Assembly (NCBI GenBank): GCA_963666275.2
Contig: CAXXOA010000001.1
Location: 2,144,001-2,208,000 of the forward strand
DNA from: Oceanispirochaeta sp.
GTDB taxonomy: Bacteria > Spirochaetota > Spirochaetia > DSM-2461
Length of the DNA stretch: 64,000 bases
Direction: 5' to 3'
The translations under genes were made by a program, and so were the position numbers. The notes under the pieces were generated by a model, which worked only from the letters and a program-made list of their open reading frames with translations, was not told where the DNA came from and did no database searches. Shown here piece by piece: positions 1 to 64,000 of this stretch (position 1 is its first letter; every line of letters starts with the position of its first letter).

Positions 1-242
1 ACAGCAGTTCCTACGGAGACTCTCCCTTTGTAAAGATAGCCTATCCGGCGATTCCCGAAACCAAGCATGTCTGGGGTTCCAACCGCTGTGACATCAGCTG
101 GCATCAGGAGGGAGACACACTGATCCTCTTTTCCGTGATTGACAATCTGATCAAAGGCGCGTCCGGTCAGGCCATACAGAATATGAATATAAGATTCGGA
201 CTGAACGAAACGGAAGGTCTGAATCTTCACGGTGAAATCTGA
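1..242 (+). CDS. argC: N-acetyl-gamma-glutamyl-phosphate reductase, 3' end (partial)
   Basis: My translation of frame 3 gives ...[14 protein letters not shown]...[19 protein letters not shown]...EI*, the ArgC C-terminal signature. The TGA overlaps the argB ATG. Confidence 0.93.
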
Positions 243-1021
243 TGAAAACTGTGGTTTGTAAAATCGGCGGCAAACCCGCCGAATCCATGGATATGATCGC
301 GGCTCTGGCCCGGGAGATAAAAAAACTGCAGAGCCGGGAGGATTTCCGGTTTATCCTCGTCCACGGCGGAGGCACCACTGTTTCGGCCATTCAGAAGCAG
401 TACGGCATTGAACCTGTCTTTATCGACGGCAAAAGGAAAACCTCAGCGGGAGAAATGGATCTGGTGGATATGGGTCTGGCTGGAAAGATGAACAAATCCC
501 TGGTGCGGATTTTTCACAGGGAAGGCCTCAATGCGGTAGGCCTGTCCGGCTGTGACGGAGGCATCTTCCTTTCGGAAGATGCCCGGGGAGAAGGTGACCA
601 GGAAAACAGAACGGGAAAAATATCCCATGTCGACACAAGACTGGTGGAACTGCTCATGGAAAAAACCTTTTTTCCCCTTGTGAACTCGGTCAGTACAGAC
701 TCTCAGGGAAGAGGCATGAACATCAATGCCGATGAAGCGGCTCTGGCCATTGCCGAAGCCCTGAAAGCGGACTCCCTGATTTTCCTCTCGGATATTCCGG
801 GGATCCTCATCCATAACGATGTCCGTGAAACCATGAATGAAGCGGAAATTGAGAAGTACATAGCAGAGGGAGATATTCAGGGAGGTATGATTCCTAAAGT
901 CAGAACATCCCTGGCAGCATTACGAGGCGGCGTCCGTCAGATTCAGATTACAAACTACCAGAAGGAAGGAGATCTGAAACTGATTGTACACGGACAGAAA
1001 GGGACAAAAATCCTTCTTTAA
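242..1021 (+). CDS. argB: Acetylglutamate kinase
   Basis: VCKIGG, VHGGG, NINADEAA, LSDIPG and GGMIPK amino-acid-kinase motifs; arg operon context. Confidence 0.95.
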   Translation: MKTVVCKIGGKPAESMDMIAALAREIKKLQSREDFRFILVHGGGTTVSAIQKQYGIEPVFIDGKRKTSAGEMDLVDMGLAGKMNKSLVRIFHREGLNAVGLSGCDGGIFLSEDARGEGDQENRTGKISHVDTRLVELLMEKTFFPLVNSVSTDSQGRGMNINADEAALAIAEALKADSLIFLSDIPGILIHNDVRETMNEAEIEKYIAEGDIQGGMIPKVRTSLAALRGGVRQIQITNYQKEGDLKLIVHGQKGTKILL

Positions 1022-1048
1022 ACTGTAAGAATTCAGGAGCAGAACATA

Positions 1049-2269
1049 ATGAAAACAGATGAGAATTCAGCCATTATACATAAACCGCCATTCCCGAAGA
1101 ATTATGCGGAGTCTTTCCTTCAGATCGAAAGCGGTCAGGGGGTATATCTGAAAGACAGTGCCGGAAATACCTATCTGGATTTCGGATCGGGCATTTCGGT
1201 GAATGCACTGGGATACGGAAGAGAGGATCTGGCGGAAATCGCCTCGGATCAGATGAAAAAGCTCATCCACATATCCAATCTCTATACCACTGCCCCGGCC
1301 GTGTCTCTGGCGCAGAAACTGACCGCAGCTGGTAATTTTGCTGCCGTCCATTTCGGTAACAGCGGAGCAGAGGCCAATGAGGCCGCTTTGAAATACGCCA
1401 GGCTCTATGCTCTGGAGAAGAAAGGAGCAGGTCATCACAAGTACCTCTCCTTTTCCAGCGGATTTCATGGCAGAACCATGGGATCCCTGAGTGTGACAGC
1501 CACGGAAAAGTATAAAAAGCCCTTCGGTCCCCTGATTCCGGGCTGTGACGTGATCGATTTCAACAGCGTTGAACAGCTGGAGAACCTTGAAAATCCCCGG
1601 GAATACGCCGCTGTGATTGTGGAAGTGGTTCAGGGAGAGGGCGGACTGGTCTCTCTCAGTGCAGAGATGACCCGGAGCCTCAATGATTTCTGCAGCCGCA
1701 ATGATGTGATCCTTATAGCTGATGAAATTCAGACGGGTGTTGGAAGAACCGGAGATATTTTCGCGTCAAAAGCCATTGGACTTGAAGCGGATATCATCAC
1801 CCTGTCCAAACCCCTGGCTGCGGGGCTCCCCCTTTCAGCGACGCTGATCCCCGCCAGGATCAACAATCTTCTCAAGCCGGGAGATCACGGAACCACCTTC
1901 GGGGGCGGACCTGTAACGACTGCGGTGGCCCTTAAAACCTGGGAGATCCTGACTGACCCTGATTTTCTTACTCAGGTCAGACAGAAAGGGGATTTTCTGA
2001 AATCCGCTCTGGAAGAGGGGTTAAAAAAGGCCGGCCTTAAGGGAGAAGTCAGGGGAAAGGGTCTTCTCTGCGGCCTTGTGACCGATGCGGTTCCGGCGGA
2101 GAAAATTCCGGCTTTACTGAAGGGGTGCCAGGAAAAGGGACTTCTTCTTTTAAGATCGGGAGCCAATGTCCTGAGGATGGCGCCCCCGCTTATTATCAGT
2201 GAAAAAGAACTCCGGGACGGAGTAAATATAATTTTTAAGACAATCGAGGAGATTAGCAATGAAGGATAA
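1049..2269 (+). CDS. argD: Acetylornithine aminotransferase (class III PLP)
   Basis: NSGAEANEAALK, FHGRT, QGEGG, DEIQTG, TLSK and HGTTFGG motifs; operon context. Confidence 0.92.
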   Translation: MKTDENSAIIHKPPFPKNYAESFLQIESGQGVYLKDSAGNTYLDFGSGISVNALGYGREDLAEIASDQMKKLIHISNLYTTAPAVSLAQKLTAAGNFAAVHFGNSGAEANEAALKYARLYALEKKGAGHHKYLSFSSGFHGRTMGSLSVTATEKYKKPFGPLIPGCDVIDFNSVEQLENLENPREYAAVIVEVVQGEGGLVSLSAEMTRSLNDFCSRNDVILIADEIQTGVGRTGDIFASKAIGLEADIITLSKPLAAGLPLSATLIPARINNLLKPGDHGTTFGGGPVTTAVALKTWEILTDPDFLTQVRQKGDFLKSALEEGLKKAGLKGEVRGKGLLCGLVTDAVPAEKIPALLKGCQEKGLLLLRSGANVLRMAPPLIISEKELRDGVNIIFKTIEEISNEG

Positions 2270-3533
2270 TTCGATTAAGAAAATAGCTCTGGCCTACTCC
2301 GGAGGACTGGATACGTCCATTATCATCCCCTGGCTGAAAGAGAACTATAACAATGCGGAAATCATCGCCATCTGTACCAATGTGGGACAGGACGAAGACT
2401 GGGACAATATGGAACAGAAAGCCCTCAATGCGGGTGCGTCCAAATACTTCCTGGCGGATCTGCGGGAAGAACTGACGACAGACTATATCTTCCCCATGGT
2501 AAGAGCCGGTGCGATCTATGAAGGACAGTACCTTCTGGGAACATCCATTGCCAGACCCATCCAGGCAAAATACCAGGTAGAGATAGCCCTGCAGGAAGGC
2601 TGTGATGCCCTGTGCCACGGCTGTACCGGCAAGGGAAACGACCAGGTGCGGTTTGAATTGACCTACAAAGCCCTGGCTCCCCAGCTGAAAGTGATTGCTC
2701 CCTGGAGACTCTGGGATATCAGTTCCCGGGAAGATGCCATTGAATATGCCCAGAACCACGGCATCGATCTGGGAAATATCTCCAAAAAGAATATCTACTC
2801 CAGAGACTGGAATATCTGGCACATGAGCCATGAGGGCGGTGACCTGGAAGATCCCTGGAACAGACCCATGGATGAAATGTTCCAGCTGACTGTCTCTCCC
2901 AAGGATGCCCCCGATGAAGAGACTGAAGTTGTCATCGACTTTGAACAGGGTATTCCCGTTGGAATCAACGGAAAGAAACTGCCCGGTTACGAACTCCTCC
3001 AGGAACTGAATAAAGTTGCCGCAGCCAATGGCGTGGGACGGGTGGACATTGTCGAAACCAGACTGGTGGGAATGAAAAGCCGGGGTGTTTACGAAACACC
3101 TGCGGGAACCCTTCTCCACATGGCTCTGAGAGACCTGGAGATGTTCACCATCAACAACGATGCTCTCCATCTGAAACAGAAACTGGCCATCGACTATTCC
3201 GACCTGGTTTATTCAGGAAAATGGTATACCACCGCCCGGAATTCCCTGGAAGCCTTTATGAAAAAGACTACCGAGTACACAACCGGTTCTGTCAAACTGG
3301 TTCTCTATAAGGGAAATGCTTTTGTGGCGGGAAGGAAATCTCCCTATGCCCTTTATGTGGAAGAGATTGCCTCTTTTGGAAAATCCAGCTACAAACACAG
3401 CGATGCAGAGGGATTTATCAGACTCTACGGCCTTTCAACTGGTGTAACAGCCATGGTTCAGAAGGATCTGAAAGACGACTCCGGTCAGGCAGTCCAGATC
3501 AAGGGAACCGCTGCTTCCTATCATGACAAATAA
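2259..3533 (+). CDS. argG: Argininosuccinate synthase
   Basis: LAYSGGLDTS, HGCTGKGNDQVRFE and KSRGVYETP motifs. Confidence 0.97.
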   Translation: MKDNSIKKIALAYSGGLDTSIIIPWLKENYNNAEIIAICTNVGQDEDWDNMEQKALNAGASKYFLADLREELTTDYIFPMVRAGAIYEGQYLLGTSIARPIQAKYQVEIALQEGCDALCHGCTGKGNDQVRFELTYKALAPQLKVIAPWRLWDISSREDAIEYAQNHGIDLGNISKKNIYSRDWNIWHMSHEGGDLEDPWNRPMDEMFQLTVSPKDAPDEETEVVIDFEQGIPVGINGKKLPGYELLQELNKVAAANGVGRVDIVETRLVGMKSRGVYETPAGTLLHMALRDLEMFTINNDALHLKQKLAIDYSDLVYSGKWYTTARNSLEAFMKKTTEYTTGSVKLVLYKGNAFVAGRKSPYALYVEEIASFGKSSYKHSDAEGFIRLYGLSTGVTAMVQKDLKDDSGQAVQIKGTAASYHDK

Positions 3534-3556
3534 GCTTTAACTGAACTTTGATTTTC

Positions 3557-3588
3557 AAAAGCCTGCTCCTTCCGAGCAGGCTTTTTTT
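3557..3588 (+). terminator. Rho-independent terminator of arg operon
   Basis: Stem AAAAGCCTGCTC/GAGCAGGCTTTT followed by a T tract. Confidence 0.85.
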
Positions 3589-3613
3589 CTCTCCTCACGC
3601 CCTGTACGGGGGA

Positions 3614-3642
3614 TTGCATTCCAACCGCTTACAGCCTAATAT
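3614..3642 (+). promoter_or_regulatory. Putative sigma70 promoter of pgi
   Basis: TTGCAT-N17-TAATAT, upstream of a GGAGG RBS. Confidence 0.5.
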
Positions 3643-3670
3643 TATAGTCACAAAATAACGGAGGAATTTC

Positions 3671-5245
3671 ATGTCCCTTAATTATAACAATCTTGATAAG
3701 TCAGCTGCTTTTGCAGAACTGCGTAAAAGTAAACAGGTTTCTTTAAAAGAGGCTCTGACAGCTCAGAGAGTGTCGGATTACTCAATCCCCGCTGCGGGAG
3801 GGCTTAGCTACAACTATGCAGCCAAAAAAGTGGATGAATCCATACTGGACCTGCTGCAGAAGCTCGCGGATGAGCAGCAGCTGACAGACAAATACAAAGC
3901 CCTCCTGAACGGAGAGATCATCAATACCGGTGAGCAGCGGATGGTTCTCCATCAGCTGACCCGGGGACAGCAGGGAGAAGATGTCTTCCTGGGAGATAAA
4001 AACCAGAGGGACTTCTACAAAAGCCAGCTTGCCAGGATCAGGACCTTTGCCGAAGCCGTTCACAAAGAAGAGATCAAAGGATCCACCGGCAAACCCTTCG
4101 ACACGGTTGTGCAGATCGGTATCGGCGGCTCAGATCTGGGACCGAGAGCCCTCTACATAGCACTGGAAAATAGGACCGCCCCCCTTATGAAAGCCCGGTT
4201 CATCTCCAATGTGGATCCAGATGATCCCAATGCGGTTCTAGCTGATCTGGATCTGGAAACATCCCTGTTTATCCTGGTCTCCAAAAGCGGTACGACCCAG
4301 GAAACCTTGGCCAACCGGAATTTCATAATTGAGAAATCCAAACAGGCGGGAATCCCCGGCCTCAATCCCTCTGCCCATATGATCGCCGTCACAAGCGAGA
4401 CAAGTCCTCTGGCAGGCTCTTCAGATGTTCTGGACTCATTCTATATGGACGATTTCATCGGAGGCCGCTACTCTTCCACCAGCGCTGTGGGCGGTGCGGT
4501 CCTTTCACTGGCCTTCGGACCCGATGTTTTCGACCAGATCCTGGAGGGAGCCGCTGAGGCGGACAAATCAGCTCTGGAGCCGGATATCAGAAAAAATGCC
4601 TCTCTGATGGATGCTCTGATCGGTGTGTACGAACGCAACATTCTGGGCTATCCCACCACAGCGGTCCTCCCCTACAGCCAGGCCCTTTCCCGTTTTCCCG
4701 CTCATCTGCAGCAGATGGATATGGAGAGCAATGGCAAGTCTGTAAACCGGAGGGGAGAACCCATGTCCTACTCGACAGGACCGATCATCTTCGGAGAACC
4801 TGGAACCAACGGACAGCACTCTTTCTATCAGCTCCTCCATCAGGGAACCGATACGATTCCTCTGCAGTTCGTAGGCTTCCACAAGGCTCAGATCAACTCG
4901 GACCTGGAATACGAAGGTTCCACAAGTCAGCAGAAACTGAAAGCCAACCTGGCGGCGCAGATCGTGGCATTTGCCGGAGGAAAAGAAGACAGCAATCCCA
5001 ATAAGAATTTCAGCGGGGAACGGCCCTCTTCCGTGATTGTGGGAGAGCAGCTGACACCGAAAGCCCTGGGAGCGCTTCTGGCCCATTTTGAAAATAAAGT
5101 TATGTTTCAGGGATTTACCTGGAATGTGAACTCCTTTGACCAGGAGGGGGTACAGCTGGGTAAGGTTCTGGCCGGAAAAGTTCTGGCCGGTGGAGAGGAC
5201 ATGGATCCTGTTCTGAAGGCTTATTCGGAAATGCTCTCAATCTGA
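3671..5245 (+). CDS. pgi: Glucose-6-phosphate isomerase
   Basis: IGIGGSDLGP, SKSGTTQET, GGRYS, ESNGK and FDQEGVQLGK motifs. Confidence 0.97.
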   Translation: MSLNYNNLDKSAAFAELRKSKQVSLKEALTAQRVSDYSIPAAGGLSYNYAAKKVDESILDLLQKLADEQQLTDKYKALLNGEIINTGEQRMVLHQLTRGQQGEDVFLGDKNQRDFYKSQLARIRTFAEAVHKEEIKGSTGKPFDTVVQIGIGGSDLGPRALYIALENRTAPLMKARFISNVDPDDPNAVLADLDLETSLFILVSKSGTTQETLANRNFIIEKSKQAGIPGLNPSAHMIAVTSETSPLAGSSDVLDSFYMDDFIGGRYSSTSAVGGAVLSLAFGPDVFDQILEGAAEADKSALEPDIRKNASLMDALIGVYERNILGYPTTAVLPYSQALSRFPAHLQQMDMESNGKSVNRRGEPMSYSTGPIIFGEPGTNGQHSFYQLLHQGTDTIPLQFVGFHKAQINSDLEYEGSTSQQKLKANLAAQIVAFAGGKEDSNPNKNFSGERPSSVIVGEQLTPKALGALLAHFENKVMFQGFTWNVNSFDQEGVQLGKVLAGKVLAGGEDMDPVLKAYSEMLSI

Positions 5246-5373
5246 GAAATCGAATCTTTACAAAACCCATGGAAGTGGAGTATATAAGCTAAGGTTTATA
5301 CTCCACTTCATGATTTTTTTTGACATCTTTGCTTCCCATGGATTCTGAAGAGGATAGGATTTAAGGATGTCAA

Positions 5374-6723
5374 ATGAAAAAATATTTAAAAAAACGGCCA
5401 GTTCATCTGATACTGGGTCTTCTCTGTTTCCTGCCTTTTTCTCTGTTTTCACAGGAAATCTCACAGAATATACTCGTGATTCACTCCTATCATCAGGGGC
5501 TGGAGTGGACAGATGATGTATCCCTTGGTATTCGGGATGTACTGACTGAATACTCAGACAACATTGAGATCTATTACGAATATCTGGATACCAAACGGAA
5601 CCCGGGAGAAGAGTATTTTCAGAAAATTTCCCGGTTTGAACAGGAAAAGACTCAGCTGGCGGAACTTCAGTTTGAAGCGATCATTGTTTCCGACAACAAC
5701 GCGCTTCGTTTTATGATGGAAACCGGTGCAGATCTGTACCGGGATGTGCCTGTTATCTTCTGCGGAGTGAACAACTTTTCCCCTTCCATGCTGGAGGGTC
5801 GGGAGAACTTTACAGGGATTGCCGAAACCGTCGATTATGAATCAACCCTCTCGGTCATGAAAAACCTGCATCCCCTGGCGGAGAAGGTTCTTCTGGTTCT
5901 GGACCGCACACCTACAGGAGAGGCGATCAATGCGGAACTCAGGCCGATTCTGGAGAGATTTTCCGATACCTTTGAGTTTGAATACTATCGGGATTTTTCA
6001 AAAGGCGATATCGCTGAGAAAATCCGCACCCTGGAAGATGATACTCTGATCTATCTCCTGGCATACAATCAGGACAGCTCCCAGGTCTTCATCTCCTATT
6101 CTGACCTGATCCGGCTCTTCCATCAGAACTCCCCCGTGCCCATTTACAGTTCATGGGATTTCTATTTCGGCAGAGGCATTGCCGGAGGAATGATCACTTC
6201 GGCTTACAAGCAGGGAAATCTGGCCGGAGACATGGCAGTCAGGATTCTGGAAGGGACTCCCGTCAGCCGGATGCCCGTACAGTATGAGAATACCAATCAG
6301 TATATGTTTGACTATAATGAACTGCACCGCTTCGGCATATCTGTCCGGAATCTGCCGGAGGATGCTCTCCTTGTGAATCATCCGGAATCTACATTCTGGG
6401 AGAATCACTGGATCTTCATGCTCTCCCTGCTTCTGGTTCTTCTTATTTCCCTTGTTCTTCTTGCTGTCTTTTTCCTGAAACAGAAGAAGGAGAAAATGCA
6501 GATTCAAACGGAACTGGAAACCCTGGGAGAACTGATTCCCATCTGTTCCCACTGTAAAAAGATCCGGGATGATTCAGGCTACTGGGACCATATTGAATCA
6601 TTCCTGAGAAGCCGGGTCAATTTCACCTTCAGTCACGGCCTCTGCCCCGGCTGTATCAAAGAGCTGTATCCCGATATCAGCGAAACAGTGCTCTCAAAAC
6701 AGGAAAAGGAAAGAAAACATTAA
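5374..6723 (+). CDS. Membrane sensor: periplasmic ABC-substrate-binding-like domain, one TM helix and a short cytoplasmic Cys/His (Zn-binding-like) tail
   Basis: Signal peptide; ILVIHSYHQGLEW...PVIFCGVN sensor domain; TM at about aa 347-368; tail IPICSHCKKIRDD...SHGLCPGC; no kinase domain. Confidence 0.7.
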   Translation: MKKYLKKRPVHLILGLLCFLPFSLFSQEISQNILVIHSYHQGLEWTDDVSLGIRDVLTEYSDNIEIYYEYLDTKRNPGEEYFQKISRFEQEKTQLAELQFEAIIVSDNNALRFMMETGADLYRDVPVIFCGVNNFSPSMLEGRENFTGIAETVDYESTLSVMKNLHPLAEKVLLVLDRTPTGEAINAELRPILERFSDTFEFEYYRDFSKGDIAEKIRTLEDDTLIYLLAYNQDSSQVFISYSDLIRLFHQNSPVPIYSSWDFYFGRGIAGGMITSAYKQGNLAGDMAVRILEGTPVSRMPVQYENTNQYMFDYNELHRFGISVRNLPEDALLVNHPESTFWENHWIFMLSLLLVLLISLVLLAVFFLKQKKEKMQIQTELETLGELIPICSHCKKIRDDSGYWDHIESFLRSRVNFTFSHGLCPGCIKELYPDISETVLSKQEKERKH

Positions 6724-7493
6724 TCCTTCCAGGGGAAAATGGTTCCTTTGAGGGACCTTTTCCCCACCTTCTCCTTCTCATCCAGAAGCAGAGCTCCCCA
6801 GGGGATCTTTTTTCGGTCGGCTTCAGGATTTTCCTCAAGATAGTCATACTTCAGCATCAGAAGCTTCATAGCACTTTCCAGAAGGACAAGGATCCCTCCG
6901 ATTCCCGGAATGATAAGAGCCAGTACGACGGATAGTCCCGCATTGAAAATCACTCCCACCAGGAGAAAAAAGGCGGTCCCCGTATTATCAAAAAAGAGAA
7001 TAAAGCATTTGCGGATGATCCTGGGAAGCGTCCTGTCCAGGGTATTCATCACAGGAAAAAAGAAGAGAGCCACATTTGTTCCTATCAGGGTTACCCAGAA
7101 GAGAAAAGCCACTCCGAGAAGCCCCATCAGGTTATTCAGCTGCCCGTAAAAGAGAAACCCCGTGTAGCAGACAAAAGTGAAAAGGAGCGAAGCAGCCCCC
7201 AGAACAAGACTGGGCAGGGCATTCTGCCGGATGTATGTAAAAAGGTCCTTTATTTCGGGACTGTCATAATAAACAATATCCTTTACAAACCGGGATGCTC
7301 CACCGGCGAAAACAAATATGAGCAGAACCCCGGCAATAAGACTCAATACACTGAGAACGGGAACCGCGGCCAACCACTGGGGGGCAAAAACAGGTATCAC
7401 AGACAGAAGAATCATTATCAGATTCAGCAGCATCACCCGCCCCATATTGTCCCAGGTATCCCAGAATGCTTTTTTAAGCAGAAAACCAATCAA
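6720..7493 (-). CDS. Multi-pass membrane protein (DUF624-like)
   Basis: 257 aa with about 5-6 hydrophobic segments. Confidence 0.6.
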   Translation of the reverse strand: MIGFLLKKAFWDTWDNMGRVMLLNLIMILLSVIPVFAPQWLAAVPVLSVLSLIAGVLLIFVFAGGASRFVKDIVYYDSPEIKDLFTYIRQNALPSLVLGAASLLFTFVCYTGFLFYGQLNNLMGLLGVAFLFWVTLIGTNVALFFFPVMNTLDRTLPRIIRKCFILFFDNTGTAFFLLVGVIFNAGLSVVLALIIPGIGGILVLLESAMKLLMLKYDYLEENPEADRKKIPWGALLLDEKEKVGKRSLKGTIFPWKD

Positions 7494-7524
7494 AGTAAAA
7501 CTCCTTATTCTCTCTGTTCATCTA

Positions 7525-9648
7525 TCAGAGCCCTTTCATGGAAAGGGCAATTCTCTTCCTTTTCAGATCAACAGAAATGACCCTTGCCTGGACTTTCTGA
7601 CCGACCTTTACAACTTCTGAAGGATCCTTCACAAACCGGTCCGCCAGTTCGGAAATATGAACCAGTCCGTCCTGATGGACTCCGATGTCTACAAAGGCGC
7701 CGAAAGCGGTCACATTGGTAACGATTCCGGGCAGGACCATCTCCTCTTCCAGATCTTCAGGATGTTCCACACCCTGGGCAAACTCAAAAACAGCAAAAGA
7801 CTCCCGGGGATCCCGCCCGGGCTGTTTCAGTTCATTCAGAATATCCTGAATAGTCTCTCGTCCGCAGTCTTCGTTCAGATACTTCTGAATATCAATCCCA
7901 CGGAGGGAATCGGGATGGCTTGTCAGTTCAGCGACTTTCAGACCCAGATCTCTGGCCATCTGCCCTACCAGCGCATACCGTTCAGGATGAATTCCCGTGT
8001 TATCCAGGGGATCCTTTCCTTCCCGGATCCGTAGAAAACCCGAAGCCTGCTCAAAGGCTTTCTTCCCTATCCCCGGGACTTTCAGCAGTTCCTTCCGACT
8101 CTGAAAGGGGCCGTTTTCCTCCCGGTAGGCGACAATGGCACCGGCTGTTTTTCTGTTCAGCCCCGAAACATAGGCCAGAAGTCTGGAACTGGCGGTGTTC
8201 AGCTCCACACCGACGGCATTCACACAGTTGACCACCACCGAATCCAGGGCGTCCTTGAGGGACTTCTGATCCACATCGTGCTGATACTGCCCCACTCCGA
8301 TGGCGCAGGGATCTATTTTAACGAGTTCCGCCAGAGGATCCATCAGACGCCGACCTATGGAGACCGCTCCCCTGACAGTGACATCATGATGGGGAAACTC
8401 CTCCCTGGCTGCTTCGGAAGCGGAGTAGACAGAAGCCCCGCTCTCGTTAACCATCACCACAGGGATGTTCTGCAGGCAGGAGAGGTTCCGGCAGAATCCC
8501 ATAATTTCCCGGCCTCCCGTCCCGTTGCCTGTCGCCACAGCCTGAATACTGTACTTTCTGACAAGAGCGGCGATCTTCTCTTCGGCCTCTCTGGTTTTCT
8601 TATGAGGTTCCAGAGGATAGATCACATCATGATGAAGCAGGTCGCCCTGGGCATTGAGACAGACGATTTTGCATCCCGTCCGGAGACCCGGATCAACCGC
8701 CAGCACCGACTTCTGCCCCAGAGGAGCATCCATAAGCAGTTCTTTCAGATTTTCAGAAAATATTCTTATCGCCTCAAGGTCGGCTTTTTCTTTCAGTGTA
8801 TTTCTGGATTCAGTTTCAAGAGAGGGGGCAAGGAGACGTTTATACGCGTCAGAGCGGGCCTCTTCCAGAAGGGCTTCCCATCGGCCGCCCCGCAGAGGAC
8901 TGTCCCTCTCCAGACGGCGGAGGGCTTCTTCATCGGAAGGTTTGATTTTTACCTTCAGGACCCCTTCTTTCATTCCCCTGTACATTGCCAGAATTCGATG
9001 GGAAGGGATGCGTTCTACACTCTCATCCCATTCAAAATAATCGCTGTATTTCTGTCCTTCCTCTTTCTTCCCTTTCACAAGGCTGGACTGAAACCGGGCT
9101 TTTTCCCGGAAGAGCTGCCTGAGCTTTTCCCTCACCGCAGTGGTTTCATTGATTTCTTCCGCCAGGATATCCCTTACACCCTGAAGGGCTTCCTCCCAGC
9201 TTTCGGCCTGATCTTTCCCGCCGTACCACTCTTTCTGATTCAGTTTCTCCGGGGGAGTATTGTTCCGGATCAGATCCGCAAGGGGCTGCAGGCCTTTTTC
9301 CCGGGCGGCCATACCGCGTGTTTTCTTTTTAGGCTTATAGGGAAGATACAGGTCCTCCAGAGCAACGGGATCCTGAATGGAGAGTATCCTTGCTTTCAGC
9401 TCTTCTGTAAGCTGTCCCTGGGACTCTATGGTTTTGAGGATAGTGGCTTTTCTCTTTTCCAGTTCCTCTATCTTTTCCGCTCTGGTCAGAACACTCTGGA
9501 TCTGGACTTCATCCAGATTCCCTGTTCTTTCTTTTCTATACCTGGCCATAAAAGGAACTGTGGCTCCCTCAGAGACCATGGTCAGGATCTCCCTGACCGC
9601 TTTCGTATTCAGTTTCAGTTCACTGGCTATTTGTTCTGCTAATGTCAT
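7525..9648 (-). CDS. tex: Tex family RNA-binding transcriptional accessory protein
   Basis: GATVPFMARYRKERTG, DPGLRTGCK, GVGQYQHDV motifs and a C-terminal S1 domain (FGAFVDIGVHQDGLVHIS). Confidence 0.95.
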   Translation of the reverse strand: MTLAEQIASELKLNTKAVREILTMVSEGATVPFMARYRKERTGNLDEVQIQSVLTRAEKIEELEKRKATILKTIESQGQLTEELKARILSIQDPVALEDLYLPYKPKKKTRGMAAREKGLQPLADLIRNNTPPEKLNQKEWYGGKDQAESWEEALQGVRDILAEEINETTAVREKLRQLFREKARFQSSLVKGKKEEGQKYSDYFEWDESVERIPSHRILAMYRGMKEGVLKVKIKPSDEEALRRLERDSPLRGGRWEALLEEARSDAYKRLLAPSLETESRNTLKEKADLEAIRIFSENLKELLMDAPLGQKSVLAVDPGLRTGCKIVCLNAQGDLLHHDVIYPLEPHKKTREAEEKIAALVRKYSIQAVATGNGTGGREIMGFCRNLSCLQNIPVVMVNESGASVYSASEAAREEFPHHDVTVRGAVSIGRRLMDPLAELVKIDPCAIGVGQYQHDVDQKSLKDALDSVVVNCVNAVGVELNTASSRLLAYVSGLNRKTAGAIVAYREENGPFQSRKELLKVPGIGKKAFEQASGFLRIREGKDPLDNTGIHPERYALVGQMARDLGLKVAELTSHPDSLRGIDIQKYLNEDCGRETIQDILNELKQPGRDPRESFAVFEFAQGVEHPEDLEEEMVLPGIVTNVTAFGAFVDIGVHQDGLVHISELADRFVKDPSEVVKVGQKVQARVISVDLKRKRIALSMKGL

Positions 9649-9668
9649 AACTGGCGATTATATCAGGA

Positions 9669-10085
9669 TTATCTGACCCACCCAAGAGAAATCGTATCAT
9701 CTTCTTTCTTTACTTCCAGAGTTTCACTCCAGCGGCTTGTTCCGCTGTCGAAGCGGGAACGGATCCGGAGATAGAGAACAGGCTGTGACAGGGCAGAGAT
9801 CTCAAAAGAGGTATCCCTGAGGGTCCAGTTTCTCAGAGAGGAATTGAAAAGGGGGGAATCCGCTGTTTCAATTTCATAGGTCTGTGCTCCGTTCACACTC
9901 TCCCAGTGAAGACAGAGGGGCAGTGTCCCGGTTGATGACTCCAGAAGGATTCGCGGACGGGAAGGATAAAGAGAATCCACGGCTGTTTCCGTATCAGAAT
10001 TGGTTGCTCCAGCGTTTGTTTCACAGGACATGATGAAGGCTGCTGACGCTGCCATCAGCAGCAGGAAAATTACATTTTTATTCAT
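9669..10085 (-). CDS. Lipoprotein with FN3-like domain
   Basis: Lipobox FIMSC; LHWESVNGAQTYEIE...YLRIRS...SRWS FN3-like pattern. Confidence 0.6.
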   Translation of the reverse strand: MNKNVIFLLLMAASAAFIMSCETNAGATNSDTETAVDSLYPSRPRILLESSTGTLPLCLHWESVNGAQTYEIETADSPLFNSSLRNWTLRDTSFEISALSQPVLYLRIRSRFDSGTSRWSETLEVKKEDDTISLGWVR

Positions 10086-10192
10086 AGTGTCAATATAGGG
10101 TTTTTCCTTGTCATATTTCGTAAGGCCGTTACTATAATGGGAAATTTATAGGCTGTAAAGGTCTGACCTGGAACACAAAATTTCTTTTCAGC

Positions 10193-10221
10193 TTGACAGA
10201 GAATTGCTGTAAACGTAATGT
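10193..10221 (+). promoter_or_regulatory. Putative sigma70 promoter of nucleoside ABC operon
   Basis: TTGACA-N17-TAATGT; RBS AAGGAG before the ATG at 10260. Confidence 0.5.
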
Positions 10222-10259
10222 AGAATTTAGAAATGAAAAAACCCTTAAGGAGAAATTTA

Positions 10260-11315
10260 ATGAAAAAACTGTCGATTCTAGTTACAGTTCTTCTGACTCT
10301 TCTCATTGTTTCCTGTAATAAACAGAAAGCAGAAGAAACAGCAGCACCGGCCGAAGCCGCAGCACCTGCTGCTGTGGAAGAAAAAATGGCCATTACCATG
10401 GTTACCGACGTAGGAGGAGTGAACGACCAGTCTTTTAACCAGTCAGCCTGGGAAGGTCTTCAGAGAGCGGAAAAAGAGCTGGGTGTTGACGTTTCCTACA
10501 AAGAATCCAAACAGAATGCAGACTATGCTCCTAATATGGAAAATGCTCTTGACGGTGAAAACGATCTGATCTGGGGCATCGGTTTCATGATGGCCGATGC
10601 GATCCTGGAAGCAGCTCAGAACAATCCCGATCAGTACTATGCCATTATTGATAATGCCTATGAAGAAACTCCCGCCAACCTGGTCGGCGTCACCTTCGAA
10701 GCAGAACAGGCTTCCTACCTGGTAGGATACATTGCCGGTAAAATGACCCAGACAGGAACTGTCGGATTTATCGGTGGAATTGAATTCTTCCTGATCCAGG
10801 AATTTGAGTTCGGTTTCAAAGCCGGTGTCAAACAGGCCGGAGCAGACATTGAAGTCCTCACACAGTATGCCGAATCCTTCTCTGATGCAGCCAAAGGAAA
10901 AAGTATTGCCAACAGCATGTATCAGCAGGGTGCGGATATTATTTTCCATGCCGCCGGCGGTGTTGGAAACGGTCTGATCGAAGCTGCCAAAGAGCAGGGA
11001 AAATGGGCCATCGGTGTTGACCGTGACCAGAATGACCTGGCTCCGGACAATGTGCTGACCTCTGCTATGAAACGGGTGGACAATGGTGTTTTCAACCTGT
11101 CTAAAGATCTGGTTGAAGGAAACTTCCCCGGCGGACAGACTGTATCCTACGGTCTGGCTGAAGGCGGTGTAGGAGTTGCTCCTACCAGTTCCAAACATGT
11201 TCCCGCAGAGATCCTTGCAGAAGTGGAAGAGCTTGAACAGAAAATCATTGACGGAGAATTTGTAGTTCCCAACACTCTGGAAACCTACGAAGCCTATACC
11301 CCGGTTGAACTCTGA
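10260..11315 (+). CDS. BMP family (PnrA/TmpC-like) nucleoside ABC transporter substrate-binding lipoprotein
   Basis: Lipobox IVSC; GGVNDQSFNQSAWEGL, GADIIFHAAG and IGVDRDQ motifs. Confidence 0.93.
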   Translation: MKKLSILVTVLLTLLIVSCNKQKAEETAAPAEAAAPAAVEEKMAITMVTDVGGVNDQSFNQSAWEGLQRAEKELGVDVSYKESKQNADYAPNMENALDGENDLIWGIGFMMADAILEAAQNNPDQYYAIIDNAYEETPANLVGVTFEAEQASYLVGYIAGKMTQTGTVGFIGGIEFFLIQEFEFGFKAGVKQAGADIEVLTQYAESFSDAAKGKSIANSMYQQGADIIFHAAGGVGNGLIEAAKEQGKWAIGVDRDQNDLAPDNVLTSAMKRVDNGVFNLSKDLVEGNFPGGQTVSYGLAEGGVGVAPTSSKHVPAEILAEVEELEQKIIDGEFVVPNTLETYEAYTPVEL

Positions 11316-11353
11316 TTCTATCAGTCATAAACTTTATTTAATACGTTAAATTC

Positions 11354-11384
11354 AGGGGCCCCTGCAAATCTGCAGGGTGCCCCT
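11354..11384 (+). terminator. Intercistronic hairpin after the binding-protein gene (mRNA stabiliser or partial terminator)
   Basis: AGGGGC-CCCTGCA / TGCAGGG-T-GCCCCT inverted repeat. Confidence 0.55.
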
Positions 11385-11406
11385 TACTATCTTCCGGAGG
11401 GGCACT

Positions 11407-12942
11407 TTGAATAATTACGATTTAGATCAGATCGTGGTTGATATGAAAGGGATCACCCAGAAGTTCGGAAACCTTGTTGCCAACGACAATATCGATCTGA
11501 CCGTACACAAGGGAGAAGTGCACGCTCTGCTTGGAGAAAACGGAGCGGGAAAAACAACGCTTGTCAATTCTCTCTACGGTCTCTATCATCCGACTTCCGG
11601 TGAAATTTTTATCAACGGCGAAAAAGTCATCATGGATAATCCCAATGTGGCCATTCATAAAGGGATTGGTATGGTGCATCAGCATTTTATGCTGGTAAAG
11701 CCATTTACTGTGGTCCAGAATATTATTCTGGGCAAAGAAACCCACAAATACGGCGTTCTGGATATGAAAACCGCCACGGAGCAGATCATGGATCTGTCAA
11801 AAAAATACGGTCTTCATGTGGATCCCCAGGCCTGCATTCAGGATATTACAGTCGGAATGCAGCAGAGGGTGGGAATTCTGAAAACCCTTTACCGGGGAGC
11901 GGATATCCTGATCCTTGATGAACCCACAGCCGTTCTGACCCCGCAGGAGATTCTTGATCTGATACAGATCATCGACAATCTGACAAGCCAGGGAAAAACT
12001 GTCATTATCATCACCCATAAACTGAAAGAGATTAAGGATGTTGCCGATTTCTGCACCATCATCCGCCGTGGAAAGAGAATCGATACTGTAAAGGTCGCCG
12101 ATGTTACCGAATCGGACCTGGCCTCCATGATGGTAGGACGGGAAGTCAGTTTCAAGGTCGAGAAAGAAAAGAGCAAACCCGCCGAGACAGTCCTGGAGAT
12201 TACTGATCTTCATGTGAATGACAATAGGGACATCCCCGCGCTCAGAGGATTGAACCTTAAAGTCCGCCGGGGAGAGATTCTGGGAATTGCCGGTGTTGAC
12301 GGTAACGGCCAGAATGAGCTGGAAGAAGCATTGATCGGTGTCAGGAAGGCAATCTCAGGATCCATCAAAGTGGATGGAAAGGAGATACTGGGAATGTCTC
12401 CCAGAGAGATCCTGGACCACAAGGTATCAACAATACCTTCAGACCGACAGAAAATGGGTCTGGTACTGGACTACTCCATATCTGAGAATATGATTCTTGA
12501 AAACTACAAGAAAGAGCCTTTCTCCCGGAAGGGTTGGCTCCGTTTCGATGCCATAAAAGAGTATGCCAGAAAGCTGATAGAACAGTTTGATGTCCGCCCG
12601 GCAGATGAAAACTATCTCTCAGGAGCCCTCTCGGGAGGGAATCAGCAGAAGGTTATTATAGCCAGGGAGATCTCCAACAACCCGGATGTTCTTATTGCCG
12701 TACAGCCCACAAGAGGACTGGATGTGGGAGCGATTGAATATGTTCATAAAGCTCTGGTAGCCCAGCGGGACAAAGGCAAAGCCGTTCTCCTCATTTCCCT
12801 TGAGCTGGACGAAGTCATCAATGTTTCCGACAGGATCGCCGTCATCTACGAGGGAGCCATTGCGGGAGAGATGAGTGCCGATGAAGCCGATGAAAACGAA
12901 ATAGGACTGATGATGGCAGGAGGAAGATCCCATGGCGAATAA
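11407..12942 (+). CDS. Nucleoside/sugar ABC transporter ATP-binding protein (two NBDs)
   Basis: GENGAGKT, ILDEPT and LSGGNQQK motifs. TTG start chosen because of the GGAGG at 11396. Confidence 0.93.
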   Translation: MNNYDLDQIVVDMKGITQKFGNLVANDNIDLTVHKGEVHALLGENGAGKTTLVNSLYGLYHPTSGEIFINGEKVIMDNPNVAIHKGIGMVHQHFMLVKPFTVVQNIILGKETHKYGVLDMKTATEQIMDLSKKYGLHVDPQACIQDITVGMQQRVGILKTLYRGADILILDEPTAVLTPQEILDLIQIIDNLTSQGKTVIIITHKLKEIKDVADFCTIIRRGKRIDTVKVADVTESDLASMMVGREVSFKVEKEKSKPAETVLEITDLHVNDNRDIPALRGLNLKVRRGEILGIAGVDGNGQNELEEALIGVRKAISGSIKVDGKEILGMSPREILDHKVSTIPSDRQKMGLVLDYSISENMILENYKKEPFSRKGWLRFDAIKEYARKLIEQFDVRPADENYLSGALSGGNQQKVIIAREISNNPDVLIAVQPTRGLDVGAIEYVHKALVAQRDKGKAVLLISLELDEVINVSDRIAVIYEGAIAGEMSADEADENEIGLMMAGGRSHGE

Positions 12943-14038
12943 GAAAAATATCACCGAATCCTCTGTCTGGATAACCCTCATATCCATTATGCTGGGACTC
13001 TTCTTCGGGGCGGTCATCCTGCTGATCATCGGATACAATCCCATAGAAGCCTACTCTGTTATTCTCAATGGTATTTTCAGTAAACCCAAATATATTTCCT
13101 GGACAGTCATTTATGCAACACCGATTATCCTGACAGGACTTTCCGTCGCTTTTGCATTCAAAACCGGGCTGTTTAACATCGGAGCGGAAGGACAGTTCAT
13201 TGTCGGAGCTCTGACAGCGGCCATAGCTGGATACTTCATATCCCTCCCCCCGATCCTTCACATACCTCTTGTGCTTATACTCAGTATGGCCGCAGGGGCT
13301 TTATGGGGCAGCATCTCGGGTTTTCTGAAGGCCCGTTACGGAGTCAATGAAGTTATTTCCACCATAATGCTCAACTGGATAGCCCTTTATCTCAATAATG
13401 TCGTGGTTCTCCATGAAAATGTTAAAAGAGAAGGTTCTGAAGCGACCAATAAAGTCCTGAATTCAGCACAGATCATCTTTGCCAATGTCTGGAAAACTTC
13501 AGAAGCCGGAGTTGCCTGGCGCAAAGCCCACCCCTTCTGGGGTGATATACTGAGAACCCCGGCAAACGGCGGTTTTCTCATTGCCATTGCCATGGCTATC
13601 ATTGTTCTGATTATTCTGAACCGGACAACCCTGGGATACAGTCTCAAAGCGGTTGGCTATAACAGGGATGCCGCTGAGTTCGGCGGTATCAATGTCCCGG
13701 GTAATATGATCAGCGCCATGGCGATAGCAGGAAGTCTTTCCGGCCTGGCAGGAGCTGTTCAGATCATCGGTTTCACAAGGGAAGCTTCGGCTCTTTCCGC
13801 ATCGGAAGGTTTCGGGTTTGAAGGGATCTCGGTGGCTCTGATCGGAGCCAACAATCCTATCGGCTGTGTACTGGCGGGACTTCTCTACGGAGCGCTCAAA
13901 TACGGGGGTGCTAAAATACAGCCGGCTATCGGAGCCCCCTATGAAATAATCAGCATTATTATGGGTATGATCGTTCTTTTCATAGCCATGCCCAAGCTGA
14001 TCAGAAATGTCAAAATCAAAAGAAAGGAGGATAAGTGA
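12932..14038 (+). CDS. Nucleoside ABC transporter permease
   Basis: GLFNIGAEGQ and NEVISTIMLN motifs (BPD_transp_2). Confidence 0.92.
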   Translation: MANKKNITESSVWITLISIMLGLFFGAVILLIIGYNPIEAYSVILNGIFSKPKYISWTVIYATPIILTGLSVAFAFKTGLFNIGAEGQFIVGALTAAIAGYFISLPPILHIPLVLILSMAAGALWGSISGFLKARYGVNEVISTIMLNWIALYLNNVVVLHENVKREGSEATNKVLNSAQIIFANVWKTSEAGVAWRKAHPFWGDILRTPANGGFLIAIAMAIIVLIILNRTTLGYSLKAVGYNRDAAEFGGINVPGNMISAMAIAGSLSGLAGAVQIIGFTREASALSASEGFGFEGISVALIGANNPIGCVLAGLLYGALKYGGAKIQPAIGAPYEIISIIMGMIVLFIAMPKLIRNVKIKRKEDK

Positions 14039-14967
14039 TGGTACTTGAAAGTATTGCTTTTATTCTCGGAACAACACTGATGTATGCGGCCCCCCTGATA
14101 TTCACGTCCCTGGGGGGAACAATCAGTGAAAATTCAGGTGTAGTTAATATAGGATTGGAAGGGATCATGTTCATGGGAGCCTTCATCGCAGCCGGCGTGG
14201 GATACTATGCCCACAGCGGATGGATCGGCTTTCTTGCCGCCGGTGTGGTGGGCGGGCTTTTCGGCCTGCTTCATGCCGTGGCCAGTGTCACCTTTACAGC
14301 CGATCAGGTTGTATCGGGGATTGCCATCAACTTCCTGGGACCGGGCTTTGCCCTGCTTTTGAGCCGTCTTATGTTTGACGGAGCCGCCATGACTCTCCCC
14401 CTGCCCCTGGACGAAAAGATTTCCCGGCCTCTGAACGGACTGTTTGAACAGAACTCCTTTTTTGATGTGATTTTCAACAGATACTCCACTGTGTACCTGG
14501 CTTTTATCCTTGTTTTCGCAATGTGGTTCCTTCTCTATAAAACAAGACTCGGCCTCAGAATACGCGCGGTAGGAGAACACCCCGAAGCGGCGGAAACTCT
14601 GGGTATCAATGTGTACAGAATCCGCTACCTGGCAGTCATCCTCTCAGGTGTGTTTGCCGGTTTCGGAGGGGCTGCCGTCAGCGTGGCCATCGTCTCCCAG
14701 TTCAGAATCACACTGATTTCGGGTCAGGGTTTTATTGCCCTGGCCGCCATGATCTTCGGAAAGTGGAAACCCCAGGGAGCCATGTGGGCCTGTCTGCTCT
14801 TCGGCCTGGCCCAGGGGATAGTCATCTATATGCCCCGTACGGGTCTGGAAGTCTCATCCCAGCTGTTGAGCATGCTTCCCTATGTGCTGACACTGATTCT
14901 GCTTGTTGTGTTTGTAGGCAAGTCTGTTGCTCCTTCGGCAGACGGACAGAAGTTTGAAAGGAACTAG
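14035..14967 (+). CDS. Nucleoside ABC transporter permease
   Basis: GVVNIGLEG, RAVGEHPEAA and GFIALAAMIFGKW motifs. Confidence 0.92.
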   Translation: MMVLESIAFILGTTLMYAAPLIFTSLGGTISENSGVVNIGLEGIMFMGAFIAAGVGYYAHSGWIGFLAAGVVGGLFGLLHAVASVTFTADQVVSGIAINFLGPGFALLLSRLMFDGAAMTLPLPLDEKISRPLNGLFEQNSFFDVIFNRYSTVYLAFILVFAMWFLLYKTRLGLRIRAVGEHPEAAETLGINVYRIRYLAVILSGVFAGFGGAAVSVAIVSQFRITLISGQGFIALAAMIFGKWKPQGAMWACLLFGLAQGIVIYMPRTGLEVSSQLLSMLPYVLTLILLVVFVGKSVAPSADGQKFERN

Positions 14968-15074
14968 TCATCAGTAAGGGGAAAGTGTTTGAAATGGGAG
15001 GGGAAATATTATTTTCTTCTGCCTGCCACTACCATACTGATATAGTGACCTACCAATGAAAGAGTGGTTTATAT

Positions 15075-15104
15075 GAGCAATCCCCCGGGATTGCTCTTTT
15101 TTTT
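15075..15104 (+). terminator. Rho-independent terminator of ABC operon
   Basis: GAGCAATCC/GGATTGCTC stem followed by T8. Confidence 0.85.
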
Positions 15105-15366
15105 CAAATCGCCTACTCAGGAAGATCCTTAAAAATCCCCTTGTTTTTCCACATCCTTTTCAGCAAAGGGAATCTCCAGTGTATCTGTTAAGCGGGCAAA
15201 TCCTGTTATGCTATCCCATTCCAGCAAATGACAGCTCTTTATTGCCTTTCACTGGTATGGATTAACTGTATTTTAAGCTCATTGCAGCCCCAAAAACAGA
15301 ATGATAGATTTATGCTTTTTTTTCCCCGATGTATCCATTATAATAGTTGGAAGGATTAAGAATTTT

Positions 15367-17127
15367 ATGAAGCAGCTTTCCATACGCATAAGAGCACTTA
15401 TCTTTTCCATGCTAACCTTTGTGATTCTTGGAGCTCTGCTCCTATGGGTTGTTCTTCTATTATCAGCTCAGGTAAGAGATCAGAGGACATTAGATTCCTA
15501 TTACCGGTATCTGAACTTCAATAATAATCTTGAAAATTTTATAATCTCCCACAGCAATATCCTTTACGGCTTTTCCGCCTATATCAATACCTTTGATAAC
15601 CTGGATGATAATGAAATTTACGACTACCTGGAAAACCTTCTTGAAAACAACAGTGAATATATCCGGAATGTGGGAATCCTGAAAGACACTACCATTGTCT
15701 GGAATTACCCCAGAGAAAATAATTCCGCCGCCATTGGTGTTGATCTGGCTCTTGTAGAATCCCAGGCCCCGCAGATTCTTCTTGTAAAAGAGCAGAACAG
15801 AAAAGTTTTTCAGGGTCCGGTCAATCTGGTACAGGGCGGGATCGGATATATCATACGGATTCCCATCAGAAAAAACGGTCTCTACTGGGGACAGGCAAGC
15901 ATTGTTATCGACGGAGATCAGTTTATCCGTTTTATGGATGAGATCAGCCGTCAGGCGAATATTCAGGTACTGGTACAGGATAACGGTCAAAATCAGGCTG
16001 TCATGTACGGAGATACGGCCATTCTGGAAAAAAAAACCGCAACCATATCCATGAGCAATGACTTCGGAATATGGGAAATCAGCTATATACCTATTGATCC
16101 CAACCCCCGGAATCTTTACAGCAGCATCATTCTGGTAATCCTTATGGGAAGTAGTATAATAGTCCTGATTACGCTCGTTCTCTACAGATACATTTTAAAA
16201 AATCTTCATCTGGCAAACCAGAATATCAGTCTCTCTCAGACAGCAACCACAGACAGGCTGACCGGTATTTTCAACAGATCCATGCTCGAAAGCTATATCC
16301 TCAGTGAACTGGAGCGATCGGATAAATTAGGATATGATATCTCCCTGATCCTTTTTGATCTCGATCATTTTAAAAATGTTAACGATACCTATGGTCATGA
16401 TGCTGGAGACCGGGTTCTTATAAACACAGTATCCAGGGCAAAAGAGATTATCAGAAAAAGTGATTTTTTTGTCCGATGGGGAGGAGAAGAATTTCTTGTT
16501 ATTCTGCCCGGGATAAATCTGAATGATGCCACCAGACTGGCGGAAAAACTCAGGATTGCGATTGCCGGTATAGATCATACCGATGTGGGCACTGTGACAA
16601 TGAGCGCCGGAATTGCCCAGCGTCTGGAGTTTGAGTTCTGGACCAGCTGGTTCAAAAGAGCAGACAAGGCTCTCTATAAAGCCAAGGAGAGCGGGCGGAA
16701 CAGATTATCCATCAGCATGGATATGGAGCCTATAAAAAAGGAATCAGCCAATCTTCAGTGGAAAAACGAATGGTTTTCCGGAAACACCAAGATTGACTCG
16801 CAGCATAAAACCCTTATGGAAGACGCCAATAATATGATTGAGGTCTTCAAAGTGGATCCTGAGAAATTTTCAGTACTCTATGATAAGTTTATACAATCAC
16901 TTGAAGTGCATTTTCGATACGAAGAAGGAATCCTGAACCGGGTGGGATACCCCTTTCTGGAAGAGCATCAGAAAATCCATTCCCATATAATCAGCAGCAT
17001 AAAAAGAACAGAGGAGAACATGGAGTACTACATATCCTCTCCGGAAGTACTTTTCGACTATATCCTGGAGGAGATCCTCATAGGGCACTTCCTGCAGGAG
17101 GACTTCAAATTTTTTAATTATCTATAA
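15367..17127 (+). CDS. Diguanylate cyclase with CHASE-like sensor and C-terminal hemerythrin domain
   Basis: TM-CHASE (GPVNLVQGG)-TM; DLDHFKNVNDTYGHDAGD and RWGGEEF; hemerythrin ligands QH, HFRYEE, HQKIH, HFLQED. Start could be 15301. Confidence 0.88.
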   Translation: MKQLSIRIRALIFSMLTFVILGALLLWVVLLLSAQVRDQRTLDSYYRYLNFNNNLENFIISHSNILYGFSAYINTFDNLDDNEIYDYLENLLENNSEYIRNVGILKDTTIVWNYPRENNSAAIGVDLALVESQAPQILLVKEQNRKVFQGPVNLVQGGIGYIIRIPIRKNGLYWGQASIVIDGDQFIRFMDEISRQANIQVLVQDNGQNQAVMYGDTAILEKKTATISMSNDFGIWEISYIPIDPNPRNLYSSIILVILMGSSIIVLITLVLYRYILKNLHLANQNISLSQTATTDRLTGIFNRSMLESYILSELERSDKLGYDISLILFDLDHFKNVNDTYGHDAGDRVLINTVSRAKEIIRKSDFFVRWGGEEFLVILPGINLNDATRLAEKLRIAIAGIDHTDVGTVTMSAGIAQRLEFEFWTSWFKRADKALYKAKESGRNRLSISMDMEPIKKESANLQWKNEWFSGNTKIDSQHKTLMEDANNMIEVFKVDPEKFSVLYDKFIQSLEVHFRYEEGILNRVGYPFLEEHQKIHSHIISSIKRTEENMEYYISSPEVLFDYILEEILIGHFLQEDFKFFNYL

Positions 17128-17149
17128 GTAACCATTCCCTGATAAGAAG

Positions 17150-17180
17150 AACCAGAGATTTCATGCCGGAATCTCTGGTT
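17150..17180. terminator. Hairpin between convergent genes (likely bidirectional terminator)
   Basis: Perfect 11-bp inverted repeat AACCAGAGATT/AATCTCTGGTT. Confidence 0.65.
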
Positions 17181-17199
17181 CCATCTTCCATAATACATC

Positions 17200-18573
17200 C
17201 TATTCAAGATCAATATAATAAATATAATCCACACTGGAGCTGTCATTATAAACCAAAGCTTCCGTACCATCCGTATTAATCACGCATCCGTCAAACATAT
17301 TATAATCCACTTCTATCGTATCCAGCAGAGCATGAGATGACAGGGAATATTTATAAAGATTAAAATCGTAATAGGACGCATCATACAATGTAAAATACAA
17401 ATCCCTTTCTTCAAAAAGTGCCTCCAGACTACCCTGAATGGAATTGGATGTACTGGATAGATCTGATGTATCTATCGTACAAAAATCACCTGAACCTACG
17501 TAATAGAGTTCACTGAAGTCGTTATTGCCGACTAAACTTCCCTGGAAATAGTTAATTGAATTGTTCGCATCAGAAGTGACAGTATCACCTGCAATGGAAA
17601 AACTGTATATGTTGTATGAACTGGTTACATAGAGTTTACTGTTGCTGATATCCAGAGCCATGCCATAGTTTGCACTCACATTGTCTCCATTAATTTTTAC
17701 CGAATAATCGTCCATATCCATTGTGAATAGATCATCATAGCTGGATACAATATAGATTCTGCGGTTAATGCTATCCAGTTCCAGCAACCTGCCCGGATCA
17801 TATCCGGTACTGTAGGAATGTGTTTCAAAAGTCATATTGCTCAAGTCAACTACATGGAGATCAGAACTATAGTATTCCAACATATACAGCATATTCTCTG
17901 AATCGGAATATTTTATTTGAGCCAGAGTTCCAAACGAAAATGAGCATTCACCAGTAACCGCGCCGGTATCCGAATCAATCAACAGGATTCTATTATAATC
18001 AGAATCAGCAATTATATACTCATGGGAACTGATCGAACAGGTTTCATCAATAGATAGCCCCTGATCATAGTAGGATGCCAGGGGATCCTCTTCTATTTTC
18101 AGAGTAACATCATTGATATTGTAATATCCCATATACCTGTCTTCATCGTAAGGCAATGATATGGAACCTGCGGGAAGCGTGATTTCAAGATCTCCCAGAC
18201 CATTGGGCGTAATATCCAAATAGAGATATAATAGATTTCCAGTTGAAGAATAATAGGAGGAATATTCAAACTCTGAATCTGTATAAAAATAGGCTGATCC
18301 ATTGGTAATTTCAATATTATCATCAATATCATCTTCCAGATCATAAAGATCCCCTGTACTTATATCGAGGACATCATCCAAATAAAAACGGACTGTTATT
18401 GTATTCTGCCCATAATAGGTACTTCTTTCCGGTTCTATCCTGATAGACAGATCCTTCACTTCCATACCCGTTTCTTCGGCGTATTCCTCCTTGTCCATGA
18501 TGTCCACAAGGCCGAAATCACAGGATGAAACGAGAATAAGCAGAACACTGATCAGGTAGATATATTTTTTCAT
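17200..18573 (-). CDS. Lipoprotein, acidic Tyr/Ser-rich, probable C-terminal beta-propeller (YncE-like)
   Basis: Lipobox LVSSC; repeated beta-blade-like segments (LELDSINRRIYIV, MALDISNSKLYVT). Confidence 0.6.
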   Translation of the reverse strand: MKKYIYLISVLLILVSSCDFGLVDIMDKEEYAEETGMEVKDLSIRIEPERSTYYGQNTITVRFYLDDVLDISTGDLYDLEDDIDDNIEITNGSAYFYTDSEFEYSSYYSSTGNLLYLYLDITPNGLGDLEITLPAGSISLPYDEDRYMGYYNINDVTLKIEEDPLASYYDQGLSIDETCSISSHEYIIADSDYNRILLIDSDTGAVTGECSFSFGTLAQIKYSDSENMLYMLEYYSSDLHVVDLSNMTFETHSYSTGYDPGRLLELDSINRRIYIVSSYDDLFTMDMDDYSVKINGDNVSANYGMALDISNSKLYVTSSYNIYSFSIAGDTVTSDANNSINYFQGSLVGNNDFSELYYVGSGDFCTIDTSDLSSTSNSIQGSLEALFEERDLYFTLYDASYYDFNLYKYSLSSHALLDTIEVDYNMFDGCVINTDGTEALVYNDSSSVDYIYYIDLE

Positions 18574-19085
18574 TTATCCTCTCCTTCTTCGACCCAGGAG
18601 GCATTTATCTCCTGTGACAGAAAATCCTCCTGGATGGACTCCATTTCCTTTTCTGTAACAGGAAGGAAATTGACCGAATCATAGTTGCTGTTTCCAACCT
18701 TCTCTATTTTCTGAACAATTCTGAAATCACAGACTACGACCTGCCCCGGTTCATAGGGGAGTTCCTGAAATATCTCATCACTTGTGGATTTCCCGCTGAA
18801 ATTTCTATTGGAGACACTGCTTTTCAGAGCTTCGATGTCCTGGGAATCCCTCCTGATTTTAACAGGGATATACCCGTTTCTGACCTTGGGGATTTCTACA
18901 GGTTTTTCCAGCCCCGGTATCGTGATCGTATAGGACCGGGCCGCCACTGTTCCGGCGGATTTATCCAGCCCCACAGGAATCAGAACCATACAGTCGTCTG
19001 ATGTGAGTTTCTGACTGTAGTCTATTGAGGTACAGGAAATCATAAGGAATAGAAAAGCTATTCCGGTATACTTTAAAGGCTTCAT
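18570..19085 (-). CDS. Hypothetical lipoprotein
   Basis: MKPLKY...LMISC lipobox; ATGA overlaps with both neighbours. Confidence 0.7.
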   Translation of the reverse strand: MKPLKYTGIAFLFLMISCTSIDYSQKLTSDDCMVLIPVGLDKSAGTVAARSYTITIPGLEKPVEIPKVRNGYIPVKIRRDSQDIEALKSSVSNRNFSGKSTSDEIFQELPYEPGQVVVCDFRIVQKIEKVGNSNYDSVNFLPVTEKEMESIQEDFLSQEINASWVEEGEDK

Positions 19086-21205
19086 TGAACACCTCCCTGG
19101 ATCCTTTCGTATTTCTGCCTGTCTTTTTTCTGGGCGGACCATTCAAAGAGGGCCGGAATCAGCATGAGAACACCCGAGACGATAAGGCCGCTGCTCATAT
19201 TGGCGATCCTCTCTTTCTGATCCACATACTCATCATAATTACTGGAATGAGACAGAGCATAGGGATCGCTATCGATCAGGCCCAGAGTCAGGCCCAGCCC
19301 GGAAGCCAGGAGGCCTCCGGCTGTCCAGAGCCCGGCTTTTCTGCCATGGGAACTGATTGGCTGAAAGGTTACAAAAGCACTATTATCCATCCGGACTGTA
19401 ATATCCGTTTCATAGGGGAGATGACCTTCGCTCCAGATATAGATATCCCGGATTCCCAGGGGAAGAGCCGGGATAGTCTCTTCGGGATTATCAATTTTCA
19501 CACCGTCAATAAAGATCTGCATATCATTTCTGAAATTCCTGATTGTCAGAGAACCTCCTCCTCCGGATTTTAAAAGGTCCACTTCCGTGCTCCCCTGCAC
19601 TTCAAACTCTACCTTCTGATCCTCCCATTCGGGGACACCCTGAATACTGAGAGTCCAGGAACCTTCGCTTAAAACAACAGGATCATCAAAATCTGCCTGC
19701 AGTGTTTTCCCTTCAGAGCTGAAAAGAAAGTATTCGGACTGTCTGGTGGTAGCCTTGCCGAGGATCAGTTCCAGACTGCCTGAGTGATTCTGAGACTGTA
19801 TTTTCTCATAGTTGAGGATTTTTACAGGATAAGCGGTTTTGCCCTTAAGAGTAATTTCACTGAAACTTTTTTCAGAAAGATCAACTGTCATATCCGGATA
19901 AACAAGATCCTCCGACCTGAATGTGAGATTGTAGGAATCCGGAGGAAGCTGAATATCCAAAGGGGTGTTTCCCAGAAAACGACCGTCCCCGTATACTTCC
20001 ACCGCAGCCCCTTCCTCGTCTTCTATGCTCAGACGAATGAGTTTACCAGCCGCTGCTGTGATCAATTCTGTGGTTCCCGAAAGGGAGACAAGCCTTCTGA
20101 CAGCAGCGGAAAATTCCGTTGAAGTTCCCTCCACTCTCACCTGGGTCAATGGTTTTGTAAGATTCACATACAGGGGTACCCTGCCGGCTATCCTGTCATC
20201 TATGTAGACATAGGCCCCTTCCTCACCCAGTACAAGAAGATCCGATGAGGATTCCAGTTCTCCCAGGGAGTTGCTTTTCAGATTACTGACAGGGGTATTT
20301 TTTTCTGCATTCAGAACCCTGTGATTCCATTTGAGAATCTCGGCATAGCCTCTCTCTTCCAGAAAAGAAACAGCCTTGTCAATTCCGATAGAGAAAAAGA
20401 TACTGTTCCCATTTTCCAGTAGGGCTGTGTTGATCCCCACAACCTTTCCCTCTTCATTGACAAGAGGGCCCCCGGAATTCCCCTGACTGATAGCAGCATT
20501 GTGCTGTATACCCAGTTCATCATCCCGGAAGGCTGAAATATTCCCTTTATTCATGGAAACAACCCTGTCTTTAAAGATCCTTGTTATAGTCAGTCCCAGG
20601 GGATAACCGAAACTGTAAACGGTTTCTCCGATCAGGGAGCTGTTGATACTCTCCCTGTCAGCAAACTCTATTCCTGAAAAGGGATCCTCCCCTTTTATCT
20701 GCACCAGAGCCAGGTCATCCCCCTCTTCGTCAGAAACCTCCAGAACATCCGCATCATACTCTTTACCGTTGAGGATTCCCGTAAATCTGTAATCTCCCCG
20801 GGCAAACATGGTTTGAAAATCCAGAAGAACAGATCCCTTTTCAGTATCACTGAAATTGTATCCGTACTCTTCGATAAGAGACTGGGCCACGTCAGTTCCG
20901 ATCCTTTTCCGGGCACTTTCCAGATCTTTGAAAAGAACCACATGTCTGTTGGTCAGGATATATCCATCCGGATCTATAATAAAACCGGAGCCGGATTTGA
21001 CAGGAAAATAGGAATCAAGGAATTTCCTTTCAGCCAGTTCCTCCAGCTGCCGGATGAGATCCGGTTGGGAACAGGAAGAGGAGTCCAGGAGGAACATATG
21101 TTCCAGACTCACAATGGAATCTTTATGATCCTGATATAGAGTCTGGGAAAATATGTTTGTCAAAGAAATAGTAAAAAGGAGAATCGGGAAAAAATATCTG
21201 TTCAT
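19082..21205 (-). CDS. Secreted trypsin-like (S1C) serine protease with PEGA domains and C-terminal membrane anchor
   Basis: Triad motifs TNRHVV, DLALV and GNSGGPL; PEGA-like AYVYIDDRIAGRVP and VYGDGRFLGNTP; C-terminal hydrophobic helices. Confidence 0.85.
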   Translation of the reverse strand: MNRYFFPILLFTISLTNIFSQTLYQDHKDSIVSLEHMFLLDSSSCSQPDLIRQLEELAERKFLDSYFPVKSGSGFIIDPDGYILTNRHVVLFKDLESARKRIGTDVAQSLIEEYGYNFSDTEKGSVLLDFQTMFARGDYRFTGILNGKEYDADVLEVSDEEGDDLALVQIKGEDPFSGIEFADRESINSSLIGETVYSFGYPLGLTITRIFKDRVVSMNKGNISAFRDDELGIQHNAAISQGNSGGPLVNEEGKVVGINTALLENGNSIFFSIGIDKAVSFLEERGYAEILKWNHRVLNAEKNTPVSNLKSNSLGELESSSDLLVLGEEGAYVYIDDRIAGRVPLYVNLTKPLTQVRVEGTSTEFSAAVRRLVSLSGTTELITAAAGKLIRLSIEDEEGAAVEVYGDGRFLGNTPLDIQLPPDSYNLTFRSEDLVYPDMTVDLSEKSFSEITLKGKTAYPVKILNYEKIQSQNHSGSLELILGKATTRQSEYFLFSSEGKTLQADFDDPVVLSEGSWTLSIQGVPEWEDQKVEFEVQGSTEVDLLKSGGGGSLTIRNFRNDMQIFIDGVKIDNPEETIPALPLGIRDIYIWSEGHLPYETDITVRMDNSAFVTFQPISSHGRKAGLWTAGGLLASGLGLTLGLIDSDPYALSHSSNYDEYVDQKERIANMSSGLIVSGVLMLIPALFEWSAQKKDRQKYERIQGGVQ

Positions 21206-21375
21206 TGCCGCAAGCCTTTTGAATTATATTTTTTCCGAATCCTAGCATGATTTTTTCTCTTTTAATAGTAAAAGAAAATTTTTTTTAGGATATTCGATTC
21301 ATTTTTTAATGTTCTGACGTTAACGAGGATGGCATAAAAACTGCCAGGGGAATGGAATAATTTTAATGGAACATA

Positions 21376-21414
21376 TTCCGGCCTCCCCCGGTTATCTGAG
21401 CGGGGAGACCGGAA
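21376..21414 (-). terminator. Hairpin downstream of the URO-D family gene
   Basis: Imperfect inverted repeat TTCCGGCCTCCCC / GGGGAGACCGGAA. Confidence 0.45.
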
Positions 21415-21424
21415 GAACAGGGAA

Positions 21425-22573
21425 TCAGGCCCGGCGATCCTGTCCGTAAAAAGAGAGAATATTCCGTACAGGAACATCCCCCTGAATATAGTGGGCGGAG
21501 GCGCAGATATAGCCGCCGTCTTTTCCCAGGGTTTTACACAGATATCGGGTTTCCTCAGCCACATCCTCTACGGTTCCGTAGGGAAGGGTTTTCTGAAGGT
21601 CCCCTCCTCCGTGAAAACAGATCCTGTCGCCGTAGGTATTTTTGATAAACTCCATATCCATCCCTTTGGCCCGGGGCTGCAGGGGGTTGAGGATATCAAT
21701 ATCCAGTTCATCGATAAAGGCGGGGATAAGATCGATCACCGAACCGCAGGAGTGGTACATAAGTTTAACATCGTACTGACGGATCACCTTATTCAGCTTC
21801 TGATGGAAGGGCAGGATATATTTCCGCCACATATCCGGAGACATCATCAGTCCGTCCTGCACGGCCACATCATCATAGGTATACACCATGTCCACCAGGT
21901 GTTCCGCTTTTCCCATAAGAGCTTTGAAGTTGTCTATAAACCTCTGTGTATAACAGTCCATAATGGTACAGACCAGATCGGGGTTTTCATAAAACCCCAT
22001 AAGAAAGTTATCCAGCCCGTAGAGCCCCCAGGCGGACTCGAATATACCGCCTATATCGTAACGGATATGATAGGGTGCTTTTTTGTTGGCCCGCTCCACT
22101 TTGGGAGCGAAACTGTCCCAGTCCCACCAGCTGCTGTCGGGCCACTTCTCCCACTGCTCAATCTGGGCGGAGGTTTTCATTTCCGCCAGGGGAAATCCGG
22201 CGTACTCTTCGTAGCGGGAATAGCCGTTATCCACAATTTTTCTCAAAGAACCCCAGATACTGTAGAACGTGCCGTCTTCATTTTTCTGCGGCTCCGGTCC
22301 TATGTAATCGGGAGTAATGATCCGGCAGTCCACTCCCAGAAGATCCATCAGTTCATGGCCGCTTGAAATTCCGAAGAAATCCAGAAGAGAATCCCAGGTT
22401 TCGGGAACTCCCCAGAAATCAAAGGGCACACGATCGGTGCTTTTATGATCAAGAGCTCTTGTGACTCTCTCGTGGGGGGAGAATTCCTCCTGCCGGGGAG
22501 AACCATAAATATTCTGAAACCAGGCTTTGGCTTCTTCAGGGGAGCAGCTGCTCCAGTCGGGTCTGTTTTTCAA
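21425..22573 (-). CDS. Uroporphyrinogen decarboxylase family protein (MtaA/CmuA-like methyltransferase superfamily)
   Basis: DRVP, YDD, MMSPDMWR, YHSCG, LNPLQP, FHGG-D-QKTLPYGT and GGYI motifs. Confidence 0.85.
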   Translation of the reverse strand: MKNRPDWSSCSPEEAKAWFQNIYGSPRQEEFSPHERVTRALDHKSTDRVPFDFWGVPETWDSLLDFFGISSGHELMDLLGVDCRIITPDYIGPEPQKNEDGTFYSIWGSLRKIVDNGYSRYEEYAGFPLAEMKTSAQIEQWEKWPDSSWWDWDSFAPKVERANKKAPYHIRYDIGGIFESAWGLYGLDNFLMGFYENPDLVCTIMDCYTQRFIDNFKALMGKAEHLVDMVYTYDDVAVQDGLMMSPDMWRKYILPFHQKLNKVIRQYDVKLMYHSCGSVIDLIPAFIDELDIDILNPLQPRAKGMDMEFIKNTYGDRICFHGGGDLQKTLPYGTVEDVAEETRYLCKTLGKDGGYICASAHYIQGDVPVRNILSFYGQDRRA

Positions 22574-22678
22574 TGATTATTTCTCCTTACTCTCCGGAAT
22601 GGATCTATCCGGTATAATATAAAAGGGTTATACAGGCCTGAACCCGAACTCTTCTTTCCCTCCGGGACAAAAGACATG

Positions 22679-23404
22679 TTACGACTCCCTCCTGAGGAAA
22701 GAAAGGACCCTCTCTCCCCGGCTGTTAAGCAGTTCAAGGGTATCCCCATTGACAGCAAAGGAAGTCACCAGGGCCAGATGCTCAAAATACTCCTGTTCAA
22801 TATATTCCCCGAAACACGCTTTTTTTGTAGAAATTGAAGGTCCCAGCGCCATGGTCGCCAGGTTCAGCTCCAGGATACGGCCTGTATAGGAATTACATCC
22901 TCCGGAACCGCTGAACTGCATCGTCTCCAGCCGAATCTCAAGATCCGGCAGGACAACCATTCTGTTGAGAGGACGATCATTCATAGCAGCCAGAATCCAC
23001 TCCCCTTCCAATCCGTTCCTGGGATCTACCTGCCTCTCAAGTTCTTCTATCAGGGTGTATTTCCATGTCGAAGCATCAGCGGGTACATTGTCTCTCTCTT
23101 CTCTCAAAACAGATATTTTTCTCAGAAAACCCTTTTCAAATACAAATCCTTCTATGGGAGAGGAAAAAATCTCCCACCGGGCCTCAGCAAGGTTCTCTCC
23201 CTTATAGACAAGAAGGGACATCTGCTCTCCCGCTCCTGCAGAGCTCATGGTTTTAAAGCCGCTGATCCAGAAATTTTCCTGTTGCGCCTTTTGTGCAGAA
23301 GCACAGCCTATCAGAATGCTGAGAAGGATCAAGCCTAAGAGGATGTGAAAGATCTTTCCGGGATACTTCCCAGAAAGGAAATCCGGAGACACTCTATTTC
23401 TCAA
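22679..23404 (-). CDS. META domain (HslJ-like) lipoprotein
   Basis: Lipobox LIGC; FSGSGGCNSYTG and STKKAC META motifs. Confidence 0.8.
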   Translation of the reverse strand: MRNRVSPDFLSGKYPGKIFHILLGLILLSILIGCASAQKAQQENFWISGFKTMSSAGAGEQMSLLVYKGENLAEARWEIFSSPIEGFVFEKGFLRKISVLREERDNVPADASTWKYTLIEELERQVDPRNGLEGEWILAAMNDRPLNRMVVLPDLEIRLETMQFSGSGGCNSYTGRILELNLATMALGPSISTKKACFGEYIEQEYFEHLALVTSFAVNGDTLELLNSRGERVLSFLRRES

Positions 23405-24578
23405 GGAAGCTCTCTCCCCGAGTCATGGGTTTTACGCCGAAATAGTCCGTAAGGGAGGCTGCCAGATCGGCAAAACTGCTTCTGATACCAACAGATCCGG
23501 CTTTGCCGCCTTTCCGGTACCACAGAAGAGGCACATGCTCTCTGGTATGGTCTGTTCCTGTAAAGGCGGGATCGCATCCGTGATCACCTGTAATGATAAG
23601 AACATCTCCCGGTTCCATGGATTCCATGTATTCCGGAAGGGCCGCATCTATAGCGGAAACGGCATCACCGTATCCTTTGATATCCCGGCGGTGTCCGTAG
23701 ATCATGTCTGTGTCCACCAGATTGACGAAAACAAACTCCCTCTCCCCCGATGGCTTTGAGAGGATCTCCTTTGTCCGGGCCATACAGGCTTCGTTTCCGG
23801 CGTCATGAAAACTCTCTGTTATACCGGATTCATTGAAAATGGAACCGATTTTTCCTACCGCTACGGTTTTGACTCCCTCTTTCTGCAGATGATCAAGGAT
23901 GGAATCTCCCGGCAGAGCAATACTGTAGTCGTGTCTCTCTTTGGTACGGTAGAATTTGCTGGGCAGGCCCGCAAAAGGCCGGGCGATAACCCTTCCCACA
24001 GCCAGGGGATCGCAGAGCTTCCTGGCGATCTCGCACATTTCATAGAGTTCTTCGATGGTGTAGCGGTCCATATGAACGGCGATCTGAAAAACAGAATCCG
24101 CCGAGGTATAGCAGATGGGATACCCGGTATTCAGATGTTCCTCTCCCAGTTCTTCAATAATCACGGTACCGCTGGCTGCCTTGTTTCCCAGGATTCCTTT
24201 GCAGCCTGTTTTTTCAATGAAAGCCTGTACCAGATCATCAGGAAAAGAAGGATATTCCTTGGGAAACTGATGGAAGGGTTTATCCAGAACCAGACCGGCC
24301 ATTTCCCAGTGCCCGGTGGTGGTATCTTTTCCGGGGGACTTTTCGGCCATAACGCCATAAAGAGCCGAGGGCTTCTCCACAGCCTCACAGCCGGGAAGTG
24401 GATTGCCCAGCAGTTCAGAAGCGTTTCCCAGTCCCATGGCTTTCATATGGGGCCAGAGAGGTCCCGGGATATTCTCACAGATATGTAGAGCCGTATTGGA
24501 TCCTTTATCGCCGTAGCTGTCCGCATCGGGAAGTTCCCCGATTCCGAAACTGTCAATAACCAGAACTGTTGCCCGCAT
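23394..24578 (-). CDS. deoB: Phosphopentomutase
   Basis: [39 protein letters not shown] and HTREHVP motifs. ATG at 24578 follows a GGAGG RBS. Confidence 0.96.
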
Positions 24579-25227
24579 CCTTTCCTCCCTGCACAATGGC
24601 AATCCCCGCACTGGCACCCAGGCGGTCGGCTCCGGCTTCAATCATAGCCAGAGCGGTTTTACGGTCCCGGATGCCACCGGCAGCCTTCACCTGTATATCC
24701 GGGACTGTTTTTCTCATAAGAGCCACATCTTCCACGGTAGCGCCGGTAGGACCGAATCCTGTGGATGTCTTTACAAAATCCGCCCCGGCCTCCCGGGAAA
24801 GTACGCAGGCTCTGACGATTTCCTCTTTGCTGAGATAGCAGTTTTCCAGAATCACCTTGACCCCGGCCGATCCGGACGCATCCACGACGGCTTTGATATC
24901 ATTGCGGACATAGTCGAAGTCACCCTCTTTCATTTTACCCACGTTGATCACCATATCCACTTCCCGGGCGCCCTCTTTCACAGCCAGAGCCGTTTCCGCT
25001 GCTTTCGCCTCGGAAGCCATGGCACCCAGAGGAAACCCCACGACCACACAGGTCATCACATCGGATCCCTTCAGTTTTTCTGCCACAAGAGAGGTATAGC
25101 AGCCGTTCACACAGACCGAAGCAAAATCATGCTCCAGGGCTTCTTCGCATATTTTTTCTATTTCCGCCGGTGTGGCGGCCGCCTTTAACAGGGTATGATC
25201 AATATATTTTGATAATTTCTTTTCCAT
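24553..25227 (-). CDS. deoC: Deoxyribose-phosphate aldolase
   Basis: [22 protein letters not shown] and VKAAGGIR motifs. Confidence 0.97.
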
Positions 25228-25356
25228 GTTTAACCTCTTTTATTCAGATAATAATCAGAAAAGACGCGATAAATCGCGTCTCCACAGTTTCTTGTGATAT
25301 TTTTAATTGTATAATGGCTTGTTCATGGATACAAGAAGAAGCTGATCATGTATGAC

Positions 25357-26568
25357 CTATAGCTCCGGGTCCTGAACGGACAGGATAGCCAGACCTCCCA
25401 GAGAGGTTTCCCTGTAGGTGCTCATCAGATCCCTTCCTGTCCGGGTCATGGTTTCCACAGCTTCATCGAACTGGATCTTATGGGATCCATCGCTCAAAAG
25501 GGAAAATTCCGCATTGGCAATGGCCCTGCTGGCCCCCATAACATTCCTTTCGATACAGGGAATCTGTACCAGTCCGAAAATGGGATCGCAGGTCAGCCCC
25601 AGGTGGTGCTCCAGAGCCATTTCCGCAGCGTACTCCACCTGCCGGGGGGTTCCGCCCATCATCTGAACCGCCGCCCCCGCCGCCATGGAACTGGCAACGC
25701 CGACTTCGCCCTGACAGCCCACTTCGGCCCCTGAGATAGATCCGTTGGTTCTGACAACATTGCCCAGGAGTCCCGCTGTGGCCAGGGCCCGGATCTGGTC
25801 GGTTTCACTGAGGCTGAATACCTCTTTCATATATCTGAGAACTGCCGGAAGGACACCCGCAGCGCCGCAGGTGGGTGCTGTAACCACAATGCCTCCGGAG
25901 GCATTCATTTCAGAAACCGCCAGGGCATAGGAGAAGAGTCTTGCCGATGTGGAAAGGGGCTTTTTCAGCATGTCCGCCCTTTTATGGTACATACTGGCCT
26001 TTCTTGTAAGACCCAGCCGGCCCGGCAGGACCCCTTCGGTCTCCAGTCCCTCCTGCATGGTTCTCATCATCCTTCTGAGAACTTCCCTGAGAAAATCCCG
26101 GATGCCCTCTCCCTCATGCTGATAGACATACTCCCAGAGGGTAATCCCCTTTTTGTTGCAGTCCTTGAGAATCTCCCGCATATTGTTATGGGGATAGACC
26201 TGTGAGGATCCTTCAGCCGCGGCATCTCCGGAAGTCCGGATGGAACCGCCTCCGATACTGTAGCCTTCCCATTCTCCCAGAAGAGTGTTTCCTTTCCAGG
26301 CTTCCAGTTTCAGTCCGTTGGGATGCTCGGGCATCTCCTCCTCGGGAAACCAGTGAAACTCCACATTCTTATTTCCAAAAGTATCTTTTATAACCTGATC
26401 CGTCAGGTGTCCCTTTCCGGTGGCCGCCAGGCTGCCGTAAAGACTGACTCTGTAGATCTCTGCATCGGGATGCTGTATGAGAAAGGCAGCAGCCGCTTTC
26501 TGGGGCCCCATGGTATGGCTGCTGGAGGGTCCGTTTCCCACCTTGTATAAACTTCTTATTGAATCCAT
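25357..26568 (-). CDS. sdaA: L-serine ammonia-lyase, Fe-S dependent (fused beta/alpha)
   Basis: GPSSSHTMGP, TAPTCG, GAEVGCQGEVG, LTCDP and PCIERN motifs. Confidence 0.93.
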   Translation of the reverse strand: MDSIRSLYKVGNGPSSSHTMGPQKAAAAFLIQHPDAEIYRVSLYGSLAATGKGHLTDQVIKDTFGNKNVEFHWFPEEEMPEHPNGLKLEAWKGNTLLGEWEGYSIGGGSIRTSGDAAAEGSSQVYPHNNMREILKDCNKKGITLWEYVYQHEGEGIRDFLREVLRRMMRTMQEGLETEGVLPGRLGLTRKASMYHKRADMLKKPLSTSARLFSYALAVSEMNASGGIVVTAPTCGAAGVLPAVLRYMKEVFSLSETDQIRALATAGLLGNVVRTNGSISGAEVGCQGEVGVASSMAAGAAVQMMGGTPRQVEYAAEMALEHHLGLTCDPIFGLVQIPCIERNVMGASRAIANAEFSLLSDGSHKIQFDEAVETMTRTGRDLMSTYRETSLGGLAILSVQDPEL

Positions 26569-26588
26569 CTGATTCTCTCCTCTCCTGT

Positions 26589-27716
26589 CTACCAGCTGAT
26601 TGTCCGGCCGTTATCTTCCAGACACTGTTCCAGGTACTCCCTGTTCAAATCCAGTTTATCTGTAATTTTCCTGAAAAGGTCCACACTGATCAGGTTCTGT
26701 TCCACATAGAGGAAGAGCAGAGCCTTCTCGGCCAGGCAGGGAACCTTAAGGGAATTCATAATCACAGAGGAGTGCCTGTAATCTTCCTCCCCTTCGTTCA
26801 TAATGCTGCTGTAGAGAGCACTTTTTGATACATCCTCTTTGAGGAACCGGAGTTCCTTTACAAGAATATCCGTATTGCCCGAAGCCGCAGCTTCTCCCAG
26901 GGGCTTCAGCGTGAAATAGGTATACTCCTTACCCGGCAGAAAATGGTGCTTGTCACAGCGGGTGCAGTAGTTGGGTTCCAGGGGATCCTCTTTCTGCCTG
27001 TCTCCTCCGATGATGATCAGAGGATCGAAGTAGAGTGCCGGGCACTCCTGACCTTTCACGCGGTAATAGCGGTAGGTGTAGAAAGAGTCGCTTATGCAGT
27101 CCGAATGTTCGCAGTAGGCTGTCAGAGGAAACACATCGGTCGCCGTTTCTATGAGCAGACGGGCCGTGGAGTTGAAGATATCCCTTCTGAAGTTGAGGAT
27201 CAGCGTGGGATAGACAAAAACAAGCCCCTTCTTTTCTGAAGCGTTTTTAATAACATAGGCCATACGTTCATCAAAAAAAGAGGCCTCATCGATAATCCAG
27301 GTCCCCATTTCGGGAAAGTCTTCAATGAGTTTTTCAAGATCGAAGGAGTTCCGGATCTTGGCAATCTGCTTACCAAGACGTTCATACCCCCCTCTGTAGG
27401 CCAGAGCATCTTCGGGATACTCTTCAAAACGTTTTTCATCAAGGGCGGACCGGACAAAAAAGACATTCCTTCGGTCTCCGTGGACAGTACGTGTTTTTTC
27501 TGCCACCAGGTCGGATTTTTCCAGGGTGACCCGGGCATCTCTCCAGATTCTGGCGGAATATTCGGTTTTTCCCGAACCCATGGGGCCGATAACGAGGATC
27601 CTCCTGGCAGGTCTTGTAAAATCAAAATGGTTAAATGAGTGGTGAACCTGAATAGCCGGAAACCCCAGACTTTTCAGAAAATCTCCGGAATCCTGTGCAG
27701 GCAGATCATCCTTCAT
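26589..27716 (-). CDS. tdk: Thymidine kinase (long spirochaete type)
   Basis: P-loop GPMGSGKT, IDEASF, Zn-binding C..C motifs and IIIGG. Confidence 0.88.
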   Translation of the reverse strand: MKDDLPAQDSGDFLKSLGFPAIQVHHSFNHFDFTRPARRILVIGPMGSGKTEYSARIWRDARVTLEKSDLVAEKTRTVHGDRRNVFFVRSALDEKRFEEYPEDALAYRGGYERLGKQIAKIRNSFDLEKLIEDFPEMGTWIIDEASFFDERMAYVIKNASEKKGLVFVYPTLILNFRRDIFNSTARLLIETATDVFPLTAYCEHSDCISDSFYTYRYYRVKGQECPALYFDPLIIIGGDRQKEDPLEPNYCTRCDKHHFLPGKEYTYFTLKPLGEAAASGNTDILVKELRFLKEDVSKSALYSSIMNEGEEDYRHSSVIMNSLKVPCLAEKALLFLYVEQNLISVDLFRKITDKLDLNREYLEQCLEDNGRTISW

Positions 27717-27872
27717 GTATCCTTCCTTGAGTTGGTGTATTTAATTGGTTGAAACCTCTTATAACAGGGGTCCTGAATACTACCCCCGGAAGAGAAAGAT
27801 TTCAATATATTAAACAGAAGTCTTTATTTAACCGATTATACAATAAGGACACCTGAATTCGAGAAGGAAAAA

Positions 27873-30398
27873 ATGAAAAGATTACACATAAGCGGCTTAT
27901 TAATGACTCTGGCACTACTGATCCTCCCCTTCGGATGTGCTTCAACCCCTGAAGAAGATGTAGAGGTTGTAGAAGAAACACCCCCGGAAGAACCAGTGGA
28001 TGAAACCAGCCTGATGGCTATGGTAGCCAACAGCGATCAGGCCGGACTGGAAGAACTCTTCAAAGTAGATGTGGATGTGAATGAACGGGATGAAAAAGGC
28101 CAGACACCTCTGCATATTGCAGCTGCCGCCGGAAATACCCGCATAATGCAGCTCCTTCTGCTTCAGAAAGCGGATCCCGACAGCCGGAACAACGAAGGAA
28201 AAACTCCTCTACACCTGGCGATCGCCAACAGTCATCCTGATGCGGCGGAGCTCCTTGTCAGTAACAGAGCGGACATATTTATCACCGATAACGGGAACAT
28301 GAGCAGTGCGGAACTGGCATTCAATAAGGGAATGACCATGATGGAAGCGGTCTATACTCCGGAGAATGTCAATTCCGGAACTGTATCGGCTGGCTCACTG
28401 GTTCATCTGGCGGCCCAGGCGGGGAATTCCGGGGCGGCGGAGCTCCTCATCTCCCTGAAAGCCGATATCAACAGCTGCAATACCGCAGGACTTCTGCCTG
28501 TAGACCTGGCTCTGAACAACAGAAACAGTCTGGAGAAAGCCAGAACCGCATCTGTACTGATCAGAGCCGGATCCTATCAGGGAAGGGATCAGGATTTTCA
28601 CTATGCCTTTATCCTTTTTAATCAGAACGATATGAATACCCGCTTTGAATTCGGTCAGACAGCCCTTCACCTGGCATCCGAAAGGGGTCATGAGGGAATG
28701 GTCAAACTGCTGCTTGAACTGGGAGCGGACATTTCCTCCAGGGACAAACCGGGGAACACACCCCTTCACAGCGCAGTACGAGGGGGCTATAAAAATATCG
28801 TAGCCACTCTGATTCAGGCCGGAGCGGATGTGAATGCCACCGACTACAACAGCAATGTCCCACTTCATATGGCACTGACACTGGACAATAACCTGGATAT
28901 TCTGCAGATGCTCCTCAATGCGGGAGCCGATGTGAATGCCAAGAACAGCTTTGGAAACACCCCTCTGCATCTGACTGTTACCCTGAACAAGGAACAGACT
29001 CTGGCAGAACTGCTGATGCAGTACGGGGCCTCTATTGAAAGCCGGAATAAACGGGGAAATACACCCCTTTTTGAAGCGGTGGATAAATCCAATGCGGAGA
29101 TAGCTCTTCTGCTGCTGGGAAAAGAGGCGGATATCTTTGCCAGAAACAAAGAAGGCACCTCTCCCCTGTCCATAGCCATAACAAAAGGCGTCAGTGTTCT
29201 CTCCTGGTTTCTGGACAGCTCCAATGTGAACAGCCAGGACAACGAGGGGAACAGTCCTCTTCATCTGGCCGTGATGATGAACGCCCCGATTGATGTGTTC
29301 CGCTATCTTCTGGAGCAGGGCGCTCTCATCGACAACAGGAATCTGTCGGGAGATACGCCCTTTCATCTAGCAGTTGAGAAAGAGTACCTGGAACTGACAG
29401 ACCTCTTTCAGGTGAACGGAGGAGATTTTTATGTGGAGAACAATGCGGGAGAGACAGCCCTGACCATGGCTTTTGCAAAAGGGGCCGAGTTTGTGGAAGC
29501 CTTTCTGCTGGATTCTTCTCTTGAAAAAGCCGATGCTCTGCGCTACACCCCTCTGTTTCACAGTATCCTCTGGGAGAGACCGGACATAGTTCGTGTACTC
29601 CTGAACCGGGGTGCTGAACTGAACAGCGTCAGCCTTATCGGATCCACTCCCCTTCACGAGGCCGTGAAAACAGGAAATCTTGAGGTAACCGGAATCCTTC
29701 TGAGAGCCGGGGCGGATATCGATGCGGTGGACAATCAGGGCAATACCCCCCTTCACGAGATCGTCTACTGGAACTCTCTGGATCTGGCGGAACTGCTGAT
29801 CTCTGCGGGTGCGGATATCAATAAAAAGAACAGAGAGGGGCGGTCCCCCTTTTATGAAGCTGTCCTTTCCGGTGATTTTGAAATGACAAGCTACCTTATC
29901 AAAAAAGGCGCCGACATAGACACAAGGGAGAATACAGGCAAAACACCACTGTTTGATACCATTGTCGATGCCAATACCTCTCTGATGGAGCTTCTGATCA
30001 GCCAGGGTGCCTCCATACAGAAAAGAGACAACCAGGGGAATACGCCGCTCCATGTGGCCGTTATTGTGGAGAACCGCCAGGCCATCCAGTTTCTCTTTGA
30101 TCTGAATGCGGATATTTTTGCCAGGAACAAACAGGACACTTCTCCTCTGATGCTTGTCTTCCGCAAGGGCAATGAATCGGTGGACTGGTTTATGAATCCC
30201 CGGAATATCAATGCCATGGACAACAACGGGAATACTCCCCTTCACGTAGCAGCCCAGATGAAGGCTCCTGTCAGTACCATCCAGCTTCTGCTGGACAAGG
30301 GAGCTGAAATTGATGCCCGGAACAACCGGGGAGAAACTCCCTATGACGTAGCGGTAAGCGCAAAATATGAAGCCGCTCTGGATGTTCTGAAACCCTGA
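27873..30398 (+). CDS. Ankyrin-repeat lipoprotein (about 20 repeats)
   Basis: Lipobox PFGC; many G-TPLH-A ... GADVN repeats. Confidence 0.92.
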   Translation: MKRLHISGLLMTLALLILPFGCASTPEEDVEVVEETPPEEPVDETSLMAMVANSDQAGLEELFKVDVDVNERDEKGQTPLHIAAAAGNTRIMQLLLLQKADPDSRNNEGKTPLHLAIANSHPDAAELLVSNRADIFITDNGNMSSAELAFNKGMTMMEAVYTPENVNSGTVSAGSLVHLAAQAGNSGAAELLISLKADINSCNTAGLLPVDLALNNRNSLEKARTASVLIRAGSYQGRDQDFHYAFILFNQNDMNTRFEFGQTALHLASERGHEGMVKLLLELGADISSRDKPGNTPLHSAVRGGYKNIVATLIQAGADVNATDYNSNVPLHMALTLDNNLDILQMLLNAGADVNAKNSFGNTPLHLTVTLNKEQTLAELLMQYGASIESRNKRGNTPLFEAVDKSNAEIALLLLGKEADIFARNKEGTSPLSIAITKGVSVLSWFLDSSNVNSQDNEGNSPLHLAVMMNAPIDVFRYLLEQGALIDNRNLSGDTPFHLAVEKEYLELTDLFQVNGGDFYVENNAGETALTMAFAKGAEFVEAFLLDSSLEKADALRYTPLFHSILWERPDIVRVLLNRGAELNSVSLIGSTPLHEAVKTGNLEVTGILLRAGADIDAVDNQGNTPLHEIVYWNSLDLAELLISAGADINKKNREGRSPFYEAVLSGDFEMTSYLIKKGADIDTRENTGKTPLFDTIVDANTSLMELLISQGASIQKRDNQGNTPLHVAVIVENRQAIQFLFDLNADIFARNKQDTSPLMLVFRKGNESVDWFMNPRNINAMDNNGNTPLHVAAQMKAPVSTIQLLLDKGAEIDARNNRGETPYDVAVSAKYEAALDVLKP

Positions 30399-30417
30399 TT
30401 TCTGACTGTAATGCACG

Positions 30418-30451
30418 AGGGATTCCCTGATTTCAGAGGAATCCCTTTTTT
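30418..30451 (+). terminator. Rho-independent terminator
   Basis: AGGGATTCC/GGAATCCCT stem followed by a T tract. Confidence 0.8.
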
Positions 30452-30579
30452 ATGGCTTCCGCCGCTTTAAAAAAAACAACCATCCACAATATTGATCTTT
30501 TCTTCATTTTATTACCTGTTTCTATTGACCTTAACTGTGAATTGCGGTTTTGTAATAGACAGGAGGTTTCAACACCATA

Positions 30580-31485
30580 ATGAAACGAATACTAACTATT
30601 GCTCTATTTACAACACTCGTGCTTTCCCTGAACTACGGTGAAGACTACAAAGCTCAGATAGCTCAGAAAAGTGATGCGGCCTGGGAAGATCTTATGAAGA
30701 ACAGCCGTGATGGTTTTCTGATCGATCCTCCCTTGAATGCCAGTACAATCAATGCCAATTTCGGTCAGTACAAAGATGCCCTTATGCTCTTCCCCGAATT
30801 CAGTTTTGACGATTTTGTCACAGACCGGCGTCAGGGAGACAAATACTATTATAGTTTTGACGCCAATGACGGCCTTTTCGTTATCAAATATGATAACAGA
30901 ATTACCGATATGCTCAGAGAGTACTCCTATGCCATGGGCCCTGTTGGGAATGACAACTGGGAACTCCTGGGGCAGATCAAGGAAGCCTATGACTGGTGGG
31001 GTGATGTGGTTCTGATGGAAATTAAAGCTGTCAGAGTCAAAGGTAAAGCCTCTGTGATACGAGATGGAGAAGATCTTGAATTTCCGGCAAAAGATCTTAT
31101 TGATGCTTTTATGGATGAAAAAGCTTCTGCCGGGGCGGGAGATATTCCCCTGAATCTGACGAGTATACCGGCCGGCCTGGATCCGCGAACCGTTGCGGAA
31201 CTGTATTTTCAGATTGCCAGTAAGGAACACAACAAAGACGTATGGATCGAACTGCTCAGTTCCTACAACTTCTACAGGGGCAAACCGGAAAGACGGGTAG
31301 ACTCCTGGTGGAGCAATCTGAATAAAGAGGGACGGACCTTCTTCTATGTCCGCACCGCTACGGATGAGGAAACGACAAAAAAATACTTCTACCAGATACG
31401 GGAAAACGGCAATGATGTGGGATCTCCCAAACCTTTAACCCTGGTTCTGGAAGACAATGAATGGAAGGTAAAATCGGGAATCTGA
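30580..31485 (+). CDS. Secreted hypothetical protein
   Basis: RBS AGGAGG, signal peptide, 301 aa; C-terminal LVLEDNEWKV resembles an NTF2-like fold end. Confidence 0.7.
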   Translation: MKRILTIALFTTLVLSLNYGEDYKAQIAQKSDAAWEDLMKNSRDGFLIDPPLNASTINANFGQYKDALMLFPEFSFDDFVTDRRQGDKYYYSFDANDGLFVIKYDNRITDMLREYSYAMGPVGNDNWELLGQIKEAYDWWGDVVLMEIKAVRVKGKASVIRDGEDLEFPAKDLIDAFMDEKASAGAGDIPLNLTSIPAGLDPRTVAELYFQIASKEHNKDVWIELLSSYNFYRGKPERRVDSWWSNLNKEGRTFFYVRTATDEETTKKYFYQIRENGNDVGSPKPLTLVLEDNEWKVKSGI

Positions 31486-31514
31486 TTTTACCAGGTTCCT
31501 TCACTATGGAATAT

Positions 31515-31553
31515 AAGGCTGTCCCCGGATTCACAGGGGGGACAGCCTTTTTT
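31515..31553. terminator. Terminator between convergent genes
   Basis: AAGGCTGTCCCC/GGGGACAGCCTT stem followed by a T tract. Confidence 0.8.
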
Positions 31554-31557
31554 CTTT

Positions 31558-33657
31558 TTAAAGAGTGAAGCTGTTCTTTTTTTTCTCTACCATGAAAAAC
31601 TTCCCAAAACCCATACCCACCAGTAATAGGGGAAGGAACAGGATAAAGAGATCAAACCAGTACCATTCAATGTGATCGTAGGTTCTATAGGTATCCAGAG
31701 TGATTTCCACATTACCCGCTCCTTCAGGATATTCAAGGCGGGAAATAATTCCTTCAACCTCAATTTCCTGATAGGGCTGTTTCAGGAAGGAGTTGAAATC
31801 TTTCAGAATACCATAGGCATCCAGACTCTCATTGATAAGAAACTGATCTCCCCCTGAAAATAGAGAGGGCATGATATTGTATTTTTCAAGATCTCCCGAC
31901 GAAATACTATAATCCTGAATCTCCAAACTCCCGGCCCGAATAAGGATTCCGCTCCTCCGGGTAAAAGCCTTCTGCTGCTTTTCCTCTATCTGCCGGTTGA
32001 TCAGGTGTTCCTGTTCTTTCAGGAACTGAAGCGGAGCCTCTGAGACATAACCCAGAAACTGATCTATGCTCATATCCTCTTCCGTATACCCCTGCTGACG
32101 GGCTCTGGTTTCCAGAAGACTTCCTTCCGGATAGGGAATTCTATCCAGAGAGTCCTGATTCTCCGCCCAGGAGAGAAGATCCGCAATCTCTTTTAAGAAT
32201 CTGAATCCCTCGCTGTCTTTAAAATACTCTGTAAAATAACTCAGATCATTTTCGCTTTCCATCAGCACCAGAGCCTGAGAGAGAAAATCATAGGACTGGG
32301 TATAGTCACTGAGCTGATAGGACACCATATTGGCAAAGTCGTAGGTATTCTGAACCTTTTCAATCTGGTTGATCCTCTCTATAAGTTCATCAATGTTCTG
32401 CCCCCTGGCTTTGACAGGGTCAATAATTTCAATGGTTCCGTAGCTGTCTGTGCTGTTAATACCATGAACACGGGAAATATGGATATACTGTCCCCTTTTA
32501 AGCTCCTGCTGCTCCAGATCCTCCAGAGATGAAAACTGAGAGGGCATATCTCTTGTTCCATAATACTGGGAAAGGGAAAGGATTTTCTCAGCATGATGCT
32601 GGGCAAAGAAGAAGATGGCACAAACCGCAAAAGCCAGGATTCCCGAGAGAATAAACCGGTCCATCCGGACTGTGGGATTCTTCTGCTCCTCCCGTTTTAT
32701 AGAGTACCCGGGAGTCATGGATAGGACTTTCAGGCTGTAGATCCCCTGATTCTCCTGATAGGCTTCCAGCTGTACCAGATCCCCCGGATTCAGGGAGTTC
32801 TCCCATCCGGAGGGGAAATTCAGATCAAAACGGTCTATCTTGAAAGCCCCCTTCTCTCCCTGGAGCGTGCCCTGAATCCGGATCAGGTTTTTCACCTTTC
32901 CGGCCTGCCTCCAGGGATAACGGGACGGGAGGATAAGAAACAGGAACAGCAGAACAGCCCCGGCCATGGAAAGAAGGGATCCCCCCAAAAACGGGATTGC
33001 CAGAGACACAAGGATTAAGGCCATGAACAGCAGATTCCCTATCCAGCGGAAATCCCTGAACAGCCAGTTCAACTCCTCCTCTGTGACCATACGGCCTGAA
33101 TGGAATTCAAAAGCCTCTTTTCGCCTGGATTCTCCGGAAGGAAGATCATCTCCCGGCGCATTGTCTTCACTGGAGGGGGATGATTTCTCCCTTTTGGCTG
33201 TATAGGATTTCCCCTCTTTCAGAGCCTTCTGAATAGACGCTTCCTCACAAACATCATAGCCGTTCAGGGAAACCACGATAGCGCCTTTTTTTCTCTCGGG
33301 CAGAATGATTTCCGCCTGATTGACCTCTTTAATAAAATCCTTGAGACGGGGATCCCAATGTATGACCACATCACCGATTGTTGCGACTGTATCTGTCCGG
33401 GAATTGTTGATTTGCAGCTCAATGGTAGAGAAAGGGCCAGTAAGTTCATACACTTTCATCCTGGAAGCAAGGGATTCTTTGTAGAGCGACTCAACAGCTT
33501 TTTTCTGCTCCGATGTCAGCGTTTTTACCGATGTCAGCCCCTGAATGACGGATCGGGAGGTCCGGGTTTTACTTGTTTTTTTCCTGTAAAAGCTGATCAT
33601 ATTGACCAGGAATATGACAAACATAATAATATATAGTACCAAACGGATTTCGTTCAC
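31558..33657 (-). CDS. IgaA/UmoB-like inner-membrane protein
   Basis: About 700 aa with IgaA-like topology (TM, cytoplasmic domain, 2 TM, cytoplasmic domain, TM, large periplasmic domain, TM). Motifs LTSEQKKAVE, VVSLNG, DLNFPSGW and SIKREEQKNP resemble IgaA as I recall it. Confidence 0.6.
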   Translation of the reverse strand: MNEIRLVLYIIMFVIFLVNMISFYRKKTSKTRTSRSVIQGLTSVKTLTSEQKKAVESLYKESLASRMKVYELTGPFSTIELQINNSRTDTVATIGDVVIHWDPRLKDFIKEVNQAEIILPERKKGAIVVSLNGYDVCEEASIQKALKEGKSYTAKREKSSPSSEDNAPGDDLPSGESRRKEAFEFHSGRMVTEEELNWLFRDFRWIGNLLFMALILVSLAIPFLGGSLLSMAGAVLLFLFLILPSRYPWRQAGKVKNLIRIQGTLQGEKGAFKIDRFDLNFPSGWENSLNPGDLVQLEAYQENQGIYSLKVLSMTPGYSIKREEQKNPTVRMDRFILSGILAFAVCAIFFFAQHHAEKILSLSQYYGTRDMPSQFSSLEDLEQQELKRGQYIHISRVHGINSTDSYGTIEIIDPVKARGQNIDELIERINQIEKVQNTYDFANMVSYQLSDYTQSYDFLSQALVLMESENDLSYFTEYFKDSEGFRFLKEIADLLSWAENQDSLDRIPYPEGSLLETRARQQGYTEEDMSIDQFLGYVSEAPLQFLKEQEHLINRQIEEKQQKAFTRRSGILIRAGSLEIQDYSISSGDLEKYNIMPSLFSGGDQFLINESLDAYGILKDFNSFLKQPYQEIEVEGIISRLEYPEGAGNVEITLDTYRTYDHIEWYWFDLFILFLPLLLVGMGFGKFFMVEKKKNSFTL

Positions 33658-33909
33658 GCAAAACTCCTGTTTTTTTATGTTGAATCCCTAGGATACTGAA
33701 AAACAATATTTAAACAACCATTTCTTATTATTTCTTTTCTGTTTTGTTTATTCCCCTCCAGTCTCTGCCTTTTTCCTATTCTGTTTCGCTCTCATTTCTC
33801 AGAGTTTTTAAAGTATGGAGCATTTTCCTTTTTCTGATAATACGGCCTGATATGAGCTTTAATGATCAATAAACTGGGGCGATTCAGATGTACTGGCATC
33901 CCTCTTAAT

Positions 33910-33944
33910 AAAAAAAAGCTGCCCCGAATGTATTCCGGTGCAGC
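33910..33944 (-). terminator. Terminator for the flavoprotein gene
   Basis: GCTGC...GCAGC hairpin preceded by an A tract on the + strand. Confidence 0.6.
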
Positions 33945-33981
33945 CAGACTTTATGACCTGTATATTATGATATTTTTTTTC

Positions 33982-35541
33982 TTATTTTCCCAGATAGAGC
34001 GCAGCATCTTCTGCAGCAAAGCGTCCGGAGTTTACCGCCCATCCCTGGCAGGATCCGGCGCTGATAACAACATCGTAGGAGTCTCCGTAAATACCGTTTC
34101 CGTCGGTACCAGCGGCATAAAGACCGGGAATCGGAGTGCCTTCTTTGCTGATGACCTGGGCTTTTTCATTGATTTTCAGACCGCCTACGGTGGTGAAATA
34201 CCCCAGGGCCAGATCAAAGGCATACCAGGGGCCTGACTCCATGGGTCTCAGGAACTCGGCGGATTTGCCGAAGCTTCTGTCTACCCCTTCTTCACAGAAC
34301 GCATTGTATGTGGCCATAGTTTCTTTCAGTGTTTCCGGATCAATGCTGATCTGTGAAGCCAGCTGATCCAGGTCATCGGCAATCTGAATCCCCTCATTGC
34401 CGTTTGCAAGCTGCTGGTCAATCAGATCGTAGAGATCCGTCAGCTTAGCCCCCGGCAGGGTATAGGCACCGGCCCCGGCAATACAGCCCTCTTCGACAAA
34501 ATAGTCCAGGCTGGCCTTATCCAGAATGCTGTAAACTTTCTCCTGGGTGCTCATGGCATTGCCGAAGAAGGAGAAATTCTGGCCTGCAATGCTCTCATCG
34601 GCAAAACGGATCCCCTCCTGATTTACTGTCACCATGGTGGGCTGGAAGGAAGAAGCCGCAAACAGATGATTTCCGAAGGGAACGCCTCTGAGGTTTCCTC
34701 CGTAGAACATGGCTGTTCCCAGATAGTAAGTGTCCGCTCCGGCGCCAATACCCATATGGATACCATCTCCGGTTCTGCCGGGAACTCCCATCTGCATGGA
34801 GTAGTCCGAAGAAATCCCGACAAGTTCTTCCATCATCTCAGGGTTATCCGAGTAGCCCCCCGTAGCCAGGATCACAACGGGTGCTTCTATGGCAACAGAT
34901 TCACCTTCGCTATTCCGGGCAATCAGTCCTTTTACTCTGCCCTCTTCCATGACCAGCTCTTCTCCCGGAGTTTCGAGTATAAGGTTTACTCCCGCTTCCA
35001 GAGCCGCTTCGTGCATGGTATGAATGTATCCTTCTCCCAGTCCATCAAAGATATGCCAGGTTTTTACAGAATCCCCCATGCTTATAACACCCATGAACTT
35101 CACTCCCAGCTCTTCAAGCCAACTGATGGAAGCTGCGGATTCATCGAAAAAACGCTTTAATATTTTACTGTCTGAAAGCCAGTGATTGTACTCCTGTACC
35201 CGGCGGAACAGATCGACTTTATCGATTTCTATACCAGCTTCTTTCTGAAAATGGGAATCCACGGCAAACATCCCTTCCGCCATCAGAGTGGTGCCTCCCA
35301 CAAAAGAGTTCTTTTCCAGCAGGATCACATCCATACCCAGCTGGGCTGCTTTGATAGAGGCGGAAAGTCCGGCTCCCCCTGCTCCGACGACCACAACATC
35401 GGCCGTAAAATCCGGTTTTCCCAGGGTTACAGCGCTTTTAGATGGGACTGTGCTCTCTTCGTTTCCGCAGGAAACAAAAAGGAATGCTGCTGTCAGTGAT
35501 ACCAGAGCCACAGCGACGGCTTTACGCCAACATACTTTCAT
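33982..35541 (-). CDS. Lipoprotein FAD-dependent oxidoreductase (FAD_binding_2; flavocytochrome c/fumarate-reductase flavin subunit-like)
   Basis: Lipobox FVSC; DVVVVGAGGAG, LATGGY, TGDG, TTVGGL and GLYAAG motifs. ATG 35541 follows a GGGAG RBS. Confidence 0.88.
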   Translation of the reverse strand: MKVCWRKAVAVALVSLTAAFLFVSCGNEESTVPSKSAVTLGKPDFTADVVVVGAGGAGLSASIKAAQLGMDVILLEKNSFVGGTTLMAEGMFAVDSHFQKEAGIEIDKVDLFRRVQEYNHWLSDSKILKRFFDESAASISWLEELGVKFMGVISMGDSVKTWHIFDGLGEGYIHTMHEAALEAGVNLILETPGEELVMEEGRVKGLIARNSEGESVAIEAPVVILATGGYSDNPEMMEELVGISSDYSMQMGVPGRTGDGIHMGIGAGADTYYLGTAMFYGGNLRGVPFGNHLFAASSFQPTMVTVNQEGIRFADESIAGQNFSFFGNAMSTQEKVYSILDKASLDYFVEEGCIAGAGAYTLPGAKLTDLYDLIDQQLANGNEGIQIADDLDQLASQISIDPETLKETMATYNAFCEEGVDRSFGKSAEFLRPMESGPWYAFDLALGYFTTVGGLKINEKAQVISKEGTPIPGLYAAGTDGNGIYGDSYDVVISAGSCQGWAVNSGRFAAEDAALYLGK

Positions 35542-35561
35542 AACGAATTCTCCCTTTAATC

Positions 35562-35714
35562 GATACATATTTATCAATAAAAATTAATCTGGTTATAGGT
35601 ATAGCAGATACCATTCTGATTGGAAAATTAATAATTCCGCTCAGATTCATCGATTTTTCCGATTATTTATTTGACGGAACAGGTATTTCCCTCTAATATA
35701 GATACATATTTATC
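35562..35714. promoter_or_regulatory. Divergent promoter region with repeated operator-like sites and lysR promoter
   Basis: Identical GATACATATTTATC at 35562-35575 and 35701-35714; LysR-type ATCG-N7-CGAT (T-N11-A) at 35649-35663; TTGACG-N17-TAATAT at 35671-35699. Confidence 0.6.
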
Positions 35715-35734
35715 GATTAATGGGGAAATAATAA

Positions 35735-36640
35735 TTGGATATCCACCGTATGAAATGCTTTCTCCGTCTGGCAGAGGAGCTCCATTTTTCACGGGCAGCG
35801 GAAAAACAGTGTATGGCCCAGTCTACAATGAGCCAGCAGATCCATAATCTGGAAGAGGAAATGGATACAAAACTGTTTATCCGGAACAACAGGAATGTGC
35901 AGCTGACTCCGGCAGGACAATACCTGCAGAAAGAGTTTAAAAGGCTTCTGGACAGTTATGAAGCGGTTAAAATGGAAACCCGTCGAATCGGTGGATACGG
36001 AAGCAACAAGCTGTGTGTGGGCTATCACGGCCCTTTCAACTGGATGTTACTGACCTCTATCTTCCTAACCTTCAAAGCGTCCCATCCCGAGATTATCTTC
36101 TCTCTGATGATGGAAAACTGGGGAGAGATTCCCGGTAAGATCATGACAAAAGAGATTGATCTGGGTTTTGTGGAAACATCGGAAATTGATCCGGACAATC
36201 CCCATATGGAAAGCTCCTTTCTGGCCCGAGACTATATCTGTTTTGCCATGCACAAATCCCACCCTCTGGCGGATCGGAAAATTCTCAAAAAAGAAGATAT
36301 AAGAAAAGAAACACTGGCTATGGTAGACCTTTCCATCGGCCGCCGCAGTATAGGGATGATACATCAGAGGCTGATCAAAGCGGGAATAGATGTACTGAAA
36401 GGGCATCTTATGAAGAATTTTGAAAGTATCATGGCTATGGTTTCCACGGGAATGGCAATTTCTCCCATGCCCCGTTCGTTCAGTCAGGCAGGTCAAAGCG
36501 ATATTATTTTCATCGATTATGACAGCCCGGACGCTTATGTAGATATTTCTATTGCCTGGCTGAAAGAAAATACAAGTGAAGCCCTTCTGACCTTTGTGGA
36601 CCATCTAAAAAACACGGTGATTCAGAAAGAAGAGAACTGA
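35735..36640 (+). CDS. LysR family transcriptional regulator
   Basis: LHFSRAAEK..AQSTMSQQIHNLEEE..LFIRNNRNVQLTPAG HTH; divergent from the flavoprotein gene. Confidence 0.95.
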   Translation: MDIHRMKCFLRLAEELHFSRAAEKQCMAQSTMSQQIHNLEEEMDTKLFIRNNRNVQLTPAGQYLQKEFKRLLDSYEAVKMETRRIGGYGSNKLCVGYHGPFNWMLLTSIFLTFKASHPEIIFSLMMENWGEIPGKIMTKEIDLGFVETSEIDPDNPHMESSFLARDYICFAMHKSHPLADRKILKKEDIRKETLAMVDLSIGRRSIGMIHQRLIKAGIDVLKGHLMKNFESIMAMVSTGMAISPMPRSFSQAGQSDIIFIDYDSPDAYVDISIAWLKENTSEALLTFVDHLKNTVIQKEEN

Positions 36641-36874
36641 GAAACCTGATAGGAATCTCTCTTTAATGTTCTTTTCCTGTAACAAATATTCATACACAGT
36701 TTCATTGATTTTTTTGCTGAAACCGTCAAAAAAACGTTTGTCTGTCTAAAAGGACCGTGGTAAAATCAATAAAATCAATAATTTATTCATTATTCAGCCC
36801 GAAAAAGTTTACTCCCGTAGATTTAATGACAGATGATAAAATTTATGACAAAAAGTTTTTCAGAGGCATAAAAA

Positions 36875-37384
36875 ATGAAAGCAGAGCACATTAATCCTTT
36901 TCTGGGTTCCACACTGAATATTTTTGAAAGTATGCTGGGAGAACAGCCCGATGTAGGACAGAAATCCCTTATAAAGAATTTTTCCAGTCACCGGTGGGAT
37001 ATCTCCGGGATCATTGGGATCACAGGGACTGCCGAAGGGGTCGTAGCCATCAGGCTCACAGAGAATCTTGTTCAGAAAACTCTGGAAAAATCCGAGATCA
37101 TCTGGAATACTCCGGAGGAAAAAGAACAGATCATAACAGGAATGGTCGGAGAAATTGTCAATATGATCGCCGGCAATGCTCTGGGAGAGATTACCCGCTT
37201 TGATCTGGATATCACCGTTCCCTTTGTTGTTCAGGGGACCAATCACAGCATCGGATGGCCCCGGAATAACCCGATCATTGCCATACCTTTCATTACCCCC
37301 TGGGGTCCATTTGAAGTGAATGTGAGCATGAAGGAAAATTTCTACCATTCCCTGCAGACACTTCCTACCATGGCAGCCAACTGA
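36875..37384 (+). CDS. cheX: Chemotaxis phosphatase CheX
   Basis: INPFLGST, DISGIIGITG, GEIVNMIAGN (ExxN) and ITVPFVVQG motifs. Confidence 0.85.
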   Translation: MKAEHINPFLGSTLNIFESMLGEQPDVGQKSLIKNFSSHRWDISGIIGITGTAEGVVAIRLTENLVQKTLEKSEIIWNTPEEKEQIITGMVGEIVNMIAGNALGEITRFDLDITVPFVVQGTNHSIGWPRNNPIIAIPFITPWGPFEVNVSMKENFYHSLQTLPTMAAN

Positions 37385-37469
37385 AAAGGCACTCTCATTG
37401 CCTTTCCTGCCTGCTTTTTCTGCCGCCCATCTTCTGCTCATCAGATAGGAAACGCTTTTAAAGGGACTG

Positions 37470-37494
37470 AAAAAAACCGGCTATTCAGCCGGTT
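37470..37494 (-). terminator. Terminator for 37517-38746
   Basis: AACCGGCT/AGCCGGTT stem with an A7 tract on the + strand. Confidence 0.7.
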
Positions 37495-37516
37495 CAGATT
37501 TCAATTACCCCTTTTT

Positions 37517-38746
37517 CTAATCTCTGTATAGGGCATCGACGATTTCTTCCGCTATAATACCAAAGAGCTTTTCTTCCGCTTTTTCCGCTTTTTCATCGGC
37601 AGAAGCAAAACTCAGCAATGGGATATTCTCTTTTTTCTTCACATAGGAATCTCCCGCAAAACTGCTGTTTTTCACATCAAAAAGACGCCCATGAACAGTC
37701 ATATAGATTCCGTTTTTACCCAGTCTTCCCGGACTTCTGGTATCGTAGGTACAGCCCATTATATGATAGAGAATATAGAGATAGTCCAGATCCATCTTTT
37801 CGGCCAGTTCTAAAGCCGTCTTATCAAAGTCTTCGTTGTAATCTTCTGTAAAAGAGACACCGGTAAAAGTTCCCTCTGTTTTAAAGTTGTCTTCATAAAT
37901 CACAGAGGGATAGGGAGTCAGAGTGTTCATAAGTTCCTTCTGGGAATAAATATCCGCCTTATACTCCGACTGGGCATAGGAGTCCATTTTGTTCACAATA
38001 TTCCAGGTGGCATAGTTATCATCCACCGAGAGAAAGGCAATGCGGGCATCAGCCGGTATCCCCTGGAAGTCCTCATCCTCAGGGACAAAATACTGTTTTG
38101 TTTTTCCTTTGAACTTATACCCCGTGGTTGTAATGGGAAAGGGCTCTTCCATCAGTTCCATAGTTTCCATGGAGGCGCTGATGTCCATGGGTTTCACCGA
38201 TTGTCCCTGCCCGTCCATAAGCCAGCCTTCTGTAAGAACTTCTATCCCGTCAATCTGATCATTAATCAGGGCTACCCTGTCATAATTGCCATAAGGATTT
38301 TCTTCATACGTGAGAACCATATCCCCCAGATAGGCAAAATCAGAATTGATAAGATCCAGTTCTGATTCCGTGGCATAGACATTAATGGCGGCAAGTTGAA
38401 TCCCAAGGGCATCTATCGGCTTTTCCTGTATAAAATAGCTGATCCCTTTAACTTCATAACGCCCCCGGGGAAGTGATTTGTAAAAGACTTCGTTTTGCTG
38501 AATTTCAAGGTATTCAATAACTTCCTCTCCATTTTCCAATTCCTTTGATAGAATCAGTGCCGCGGCCCTGTATTTTTCCGGAGGGATATTTTTTTCGGGT
38601 ATATTGATAGAGACTTTACCTGTGATATAGACGATTTCATCCGAAACCTGCTGGCCCGGAGCCAGATTTTCCGTATTCATGGACATACAGCCTGTGAGAT
38701 TAAAAAAGAGAAGAGAGAGAGTTAGAGCATAAACCTTTTTTTTCAT
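37517..38746 (-). CDS. Hypothetical lipoprotein
   Basis: Lipobox LTGC, GGAGG RBS, 409 aa. Confidence 0.75.
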   Translation of the reverse strand: MKKKVYALTLSLLFFNLTGCMSMNTENLAPGQQVSDEIVYITGKVSINIPEKNIPPEKYRAAALILSKELENGEEVIEYLEIQQNEVFYKSLPRGRYEVKGISYFIQEKPIDALGIQLAAINVYATESELDLINSDFAYLGDMVLTYEENPYGNYDRVALINDQIDGIEVLTEGWLMDGQGQSVKPMDISASMETMELMEEPFPITTTGYKFKGKTKQYFVPEDEDFQGIPADARIAFLSVDDNYATWNIVNKMDSYAQSEYKADIYSQKELMNTLTPYPSVIYEDNFKTEGTFTGVSFTEDYNEDFDKTALELAEKMDLDYLYILYHIMGCTYDTRSPGRLGKNGIYMTVHGRLFDVKNSSFAGDSYVKKKENIPLLSFASADEKAEKAEEKLFGIIAEEIVDALYRD

Positions 38747-38895
38747 AAATCCTCCAATAATTGTTTACATTTACGAGGTTTTATAATATACACATGTTTA
38801 TATTATTACAATAATGTGAACAAAATTTTATTTTTTATTTGTGCTGAAAACTAATCTAGCTCGTGGTACAGTTTAAAGGTATGGGGTCAAGGTCA

Positions 38896-39545
38896 CCCCT
38901 GCCCTAAGGCCATCTTATCCGCCTCATAATTGGCATTAATCCGATCCATCCGGTTCATCTGCCCTGGCATCTCTTGCCTGCCGACTTGAGGCGGCGCAAA
39001 ACTCTGCCCACCGGCAGGCTGCCCCATAAAAGGAGACGCCCCGGAAGCAGCCCCCCGGCTCATTCCTCCCGGATGGGACAAAGTATCAGGGTTCCAGACA
39101 GAACCAGCCTGATTCTGCCTGACAGCTTTCACCGCGGCCGGTTTCCCATTGCGAAATGAAACCGTATTTCCTTGCCCTGAGAGTCCCTGAGTGTTTGGCT
39201 TGCGCAATGTCAGCCGGGAGGGAGGGGGAAATCCTTTCCCTGAAAGAGAATTACCTTTTACGGCTGTTGCAGTTTTCTCAACGAGTGTTTTTCCGGAGGG
39301 ACTTGAACTTGTGGAACCGGAAGAAATTGAAGCTTCAGGAAATACCAGATTCTCCACCCGGGATCCTGCGGCCTGAGGTTTCAATGCCTGAACACTATTC
39401 CTGGAAGGATTGATCCTGTACCCCAGGTTGCGGTAACCCTGACCGCCGAAGGAAGCGGTTGCCAAAGGGATCCGTTTGCTAACCCGGGGAATTCTGCTTA
39501 TTGGCGCTGCCTTTGGTGACGTCATACCGGGCAACGCCCTCCATT
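38896..39545 (-). repeat. Copy 4 (longest, about 650 bp) of the 3' region of the tape-measure-position gene; no cassette follows
   Basis: Matches 48276-48910 (plus a short match to about 48993-49002). ORF 38893-39549 reproduces AAPISRIPRVSKRIP...ANYEADKMALGQG and then stops. Confidence 0.92.
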
Positions 39546-39650
39546 CCACCTACTTACTCTATAGCTTTTGCTATCAGCGGTTGCTTCATAAGATCCAATT
39601 TACCTGCAAACCATTAGGGTTGTCTGGTACAATGCCTTTCTTATGATCAA

Positions 39651-39731
39651 CTATTCTTTCAAATCCAGAAATGCTCCGTACATCCAGCCTTTGATATAGC
39701 TTTCTTTCAATACGATTTTAAAGCAATTCAT
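39651..39731 (-). pseudogene. Possible C-terminal remnant of an SH3b-like gene
   Basis: Translates MNCFKIVLKESYIKGWMYGAFLDLKE*, resembling the GW-x-GAFL end of bacterial SH3 domains. Confidence 0.35.
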
Positions 39732-39736
39732 AATTT

Positions 39737-40252
39737 CTAATCGTTATAGACAATCAGTTCTCGATCTGTCACATCAATAATTGATTCACTATCAGCATCA
39801 AAATAGTAAACAAGTCTGTAAGTGTCTATTGTTTCTTTTCTGAAAGGGGTATCCTCTGAAGTTATTACAGAAAGAAAATCAACGTGCATATCTTTAATAA
39901 ATCCTGACTGATTCCTTAAGTATTCATTTTCAAACATGGAAATAATTTTTATATCAACAAGACTCTCAACTCCATTATCAAGATGTCTGGTCATTACTAA
40001 AATAGAGCATTTTTTATAAACCCTACGATACCCTGAAAGGTCACTTTTTACATCTCCAACCGTAAAAGATCCAAAATCATTCAGAAAATTAGTGAAATCA
40101 CCAGAGATTTCCAAGCCGATAAGGGAAGTGAGACCTAATGTTTCTCCACTTTCTATAATCGACTTAAGCTTTAATTCCAAGTCCTCTACTGTCAAACTGA
40201 ACAGAAAATGGGTTATTAATAAGAACAGGGTAATAAAAGATATTTTTTTCAT
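39737..40252 (-). CDS. Exported putative immunity protein (cassette 3)
   Basis: Signal peptide MKKISFITLFLLITHFLFS; directly downstream of the M23 effector; AT-rich. Confidence 0.65.
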   Translation of the reverse strand: MKKISFITLFLLITHFLFSLTVEDLELKLKSIIESGETLGLTSLIGLEISGDFTNFLNDFGSFTVGDVKSDLSGYRRVYKKCSILVMTRHLDNGVESLVDIKIISMFENEYLRNQSGFIKDMHVDFLSVITSEDTPFRKETIDTYRLVYYFDADSESIIDVTDRELIVYND

Positions 40253-40263
40253 TTATACTCCTC

Positions 40264-41472
40264 TTACTGTATATCCGTTGGATCAACGTAATAACGATTA
40301 TACCGATTCAAAACATCTGCATCTGGAGTGTCTACAATAGAGGCATTATCTCTATCCACATAACGCACTTCCATATGAAGATGTGGTCCAGTACATGCCG
40401 TTCCTGTATCTCCCGCATTGGCAAGATGATCCCCAACTTTAACAGGATCTTTATCTTTAACTTTTATTGAACCTTTCTGAAGATGAAATAGATTAAACTC
40501 ACCCCCATCCTCCAAAGTAATTCTTATAAAATAACCCAATTTCTTATTATGTTTAGCCTCTTTCACAACCCCTTCCACAGGCGAATACACAGGCTGCCCA
40601 ATCGTCTTATTCTGATTATTTTCTCTCCAAACCCAATCCTCACCAGCATGGGGATACGAAGCATCATAAGGATCTGTTTCTGCCAAGAACCCACCGCCTT
40701 CAACGCGCTTCCACCCCGGTTCAAACTGCTTGTAATACTCCGCAACCTCATCAGGCAGTTTTATCCGCCTCACTTCATTTTTCGCCAAATTCTCCCTCAA
40801 ATCCCAATACCACCTATCCATATCGTGGATATTATCCGGATTCTTTGTTCTGAATCTCATACCGGCTTCCGTCATCAATCCTATAACATACTCATCCGTC
40901 AATTCAGCCCCATCCATAGCTCTTTCCAGAATTTCTGTCAGACCTCCCTGAATGGCATCTTTTCCGATTGTTTTCGTTCCATTATAGGATGACATAATCT
41001 CTCCATAAGAGTTCCGCAAATGACCGCCTCCATGAAACTCCAAATAGCCATCATCCGTTAAGAACCAATAGTTATTACCGTTTTCATTATTCGGTAGGAT
41101 ATTCTTCTCGTCAACATCAATAGCCAAATTCAGAAGAAAATTAACTTTGGGGTCAATTGTTTGCTGATAATGGGGACCAAGCTCCTCACGCACGATAGCG
41201 TCTGTGGGCTGAGGTATATCAAGCCCCAAAAGAGACATCCATTTTTTGGATAAATTGAGAACAGTCCGCAGTTGATTATAATCATAAGATTCGGATTCAT
41301 GTATAAAAGCGTTCAATCCGGTCCTGTCAAAATTGGAGGCAATAATCTTTATTTCATTTAACACAGTCTCTTTAAACTTTCCGGGCCTATTCCCATTTAG
41401 GACATCATGAAGAGTAGAAACAGCATTCACCATCATTATTTGAATATCTAATCTCGAATATCCGTCAACCAT
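40264..41472 (-). CDS. Putative CIS effector 3: shared N-terminal domain + C-terminal M23 peptidase
   Basis: HAGED (HxxxD), VYSPVEGVV, FHL and GDTG..TGPHLHMEVR (HxH). The N-terminus resembles those of 43948-44751 and 46543-47313. Confidence 0.85.
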   Translation of the reverse strand: MVDGYSRLDIQIMMVNAVSTLHDVLNGNRPGKFKETVLNEIKIIASNFDRTGLNAFIHESESYDYNQLRTVLNLSKKWMSLLGLDIPQPTDAIVREELGPHYQQTIDPKVNFLLNLAIDVDEKNILPNNENGNNYWFLTDDGYLEFHGGGHLRNSYGEIMSSYNGTKTIGKDAIQGGLTEILERAMDGAELTDEYVIGLMTEAGMRFRTKNPDNIHDMDRWYWDLRENLAKNEVRRIKLPDEVAEYYKQFEPGWKRVEGGGFLAETDPYDASYPHAGEDWVWRENNQNKTIGQPVYSPVEGVVKEAKHNKKLGYFIRITLEDGGEFNLFHLQKGSIKVKDKDPVKVGDHLANAGDTGTACTGPHLHMEVRYVDRDNASIVDTPDADVLNRYNRYYVDPTDIQ

Positions 41473-41483
41473 AATCAGTCTCC

Positions 41484-42305
41484 TTATATCCCAAATATCT
41501 TTGTAATATGCTGGGCGACTTGGATCTTCTCATCTTCCGTTCCGTACATCATTTCTTCTTTAAAGTGATCCACAAGTTTCTCTTTGACTTCTACCAAGCA
41601 CTCCCGATACTCTTCCGTAGTCATTTCAATAACCTTACCTGACGGGCTTAAATACCGGTACATTTCAATAGGTTCGGATTCTGTAAAATCTTCCAGATCT
41701 TTATCCGACGCATCCTGTTCTGCAATCAGTTCTTTATTCTTGAAGACAAGATCATCCTGTTTCCATATCTCAAATAAGTCGCTATCTTCCGGATTATGTC
41801 CTGTCTGTCCTTCCAGTTTATAGGCTTCTTTTTCCGCTCCCGACACATCTTCCCGATAGGTCAGCCGCTGTCCTTTTTGGTTCTGCCTGACATGCTCTAC
41901 CTCATGCAGCAGGAGGGCTTCTCCTTCTTCTGTATGAGGGGCATAACTACCTGAGGAAAAATAGATATCCTTTCCGAAAGTCAGAGCATCCGCTCCAGCT
42001 TTGTGGGTGATTTCTTCCGCATAGGGGCCCGTGTGGATTTTCACTTCGGAAAGGTCTTTTCCATAAGTCAATAAAAAGAGGTTGATTAAAGCTGTATCCG
42101 GCGCAAAAATATGGTCATAAACCTCTTTTTTGGCTTCATATGAAGTGATCAGGCCATCTGGTTTAAACTCTTGATCCGGGTTCTGCATTCTGGAGTTATT
42201 GTTACCTGTCTTCTCTATTACATTAAGATAAGCCCCATTTGCCAATTCAAATAGATTCGTGAATTTATTATGCCAGGAAATTGTTACTTCTTGATTACCA
42301 CTCAA
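41484..42305 (-). CDS. DUF4157 (eCIS core domain) protein, paralogue 3
   Basis: DLSEVKIHTG...GADALTFGKDIYF..G.YAP.T.EG..LLLHEVEHVRQ; the TTG start overlaps the stop of the repeat-copy ORF. Confidence 0.88.
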   Translation of the reverse strand: MSGNQEVTISWHNKFTNLFELANGAYLNVIEKTGNNNSRMQNPDQEFKPDGLITSYEAKKEVYDHIFAPDTALINLFLLTYGKDLSEVKIHTGPYAEEITHKAGADALTFGKDIYFSSGSYAPHTEEGEALLLHEVEHVRQNQKGQRLTYREDVSGAEKEAYKLEGQTGHNPEDSDLFEIWKQDDLVFKNKELIAEQDASDKDLEDFTESEPIEMYRYLSPSGKVIEMTTEEYRECLVEVKEKLVDHFKEEMMYGTEDEKIQVAQHITKIFGI

Positions 42306-42380
42306 CTTTCTACCCTCTTGATATCTTCAACAATATTATGAACATCAATAGCAGTATATTTTTTTCTTTGGCTTACACTT

Positions 42381-42750
42381 CCCCCGGCATGCCCCACCGA
42401 ATGACTCTGCGTCTTGGCCAGCATCCTCTGCTCTCCATACTCACCCTGCCCCAAGGCCTGCTTATCCGCCTCATAGTTCGCATTAATCCGGTCCATCCGA
42501 TCCATCTGCCCCGGCATCTCCTGCCTGCCGAACTGAGGCGGCATAAAGCCCTGCCCTCCGGCAGGCTGCCCCATAAAAGGAGACGATCCGGAAGCAGCCC
42601 CCCGGCTCATTCCACCCGGATGGGACAAGGTCTCAGGGTTCCAGACAGAACCAGCCTCATTCTGCCTGACGGCTTTTACCCCAGCCGGTTTCCCATTGCT
42701 AAATGGAATCGTATTCCCTTGTCCTGAGAGTCCGGGAGTGTTTGGCTGTC
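42381..42750 (-). repeat. Copy 3 of the tape-measure 3' region (inside ORF 42302-42835, which has a variant C-terminal tail)
   Basis: Matches about 48214-48582; reading frame intact; ends ...SVGHAGGSVSQRKKYTAIDVHNIVEDIKRVES. Confidence 0.92.
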
Positions 42751-42883
42751 CCACTACCAGCTTGGGCGAAGGGGTAAAACTTTTTCGGGAAAGTGAACCT
42801 CTTTTTTTTGGCAAAATCCCCGCAAGATGTTTCAAGTATGGGGGTAATCCTCCTGTTAACCGATCATTTGAATATTTTTAATT

Positions 42884-42985
42884 GCGGGGTCGGGCTATAC
42901 GTTTCAATTCGCTTAATCGGTACGCTTTTCGGACTACCTCCGGGCCGCCCTGCGTACCTGGCTCATTTTCACTACTATCCCTTTT
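42884..42985. other. GC-rich structured element at a cassette junction
   Basis: Nested stems GGTACGC (42919-25)/GCGTACC (42952-58) and CGGA/TCCG, with flanks GGGCTATA...TATCCC, inside AT-rich DNA. Confidence 0.4.
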
Positions 42986-43013
42986 TAGTGTTAATTTTTT
43001 ATTTACCTGAAAA

Positions 43014-43178
43014 TTACTTCTGACTAAGAAAAGCTCTGATACTGGATTCAAAATCAGGTAATTCCCATTTTATCGCCATGTCTAAAGGAGTTTCTCCATT
43101 ATTATTTTCTTTCTTAGAGAAAAGATTATCCTCTACTAGATATTGGAGTATTTCATTGTTTTCATAGCCTACGGCAAA
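43014..43178 (-). pseudogene. Start-less C-terminal remnant of an ankyrin-repeat gene
   Basis: Translates FAVGYENNEILQYLVEDNLFSKKENNNGETPLDMAIKWELPDFESSIRAFLSQK*; overlaps the last codons of 43169-43951 in another frame. Confidence 0.6.
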
Positions 43179-43951
43179 CCTGCAACATATACAACATATT
43201 TTGCAGGATAGTAATTACCAGTAGACCCAACTCTAAAAAATTCGGTCCGATCATTATTGATTTTGTAAGCAGAGACAGCAACTGAATACAGTCCTTCAGC
43301 TATTATCGATTCTGTAATCATCAATTGATCACTTTCAACATTTCCCAGAATATCGTCATAATCAGTAAAACCCACAAATAGAGAATCTGGTAAACTAATG
43401 CGATTATCCTTTATCCCAATAATTGAAAAACTCTTATTGTTGTCCACTGATTTAAAAAACAAACTATAAAAGTCTACATTAGGAATATTATTAGTCCATA
43501 CAATTTCCAAGTTAGCGGAATCATTACGTTCCGTAGGATAATCAGTAAGCTCTATCTCATTATATATAAAAATAGTATTTGTCTCTATTTTATGTTTAGA
43601 AATAATAAAACTATCAAAACTTCCATATATAATTTTGGGTGAAGTAAGAGTATTTTCTGGATGTGAATATTGCCAGATTGGAAAATCTGGAGAAACATCA
43701 ATAGTTAAATCTATTATATCATTTTCATCTATTTTGACAGAAAAGCTATTGTTTTTATCCGTCTTTACATCGCACCCAGAGAATCCTTGTGAATTCTTTA
43801 CTCTGTATGAAATATGCAATGGGAAATCTTCAACATTTCCATAAGTTTCTACAGTCCCTTTGACAGTTGTGAAATTGCAACTTAGTAATATTAGAGGGAA
43901 TAATACAAATAAATATTTTTTCATATTAAAATCAAACTTGTCATTCTTCAT
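43169..43951 (-). CDS. Lipoprotein, putative immunity protein (cassette 2)
   Basis: MKKYLFVLFPLILLSC lipobox; ATGA overlap with effector 2; AT-rich. Confidence 0.7.
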   Translation of the reverse strand: MKNDKFDFNMKKYLFVLFPLILLSCNFTTVKGTVETYGNVEDFPLHISYRVKNSQGFSGCDVKTDKNNSFSVKIDENDIIDLTIDVSPDFPIWQYSHPENTLTSPKIIYGSFDSFIISKHKIETNTIFIYNEIELTDYPTERNDSANLEIVWTNNIPNVDFYSLFFKSVDNNKSFSIIGIKDNRISLPDSLFVGFTDYDDILGNVESDQLMITESIIAEGLYSVAVSAYKINNDRTEFFRVGSTGNYYPAKYVVYVAGLP

Positions 43952-44751
43952 TTTATAGACGGCGCAGCCCCAGAGATTGCGTCAACTCCTTGATATGGAA
44001 AGATAATTTTTTTCAGTTCATCTTTTGATAATATTTCAGTCAAAGCATCCGCCATTAAATCATGATCATTAAATAATAATCTTTTTGCAATTTCGCTATC
44101 TGTAATCCTAGTCCATTCAAAATCTGGTTGATTCAAAGCGGCACCTTCTCCATCCCCTGGTAAATATTGTTCAAGAGTCCAACCTGTTATAGCGGTTTTG
44201 TTTCTATTAGAATATACTGTAATTCTTAACTGCCCCCATCCACCTTCTATTGCATCGGTAATACTGTGAGCTTTTGTACCAGCTCCAGAGTCATCAATAC
44301 CAACAGGTAAGCATCCTTCAATTACCCGTGCAATGACTGGATATTCTGATTCTATTACTTCAGAAGGGAACTGGAGCCTTGTATTATTATTTGAAATATT
44401 TTGGTGCCTAACATATGGATTCCCATATGAATCATTAAAATATTGTATTAACCCTTTTGTTGGTAAATCGCGCATAGAAACATCGCAAGGATTTGATAAC
44501 TTTAAGTAATTTGATTGAGCTGGATTAATACCAATAAGATGTAACCAATACACACAAACTTTCTGAATCTCATTTAATTCATGATTTCCATATTTAGAGA
44601 ATTCTTCGAAGAAATCATTAAAATTGAAATTCTTGAGCTTACCTTTTAACTCTTTATTATTCGGGTTCTCTTCTTGCCCTCCAAAAATTTCCAAAATGGA
44701 TCTATATGTTGATTTGGCAAGGTCTTTAATCTCATTTTCTTGATTCCCCAT
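43948..44751 (-). CDS. Putative CIS effector 2: shared N-terminal domain + unrecognised C-terminal domain
   Basis: N-terminal F..E..KYG..EL..I..VC..WL..I.I.P pattern shared with effectors 1 and 3; located between a DUF4157 gene and a lipoprotein gene. Confidence 0.72.
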   Translation of the reverse strand: MGNQENEIKDLAKSTYRSILEIFGGQEENPNNKELKGKLKNFNFNDFFEEFSKYGNHELNEIQKVCVYWLHLIGINPAQSNYLKLSNPCDVSMRDLPTKGLIQYFNDSYGNPYVRHQNISNNNTRLQFPSEVIESEYPVIARVIEGCLPVGIDDSGAGTKAHSITDAIEGGWGQLRITVYSNRNKTAITGWTLEQYLPGDGEGAALNQPDFEWTRITDSEIAKRLLFNDHDLMADALTEILSKDELKKIIFPYQGVDAISGAAPSIK

Positions 44752-44802
44752 TATATCTCCTTGTAAATATCGTAGACAGTCTGTTGGTGGGATGGATAAA
44801 AC

Positions 44803-45606
44803 CTAGCTTTTAAAGATCTTCATCATTTTATTTATGACTTCAGTTTTCTCTTCATCAGAACTGTACATCATAGATGTCTGAAATTGGTCTTCAAGTTTTT
44901 CCTTTATGATCTTTAATGAGCTTTTATAGTCTTTTTCTGACAATTCATGGACTCTTCCGGATTGACTTACATAGCGATATGTCAAAGGTTCATTGTGAGA
45001 AGAGAAATCTGCCAAGTCTTTATCAATAATATCCAGTCCATTCGTCAAATCCTGATCTTTAAAGATAAGATCCTTCTGTTTTTGGAGATCAAACAGTTCT
45101 CTATTCTCAGTATCGATATCTGATAAACCTTCCTGACTATTGGCCTGTTTTTCTGCCTTATCGATATCTTCTTTATATATGTGACGATCCTGTCTACGAT
45201 GCTGCTCAACATGTTCAGCTTCATGCATCAGCAATTGTCTGCCGTATTCAGTATCCGGAGAAAAGCTTCCGGATGAAAAATATATATTCTCACCCATTGT
45301 CAATGCATCTGCACCAGCCTTGTGAGTGATCTCCTCGGCAAAAGGACCTGTATGGATTTTCACATGAGACAGATCACTTCCATAACGGATGAGAATCTCA
45401 TTTATCAAAGAGCTATCAAGCGCATGTATTCGGTCTAATCGCTCTTTTTTCATTTCATAGAGACTTATCAAACCTTCAGTTCTTAGCTCATTATCCGGAT
45501 TCTGCATTCTAGAGTTTTTGGTTGTTGCATCGCTAGATGGTAACAGATAATGCATGGTTACCAGTTCAAGAAGATTTATGAATTTTCCATAAGATTCTTG
45601 TCCCAT
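44803..45606 (-). CDS. DUF4157 (eCIS core domain) protein, paralogue 2
   Basis: DLSHVKIHTGPFAEEITHKAGADALTMGENIYF...LLMHEAEHVEQ. Confidence 0.88.
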   Translation of the reverse strand: MGQESYGKFINLLELVTMHYLLPSSDATTKNSRMQNPDNELRTEGLISLYEMKKERLDRIHALDSSLINEILIRYGSDLSHVKIHTGPFAEEITHKAGADALTMGENIYFSSGSFSPDTEYGRQLLMHEAEHVEQHRRQDRHIYKEDIDKAEKQANSQEGLSDIDTENRELFDLQKQKDLIFKDQDLTNGLDIIDKDLADFSSHNEPLTYRYVSQSGRVHELSEKDYKSSLKIIKEKLEDQFQTSMMYSSDEEKTEVINKMMKIFKS

Positions 45607-45689
45607 ATTATGACTCCCTGTTTAAATCATCCAAGACATCATAAATAAATACACTTTTAGTATTTAGTCTTCTTGATCCAGTTCCCTCA

Positions 45690-45973
45690 GCATGCCCCAC
45701 CGAATGACTCTGCGTCTTCGCCAGCATCCTCTGCTCCCCTTGCCCCAGTGCCATCTTATCCGCCTCATAATTCGCATTAATCCGGTCTATCCGGTTCATC
45801 TGCCCCGGTATCTCCTGCCTGTCGACCTGAGGCGGCACAAAACCCTGCCCAGCGGCAGGCTGCCCCATAAAAGGAGACGCCCCTGAACCAGCCCCCCGGC
45901 TCATTCCGCCCGGATGGGACAAAGTATTAGGATTCCAGACAGAACCAGCCTGATTCTGCCTGACAGCTTTTAC
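45690..45973 (-). repeat. Copy 2 of the tape-measure 3' region (covers most of ORF 45608-45922, which has a variant tail)
   Basis: Matches about 48220-48512 with an in-frame 9-nt deletion (EYG); ends ...SVGHAEGTGSRRLNTKSVFIYDVLDDLNRES. Confidence 0.92.
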
Positions 45974-46016
45974 TGAGAATCATAAAATCCATATTAGTGG
46001 AGAATTCGAAGTGTTT

Positions 46017-46553
46017 TTATTTTAGCTCTGATAGTTGATCATGAAGAGAATGCCATCTATTATCTGCCAAGTCATGCTTATCAACCCATTGTAAAGTTTT
46101 TTGAATTGAAGCAATCTTCCAAAATGGATCTGAATAATCAAGTATTAATAAATCTCCGGTAGATTTGGATAAATAATATTTTCTAGAAAAGATTAATGAT
46201 TCTTTAGAAAAGATATAATCTTCGACATTTCCTAATGTCTCAAAATTTACAGTAACAACACAGATTTCCTCTTCTATTGGTTCCATTAAATTAATATTCA
46301 TTTTCATAGTTTCAATATTGGTTATTTTAAAATGACTAGTTACGACATGAATACTGTTTTTATCTCCTGGTGGAATAGCTATATCTGGGTGATAATAATC
46401 AACAACTGTATAATAATAATCAATGCCGGCTTCAAGCCTTTTATATATATGATTAGACACAATTTTTTCAGCCTGAAATTCCTCACCACTATAAGAGAAG
46501 AAATTAGTAAAAACTAAGAAAATCAAACCAAATAGTTTACTCTTAAAATACAT
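46017..46553 (-). CDS. Exported putative immunity protein (cassette 1)
   Basis: Signal peptide MYFKSKLFGLIFLVFTNFFSYS; overlaps the effector 1 stop. Confidence 0.65.
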   Translation of the reverse strand: MYFKSKLFGLIFLVFTNFFSYSGEEFQAEKIVSNHIYKRLEAGIDYYYTVVDYYHPDIAIPPGDKNSIHVVTSHFKITNIETMKMNINLMEPIEEEICVVTVNFETLGNVEDYIFSKESLIFSRKYYLSKSTGDLLILDYSDPFWKIASIQKTLQWVDKHDLADNRWHSLHDQLSELK

Positions 46554-47313
46554 TGCTTCTCCTTCTATAATATTCTATTGAAACTTCCGTATAATCTGTT
46601 CTGTTTTTATAATATGATTCTAAGTAATCAGATGTAAATCTTACCCCATTAGGATTATCATCAGAATGTAGTAATGCTCTACGGCCGGACTCTCCTGTTA
46701 TTATAGCTGCATGACCTTGTGTTTTTCCTGTTTTTGGATTTGTAGCACGCCAGACTTTTATATCTCCTGGTTGAGGCTCATCAACTTTCTCTAAATCAGG
46801 ATTATTTCCTATTTCGCCAGTTCTGTAGATTGAAGTATCATTTGCATATGCTATAAACTCAGAACAGTCAACTTTTATTGGTTTTTCAGGGACAATCATG
46901 GAACCATTATATTCCCCATCATAACCGGTTCCATAAGGAGTTCCTAATAATTTTTCACCCCTTTTTATTGGATTAATATTATCTATATCTTCAACAGGAA
47001 TATCAAAGACTTTTTTTTGCCCAGACTCTTCTCTTAAATATTGCAACAACTCTTTATGCATATTTACAGGATCAATTCTTAATATAGCCAACCATTTTTC
47101 ACAAACTGTATAAATACTCTTCAATTCATCTTTTCCATAGGAACTTGACTCTCTGATAAAATTATTCACATTGAAATGATTGATAAATCGTCCCAATTCA
47201 TTTCTGCTTTCTTGTGGAAAACTCCCGGGCCTTTTTCCTTCAAAAACATCTTTAATCGTGAAATAAGTAAATATTGCCAATGACCGGGTATCAAACTTTG
47301 TCAGTTCACTCAT
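46543..47313 (-). CDS. Putative CIS effector 1: shared N-terminal domain + NlpC/P60 (CHAP-like) cysteine hydrolase
   Basis: LGTPY, VDCSEF, PQPGDI, GHAAII and LLHS match the papain-like NlpC/P60 Cys-His pattern. Confidence 0.8.
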   Translation of the reverse strand: MSELTKFDTRSLAIFTYFTIKDVFEGKRPGSFPQESRNELGRFINHFNVNNFIRESSSYGKDELKSIYTVCEKWLAILRIDPVNMHKELLQYLREESGQKKVFDIPVEDIDNINPIKRGEKLLGTPYGTGYDGEYNGSMIVPEKPIKVDCSEFIAYANDTSIYRTGEIGNNPDLEKVDEPQPGDIKVWRATNPKTGKTQGHAAIITGESGRRALLHSDDNPNGVRFTSDYLESYYKNRTDYTEVSIEYYRRRSNVF

Positions 47314-48143
47314 TACAGGATTCTCCCATCAAATAACTTAACCAGATTATTTATAGTAGCGTTTCGTTGATCCTCACCACTGTATCGTATCTCATCTTCA
47401 AACTTTTCTTTCAGCCTGGAAAGAATCTCTTTCAAACAACTCTGATACTCTTCTTTCGTCAATTCATGAGTACGACCGGATAAACTATTATACCGATATA
47501 TTACAGGATCATTACTGGTCGTATACATTTCAAGATCCTGCTCTACCGCATCAAGTCCATCATTAAGATCCGTATTCTTAAATATCAAATCATTCTGTTT
47601 GAATCGTTCAAAAAGATCTATATCATCGAAATGACTGCCACTCAGACCCTCCTGATTGAGAGCCTCCAGCTCCGATTTTTCAAAATCTTCCCGGAATGTT
47701 AAGTTTTGGCCCTTTCGGAATTGATTTACATGCTCTAATTCATGCAGAAGCAGTTCTTTTCCCTTTTCCGTTTGAGGAGCAAAACTACCTGATGAGAAAT
47801 AGATATCATTCCCCATAGTTAAAGCCTCTGCACCTGTTTTATGTGTAATCTCTTCAGCATAAGGTCCAGTATGAATTTTCACATTTTCCAAGTCTAACCC
47901 ATATAAAAGATAAATGTTATTTATTAAAGAGACATCCAATGCGAAGACACGATCCAACCTATGTTTTTCCTGGACCTTTGCAGTGACCAAATTCTCAGTT
48001 CTTAATTCACGATTAGGATCAGGCATTTTAGGATGAAAACTTAATGCTTGTTCTGAAACACCGATATATGATCCGATAGCAAGTTCTACAGATGTAAGAA
48101 ACAGATTAAGACTGGAAAAAATTACTTCCCGTTGACCTCCCAT
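47313..48143 (-). CDS. DUF4157 (eCIS core domain) protein, paralogue 1
   Basis: DLENVKIHTGPYAEEITHKTGAEALTMGNDIYF...LLLHELEHVNQ; the ATG abuts the TAA of the large upstream gene. Confidence 0.88.
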   Translation of the reverse strand: MGGQREVIFSSLNLFLTSVELAIGSYIGVSEQALSFHPKMPDPNRELRTENLVTAKVQEKHRLDRVFALDVSLINNIYLLYGLDLENVKIHTGPYAEEITHKTGAEALTMGNDIYFSSGSFAPQTEKGKELLLHELEHVNQFRKGQNLTFREDFEKSELEALNQEGLSGSHFDDIDLFERFKQNDLIFKNTDLNDGLDAVEQDLEMYTTSNDPVIYRYNSLSGRTHELTKEEYQSCLKEILSRLKEKFEDEIRYSGEDQRNATINNLVKLFDGRIL

Positions 48144-51100
48144 TTAAAACTCCCTCTGTAAATCCTCAATCACATCATCAATAAAAACAGTTCTATTTGT
48201 TTTTCTGATTTCACCCCCGGCATGCCCCACCGAATGACTCTGCGTCTTCGCCAGCATCCTCTGCTCTCCATACTCCCCCTGCCCCAGTGCCATCTTATCC
48301 GCCTCATAATTCGCATTAATCCGATCCATCCGATCCATCTGCCCCGGCATCTCCTGCCTGCCGAACTGAGGAGGCACAAAGCCCTGCCCACCAGCTGGCT
48401 GTCCCATAAAAGGAGTCGCCCCGGAAGCAGCCCCCCGGCTCATTCCTCCGGGATGGGACAAGGTATCAGGATTCCAGACAGAACCAGCCTGATTCTGCCT
48501 GACAGCTTTTACCGCAGCCGGTTTCCCATTCCTAAATGGAATAATATTCCCCTGTCCAGAGAGCCCGGGAGTGTTTGGCTGTCGCAATGTCAGCCGGGAC
48601 GGAGGTGTAAAATCTGTTGCGGAAACAGAACTACCTTTTACGGCTATTGCAGTTTTCTCTATGGGATTGGTTCCGGAGGGAATTGAACTTGTGGGACCGG
48701 AAGAAACTGAGGCTTCCGGAAATACCAGATTCTCCACCCGGGATCCAATAGCCTGGGATTTCAAAGCCTGAACGTGGTTCCTGGAAGGATTGATCCTATA
48801 CCCCAGGTTTCGATAGCCCTGACCACCGAAAGAAGCGGTTGCCATAGGGATCCGTTTGCTGACCCGGGGGATTCGGCTTATTGGCGCGGCTTTTTGCGGC
48901 GTCATACCGGACAAAAGAGAGGGAGCCGAAACTCCCTGACTTCCAACAGTACGGGTCATGGCCTGTTTTATAGGGCTCCGCATAGCGGAAGGAACGCCCT
49001 CCCACTGGCCGGAAGCTGCAGAAGCAATCAGAGGGATTAACTCCTCTCTCGGGAGAATCAATTCAGGTGTTACACCGCCCTCTTCATAAAAGGTATCTGC
49101 CACAGCCTGTATGACCTCACTCTGTTCAGGAACAAACGTGGTGATCGGAGGAATCACCATATTTGTTCCAGCTTTAATCTGGGACACACCAGAGACTTTT
49201 CCTGAGGCAATCATACTCTGCTGTTTTTCTATTGAGGATATACCGGAAGTACCCAGTTTACTCTCCAGCCGGTTTTTCAACAGATCAAACTCATCCCCGG
49301 TAAAAGCCTGCGACTCCCACTGTTTCACCGCCTCAGCGCTGACAGTTTCACTCAGCCCCGCCTTGCGGTAGACCGCCCTCACTTCTTCCAGCTGAGCCCG
49401 ACTCAAAGGACCGGCCCCCTCTGAGGGAACCGACAGAACAGCCAGAAGATCTCCCGTCAGGGGGAGGACTGTTTCGGGGAGGACAGCCGGCAGGGTCTCT
49501 TCGCTGGTGCCTCTTACAGAACCGCCCTTTTCCAGGACCAGTCCGGTTGAAACGTCCAGAGGTTTGTACAGGCTCTCACGGGGAACCGACTTCACCGGGG
49601 CGGCCATAAGGGCGGCGCTGTCCAGGACTATTCCCAGGGACTCTTCAAAATAGACCTCTTTGGAGGCTATATTCCCTGCATCGGGGCTCTTCCTGTTTAT
49701 GGCATCCACCGAACGGACCAGGTCGCCTACGGTCATCCCTGTACTCATCTGTACCGTCCGGTATTCAGCCAGAGCGGATGACAGCTTTTTGTTAAACCCC
49801 TTCCGGTCCACAGGGGGAATATTCAGTTTTCCGACGGTTTCTTTCAGAGAAGCAGCCTCTCCTTCGGTCAGCTTTGAAGCCGCAGAGGCTTTCTCCAGGT
49901 CTGCTGACTGAAAGAAATCAAATTCCTTTGGAGATCCTGCTTGTCCGAAGGGCTTTTTCCCCTGGCACAACTCTCCCAGAGACACTTTGCCGGTCAGAAC
50001 CGCATCGGACTGCTTCCCTGTTTTCCCCAGACCACTGTTCCAGGCTTCATCCAGAACAGCCGTATCATCCAGTGTCGTATCCTGCAGCAAAGGCAGAACC
50101 GCTGAGATAAAGGGCATCACATGACCCAGTTCTTCACCGGACACTTCTTCACCTTTCCTGTCCAGCCAGGCCTCCGCTTCGGGAGTCAGATCAGAGGCAA
50201 TGGCATCCCGGTCTTCTTTAATAAAAGGATTAAGAGGAAGCTCTATCACCTCCTCTCCCGCACTCAGAATCTCTCCGGCCTGCTTATTAGTTAGGCCGCT
50301 CTCTTTCAGCCGGGCAAAGGCTCCCAGAGTCAGACTGGCCGCTGCGGCCTCTTCCCGTTCACTGCGGTCAGCCTGAACCAAGTCTCGGGTCTCGGTGCTT
50401 CCTTCTTCCAGAATTTTCACACCCTTCCCCAACTTCTCCCGGTACACCTTTTTCACCTCATCCGGTGTTCCCTGGGGAAGGACGACTCCCACAGGGGAGG
50501 TTCCCTTCAGTTCAGCTTCCACCCTCTTCCAGGCGGCATCCGGATCGTTTTTTACAGCCCCGTAGAGCTCTCCCTCCAGGGTGTAGTAGTACTCTTCCTC
50601 TTCCTGTACCAGTAACAGAGCGGTATCAAATATAACCGGGCCGTCCAGGGTAGAGACCATCCGGATCTCCCTGGTTTGACCTTCCGGCTCGGCGGTAATG
50701 CCCCCTTGCCGGCCGCTTGTCTCATCCACCATAACCCAGTCGCCCTCTTTGTTCAGAGCGCCGAACCAGCCCTGTTTCTCCACCCGGTAGTTGGGGTCAT
50801 ACTTTTCCCGGTTCCAGTCAAAACCGCCTTTGTCACTGGTCCGGTCAAACCGGAGCCGGGCTTTTTCTTTGTTATAGGTTTCGCTGACGCTGCCGTCTCC
50901 ATAGAGGTAGATCCGGGATGAACCTGTTTCGGCGGCAGAGTTTTTCTTTATTCTATTCCGGCGCATTCCGGCGGGTTTCAGATCTTCCAGATTCCGGCCC
51001 AGGCTCTCCAGATGTTTTTCTGTTAACACAGTCATAGCCCCGGTGGTTCCGGCAAAACTCCAGAGCATCTGCTGGCTGCTGCGGTTCAAAAGCATATCTT

Positions 51101-51362
51101 TCCGGAAGGCATCGATCCGTTCGGAATCTCTTCTTCCTCCGGGGAAGAACTCATCGGGGTTGAAAAACACAGAGTCCTGTTCTGCCTGGCCGGAAGCCAC
51201 GAGCTGGGACTCTATACTGTGCCGGGCCTCTTCTTTCCGGGCCTCCCCTTCGGGGCCGTCCAGACTCAGACCTTCCTCATAGAGATCAAAGGCCTTCTGA
51301 ATCTCTTCGTCCTTCTTTGTATAAGAGTCCTTTGAAAAATAGCTCAGCAGTTCGTCAATCAT
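48144..51362 (-). CDS. Large protein at the tape-measure position of the CIS locus, with a repeated/swappable C-terminus
   Basis: About 1070 aa, directly after the chaperone/frameshift pair. ATG 51362 follows AAGGGGTG (the ORF is open to 51407). Its low-complexity P/G/S/Q C-terminus is duplicated three times downstream. Confidence 0.65.
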   Translation of the reverse strand: MIDELLSYFSKDSYTKKDEEIQKAFDLYEEGLSLDGPEGEARKEEARHSIESQLVASGQAEQDSVFFNPDEFFPGGRRDSERIDAFRKDMLLNRSSQQMLWSFAGTTGAMTVLTEKHLESLGRNLEDLKPAGMRRNRIKKNSAAETGSSRIYLYGDGSVSETYNKEKARLRFDRTSDKGGFDWNREKYDPNYRVEKQGWFGALNKEGDWVMVDETSGRQGGITAEPEGQTREIRMVSTLDGPVIFDTALLLVQEEEEYYYTLEGELYGAVKNDPDAAWKRVEAELKGTSPVGVVLPQGTPDEVKKVYREKLGKGVKILEEGSTETRDLVQADRSEREEAAAASLTLGAFARLKESGLTNKQAGEILSAGEEVIELPLNPFIKEDRDAIASDLTPEAEAWLDRKGEEVSGEELGHVMPFISAVLPLLQDTTLDDTAVLDEAWNSGLGKTGKQSDAVLTGKVSLGELCQGKKPFGQAGSPKEFDFFQSADLEKASAASKLTEGEAASLKETVGKLNIPPVDRKGFNKKLSSALAEYRTVQMSTGMTVGDLVRSVDAINRKSPDAGNIASKEVYFEESLGIVLDSAALMAAPVKSVPRESLYKPLDVSTGLVLEKGGSVRGTSEETLPAVLPETVLPLTGDLLAVLSVPSEGAGPLSRAQLEEVRAVYRKAGLSETVSAEAVKQWESQAFTGDEFDLLKNRLESKLGTSGISSIEKQQSMIASGKVSGVSQIKAGTNMVIPPITTFVPEQSEVIQAVADTFYEEGGVTPELILPREELIPLIASAASGQWEGVPSAMRSPIKQAMTRTVGSQGVSAPSLLSGMTPQKAAPISRIPRVSKRIPMATASFGGQGYRNLGYRINPSRNHVQALKSQAIGSRVENLVFPEASVSSGPTSSIPSGTNPIEKTAIAVKGSSVSATDFTPPSRLTLRQPNTPGLSGQGNIIPFRNGKPAAVKAVRQNQAGSVWNPDTLSHPGGMSRGAASGATPFMGQPAGGQGFVPPQFGRQEMPGQMDRMDRINANYEADKMALGQGEYGEQRMLAKTQSHSVGHAGGEIRKTNRTVFIDDVIEDLQREF

Positions 51363-51415
51363 ATTTTCACCCCTTTGTTCCCGCTCAAAAACGATCCTCA
51401 CACTCACAAGGATCT

Positions 51416-51622
51416 CTATCTGGTTTGGTCTGCCCGAAGGGCTTCTACATAGTTCCTGGTATCAGAATTGATCCGGTTGTTGATCTTTTCCAGCTCAGCA
51501 AGCCAGCGCCGCCGTTCGTTCCGGCTCATATCCAGGACATCCCGTCGGCTCCAGTGAAAGTAGTAGGCCAGGTATGCCGTCTCCCCGTAAATATCTCCGG
51601 AAAGACGGCTTATACTTCCCCC
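51416..51622 (-). CDS. DUF6760-like tail chaperone extension, probably made by -1 frameshift from the upstream gene
   Basis: ETAYLAYYFHWSRRDVLDMSRNERRRWLAELEKIN motif; no convincing own start; lies in the -1 frame after GGGGGAA. Confidence 0.7.
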   Translation of the reverse strand, partial: GGSISRLSGDIYGETAYLAYYFHWSRRDVLDMSRNERRRWLAELEKINNRINSDTRNYVEALRADQTR

Positions 51623-52341
51623 GGGAGACTCAACTCCACCCGGTTCCTGTTCCCGCAGGAACAAAGGTCTTCCCTATCCCGGATCACTCCGTTATTCAGC
51701 TCATTAAAAAGGTCTACCAGAAAAGCAAAATCCGTCGGAGAGAGTTTGGTAATCACACTGTTATTGATGGACCTCTCAGATCCCAGTTTTTTCACCGTCC
51801 GGGTCAAAAGCCCCACATAAAACCACGAAGGGTTCTCTCTTGTTCTGGGATCCCGGTAAAGAGTCAGGAAATCCCGGCACCGGGCCATTGCCATCTCACC
51901 CCGCACTTTCGACCCCATCTCCGGTTTTAATCCGCTCCCATGGGGTAAACGGAAAGGGCATCTCTCTTTAATCTCATCTACAGCTGTATTCGCAAAAAGA
52001 GAACTGACCGCCAGATCCCTTTTATTCCCGCAGACCGGACATCGGTAGGAGATCTGTTCCCCCTCATTGCGGCTGTTAAAGAGCAACTGGAGATACACAA
52101 AATCCGCCTCGTACAGATCCTCCAGAGTCTCAGCGGTCACTGAGGATAAACTTCCCAGAGAGGAGATCAGCCGGGACAAAAGTTCCAGATCCCTCTGCCG
52201 GTCGTTAAACCGCACACTGTCCAGCTCCTGCAGCACAAGTTCATCTTCCGCTGTGGCATCCCTTAAAAATCCTGTTCTATGGATCACACCATCCTTATCT
52301 TTCAGCCCTAAAGGCAGAGTAAACTCACATCCGGCAGTCAT
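51610..52341 (-). CDS. Phage-like tail assembly chaperone (tandem duplicated domain)
   Basis: FTLPLG..D.DG..HR.G..R.ATAEDE...LYEADF.YLQ..FN and a second copy FRLPHG...LSPTDFAFL..LFNELN; CPVC and CSC motifs; ends ...LPGEV. Confidence 0.75.
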   Translation of the reverse strand: MTAGCEFTLPLGLKDKDGVIHRTGFLRDATAEDELVLQELDSVRFNDRQRDLELLSRLISSLGSLSSVTAETLEDLYEADFVYLQLLFNSRNEGEQISYRCPVCGNKRDLAVSSLFANTAVDEIKERCPFRLPHGSGLKPEMGSKVRGEMAMARCRDFLTLYRDPRTRENPSWFYVGLLTRTVKKLGSERSINNSVITKLSPTDFAFLVDLFNELNNGVIRDREDLCSCGNRNRVELSLPGEV

Positions 52342-52532
52342 GACAGCTTCTCCAGTTTTTGTTCAACGTATTGATTCATTTTTTCGATAGTTTCCAAATC
52401 CAGAGGTTCAAAGGCAAACTCTCTGTAAATATCATCCAGAATCGCCCGGGCCTGATCAGGATAGGGAAAGTCGATTAATTCAAGGTCACCGGTATTTCGG
52501 TTCACTTTCAGGTATTTTCTGTCGTCACTCAT
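52338..52532 (-). CDS. Small hypothetical protein in CIS operon
   Basis: 64 aa; overlaps both neighbouring genes at start and stop. Confidence 0.6.
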   Translation of the reverse strand: MSDDRKYLKVNRNTGDLELIDFPYPDQARAILDDIYREFAFEPLDLETIEKMNQYVEQKLEKLS

Positions 52533-52900
52533 CAGTTCATCTCCAATTGCCTGAAACGGGGGGCCGATTCATCCCGATGTTCTGTCGCCGAAGGAGCCGG
52601 TTTCATAACCTCTTCTTCCTCATGAGAAATTTCGATCCGCCGGCCGCCTCTTTTCCAGACGACCCTTCCGCCTTCCACGACAAAATCCCGGAATTCCGCA
52701 AAATCATATTTATCCTTTAAATAGAGCATTAAAGAGGTAAAATTGGGGATTTCCGGATCTGCTGCAGAAACAGAAGCCTGAGGAGAGGCCGAGGAATTGG
52801 AACCTTTTTTGTTATACTCCTCATAAAGCATACAAAACCCATCGGTCAGAACCTCACGGCTCAAGTTGTTCAGCCCGGTCATTAAGCTATCATTATCCAC
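52532..52900 (-). CDS. Hypothetical protein in CIS operon
   Basis: GTG start at 52900 after GAGGAG; ends ...RFRQLEMN. Confidence 0.6.
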   Translation of the reverse strand: MDNDSLMTGLNNLSREVLTDGFCMLYEEYNKKGSNSSASPQASVSAADPEIPNFTSLMLYLKDKYDFAEFRDFVVEGGRVVWKRGGRRIEISHEEEEVMKPAPSATEHRDESAPRFRQLEMN

Positions 52901-53621
52901 AAAGAATCTCCTCTTCAAATTTGACCCAGCTCCCCTCCGGCCGGGAGGGGACGTAAGGCAGATTATCCATGCCGGAAGGATTTCCCTGACATCCAAGAAA
53001 AATGACATCCTCACGCTCTGTCAAATCCCAGTCAACATGAGAGAATACACAGTTCAGAAACACACAGCGATCCAGATGGGAAAAGGCAAAAAACGTCCCG
53101 GAGATATGACACCCCATAAACAGGGAATCGCTGATGTTCGTGTGTTTCAAACCAGTGATACCTGAGGGATGGTCTGCCGCAAAAGAACTATTAACAGCGC
53201 AGATGGAGTTCAAAACACCATGGCTGATTTCCGGTTCGATCATGGCAAAATTCTTGAGCCGCACCGAGTCCATTTTCAATCGGGGTCCAGAGCATCCTCT
53301 GAAAGAACCACCATAAAAAGAGGTGTTTCTGATATGAGAACCTCGGAGCTGAGTACTGATAAAAGAACTGTTCGAAAAAGAAGAATCTGAAATCACCATC
53401 AGCTGTAAAGAGCACTGATCAACTACCCCGTTGCAAACCAGGGAGGAGCAAATAATCCCCTGATCCATAACAGCCCGGTACAGGGCAGGCATATCCAGTT
53501 GTTTCCCGGCAAACTTCAACTCGGGAAAAGAACCTTCATTCATTTGCCAGTTTTTCAGCAGAGTACTGTTTATAAGCTCATCCCTGATAAGAGTAAGACA
53601 GCCGGATCCCTGAAAAATCAT
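52893..53621 (-). CDS. Pentapeptide-repeat protein
   Basis: SSFSN-SSFIS-TQLRG-SHIRN-TSFYG-GSFRG and SLFMG...CVFLN-CVFSH periodicity. Confidence 0.7.
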   Translation of the reverse strand: MIFQGSGCLTLIRDELINSTLLKNWQMNEGSFPELKFAGKQLDMPALYRAVMDQGIICSSLVCNGVVDQCSLQLMVISDSSFSNSSFISTQLRGSHIRNTSFYGGSFRGCSGPRLKMDSVRLKNFAMIEPEISHGVLNSICAVNSSFAADHPSGITGLKHTNISDSLFMGCHISGTFFAFSHLDRCVFLNCVFSHVDWDLTEREDVIFLGCQGNPSGMDNLPYVPSRPEGSWVKFEEEILCG

Positions 53622-53827
53622 TTTTCAGTTTCTCCGTAAATATGAACCTTTTCGTTATCATCTTCTTTGTAATACTCAGAGGTTTTTTCTCTCTGCTGCA
53701 CAATTCCCAGGGCTTCTTCAAACTCTTTTGTCATTTCCAGACAACTTGAACCGTCCACTCCCTGAACATGAATCTGAACATCGCCGTTTTTATCAATTGT
53801 TATTTCCAGTTCCTGCTTTTTTGCCAT
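53618..53827 (-). CDS. DUF2997 family protein
   Basis: LEITIDKNGDVQIHVQGVDGSSCLEMTKEFEEALG...TSEYY. Confidence 0.85.
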   Translation of the reverse strand: MAKKQELEITIDKNGDVQIHVQGVDGSSCLEMTKEFEEALGIVQQREKTSEYYKEDDNEKVHIYGETEK

Positions 53828-53847
53828 AATCTATCCTTCTAACGCCC

Positions 53848-55380
53848 TTATACCATTTCCAGTTTCCGGGCGCTCTCTTCGTCTTCCATAAAACTGATTT
53901 CACTGGCCTTACGGGCTCTTAAATCCGCCCAGTTCCTGATATTCTTAATCTCCTCACTCATGGTCTGAGAGAGAGGGATCATGGAGCCCACCGAACCATT
54001 CAAGATCTCCTGGTCGATATCACAGCCCTTATCGAAGGCATCGTATAAGGCACTGATAACGACTTCTTCAATTTCAGAACCAGAGTACCCCCGGCATAGT
54101 CTGGAGAGATGCTCCAGATCATAGTTTTCCGGGTTCCGGTTCCTTTTATTCAGATGAATCCTGAAAATCTCTTTCCGTTCCTGATGATTGGGCAGATCGA
54201 TGAAAAAAATCTCGTCAAAACGCCCTTTTCTAAGCAGTTCAGGGGGCAACTGAGAGATGTTATTGGATGTGGCCACCACAAAAACGGGACTGGTTTTTTC
54301 CTGCAGCCAGGTTAGAAAAGTACCGAAAACACGGGCGGAAGTACCCCCGTCAGTCATCCCGGATGATCCCATACCGGAAAACCCCTTTTCCAGCTCATCC
54401 AGCCATAAAATGGAAGGCGCGATGGATTCAGCCGTCTGTATGGCTTTCCGGACATTCTCCTCACTGCTTCCCACCAGGCTGGAAAAGACTTTTCCCACAT
54501 CCAGACGCAAAAGGGGAAGCTGCCACAGTGAGCTGACGGCCTTGGCTGTCAGAGACTTACCGCAGCCTGGAATACCGATCATCAGAATTCCCTTTGGTTC
54601 GGGCAGACCGAAATCCCTGGCCTCTTTGGTAAAGGCTTTGCTCCTTTTATTCAGCCACTGCTTCAGATTTTCCAGACCGCCGATTTCGGCCATCTTTTCA
54701 TGGGAACGGTAGTACTCCAGAACCCCGGATTTCCGGATAATCTGTTCCTTTTCCGAAAGGATCACGGAAATATCAAACTGGCCGGTTTGCACCAGTGATT
54801 TGGCAAACACATTTTCTGCTTCTTCCGCGGTCAGCCCCAAAGCCGCTTCCACGACTTTTTCTTTCTGCACGGAACCGTCCCATAAGGCGGCCTGATTGGG
54901 GAGCGAACCTGTAATCTCATCAATTATTCTCTCCAGTGTTGCCTTATCGGGCAGATCGAAATCTACAATGGTAACATCTTTTTCAATGTCCAGAGGAACT
55001 TTCAGAATGGGGGACAGGAGAATCACATTTTTCATGCTGATTTTCAGTTCCCGGCTGATATCCCGGAGTTTCCTCACCACCACGGGGTCATTCAGAAAGG
55101 GATGGAAATCCCGCAAAAGGAACAGACCATTCACATCACTCTCCAGAATATGATCCAGAGCTTTGATCGGCTCCCGCAGATCAGCGGCGCTGCTGCCGTC
55201 GTCCGATTCCAGCCCCTTCGTAACAGACCAGATAAAAAATCTCTTACTTCTGCCATGGGCAATACCCTTCAGAGTCTCTTCCACCCGTTTCTCTTCACTG
55301 GATATGATATTGATAAGGGGATACCTGGCCCGGATCAGGACCTCGATTCTCTCTTTAATGCTTAAGTTTTCTGCTGTCAT
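53848..55380 (-). CDS. Ycf46-like AAA+ ATPase
   Basis: [48 protein letters not shown] and [13 protein letters not shown] motifs. Confidence 0.9.
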
Positions 55381-55413
55381 AAATTTGATTCCTTCTTTGT
55401 ACCCGATTCATGT

Positions 55414-55968
55414 CTAAATGCCTGTTAAAACTAACTCACCATTGGTGTGAATAATGATCTCTTTTTCCACCAGACAGGTTCTTCTCTTCCTCTTCATCAA
55501 CCTGCCGTTTTCCGAAAGGGCTATAATCCTCTGATTCCCCGACCCGGCCCACTCTCCTTCCGGCGGGAGATCCGATCTGTAGGGACCGTCAATCAGCAGA
55601 TCAATCCGAGACAGGAGTTCCCGGGATCCCGGAAGTATTTCCTTTTTCAGATCACAGAAGGAGAATCCACTATACACGATAGAGTTCAGTCCCCTTCCGG
55701 TACACTCCCTGATCAGAGGAGAGAGTTCTCTGGCCTGTAGAAAGGGTTCTCCTCCGGAGATTGTGATTCCTTCCACATCTGCCTTCCTGATCAATGAAAG
55801 CAATTCCTCCAGTTCGTAATCCCGGCCACCCTGAAGAGACGCCGCCGATGGATTGAAACACCCGGTGCAGTTGAGAGGGCACCCCTGGGTCCACAGAACA
55901 AACCGTTTCCCGGGGCCGTTTACAAGAGATGTATCCAGTATGTCATGAACCCTGATAGCCACACTCAT
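55414..55968 (-). CDS. Radical SAM / 4Fe-4S single-cluster protein (NrdG-like activase)
   Basis: VNGPGKR..WTQGCPLNCTGCFNP (CxxxCxxC), ISGGEPF, DLLIDGPY and GSGNQR motifs. Confidence 0.88.
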   Translation of the reverse strand: MSVAIRVHDILDTSLVNGPGKRFVLWTQGCPLNCTGCFNPSAASLQGGRDYELEELLSLIRKADVEGITISGGEPFLQARELSPLIRECTGRGLNSIVYSGFSFCDLKKEILPGSRELLSRIDLLIDGPYRSDLPPEGEWAGSGNQRIIALSENGRLMKRKRRTCLVEKEIIIHTNGELVLTGI

Positions 55969-57014
55969 ACGTCCGTATTCCGTTCCAGTTCACAATGGGT
56001 ACTGTATCCGCTGGAAGCATGGAAATTGTGAAGGACCTTCCGTACAAGATAGGTTCCGGAGAACCTCTCCCCTGTCTCTTTAATTTCCAGAAGACTCCCT
56101 GAGCGGATTCTATTATTTCCTTCGCACACAGCCGACGCTTTCACATAGGTATAGCTGTTGTCAGTGAGTAGAGACAGGGCTTTTTCTTCAGCGCTCTGCT
56201 GATCCGGGCTGTGTTCATCCCTGATGACAAGGGGGCGTTCACCAAAATTCTCTTCTACAAGCTGGGCTCCCAGCTCTCCGTTTCCGGTGCGGTCAGTTAT
56301 AGAAGAAACTTTGGCTATACCTGAAAATCCCTCTCCGGTCATATTATCCCATCCGACAACCTCCACCTGCGTTATGAGTGCTTCCGTATTCCTTCTGGAG
56401 GAAAACTCAACGAGAGTCTTTCCCCACTCAAGAACAATATCCTCCTCCGATTCTATGGCGGATTTAATGAACAGAGTGTCATCCTGAACCCAGAACTTGC
56501 AGTTATACTCTCTTGCCATGTTTCTCAGAAAATCAAAATCGTACTGATCCTTCTGAACTCTCACCACATGCTCTTTCGAAAGGGCATCCGTATCCGCTGA
56601 GAGTCCGTATTCAGAGGAGATTTCAGCAATAATATCCGCATCGGTGGTTTCATTGAAAACTCTATGTTTTCTCACTTTGAGGAGGCGGTGCATTTTATTG
56701 GAGCAGTTCAGAATCAGCGTGGCATCGGCATTTTTGCGGAACATAACCTCGCTGCCTGTAATCTCACCGTTAAAGACCTCTTCAACCGCATCCTTAAAGC
56801 CCAAAAGAACCGAAACAGACTGGGCCAGTTCAAAATCCGGGGAATCTATCCATTTTTTTTCTATATCCGATAGGATAATCCGGCAGGTGGAAGGTGTATT
56901 GAACTGATCCTTTACCTGAATCTGACGGACAGAAGCTTCATGTTCCACCCCCAGACGGGTCCCGTTGATATACACAATAAAAGTGGGGGTCAAAGTCACA
57001 TTTTCATCGGCCAT
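55965..57014 (-). CDS. Phage late control D / gp27-like baseplate hub (N-terminal VgrG-like part)
   Basis: VFNGEITG, TDADIIAEI, Q..Q.DFDFL..MA, LEWGKTL.EF, G.RFSGTYLV..V.H and GYST motifs. Confidence 0.85.
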   Translation of the reverse strand: MADENVTLTPTFIVYINGTRLGVEHEASVRQIQVKDQFNTPSTCRIILSDIEKKWIDSPDFELAQSVSVLLGFKDAVEEVFNGEITGSEVMFRKNADATLILNCSNKMHRLLKVRKHRVFNETTDADIIAEISSEYGLSADTDALSKEHVVRVQKDQYDFDFLRNMAREYNCKFWVQDDTLFIKSAIESEEDIVLEWGKTLVEFSSRRNTEALITQVEVVGWDNMTGEGFSGIAKVSSITDRTGNGELGAQLVEENFGERPLVIRDEHSPDQQSAEEKALSLLTDNSYTYVKASAVCEGNNRIRSGSLLEIKETGERFSGTYLVRKVLHNFHASSGYSTHCELERNTDV

Positions 57015-57026
57015 GAGAACTCCTTT

Positions 57027-57647
57027 CTAGTACAGCGGCGGGATGGACAGAACAGTTCCCTCTTTGACATCCGTAGGGTCTTCGATACCGTTGGCAACGG
57101 CGATCTCCCGCCATTTCCCGGGATCTTCGTACTCTCTCCCCGCCAGGGCGCTCAGACTGTCTCCTTCCTGAAGAACAATCCTCTTGGTGTGATCCGACGA
57201 ATGCCGCGGTTTTTCCTGTATCTGACCTGCTGCGGTGGAGTACTCTTTAAACAGAACTTTCAGCAGGGCCCTGACAGGAGTCCCGTCATTGAGAAACATG
57301 GTATATCTCTGAACAAGATCTTCCAGAACACAGCGGAATTGCAGGTTTCCCCAGGAAAACATAAGCAGAGGAGGCCGGTGCTGATCCGAGTTAACCAGCA
57401 TGAGTTCCTCCATTTTTTCTGTGTAGACTCTGACGTCGCTTTTCTCTTCGGAGGTATCAAAATAGAGCTCCATGGACAGCCTTTTTCTCTCCCCGATGGT
57501 AAATTCCACAGCTGGAGAGTCCAATCCGTTTATTTCATGCTCTTTCCAGGGTGTTTTCTTTTCTATGATGTATTCCTTCGGATTAAACAGAACCTCAAAC
57601 TCTTCATCTGTATCCAGATTCATAATGACTGCTTTCTCCAGTGCCAT
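57027..57647 (-). CDS. CIS tube initiator with C-terminal LysM (Afp7/Pvc7-like)
   Basis: VLFNPKEY, LYFDT, PPLLMFSWG, YTMFLNDGTPVRA and LysM GDSLSALA..EY.DP..WR.IA.AN. Confidence 0.88.
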   Translation of the reverse strand: MALEKAVIMNLDTDEEFEVLFNPKEYIIEKKTPWKEHEINGLDSPAVEFTIGERKRLSMELYFDTSEEKSDVRVYTEKMEELMLVNSDQHRPPLLMFSWGNLQFRCVLEDLVQRYTMFLNDGTPVRALLKVLFKEYSTAAGQIQEKPRHSSDHTKRIVLQEGDSLSALAGREYEDPGKWREIAVANGIEDPTDVKEGTVLSIPPLY

Positions 57648-57656
57648 AACAACCTC

Positions 57657-58097
57657 CTATTCAGACTCTTCCAGACCTTCATGCATGATTTCAATCCTTT
57701 CTACCGCACAGCCGTGCACGTTGTGCCCCAGCTGTGGACCCACCCAGCGGCAGGGAAGGGCCCGATAGAAATTCCATCGTTTTACCTCTTCTCCCGACGC
57801 TGAATAGAGAATCACAGAACCGTCTTTTCTTGTGACGGGATCTTCAGTGGCCACTGTATCGGTATACCATCTGTAGATATCGTTGTTTTCTGTCAGCCCC
57901 TTTTCAAGCACGAGATTGGGAAACCTCGTTCTTCCAAGAAATCGGTGAGTCGTTGTATTCAGACCGCCTTCTTCCACCTCATATACATAGTTCTCACTCT
58001 CCAGTCCTTCGCAGCGGAAGAACTTACCGCATTGAATACCCTCAATCTCAATACCGAAATAATTGGGAAGATAAGATCCGGCTCCGTTACTGCTCAT
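57657..58097 (-). CDS. T4 gp19-like tail tube protein
   Basis: F..CEGL..E.....EEGG.N, LVLEKG, RKDGSVIL, RWNF.RA.P..W.GP and VERIEI.HEG motifs; ATG 58097 follows AGGAGG. Confidence 0.9.
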   Translation of the reverse strand: MSSNGAGSYLPNYFGIEIEGIQCGKFFRCEGLESENYVYEVEEGGLNTTTHRFLGRTRFPNLVLEKGLTENNDIYRWYTDTVATEDPVTRKDGSVILYSASGEEVKRWNFYRALPCRWVGPQLGHNVHGCAVERIEIMHEGLEESE

Positions 58098-59622
58098 GAA
58101 TAACCTCCTTATCGATAATGACTTTTGTATGCTCTTTTTCCGCATGCAAAGTAACAATTATGTATTCAGCCGGTTTAACCGGACAAAGGCCGACCTGAAC
58201 GGACAATATGCCTGCCTCTCTGTTCTCCGGAGGGTTCAGCTCACTGTCACAGCGAACAAAAAAAGCCTCATTGGCCGTTTTCCCCGCCAGATACCCCTTG
58301 CGCCAGGCATCGATCAGGTAGGCTGTCACGTGCCTGACGACCCTTTTCTGAAGAAGCGCATCATTCGGTTCGAACACAGCCCAGGATGTGCCCTTTTTCA
58401 TGGCGGCACTCAAAAAAGATATGGTTCTTCTCACATTAATAAATCGCCATTCCGGATCTTCCGCCAGGGTCCGGACTCCCCAGACCTTGATTCCTTTTCC
58501 GGGAACCTTCTTGAACGCGTTGACCCCTTTTTCATATAACATAGCTATTTCATCATTTTTCAGGGGGCGGGAAAGGGCTACCGCTCCTTCAATGAAACGG
58601 TTTCCCGGAGGATAATAACAGCCGTGGGACAGATCAACATCAGAAACTATACCGGCAATGGCACAGGAGGGAGCCAGAGAGAAGGTTGTGTGGTCAGCCG
58701 GATCGATAACCTTGAGATCCGGGTAATAGAGCGCCGCTTTGGAAGAGGAGATCCTGTTCCTGTATGCCAGAACATCCGAGGGTTCCATGGAGCTGTTCAG
58801 ATCCAGCAGGGCAAACCGCCCCTCCAGGGTTTCCGCATGGGTGATCATGGCAGTATGAACGGCAAAAATGTCTTCGGTTTTTTTCAGCAGGCAAACATCC
58901 GGAGCGGCGATAAGATTCACATCCTGCAGGGGTTCCAGAGCAGCCAGTCCGGTTCTTCTGTCGGGATTCTCAGTCCGCCCGATAAAATCCCCCGCCCTGA
59001 GACCGGCAATTCCCTCTCTACCGCCGGAAAAGAACTCATTATGAACTTCCTCCGGAGAAGAAAAACTCCCGTTGATTGAAATGCTTTCCACAGAAACCAG
59101 TGAGGATTGACTTTGTATCCTGTCCAGATAATAGTCAGAGTCCTGAGGATCCGCTGATAATCCCAGAAAATCCTCCTGAAAACCCGAGTTATGAAGGGAG
59201 ACATTCACAAGGGATCTTTTCCCCGAAGGATCCGGATGCAGCCAGAGATTGAGATAGAGCTCATTTCCCCAGATACCCTCGGATTTACAAAGCAGCTTTG
59301 CCACTTTTTTCTGTTTCTGATCCATAAGGATAAAAGACGCACAGGCGGCTCCCCCGCTGCCCTCGCGGTGGGCAATACGGACAATGTGACAGCATCGGCC
59401 GCCGTTCTGAAAAAAGGAGTACACGCCGAAAGGAAGGTTCCCTGCGGTGTCAAACCCGCCGAAGGTTTTTAAAAAGTCGTTAAAGTTCTGTATTTTCACA
59501 GCTTTATTCAAAGGTCCTTTCCTTGTAATACCCACAAACCCGGCGACAGGATTCTCTTTAAGCGCTATCTTTTCAGTCTCCAGAGGTTTTTTTGTGTAAA
59601 GGATACCCGGGATTCCCCCCAT
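58087..59622 (-). CDS. Contractile tail sheath protein
   Basis: AGFVG...KGP.N, FFQNGG, AALYYP, VWGVRTL...WRFINVRR, WAVFEPND and PVKPAEY motifs. Confidence 0.93.
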   Translation of the reverse strand: MGGIPGILYTKKPLETEKIALKENPVAGFVGITRKGPLNKAVKIQNFNDFLKTFGGFDTAGNLPFGVYSFFQNGGRCCHIVRIAHREGSGGAACASFILMDQKQKKVAKLLCKSEGIWGNELYLNLWLHPDPSGKRSLVNVSLHNSGFQEDFLGLSADPQDSDYYLDRIQSQSSLVSVESISINGSFSSPEEVHNEFFSGGREGIAGLRAGDFIGRTENPDRRTGLAALEPLQDVNLIAAPDVCLLKKTEDIFAVHTAMITHAETLEGRFALLDLNSSMEPSDVLAYRNRISSSKAALYYPDLKVIDPADHTTFSLAPSCAIAGIVSDVDLSHGCYYPPGNRFIEGAVALSRPLKNDEIAMLYEKGVNAFKKVPGKGIKVWGVRTLAEDPEWRFINVRRTISFLSAAMKKGTSWAVFEPNDALLQKRVVRHVTAYLIDAWRKGYLAGKTANEAFFVRCDSELNPPENREAGILSVQVGLCPVKPAEYIIVTLHAEKEHTKVIIDKEVIHEQ

Positions 59623-60789
59623 TTACGCGCTCTCCTCGGTTTTCTTCTTTTTCCCCGGTTTTCCTGGAAGATAGCGGCAGAACGGACAGAACTCCCAGTC
59701 ATCTTTCATCCGCCTTTTACAGTCGGGGCATTTTCGTTTAGAGATACCCAGTTTTTTCCTGAGGCTCATCCTGCGAAAAATCATAAGAAGAATGCCAAGA
59801 GCCAGAAGGACAACGGCGGTACCAAGCAGGACAAGTTTCAGCCACAGGGGGAAGGGATTTTTTACCGCTTTGAAATTGCGGAATCCCTGAATGGAAAGCT
59901 CTTTATCGTCGACCTGTATCATCAGCTGATGAAAAGAGTCGTCCGCCTTCACCCCTTTGGCCCGAAAGGAAACCACATAGGACATATTGATCAACTCGGC
60001 GAACTGATTCAAATGATCAGAAACTGTGTCTAAATCCGGAGTGTAGAGGTAGGATCCGCCGCTTTTCCTGGCTAATTCATGGAGAACGGACAAAGAAGCT
60101 TCGCTCAGAACCTTAAGCCCCAGAGAGTAGAGGGGAATCCCGCTCTCGCTGAGAACCTGTGCAGTCTGTTCCAGGGTAAACCGGCTTTCATTGTCCCGGC
60201 CGTCGGAAAGTAGGATAAAAACTGTTCTCTCATTTTTTTTGAGAATTCCCGCATCCTGCTCTTTCTCAATTTTCCTGACACAACCAACCAAAGTATCGAA
60301 TATTTTAGCCTGATCCTCCCTGACTTCCAGTTCCAGCACAGCATCGGAGGGGAGATCCGGCGGCAATACATAAGAGAAGAGTTCCTCCGGCTGCTCCCCG
60401 ACAATGTAGGCAGACAGGGAATCTGTCTCTCCCAGAAGGGTGGAGAAATCCAAAAGGGCATTTTTCTGTGCCGTAAGAGGTTGCCCATCCATAAGTCCAG
60501 AAGCTGAAAGGAAAAACACATAATGGATAGAATCATCTATTTTATTGAATGTCTCTACAGCCAGAGACGAGAGGTGATTCTCCGTGTCGATCTTGGCACT
60601 AAAATTCCCTTTAACAAGAGTCAGATTGGGACTCCCTTCCTGATCTTCCACAGAGACATAGGCTTTCATCTGGGGAAAAGCATGGGAATCGATACTTTCT
60701 ATCCGTATCGTATTTTCCTGTTCCTCCTGGGCGTACAGGACAGAGACAACCGACAATACCAGGAAATAAATCAGAGCTATATTTTTCAT
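59623..60789 (-). CDS. VWA-domain membrane protein with cytoplasmic C-terminal zinc ribbon
   Basis: Signal peptide, VWA-like ILLSDGRD and ELARKSGG, TM LVLLGTAVVLLALGILLMIF, CPDC...CPFC tail. Confidence 0.8.
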   Translation of the reverse strand: MKNIALIYFLVLSVVSVLYAQEEQENTIRIESIDSHAFPQMKAYVSVEDQEGSPNLTLVKGNFSAKIDTENHLSSLAVETFNKIDDSIHYVFFLSASGLMDGQPLTAQKNALLDFSTLLGETDSLSAYIVGEQPEELFSYVLPPDLPSDAVLELEVREDQAKIFDTLVGCVRKIEKEQDAGILKKNERTVFILLSDGRDNESRFTLEQTAQVLSESGIPLYSLGLKVLSEASLSVLHELARKSGGSYLYTPDLDTVSDHLNQFAELINMSYVVSFRAKGVKADDSFHQLMIQVDDKELSIQGFRNFKAVKNPFPLWLKLVLLGTAVVLLALGILLMIFRRMSLRKKLGISKRKCPDCKRRMKDDWEFCPFCRYLPGKPGKKKKTEESA

Positions 60790-60797
60790 GGATTTCC

Positions 60798-61175
60798 TCA
60801 ATAGATGCATTTGAATTTGAACTCCACATCACCCAGGGTGACAAGATCTCCATCGATGATTTCAGTGACACTTTCGTTTCTGTTCACCAGAATCTTCCCC
60901 CCTGAACCGGCATTGTGAATCAGGATGCCATCGGATGTGGCATTGAGAACGGCGTGATGCCTTTTTACAGAGTCAAGGAGAATGCGAACTTCACAATCCA
61001 CTCCCTGGCCTATCAGGTTTTTTCCCTCCCGGATAGAAAAAACAGCTTTGGTCCGGTTATTCAGACTGTAGACGAACCAACCCACCACAGGAGTGATGCA
61101 CACGGGGCAGATTCTCCAGGAGGGATCCATCAGATGGCCTTCCCTGCAGAATTTTCTTCTGAAAAACATATTCAA
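60798..61175 (-). CDS. FHA-domain protein with N-terminal zinc ribbon
   Basis: CREGH..DPSW..CPVC; FHA-like IGQ...VKRHHA...ILVN...IDGDLVTLG (phosphothreonine-binding residues look degenerate). Confidence 0.75.
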   Translation of the reverse strand: MNMFFRRKFCREGHLMDPSWRICPVCITPVVGWFVYSLNNRTKAVFSIREGKNLIGQGVDCEVRILLDSVKRHHAVLNATSDGILIHNAGSGGKILVNRNESVTEIIDGDLVTLGDVEFKFKCIY

Positions 61176-61183
61176 ACTCCCTC

Positions 61184-62713
61184 TTATAATTTCTGATAAA
61201 TCCAGATACGACCAAAGTTATCCCGCCCCTCGTCTTCCATGGAAAACGTCACAGAAAGGGAATACTTGTCTATATAGTCTTCATGAAACTTAACACTGAG
61301 ATTTCTCCAGCGGTGCCGGGAATCCGGAGTATCCACATTCAGTGTTTTACTGGTAGAACCGATATCGACTTTCACACGGTAATTACCATGGATAATATCA
61401 GACCGGCGTATTATCAGGAGTTCCCGTTTTTTAATGATATTTTTGATATTGAAACGGACAGAACCGCCCAGGTACCTTTTCACTGTATCCCTGACAATCT
61501 GCCCGTCCGGATAGGTCAGAGAAATATTGGTAGTCTGAACATCCACTGTGTCAAGGAATTCCAGTTTATGCGACTCCATGCTCTCTTTGTCTCTGGAATC
61601 GATAAAATCCACCAGAGTATACCGTTCGTCCTCCAGAAGGAGGATTCTTGATAGTTCTTCACTCATAAGAGACAGGTCAGAACCTGTGATTTTTCTGGTT
61701 ATAAAGAGTTTCTGATACCCCTCGTTTACCTTCTCTATGCACTTCAAGATGGCATCCAGAGTCTCATAGGTCTGATCAAAGGATTTAATCCTGTCCCCCA
61801 TTTCAAACACATTCCTCTTGACGATTTCAAAGTTTTCCGTTGTGGATATCGTCCTTTTCCCCCTGGTTCTCTCATCCTCAAGTATTTCCTGAACGATCTG
61901 ATTATTTATGTCAAAGAGGGGGTAGATAATGTTGACAATGTCTTCAAAGCTCACATCCCCGCACTGAAGAAGCATTCTGGCTGTAAGGGAGATTGTCTGG
62001 AGTTCCCTGAAACCCGGTAGAGCCAGCATATCGTAAGCAACCTGGGAAACATTCCTGGATTTATTCAGAAGTTTTATGAGAAAATCCTTCAGATAGGGGG
62101 ATAAACCGCTTTTATGAACCCTGGCCCAGGGAACAAAGCGGAAATCCAGAGCATTCGGTCCGGGATTGGCAAAATCCTCCGCATCATGGATAGCCGCGAT
62201 CTCTCCGTCCTCCCCTTCCTGAAGAGACACTCTGGCAAGCTCAATCAGACCGCCTTTGGCATCAAGGGTGTTGACAATTTCAAGCTTGGCGGTTTCCACT
62301 TTGCTCATATACCCCTGATAATCGGGATTTTCATCGTTCTGAAAAAAGTCCTCCATCATTTCATGGAAACGGACAGTTATATATACTGTTGCCGGAAGTT
62401 TGTATTTCCGGATATCCAGGGTCAGAGCCTGTGGCTCATAAAGGAAGATCGCCCGCCCCTGGCAGTCTATTGCCGCCCCGGGATGAACGATCAGCGCCAC
62501 CACCCCTCCGGATCCTTTCAGTCTCTGGACGGAGAAATTCTCCAGAACCCCCGGCACCACACCGCTTCCGTGAAAAATGGCATTGTAAAATGCCTCTTTT
62601 TTAAAATGGTAGTCCTGAATACTGTTCCAGAAACGGGGCGACGCCATCAGTCCGTTAAAAAAATTGGCTCTTTTAAACTGGCTGACCTCTCCGATAATCT
62701 TATTGTCATTCAT
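61184..62713 (-). CDS. CIS baseplate/tail-fibre-anchor protein (Afp13-like N-terminal domain)
   Basis: RANFFNG......W...QDYH..K...N..FHGSGVV.G.....V.PGAAID.QGR.I pattern typical of eCIS fibre/anchor proteins. Confidence 0.6.
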   Translation of the reverse strand: MNDNKIIGEVSQFKRANFFNGLMASPRFWNSIQDYHFKKEAFYNAIFHGSGVVPGVLENFSVQRLKGSGGVVALIVHPGAAIDCQGRAIFLYEPQALTLDIRKYKLPATVYITVRFHEMMEDFFQNDENPDYQGYMSKVETAKLEIVNTLDAKGGLIELARVSLQEGEDGEIAAIHDAEDFANPGPNALDFRFVPWARVHKSGLSPYLKDFLIKLLNKSRNVSQVAYDMLALPGFRELQTISLTARMLLQCGDVSFEDIVNIIYPLFDINNQIVQEILEDERTRGKRTISTTENFEIVKRNVFEMGDRIKSFDQTYETLDAILKCIEKVNEGYQKLFITRKITGSDLSLMSEELSRILLLEDERYTLVDFIDSRDKESMESHKLEFLDTVDVQTTNISLTYPDGQIVRDTVKRYLGGSVRFNIKNIIKKRELLIIRRSDIIHGNYRVKVDIGSTSKTLNVDTPDSRHRWRNLSVKFHEDYIDKYSLSVTFSMEDEGRDNFGRIWIYQKL

Positions 62714-62723
62714 CTCAACATCC

Positions 62724-63620
62724 TCAAAACATGATCTGATCATCGCCGATCAGGATTCCCTTCTGTTTTTTTCTTTCCGTTTTTTCAAAAGTGATGTAAT
62801 ACATGGAATGGACAGGCTTTTCCTGCTCAACAATCGTGGCGATTCGGCTCTTTTCCGCCTGATTGAATTCCTGGATTCCTATGGGAAAATGGACTGTAAA
62901 ATAGGGAACGGAACTGTCCGTATGGTTTCTGATAACATCATTGACACTCCGTTCTCCCAGCACAACAAAATCCCTCTGGGGGAATGTATTTTCAAAAATC
63001 TCCGGTTCCAGACCGGTTATGATCTTTAAATACATGGAAAGGCCCCGGGAAGTCCCTCTCCATTGAAAAAGGCTGAGTCCCTTTTGCAGCAGAGCACGGA
63101 TGGTATCGTCACTGTATCCGGTTTTGCCGGGATCCATTCCAAACCAGCCTGCCATCCAGTATAAAAAGGGGACCGGTGCCTCTTCAGGTATAAAATAGGT
63201 ATGGAGGGAATCCATAATCTGAATCTGTTCATACTGCATATGCTGAAAAATCCACAGGAAATTGCTCAGAAAGGGATTTTCCTGGTAGAGAGAAGGCAGA
63301 TAATCCACGGGATTCTTTCCGGAAAGGAGCAGCTGATATTCCCTGGTGCCGTCGGCAAGGGGTCTGGTACTGACATCAATGACTGTAAACCGCGGCTTTC
63401 CCGAGCTGCGGTAGAAGTACTGTCCCACATGGCCTCCGGACCTTTTGATAAGACCGGCGGCATTTCTGAAATTTAAACCGATGAGTTCCCGGGGATTCAA
63501 TTTCGGTGTTTCAAACCCAGCGTCTGAGGACAATGTGCAAACTCTCCTTACTATCCTGTTCTTCCGATACAATCGAGTATCCCCCTTCCCTGACCTTATC
63601 CAGGACAGTTTCATAGGCAT
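62724..63620 (-). CDS. Phage tail protein I / baseplate wedge subunit
   Basis: YLPSLYQE..FL..FL.IF, YF.PEEAP..FL.W.A.W, WRGT.RGL and EKPVH motifs. The true start is probably near 63500 because the ORF overlaps the upstream gene. Confidence 0.8.
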   Translation of the reverse strand: MPMKLSWIRSGKGDTRLYRKNRIVRRVCTLSSDAGFETPKLNPRELIGLNFRNAAGLIKRSGGHVGQYFYRSSGKPRFTVIDVSTRPLADGTREYQLLLSGKNPVDYLPSLYQENPFLSNFLWIFQHMQYEQIQIMDSLHTYFIPEEAPVPFLYWMAGWFGMDPGKTGYSDDTIRALLQKGLSLFQWRGTSRGLSMYLKIITGLEPEIFENTFPQRDFVVLGERSVNDVIRNHTDSSVPYFTVHFPIGIQEFNQAEKSRIATIVEQEKPVHSMYYITFEKTERKKQKGILIGDDQIMF

Positions 63621-63912
63621 ACTGTTTCTGGATTTCTGTTAAAAAATCCGTTTGATTCTTCTCTGTATAGGTTTCAACGCCCCACCAGTCTGCCGAGAGT
63701 TCCAGGCCCTGATCACTGACATGGACGGCTATGCCGTAGGGCCCCTCCAGGCAGATTTCCATATCCGCTTCAATTTCCTCCCCGTTCCAGCCGTTCACAA
63801 CCAGGGAGGAATTTTCCTCTGCGCAGCGGTATTCATAACCCAGGGCTTTCAAAGCTTTCTGCAGGATTCCCAGTTCCTTCAGTTTTGTTTCTACTTTCGT
63901 TATATGAGACAT
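63511..63912 (-). CDS. DUF1257 (Ycf35-like) protein
   Basis: MSHITKVETKL.....L.KAL..LG, ADWWG, QYAY and L.RW motifs. Confidence 0.85.
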   Translation of the reverse strand: MSHITKVETKLKELGILQKALKALGYEYRCAEENSSLVVNGWNGEEIEADMEICLEGPYGIAVHVSDQGLELSADWWGVETYTEKNQTDFLTEIQKQYAYETVLDKVREGGYSIVSEEQDSKESLHIVLRRWV

Positions 63913-63922
63913 ACCTGACTCC

Positions 63923-64000
63923 TTATCGAATTTGAATCCGGACCAGAGAGGAACGGTCTATGATGTAGTTCAATGTTTCTATTTCGGCCTTGAAAATATC
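63923..64000 (-). CDS. 3' end of an upstream CIS-operon gene (partial, unidentified)
   Basis: Open frame ...DIFKAEIETLNYIIDRSSLVRIQIR* ending just before the DUF1257 RBS (AAGGAG). Confidence 0.5.
   Translation of the reverse strand, partial: DIFKAEIETLNYIIDRSSLVRIQIR

Follow-up and report, generated by a model that had tools for sequence, protein, structure and literature searches.

The region described here is probably the effector end of an antibacterial Afp/PVC-like injection system (CIS) that evolves as a polymorphic toxin locus by exchange of modules. It lies in the window, the whole stretch of DNA that was analysed (64,000 nucleotides). The first-pass annotation had proposed a polymorphic toxin system built on a CIS, and this was borne out, with a variable unit made up of the tip of a large gene, a DUF4157 gene, an effector gene and a gene for an exported protein. 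A constant part joined to variable toxin domains was found in the effectors of the window and of a Treponema-type set, orphan pieces retaining the conserved region were found (three fragments in the window; also in L027 and G322, and at the effector level in L025), and exchange of cassettes between strains was found in relatives. Toxins of injection systems appear to be swapped in complete sets of several genes, much like those of better-known bacterial systems, and the locus is of interest because a docking partner for DUF4157 proteins is suggested.

The features of the region are as follows.

51610–52341, minus strand: tail-assembly-chaperone-like protein, 243 aa, two tandem units of ~120 aa (phrog_508, E 7.7e-9)
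51416–51664, minus strand: DUF6760 protein, 82 aa (PF20546, E 1.1e-12)
48144–51407, minus strand: large anchor gene of an unnamed family, 1087 aa from GTG (1072 aa from ATG at 51362)
48214–48880, minus strand: conserved repeated 3′ region of the large gene, ending in the motif RMDRINANYEADK...SHSVGHAGG; GC 0.553
48144–48213, minus strand: variable tip of the large gene, last ~22 codons and stop, marked by a fall in identity; GC 0.286
47313–48143, minus strand: A1, small DUF4157 (eCIS_core) protein, 276 aa (PF13699, E 1.6e-19; HExxHxxQ intact)
46543–47313, minus strand: E1, effector, 256 aa, shared ~85-aa N-domain and probable papain-like (CHAP/NlpC-P60-type) C-domain
46017–46553, minus strand: I1, exported protein, 178 aa, candidate immunity, N-terminal hydrophobic signal sequence in the translation
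45608–45973, minus strand: orphan fragment 2, ~121 codons, own tip, 9-nt in-frame deletion
44803–45606, minus strand: A2, DUF4157 protein, 267 aa (PF13699, E 3.3e-20; 48% aa identity to A1)
43948–44751, minus strand: E2, effector, 267 aa, shared N-domain and a C-domain without recognisable function
43169–43951, minus strand: I2, lipoprotein, 260 aa, candidate immunity, signal peptide and Cys lipobox in the translation
42302–42835, minus strand: orphan fragment 3, own tip, homology from ~42750, stop overlapping the A3 start
41484–42305, minus strand: A3, DUF4157 protein, 273 aa (PF13699, E 1.6e-20)
40264–41472, minus strand: E3, effector, 402 aa, shared N-domain and Peptidase_M23 (PF01551, E 8.3e-15; HxxxD and HxH present)
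39737–40252, minus strand: I3, exported protein, 171 aa, candidate immunity, signal sequence in the translation
38893–39549, minus strand: orphan fragment 4, matching large-protein residues 832–1044 (85% aa)
37474–38746, minus strand: 409-aa lipoprotein (37517–38746), then a terminator-like hairpin (37474–37495)

Of the conserved 3′ region in the 1087-aa large gene, the last 280–650 nt recur three times downstream at 85–86% nucleotide identity, and all four copies that the first-pass annotation had located were recovered, on the minus strand, by repeat search, blastn and MAFFT alignment. Repeat search of the window placed one family at 38896–39195, 42443–42742, 45737–46036 and 48276–48575, and a second family of 63 nt at starts 42381, 45684 and 48214. 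Whole-genome blastn (query 48144–48900; target 5.27 Mb in 3 contigs) returned three extra copies (86% over 619 nt, E 4e-212; 85%, E 1e-156; 85%, E 1e-117) and no further long match, the sole remaining match being of 37 nt (E 3e-4). Alignment of the four copies showed that copy 4 (38896–39545) reaches furthest 5′ and has an early TGA after ALGQG, that copies 3 (about 42302–42750) and 2 (45608–45973) extend to a stop codon, and that copy 2 carries the 9-nt deletion; an open frame is kept in every copy, as had been claimed together with one such in-frame indel. Exact matches of 38–47 nt link the large gene with each orphan fragment. The triplet of DUF4157, effector and exported-protein genes, earlier reported behind copies 2 and 3 and the intact gene, was confirmed at all three places as a gene with a PF13699 match (E 1e-19 to 2e-20), one of effector size and one with a signal peptide or lipobox. 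Copy 4 is the exception, with no such triplet behind it; the fragment is truncated ahead of the SHSVGHAGG motif and the tip, and no cassette follows downstream.

Comparison of the copies revealed a sharp fall in identity (~0.9 to ~0.55) about 24 codons ahead of the large-gene stop. Identity between copies was 0.86–0.93 for the fragments, ~0.55 for the tip, 0.5–0.76 for the DUF4157 genes and near random for the effectors. GC was 0.55–0.60 in the large-gene fragments, 0.286 in the tip and 0.28–0.42 in the cassette genes, the tip sharing the AT-richness of the cassettes; the earlier remark that the cassettes are AT-rich thus holds (28–42% GC in the cassette genes against 54–60% in the large gene and its fragments). 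The dN/dS check suggested for the four-copy alignment gave 0.16–0.35 in all six pairs, with an excess of synonymous change (p 6e-9 to 3e-4), and in the tip dN and dS were both ~0.5. Because their differences are mostly synonymous, the fragments look as though they once formed the 3′ ends of functional alleles and were displaced downstream by incoming modules.

Within the cassettes, the start of A1 abuts the stop of the large gene, and all 16 DUF4157 proteins in the alignment, among them those of the three cassettes, have an intact HExxHxxQ motif. The DUF4157 paralogues are 48–51% identical, against 76–85% for the large-gene fragments. The three effectors have the ~85-aa N-domain in common (28–30% identity) and unrelated C-domains. 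For E1, matches were obtained to CHAP (E 0.0098, below the cut-off) and phrog_329 (E 1.6e-5), and a weak model (pLDDT 41) places a Cys at a helix start followed by a His on a strand; E3 also matches NCBIfam peptidoglycan endopeptidase models. The homologue search with E2 returned only E2 itself, and its atlas matches were uninformative; I1 had no family match in Pfam or NCBIfam. Each effector gene is followed by one for a small exported protein, which may neutralise the effector, and the exported location of these candidate immunity proteins would fit a peptidoglycan-directed E3 and probably E1.

Pfam and NCBIfam matches in the window comprise sheath, gp19 tube, CIS_tube+LysM, GPD, AAA, P2_I and CIS13 genes, and gp25, Baseplate_J and Phage_base_V/PAAR genes lie just outside it. 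The system was assigned to the Afp/PVC-like type (eCIS superfamily) by its sheath, tube, LysM tube initiator, spike, gp25, Baseplate_J, P2_I-like protein, AAA+ ATPase and DUF4157. A DUF4255 cap/terminator was not matched among the scanned ORFs (E up to 0.01), nor a tape-measure family in the CIS cluster, in searches that a divergent version of either could escape. The claim that the large gene encodes the tape measure is accordingly unproven: the large protein had no match in Pfam, PHROGs, NCBIfam or PDB sequences, Foldseek returned nothing at E up to 0.001 (query model pLDDT 51), and none of 34 members of its family scored above a Pfam cut-off. A search of 5.8 billion proteins yielded 8 homologues, and a profile search 251 clusters. 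In the low-confidence model (pLDDT 51) the first ~800 residues are helix-rich, residues 808–1009 are disordered and S/G/P-rich, and the C-terminal helices are conserved. A VgrG (gp27/gp5-like) spike was considered as the identity of the large protein and rejected, Phage_GPD and Phage_base_V being absent from it and found on separate genes of the cluster.

Orphan architecture was also found in metagenome contig L027 (a 661-aa large-gene fragment with a cassette) and in the Treponema-type genome G322 (two large-gene fragments, with DUF4157 and effector genes behind each). With the window counted, 3 of the 9 loci that have 4 kb or more of downstream sequence contain orphan arrays. Comparison of syntenic loci, as had been recommended, revealed cassette exchange in relatives. 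Between the L027 orphan and the primary cassette of another contig, L030, ~99% identity extends over the final ~140 nt of the fragment, the DUF4157 gene and ~1 kb of the effector; the body of the L027 fragment, by contrast, is ~93% identical to L027's own large gene. The toxin C-terminus and immunity gene of L030 are present as an orphan in L025. Effectors of the Treponema type have 420–470 N-terminal residues in common and differ in the C-terminal toxin, and the toxin domains in relatives' effectors include Ntox30 (E 3e-48), TNT, Endonuclea_NS_2, AHH and Peptidase_M15_4. DUF4157 genes group with the cassettes of other genomes over their own neighbours in the Treponema-type set only. Across 11 Treponema-type units (55 pairs), tip identity tracks DUF4157 identity (rho 0.68, permutation p 0.0002), a co-variation that plain linkage could explain, and shows rho −0.04 with the preceding ~95 residues. 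Among 37 family genomes, the 3 other carriers have a single cassette. The earlier proposal of a unit swap through the repeats stands in part: a unit of tip, DUF4157, effector and exported protein has been exchanged in relatives, but active switching was not seen in this genome. Exchange was seen only in relatives, this species being represented by one strain.

Mis-assembly would be in keeping with the short-read contigs (three runs of one sample, probably the source of the genome), which end at the repeat cores, break only inside them and nowhere cover the full array. The copies are, however, mutually 12–15% different with unique flanks, and every fragment-to-neighbour junction is reproduced with 0 differences, which makes an artefact unlikely; with the genome in only 3 contigs and like architecture in L027 and G322, the chance that the repeats arose in this way is very small. 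A single ancestral cassette that was duplicated in tandem at this site and then diverged, without horizontal input, would produce direct repeats in one array with like gene order, as found, but such an origin is very improbable. The non-coding-looking fragments are 85–86% identical in nucleotides whereas the adjacent functional DUF4157 genes are 48–51% identical in amino acids, and the fragments bear a signature of purifying selection in 6 of 6 pairs; moreover, the toxin domains of the effectors are unrelated, as are the exported proteins, cassette GC is unlike that of host genes, and relatives carry identical cassettes at different positions.

The three cassettes could also be co-transcribed with the CIS operon and used together, the fragments being inert scars of arrival and no switching taking place, a reading that is a real possibility if a somewhat doubtful one. 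The downstream cassettes may be expressed without a switch because they are complete (each gene of A2/E2/I2 and A3/E3/I3 being a full ORF with a start of its own), tightly packed and not interrupted by a strong terminator before 37474–37495, the array's only strong terminator-like site on the minus strand, which follows the 409-aa lipoprotein; ‘orphan’ may therefore fit only the large-gene fragments. DUF4157 motifs are intact in all three cassettes, and none of the short-read contigs contained a joint between the large gene and cassette 2 or 3, of the kind for which the first-pass annotation had called. Such joint use leaves unexplained why the tip co-varies with DUF4157 type and not with its own gene body, and why the identity and GC boundary lies inside the large gene and not at its stop; cassettes 2 and 3 would also be without a full-length partner if the tip matters, and no Shine-Dalgarno-like sequence is present at fragment 2. 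For the large gene itself, the chances are about even that it encodes not a tape measure but a protein dedicated to docking or cargo, like the tape-measure-related effector Sle1 of Streptomyces, whose partner is the small DUF4157 protein Sle2. Such a role is consistent with the lack of a tape-measure family or fold match, with best conservation in the first ~560 residues (many invariant aromatic and glycine positions), with the lack of a transmembrane segment, with the order of large protein then small DUF4157 seen in Sle1/Sle2 (10.1101/2025.11.06.686954, available portion), and with L030, where the chaperone-like genes lie elsewhere and do not adjoin the large gene. It is opposed by the large protein being the cluster's only tape-measure-sized cytoplasmic candidate (a 458-aa candidate has a signal peptide), by the phrog_508-like chaperone gene and DUF6760 gene that precede it in G000 and G014, and by the conserved C-terminal helix, which would be expected of a hub-docked tape measure. 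Each half of the 243-aa chaperone-like protein matches a 123-aa protein of L030.

In the preferred reading, that of module exchange at a polymorphic toxin locus, the large gene consists of a conserved body, joined by a disordered linker to a conserved helix motif near the C-terminus, and a variable tip of ~24 residues, and the exchanged module comprises the tip and three translationally coupled genes (DUF4157 zincin-like, effector, exported candidate immunity), the toxin domains being an M23 peptidase, a probable hydrolase of the papain-like type and a third without assigned function. New modules would be brought by horizontal transfer and recombined by way of the large gene's conserved 3′ region, each displacing the prior 3′ end and its module downstream; two older modules that are still complete, and one remnant, would be the result. 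Retained modules may provide immunity and may be re-attachable by recombination across the 38–47-nt identical stretches. The data record past displacement, not a working switch. The tip may dock the cognate DUF4157 protein as effector carrier, in which case the large protein would play the part that in a T6SS falls to the variable VgrG C-terminus, and the large protein may be a tape-measure-like lumen protein. A fuller version, in which the tip and the N-terminal part of DUF4157 form a cognate pair that chooses the loaded effector, the large protein is a lumen-filling dock and the fragments are switchable reserve docks, is rather unlikely; if it were true, the tape measure itself would be the cargo dock, and RecA-type deletion through the 38–47-nt stretches would re-attach a reserve dock, changing weapon and identity in one step.

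By analogy, the logic of the locus matches that of T6SS vgrG–adaptor–effector–immunity modules and of Rhs/CDI orphans, and the large protein appears to resemble T6SS vgrG anchors in its working without being a member of their family. Bondage et al. reportedly found in 2016 that effector specificity is conferred by the VgrG C-terminus. Rhs, CdiA and MafB loci carry arrays of displaced 3′ fragments, in each of which a conserved piece extends to a junction motif and is followed by a variable C-terminus and then by an immunity gene. The displaced fragments here likewise keep a conserved piece up to a conserved junction motif; in Rhs/CdiA/MafB, however, what varies is the toxin domain, on one polypeptide with the conserved part, whereas the large gene here varies over only ~24 residues and the toxin is encoded separately, by the second gene downstream. 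Such orphan toxin–immunity arrays are summarised in the accessible part of PMC5361080. The first-pass annotation had put the architecture forward as not known to be described, but its logic is known, as far as the available sections go, from T6SS vgrG loci (PMC5361080, PMC8546570) and from DUF4157 polymorphic toxins (PMC3482391). According to the same sections, T6SS vgrG loci swap the vgrG 3′ end together with adaptor, effector and immunity genes, and those of V. cholerae and agrobacteria have, like the present locus, a conserved anchor body and a short variable C-terminus with specific adaptor, effector and immunity genes, an incoming anchor 3′ end with its downstream genes displacing the resident module and leaving orphans (PMC5361080, PMC8546570). 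Unlike in those loci, the anchor here is not VgrG (GPD and Phage_base_V/PAAR are separate genes), the adaptor is DUF4157 and not DUF4123, DUF2169 or DUF1795, and whole modules are retained, adaptor and effector included, not immunity genes alone; in contrast to the canonical T6SS, the machine is Afp/PVC-like, with Phage_sheath_1 and a PF00004-type AAA. Within the excerpted literature, PVC-type polymorphic toxins built on DUF4157 go back to Zhang et al. 2012 (PMC3482391), and DUF4157 adjoins eCIS toxins (Geller 2021, PMC8213781; Danov 2024, PMC11297309). As here, DUF4157 marks phage-tail-like cargo in these systems and recombination joins a constant part with variable toxins; DUF4157 is fused or adjacent to toxins and may work in trans from a neighbouring gene (PMC3482391, PMC8213781, PMC11297309, in the sections available). 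Orphan arrays on an upstream large gene and a DUF4157-linked variable tip are not described in those sections, and the word ‘orphan’ does not occur in PMC11297309. Similar in gene order are Sle1/Sle2 of S. lividans and Tme of S. davawensis, where a large protein likewise stands just upstream of a small DUF4157 protein; in the portions at hand (10.1101/2025.11.06.686954; PMC11126660), the Streptomyces DUF4157 partner binds both a baseplate or tube-initiator component and the large protein, whose C-terminal part the authors term ‘reconfigurable’. In Sle1, as described there, an entire functional domain varies and the protein acts as effector in its own right, whereas here effector and immunity are separate genes that follow.

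The window is G000:C1:2144001-2208000, in the genome G000 (5.27 Mb, 3 contigs). The genes treated here are on the minus strand, and ORF listing and repeat finding gave one intact large gene and three partial copies of its 3' region.

48144-51407, minus strand: large gene, 1087 aa counted from a GTG, or 1072 aa, the recorded length, from the ATG at 51362
45608-45973, minus strand: fragment 2 of the large gene
about 42302-42750, minus strand: fragment 3 of the large gene
38896-39545, minus strand: fragment 4 of the large gene

The recurrence of the 3' region at three places, reported in the first-pass annotation, was confirmed by ORF listing, repeat finding, blastn and alignment. In blastn against the whole genome, the fragments matched the large gene at 86%, 85% and 85% identity (E 4e-212 to 1e-117), and no further copy of the 3' region was found, the sole extra match being a negligible 37 nt. 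By alignment, the stops of fragments 3 and 2 abut or overlap the start of the next gene, like that of the intact large gene, the in-frame 9-nt indel claimed for one copy is a deletion in fragment 2, and fragment 4 has the longest 5' reach, yet a TGA ends its frame ahead of the last ~43 codons. The dN/dS check proposed for the four copies was run on their conserved part, giving 0.16-0.35 at a dS of 0.23-0.42 in all 6 pairs, with synonymous changes in excess in 6/6 (p 6e-9 to 3e-4). The DUF4157 proteins encoded next to them, A1-A3, share merely 48-51% protein identity. Untranslated scraps diverging in place would be expected to look otherwise. The fragments fit 3' ends that once belonged to working alleles in separate lineages and later came to lie side by side. 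Exact matches of 38-47 nt persist between the large gene and every fragment, and identity of this length exceeds the usual minimum for homologous recombination.

The coupled triplet that had been described behind the intact gene and two copies is present by family matches and translations: the intact large gene, fragment 2 and fragment 3 are each followed by a DUF4157 gene, an effector-sized gene and a gene for a small exported protein (cassettes 1-3). A1-A3 (267-276 aa; PF13699, DUF4157/eCIS_core, E 1e-19 to 2e-20) have an intact HExxHxxQ signature and account for all 3 DUF4157 matches in the whole genome, and the candidate immunity proteins I1-I3 are small, with a signal peptide or lipobox. 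An N-domain of ~85 residues is common to the effectors E1-E3 (28-30% identity). E3 matched Peptidase_M23 (E 8e-15), with both HxxxD and HxH there. For E1, the CHAP and phrog_329 matches were both sub-threshold, a weak single-sequence model (pLDDT 41) had a Cys-at-helix-start, His-on-strand pattern, and a PDB sequence search returned chance-level rows only. No homologues of E1 or E2 beyond themselves were found by word-based search, and the E2 C-domain matched only unnamed or phage portal-like clusters in the ESM Atlas, which were judged uninformative. Cell-wall-directed effectors with exported neighbours would be expected for an antibacterial system with periplasmic immunity. The 333-nt spacer from I2 to fragment 3 (42836-43168, minus strand) holds an open stretch ending ...NNGETPLDMAIKWELPDFESSIRAFLSQK at its stop, which resembles the C-terminus of an ankyrin-repeat protein and is possibly what is left of a further immunity gene. 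A 409-aa lipoprotein without a recognised family is encoded at 37517-38746, after fragment 4 and ahead of the sole strong terminator; its gene may be an immunity-type leftover or just a flanking gene.

Nucleotide identity (pairwise nucleotide profiles) and GC content across the locus
Fragments: identity 0.86-0.93; GC 0.55-0.60
Tip (last ~24 codons of the large gene): identity ~0.55; GC 0.286
DUF4157 genes: identity 0.5-0.76
Effectors and exported proteins: identity near random
Cassette genes: GC 0.28-0.42
Structural genes: GC ~0.48

The cassettes are thus AT-richer than the structural genes, as had been noted. The identity and GC boundary falls directly after the conserved motif RMDRINANYEADK...SHSVGHAGG, and on the identity step and the parallel GC step the tip (48144-48213) is assigned to the cassette rather than to the rest of the large gene.

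Few close kin encode the large protein. It was present in 3 of the 37 other genomes of its family and in 4 of 401 genomes of the phylum sample (G000 counted), and a search of 5.8 billion proteins returned 8, itself counted. A profile search gave 251 clusters of this family, 113 at E up to 1e-30, and none of the 34 members scanned reached the Pfam cut-off. In the related genomes G001, G002 and G014, the order large gene, DUF4157, different effector and small gene occurs once each, with no large-gene fragments, and one of these effectors carries Peptidase_M15_4. Searching with the C-terminal motif added Treponema-type genome and metagenome loci of identical gene order, with effectors carrying TNT, Endonuclea_NS_2, AHH and Ntox30, which are classic polymorphic-toxin domains. 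Among 9 loci with at least 4 kb downstream, fragments were found in 3 (G000, the metagenome contig L027 and the Treponema-type genome G322) and were absent at G001, G002, G014, L025, L028 and L030, with L034 a possible tenth locus and the remaining contigs left out as too short. In L027, a 661-aa 3' fragment is followed by DUF4157, effector and small gene; in G322 (99% complete, 2 contigs), two large-gene fragments are each followed by DUF4157 and effector-sized genes. In G322, the large gene has a DDE-transposase-like fragment (sub-threshold match, L036:38-535) immediately before it, and because of this fragment that copy may have moved away from its structural genes. The metagenome contigs L034 and L032 carry identical DUF4157 genes at opposite contig ends; joined, they read large gene, DUF4157, TNT effector, ..., 428-aa tail-bearing ORF, Endonuclea_NS_2 effector, ..., DUF4157, large gene, which suggests a tandem or otherwise complex arrangement.

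Movement of tip, DUF4157 gene and toxin as a unit, predicted for the window by the first-pass annotation, was seen in relatives. Between the orphan in L027 and the primary cassette in L030, another Treponema-type contig, identity is ~99% across a stretch made up of the final ~140 nt of the fragment, the DUF4157 gene and ~1 kb of effector sequence. Further upstream, the L027 fragment has 60-90% identity to L030 and ~93% to L027's own gene. We read this mosaic as direct evidence of cassette exchange in relatives. At L025, the downstream orphan consists of the L030 toxin C-terminus and immunity gene, preceded by 22 residues retained from the resident effector, and in the orphan pairs of this locus no more than 22-87 residues remain of the constant part of the effector. 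A second orphan level, of toxin C-terminus and immunity pairs, one with an AHH nuclease, was observed at L025:14289-17351. Across 11 Treponema-type units (55 pairs), tip identity tracked DUF4157 identity (Spearman 0.68, label-permutation p 0.0002), a correlation in which kin are not independent and adjacency alone yields some linkage; for the tip against the preceding ~95 residues, Spearman was -0.04 (p 0.57). Since the tip is decoupled from equally adjacent upstream sequence, these values argue for a breakpoint hot spot at the conserved motif.

Within the window's own species, three public runs of one sample, probably the source, contain the region, and it was absent from one further run under the same species label. 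The suggested check for reads joining the large gene to cassette 2 or 3 gave no such contig in these 3 runs, nor any recombinant or repeat-bridging contig. Two listed joints were rejected as recombinants (24-nt sides, low depth, fit to DUF4157 paralogy), and a loose-end sequence beside cassette 3, with 0 matches in the G000 genome, is probably from another organism in the sample.

In the proposed mechanism, incoming modules would enter by recombination in the large gene's conserved 3' part and displace the old 3' end along with its module, a model given in the available text for Vibrio T6SS clusters and Rhs loci (PMC5361080), with the displacement pattern likewise described for agrobacterial vgrG loci (PMC8546570). 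The tip would dock its cognate DUF4157 protein, which would hold the effector via the N-domain; a complex prediction that paired A1 with the C-terminal 88 residues of the large protein scored 0.23 against a mark of 0.32, speaking neither for nor against binding. Retained modules would supply immunity against kin and may re-attach through recombination. Alternatively, all cassettes could simply be co-expressed, a reading that arises because no strong terminator stands ahead of 37474-37495, and that is compatible with a displacement history too.

The designation of the large gene as a tape-measure gene was not supported: size and cytoplasmic type fit, but no match to a known family or fold was found. 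The large protein is the only cytoplasmic candidate of tape-measure size in the cluster and has no transmembrane segment. Nothing known matched it in Pfam, PHROGs, NCBIfam, PDB sequence or Foldseek searches, with 0 matches for its profile in the PDB sequence search, nothing at E up to 0.001 for its model in Foldseek against the PDB, and no usable match in the ESM Atlas. The model (AlphaFold2, 8 sequences) is of low confidence (mean pLDDT 51), with the first ~800 residues helix-rich with some strands, an S/G/P-rich disordered stretch at 808-1009, a helix across the conserved motif and a terminal helix in the tip. A chaperone-like gene precedes the large gene in the window and G014, not in L030. 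A tape-measure-like role is conceivable, if rather doubtful. A 458-aa gene that follows the first tube gene was also considered as tape measure and rejected, since it has a signal peptide and no PDB match.

The cassette region forms the 3' end of a gene cluster for a contractile injection system, and this cluster continues into L006, the G000 stretch just beyond the window.

Window: P2_I-like protein, CIS13-family protein, FHA protein, VWA protein
Window: sheath, gp19 tube, CIS_tube+LysM, GPD spike
Window: radical-SAM protein, AAA ATPase, DUF2997, pentapeptide protein
Window: phrog_508 chaperone-like protein, DUF6760
L006: gp25, Baseplate_J, second sheath/tube pair
L006:8697-11927 (G000:C1:2215697-2218927): LuxR-type regulator and two Phage_base_V genes, one with a PAAR-like region

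Transcription of the LuxR-type regulator and Phage_base_V genes diverges from that of the cluster's gp25 end. The two sheath/tube pairs (511+166 aa and 407+142 aa; window 57657-59622 and L006:2784-4459) belong to two subclusters with exported and FHA/VWA proteins in between. DUF2997, a radical-SAM/4Fe-4S protein and DUF1257 (53618-53827, 55414-55968, 63511-63912) are interleaved with the structural genes and the AAA ATPase, and the radical-SAM then AAA pair is kept in the Treponema-type loci L027, L028 and L030. The 243-aa phrog_508-like protein (51610-52341, in the stretch 51610-53621) is a tandem of two ~120-aa units, which in L030:14416-16301 are separate genes flanking a pentapeptide-repeat protein beside Phage_base_V/PAAR genes; these units may be accessory to the spike instead of acting as tape-measure chaperones. 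No paper on DUF6760 was found.

The architecture had been proposed as undescribed. For the array and the spirochaete system, the literature searches agree: they returned no paper on orphan arrays tied to a large gene that precedes DUF4157 genes, and none on an antibacterial Afp/PVC-like system in spirochaetes. The general principles were known. PVC-type polymorphic toxins (PMC3482391) and the adjacency of DUF4157 to toxins (PMC8213781, PMC11297309) are already described in the text available for these sources. The spirochaete Afp/PVC-like system is apparently antibacterial, with effectors that hydrolyse the cell wall and exported proteins that are candidates for immunity. DUF4157 is the most widespread cargo marker of phage-tail-like injection systems, and the accessible parts of three sources call its role elusive (PMC8213781, PMC11297309, 10.64898/2026.05.27.728243); our analysis points to the variable tip of an unnamed large-protein family (251 clusters) as its candidate partner. 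The window locus and its relatives offer natural cognate and non-cognate tip/DUF4157 pairs, and a swappable dock-adaptor-cargo unit would serve the engineering of injection particles for protein delivery. Module exchange is an established principle for T6SS vgrG modules, and these loci show that the displacement known from T6SS vgrG and Rhs/CDI also operates in Afp/PVC-like systems. The closest described analogue of the large protein with its DUF4157 protein, likened by description in the portion of the source available, is the pair Sle1, a large tape-measure-related protein, and Sle2, a small DUF4157 protein (10.1101/2025.11.06.686954).

Follow-up and report, generated by a model that had tools for sequence, protein, structure and literature searches.

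At the end of a complete contractile injection (CIS) locus of Oceanispirochaeta sp., three putative effectors share their N-termini and differ in the remainder, which raises the question of what the common domain does and what recognises it. The window analysed is a 64,000-nt stretch of the genome (GCA_963666275.2, CAXXOA010000001.1:2144001-2208000). A preliminary description had taken the domain for a loading or trafficking marker comparable to MIX/FIX domains or PVC leaders, probably recognised by the adjacent DUF4157 protein.

The locus and its cassettes

The CIS genes in the window (Table 1) encode DUF6760, tail chaperone, pentapeptide, AAA ATPase, radical SAM, VgrG-like hub, CIS tube-LysM, tube, sheath, vWA, FHA, CIS13-like, Tail_P2_I and DUF1257 proteins, and beyond the window end (locus L109) follow a second tube and sheath, baseplate J, gp25 and spike genes. 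The eCIS-type gene set of tube, sheath, baseplate J, gp25, spike, AAA ATPase and DUF4157 was found; the DUF4255 terminator was unmatched at this locus, where a 183-aa gene, itself without a match, stands in its place. The operon also includes lipoprotein-like, vWA and FHA genes, so that the particle may be either released or anchored. Neither tssL nor tssM (PF09850, PF14331), the pair by which a canonical T6SS effector would be placed, was found in the genome (G000, 97% complete).

Table 1. Features of the cassette region and the adjoining CIS genes, in window coordinates
Feature	Position	Strand	Details
CIS genes	51416..63912	-	series spanning DUF6760 to DUF1257
Long CIS protein	48144..51407	-	1087 aa, after tail chaperone-like genes
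Tip of long protein	48147-48338	-	conserved NxYExD...VGHA motif and variable helix
DUF4157 (eCIS_core) protein 1	47313..48143	-	stand-alone, 276 aa, HExxH intact
Effector 1 (E1)	46543..47313	-	256 aa; ORF; tail match below Pfam cut-off
N-terminal four-helix domain, E1	47062..47313	-	residues 1-84; alignment and predicted structure
Immunity-like gene 1	46017..46553	-	178 aa, signal-peptide-like start, no family
Arm 1	45608..45973	-	long gene 3'-end copy, 85% DNA identity, different tip helix
DUF4157 protein 2	44803..45606	-	stand-alone, 267 aa
Effector 2 (E2)	43948..44751	-	267 aa; ORF; tail of no matched family
N-terminal domain, E2	44512..44751	-	residues 1-80; alignment
Immunity-like gene 2	43169..43951	-	260 aa, lipoprotein-like signal
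Arm 2	42302..42835	-	long gene 3'-end copy, third tip helix
DUF4157 protein 3	41484..42305	-	stand-alone, 273 aa
Effector 3 (E3)	40264..41472	-	402 aa; N-domain, middle domain, M23 peptidase
N-terminal domain, E3	41209..41472	-	residues 1-88; alignment
Immunity-like gene 3	39737..40252	-	171 aa, signal-peptide-like start
Arm 3	38893..39549	-	terminal copy of long gene 3' end, no cassette behind

The long protein can be called tape measure-like from its position only, and it found no match among tape-measure profiles. Behind its gene lie three cassettes, composed of a copy of the 3' end with its tip, a DUF4157 gene, an effector gene and an immunity-like gene. The second arm is 85% identical to the 3' end of the long gene over 42313-42806, and the third, 86% identical over 639 nt, ends before the VGHA motif. 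In the contigs of one sample no joint from arm to arm had support, and the loose end near 38840-38890 is accounted for by a short repeat of which the genome has two further copies. The preliminary description had overlooked a third part, the tip of the long protein in its repeated form.

All three copies of the N-domain directly follow the only three DUF4157 genes of the genome, which are paralogues diverged to ~48% identity. No relatives of these DUF4157 proteins were found among the viral and genome contigs searched, and the one metagenome locus obtained was unrelated.

Signal peptides, called by a simple hydrophobicity rule with a cut-off of 2.4, were absent from the three window effectors, and none of 44 N-domain proteins of the fetched loci had a signal-peptide-like start. 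The immunity-like genes of the window all passed the rule (3/3), as did the gene behind papain-like or YkuD-like effectors in four of five cases, the fifth scoring 2.39 against 2.4; behind nuclease-type effectors the corresponding gene had such a start in 0/8. By this simple rule, the predicted location of the downstream gene product, exported behind wall-type tails and not behind nuclease tails, agrees with the site where the toxin would act, as for immunity genes, and its protective role is putative.

A shared N-terminal domain

The peptides that had been aligned by eye are present in the three minus-strand reading frames of Table 1, and local alignment of residues 1-90 bore out the likeness, with scores of 115 for E1-E2 (z 17), 126 for E1-E3 (z 24) and 52 for E2-E3 (z 5.8), none of which was matched in 1000 shuffles. 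Since the similarity of E2 and E3 is weak alone, these two are joined via E1. Identity is 33%, 29% and 19% across the three pairs, and the domain extends over approximately residues 1-85, from the N-terminus, its onset lying earlier than the stretch first quoted. After residue 90 the alignment z falls to 0.7, 1.7 and 0.2, so that the remaining parts are unrelated, as had been claimed. At the DNA level the likeness of the domain-coding parts is nearly lost (best pair 71% over 85 nt; two pairs none). When all reading frames of the genome (19,058) were searched with profiles, exactly three copies came up, those of E1, E2 and E3.

The E1 domain is predicted to be a compact, folded four-helix bundle (helices 6-24, 34-46, 49-56 and 61-77; pLDDT 86, and at least 70 at 78/86 residues). 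Bulky hydrophobic residues make up 33-40% of the domain, and its net charge, +1 to -9, is mostly acidic. The best structural match was an unrelated helical protein (Z 5.8, rmsd 3.1, 71 aligned). Fold searches with this model and with that of the Treponemataceae-type domain described below gave nothing at an E of 0.001, the highest Z being 5.8 and 6.1; their top-50 lists have 10 chains in common, which shows only that the models are similar generic bundles. The solved four-helix bundles of toxin membrane localisation were not among the top 50 matches, and the ESM Atlas held no usable match for either type.

Pfam and NCBIfam contain no family matching the domain. When 36 domain members were scanned against both libraries at E 0.1, a scan that covers just domains having a model there, MIX, FIX, RIX, PIX, WHIX, LXG and WXG100 were all absent and no family was matched by more than two members.

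Exchangeable tails

The tail of E1 is likely an NlpC/P60-type peptidoglycan peptidase: it matches NlpC/P60-CHAP below threshold (E 0.01) and a phage profile at E 1.6e-5, and contains the motifs DCS at 149 and GHA at 200. E3 carries a clear M23 domain with HAGED at 275 and HLH at 364. The tail of E2 matched nothing in Pfam, NCBIfam, PHROGs, PDB sequences, plasmids or phages, so that its status as an effector comes from its context; it probably acts in the periplasm, to judge by the lipoprotein-like signal of the gene behind it.

With Treponemataceae-type relatives counted, 18 of 46 scanned representatives had tails above the Pfam cut-off, belonging to 12 families (M23, NlpC/P60, C39_2, Amidase_2, VanY, Pesticin, Endonuclea_NS_2, AHH, Tox-SHH, Ntox30, Ntox44 and SAA), and 28, effector 2 among them, had none; the window type alone accounts for two families (M23 and NlpC/P60) and three tails without a family. 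Conservation of front and tail is uncoupled in several pairs: E3 and the relative P0003 agree at 73% in the N-domain and only 34% in M23, E3 and P0014 at 38% and 74%, and P0003 and P0012 at 30% and 75%. Tails are thus exchanged independently of the N-domain. A conserved front before many unrelated toxin tails supports the domain as a polymorphic-toxin marker, as first proposed, and it also works as the suggested bait for mining further toxins.

Probable relatives in Treponemataceae

Only seven close relatives of the window-type domain were found outside the genome, and its profile was not found in the 60 related genomes searched; the family without the Treponemataceae link has 10 sequences, with context known for three. 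Two relatives, P0003 and P0007, share one 7774-nt contig, which only hints at linkage.

Treponemataceae show the same layout, with a helical domain of ~90 residues heading nucleases and wall hydrolases and the recurring order of a long protein with tip, DUF4157, the helical N-domain protein and a small gene. Their long proteins are homologous to that of the window (E down to 1e-43), and the CIS of genome G535 has nearly the same gene set. The domain was strong in 26/401 genomes; a partial match at a contig start (G458) was retained in the counts, and weak matches in G396, G526 and G628 (E above 1e-4), which proved to be unrelated housekeeping genes, were dropped. Homologues unlinked to DUF4157/CIS loci had been named as evidence against the marker reading, and in part they exist: six of the 26 genomes, mostly drafts, have no DUF4157, and the other 20 have both. 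A sheath domain was not seen in 10 of these 20, again mostly drafts. Most context counts are circular, because the loci were fetched for holding DUF4157. The three-gene unit also occurs away from CIS genes, once (L075) beside a phage-like primase and other genes, and in L073 it lies within the CIS operon. In L072, L073, L075 and L078 the tip is encoded by a gene of its own, ~65 codons long, which lies between those of DUF4157 and the effector.

The two domain types are probably kin, although this is not proven. Their profiles align end to end over 82 columns with a score of 27.2; 200 shuffles never exceeded 19.2, the reversed profile reached 14.6 and none of four neighbouring modules scored above 13.8. 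The hhalign probability was 65-67% with one alignment and 33% and 31% with two others, and HMM searches gave no cross-detection, the Treponemataceae profile failing to retrieve the window proteins. A tree of 36 domains, with L080 excluded from the domain alignments as too divergent, did not place the window type, whose branch is long (3.18).

A proposed loading mechanism

Across 15 cassettes, the conserved part of the tip follows the genome (same-genome similarity 3.9-5.2 vs other-genome median 3.05), unlike the variable helix, the DUF4157 N-terminus and the N-domain. Similarity of the variable helix goes with that of the two DUF4157 ends (rho 0.48 and 0.44). Similarity of the N-domain tracks the DUF4157 parts weakly (rho 0.17-0.25, p 0.02-0.08), which could come from linkage alone.

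Together with the shared domain, the unrelated tails, the repeated four-part cassette and the signal-peptide pattern observed in sequence, these data lead us to favour, as the probable though far from certain reading, that the N-domain is a loading handle by which likely antibacterial toxins enter the CIS through the DUF4157 protein encoded upstream. The N-domain would bind its DUF4157 partner, and the latter would tether the toxin to the CIS, perhaps by way of the long protein's tip, whose variable helix would bind the same DUF4157 protein and anchor it to the particle. Firing would put the enzyme into the periplasm or cytoplasm of a neighbour, and the downstream gene would protect the producer. 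Recombination between the 85%-identical arms may swap the tip-adaptor-effector-immunity cassette behind the long gene; alternatively, the arms may be translated as short tip proteins.

Against a loading handle speak the weak tracking of N-domain and DUF4157, the uncertain kinship of the two domain types, the genomes without DUF4157 or a visible sheath domain, the AlgoCIS case below and the peptidase signature of DUF4157: H134, E135, H138, Q141 and E165 are invariant in 33/33 proteins, a conservation that a mere adaptor would not require. These residues correspond to the HExxHxxQ-E signature, which Zhang et al. suggested to be that of a toxin-releasing peptidase (PMC3482391). The N-domain might accordingly be a pro-domain that the DUF4157 zinc peptidase cuts in trans, releasing or activating the toxin, with loading left to another signal. 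We regard this as unlikely: the 36-row alignment has no conserved cleavage motif after the domain, and the co-varying tip is left unexplained. Such cleavage can coexist with a loading handle.

Equally improbable, in our estimate, is direct docking of the N-domain on the tip, spike, tube or AAA ATPase, with DUF4157 as an accessory or a separate cargo. In some loci (L016:1849, L055, L071:17045 and L096) the effector lies right behind the tip and an intact DUF4157 is missing from the place between them. Similarity of the N-domain goes with that of the variable tip (rho 0.28) slightly better than with any DUF4157 part, and AlgoCIS loads by a disordered leader with DUF4157 dispensable (bioRxiv 10.64898/2026.05.27.728243). 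However, each window cassette has its own diverged DUF4157, needless for a shared accessory, and the tip follows DUF4157 more closely than the N-domain.

In other toxins four-helix bundles are used for membrane localisation, and the domain could likewise act after delivery, in membrane targeting or translocation, or be another export signal whose linkage to the CIS is merely genomic; the 10 genomes with domain and DUF4157 but no sheath domain seen, and the units lying apart from CIS genes, would fit this reading. This is quite improbable, since one domain heads periplasm- and cytoplasm-acting tails alike, its charge is acidic and not basic, the Pfam scans gave no membrane-localisation family, and the unit in L073 sits within the CIS operon. 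The tandem arrangement and the paralogous DUF4157 genes could make the likeness a functionless by-product of local cassette duplication, a reading already disfavoured and hardly credible, as the protein pattern is kept, including in seven proteins from elsewhere, where the DNA likeness is nearly gone, and the domain is predicted to fold with high confidence.

Comparison with known systems

A close parallel, and a precedent for the proposed binding, is Sle1/Sle2 of Streptomyces lividans SLP, where a stand-alone DUF4157 protein is encoded beside an effector with variable C-terminal domains, Sle2 binds the N-terminal region of Sle1 and co-elutes with it and the tube initiator, and one member has an immunity gene (PMC13277306). 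The N-region of Sle1, compared by description, is a large tape-measure-like coiled coil, whereas the present effectors (256-402 aa) have no such coiled coil and start with an 85-residue bundle; here the long protein is also a separate gene, and the cassettes are arrayed with repeated arms.

PVC-metallopeptidase toxins, including Tme, likewise have DUF4157 together with variable toxins where a CIS locus ends, and an in-trans chaperone role for DUF4157 was already speculated on by Danov et al.; in the sections of these sources that we draw on, DUF4157 is usually fused to the toxin, many members lack immunity genes and a conserved front domain of the toxin's own is not mentioned (PMC3482391, PMC8213781, PMC11297309, PMC11126660). 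Here, by contrast, three separate genes encode the long protein, DUF4157 and the toxin, and the last of these has a conserved front domain of its own.

The T6SS domains MIX, RIX, PIX, FIX and WHIX also precede polymorphic effectors with downstream immunity genes, and MIX, RIX and PIX have been shown to be necessary and sufficient for secretion (PMC12135965). The present domain matched none of these families, and TssL/TssM were not found in the genome. Tap-1 (DUF4123) of Vibrio cholerae similarly heads exchangeable adaptor-effector-immunity modules behind a structural gene; the adaptor family and the machine differ (PMC4557670), several cassettes are stacked here, and exchange seems to take place within the last codons of the structural gene. 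The leaders of PVC and AlgoCIS are also N-terminal and common to the cargo of one system (bioRxiv 10.64898/2026.05.27.728243), but they are disordered where our domain is predicted to fold, so that the comparison first drawn with PVC leaders is not supported.

Significance

The best reading of the sequences is a new polymorphic-toxin loading domain that would be bound by a DUF4157 partner. More tentatively, and with the balance still against it, spirochaetes, gut treponemes included, may possess an undescribed antibacterial three-link relay in which the tip helix of a tape-measure-like protein would hold a matching DUF4157 adaptor and this in turn the four-helix handle of a toxin, with cassettes swapped by recombination at repeated ends and a free three-gene unit that has the tip as a peptide of its own. 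If so, DUF4157 would have a defined partner on each side, and nature would supply matched and mismatched triples. DUF4157 is the commonest CIS toxin marker, with proposed roles in loading, release, maturation and refolding; since it is encoded separately here, in numerous small and diverged sets that include a tip and an N-domain, its partner specificity becomes testable by swapping. The N-domain offers a new search handle for toxins, and it points to an antibacterial weapon in the spirochaetes, a group on which the literature searched is nearly silent.

Three probable effectors share an N-terminal domain predicted to be folded

The preliminary description held that the three effectors (E1, E2 and E3) carry alike N-termini on unrelated C-termini, and this was borne out by alignment: residues 1-90 could be aligned pairwise with z scores of 17, 24 and 5.8, as high a score being reached for any pair by none of 1000 shuffles, and the sequence beyond residue 90 gave pairwise z scores <2. 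A profile search of the organism's own genome returned only these three copies. AlphaFold2 modelling from a 10-sequence alignment predicted four helices (residues 6-24, 34-46, 49-56 and 61-77; pLDDT 86, pTM 0.75). No Pfam or NCBIfam family was matched by more than two of the 36 domain members scanned, and fold searches with the model returned generic bundles only. Given the predicted fold, the lack of a shared family and these generic matches, the domain is unlike the disordered PVC leader sequences to which it had been likened.

Among 1.84 billion representative sequences, the profile of this window-type domain found 7 matches, including E2, and the type totals 10 sequences once the database protein P0003 is counted. 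M23 peptidase tails are shuffled relative to the domain: identity in the domain and in M23, respectively, is 73% and 34% for E3 and P0003, 38% and 74% for E3 and P0014, and 30% and 75% for P0003 and P0012. E3 also has a middle domain of ~150 residues, free of any family match, which is common to P0003, P0012 and P0014 at 59-75%; its distribution follows neither the N-domain nor the M23 type.

Coordinates of the effectors and of other features (window positions unless a locus or genome is named)
Feature	Position	Strand	Description
E1	46543-47313	minus	NlpC/P60-like tail below the Pfam cut-off; DCS and GHA motifs
E2	43948-44751	minus	tail without any family match
E3	40264-41472	minus	M23 peptidase tail, both zinc motifs present
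E3 middle domain	40720-41190		
Element at left edge of array	38830-38890		50-60 nt
Lipoprotein-like protein	27873-30398		841 aa
vWA, FHA, DUF1257 and lipoprotein-like genes of CIS operon	59623-63912; L109:1923-3783		
Second effector set	L109:10319-19169		8-17 kb beyond window end
PF00277-tailed effector	L057:12388-13494		
DUF4157-tip-effector-immunity unit	L075:9518-13030		
Tip islands (L071-L072, L096)	G328:C1:788000-817000		

The contractile injection locus and its cassette array

The effector genes sit at the end of a full contractile injection (CIS) locus which extends past the window and encodes two tubes, two sheaths, baseplate J, gp25, hub and spike proteins and an AAA ATPase; TssL and TssM were absent from the matches in this genome. 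Tail-chaperone-like genes are followed by a 1087-aa gene, and three downstream copies of its 3' end form the 'arms' (85-86% identity over 370-639 nt). The long gene and each of the first two arms are followed by DUF4157, an effector and a small gene whose start resembles a signal peptide; the third arm ends early, with nothing behind it. Every intact end of the long gene or an arm comprises a conserved motif and then a differing helix of ~25 residues, together termed the tip. GC content is 55-60% in the arms, 28-42% in the cargo genes and 48% in the genome.

The short element bordering the array has two further copies, at 92-94%, on contig C2, and 8 kb from the array a lipoprotein-like protein consists, by eye, nearly entirely of ankyrin-like repeats. 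A vWA-zinc-ribbon membrane gene, one for an FHA protein, DUF1257 and a pair of lipoprotein-like genes belong to the CIS operon and recur in genomes G535 and G393; the particle may thus be membrane-anchored and not released. A second effector set is encoded on the other strand of this CIS. It consists of a pair of spike OB-fold genes, one of which includes a PAAR-like part, a C39-like peptidase of 819 aa, a 141-aa remnant in which the N-terminus of that peptidase recurs, and two immunity-like genes. The four-helix domain occurs in no member of this set, so that loading apparently takes two routes in this machine.

Relatives in Treponemataceae

A search of 60 related genomes gave no window-type domain. 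Treponemataceae, of the same class as the window's organism, were reached through the DUF4157 profile; the database proteins retrieved for this family are named Treponema, and the window's organism is probably a spirochaete of a different family. In Treponemataceae, DUF4157 was present in 26 of 401 genomes. These loci repeat the gene order of the window; the long proteins are homologous, the tip motif is shared, and the gene behind DUF4157 encodes an N-terminal helical domain of ~90 residues. When trained on such genes, a profile found 14 further proteins outside its training list and retrieved 98 database proteins. NC_015386.1, a plasmid of Treponema succinifaciens, bears three such cassettes, whose genes have no annotation beyond hypothetical, DUF4157 or toxin type 30.

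Profile alignment matched the two domain types end to end over 82 columns (probability 65%, score 27.2, against ≤19.2 for 200 shuffles and ≤13.8 for neighbouring modules), and their predicted helix layouts are similar. Two other alignments gave probabilities of only 33% and 31%, and the Treponemataceae-type profile does not retrieve the window's three proteins. Because the end-to-end alignment is joined by an identical position behind orthologous genes, we judge homology of the two types probable.

As to whether homologues are linked to DUF4157/CIS loci, 20 of the 26 genomes (out of 401) with a strong domain match also have DUF4157, nearly all of these 20 having supplied training sequences for the profile. 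The other six lack DUF4157, and in them the domain is surrounded by immunity-like genes, neighbours an insertion sequence or falls at the edge of a contig. Of the 26 genomes with DUF4157, 11 yielded a sheath domain. Polymorphic toxin systems often include orphan cassettes, and most of the assemblies are drafts, yet the link is not absolute.

Tails and immunity-like genes

Tails were scanned in 46 representatives, about one per C-terminal cluster, from 144 candidates; 18 of the 46 had tails above cut-off, in 12 families spanning wall hydrolases and nucleases, so that the domain, counting the Treponemataceae type, can indeed be used to mine further toxins, as had been proposed. A simple hydrophobicity rule predicted no signal-peptide-like start in any of 44 proteins with the domain. 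By the same rule, the gene following a wall-type tail has one in four of five cases, the fifth being just below cut-off, and in 3/3 in the window; after nuclease tails the count is 0/8. Judged from these predicted signals, the pattern is the one expected of antibacterial toxin-immunity pairs that leave the cell independently of Sec.

In one locus an N-domain effector has a tail matching serum amyloid A (PF00277, E 3e-19) and is followed by a lipoprotein-like gene; it is possibly an unrecognised antibacterial toxin type.

Tip, candidate adaptor and proposed handle as a possible unit

Among 15 cassettes, the conserved part of the tip tracks the genome; no such agreement is seen for the variable helix, the DUF4157 N-terminus or the N-domain. 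Similarity in the variable helix goes with similarity in the DUF4157 ends (rho 0.48 and 0.44), and the N-domain tracks the tip helix and DUF4157 weakly (rho 0.17-0.28). On these patterns, tip, candidate adaptor (DUF4157) and handle (N-domain) would travel together as one unit, with exchange at the tip motif, although the tracking could equally result from linkage alone.

Some loci are laid out differently, with the tip as a gene of its own, of ~65 codons, between DUF4157 and the effector. In locus L073 this arrangement is part of a CIS operon; in L071, L072, L075 and L078 it stands apart from any. Five stand-alone copies, with effectors and long immunity-like runs, lie in islands among transposases (L071-L072 and L096), on a replicon other than that of the CIS, and CIS tube gene fragments occur inside such islands (L096, L089). 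The unit in L075 adjoins a D5-like primase gene, and its surroundings look phage-derived.

Novelty and proposed mechanism

No report of a spirochaete CIS or of the N-domain was found in the searched literature, to which supplements and eCIS databases may add such loci. Spirochaetes go unmentioned in the main texts of Geller et al. (PMC8213781) and of PMC12210884; Zhang et al. count the phylum among the holders of PVC systems (PMC3482391). Secretion domains defining polymorphic effector classes (PMC12135965) and swappable adaptor modules (PMC4557670) are already known; what sets the present loci apart is the domain, a unit split into three parts and the array of arms.

LXG toxins with small upstream partners, and PAAR tail and co-chaperone systems, may resemble this set-up. 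Sle2 co-elutes with the N-terminal region of Sle1 and with the tube initiator, a direct precedent for DUF4157-effector binding (PMC13277306), and Danov et al. raised the speculation that DUF4157 acts in trans as a chaperone (PMC11297309). AlgoCIS loading did not need DUF4157 (bioRxiv 10.64898/2026.05.27.728243). DUF4157 might instead process the toxin as a peptidase, which is favoured by the invariant peptidase signature of the DUF4157 proteins here and fits the processing proposed by Zhang et al. (PMC3482391). Both this signature and the dispensability in AlgoCIS count against a handle-adaptor role, which we nevertheless moderately favour as the most likely reading: the DUF4157 protein would bind the N-domain as a handle and so load the toxin, and the tip would anchor the adaptor.
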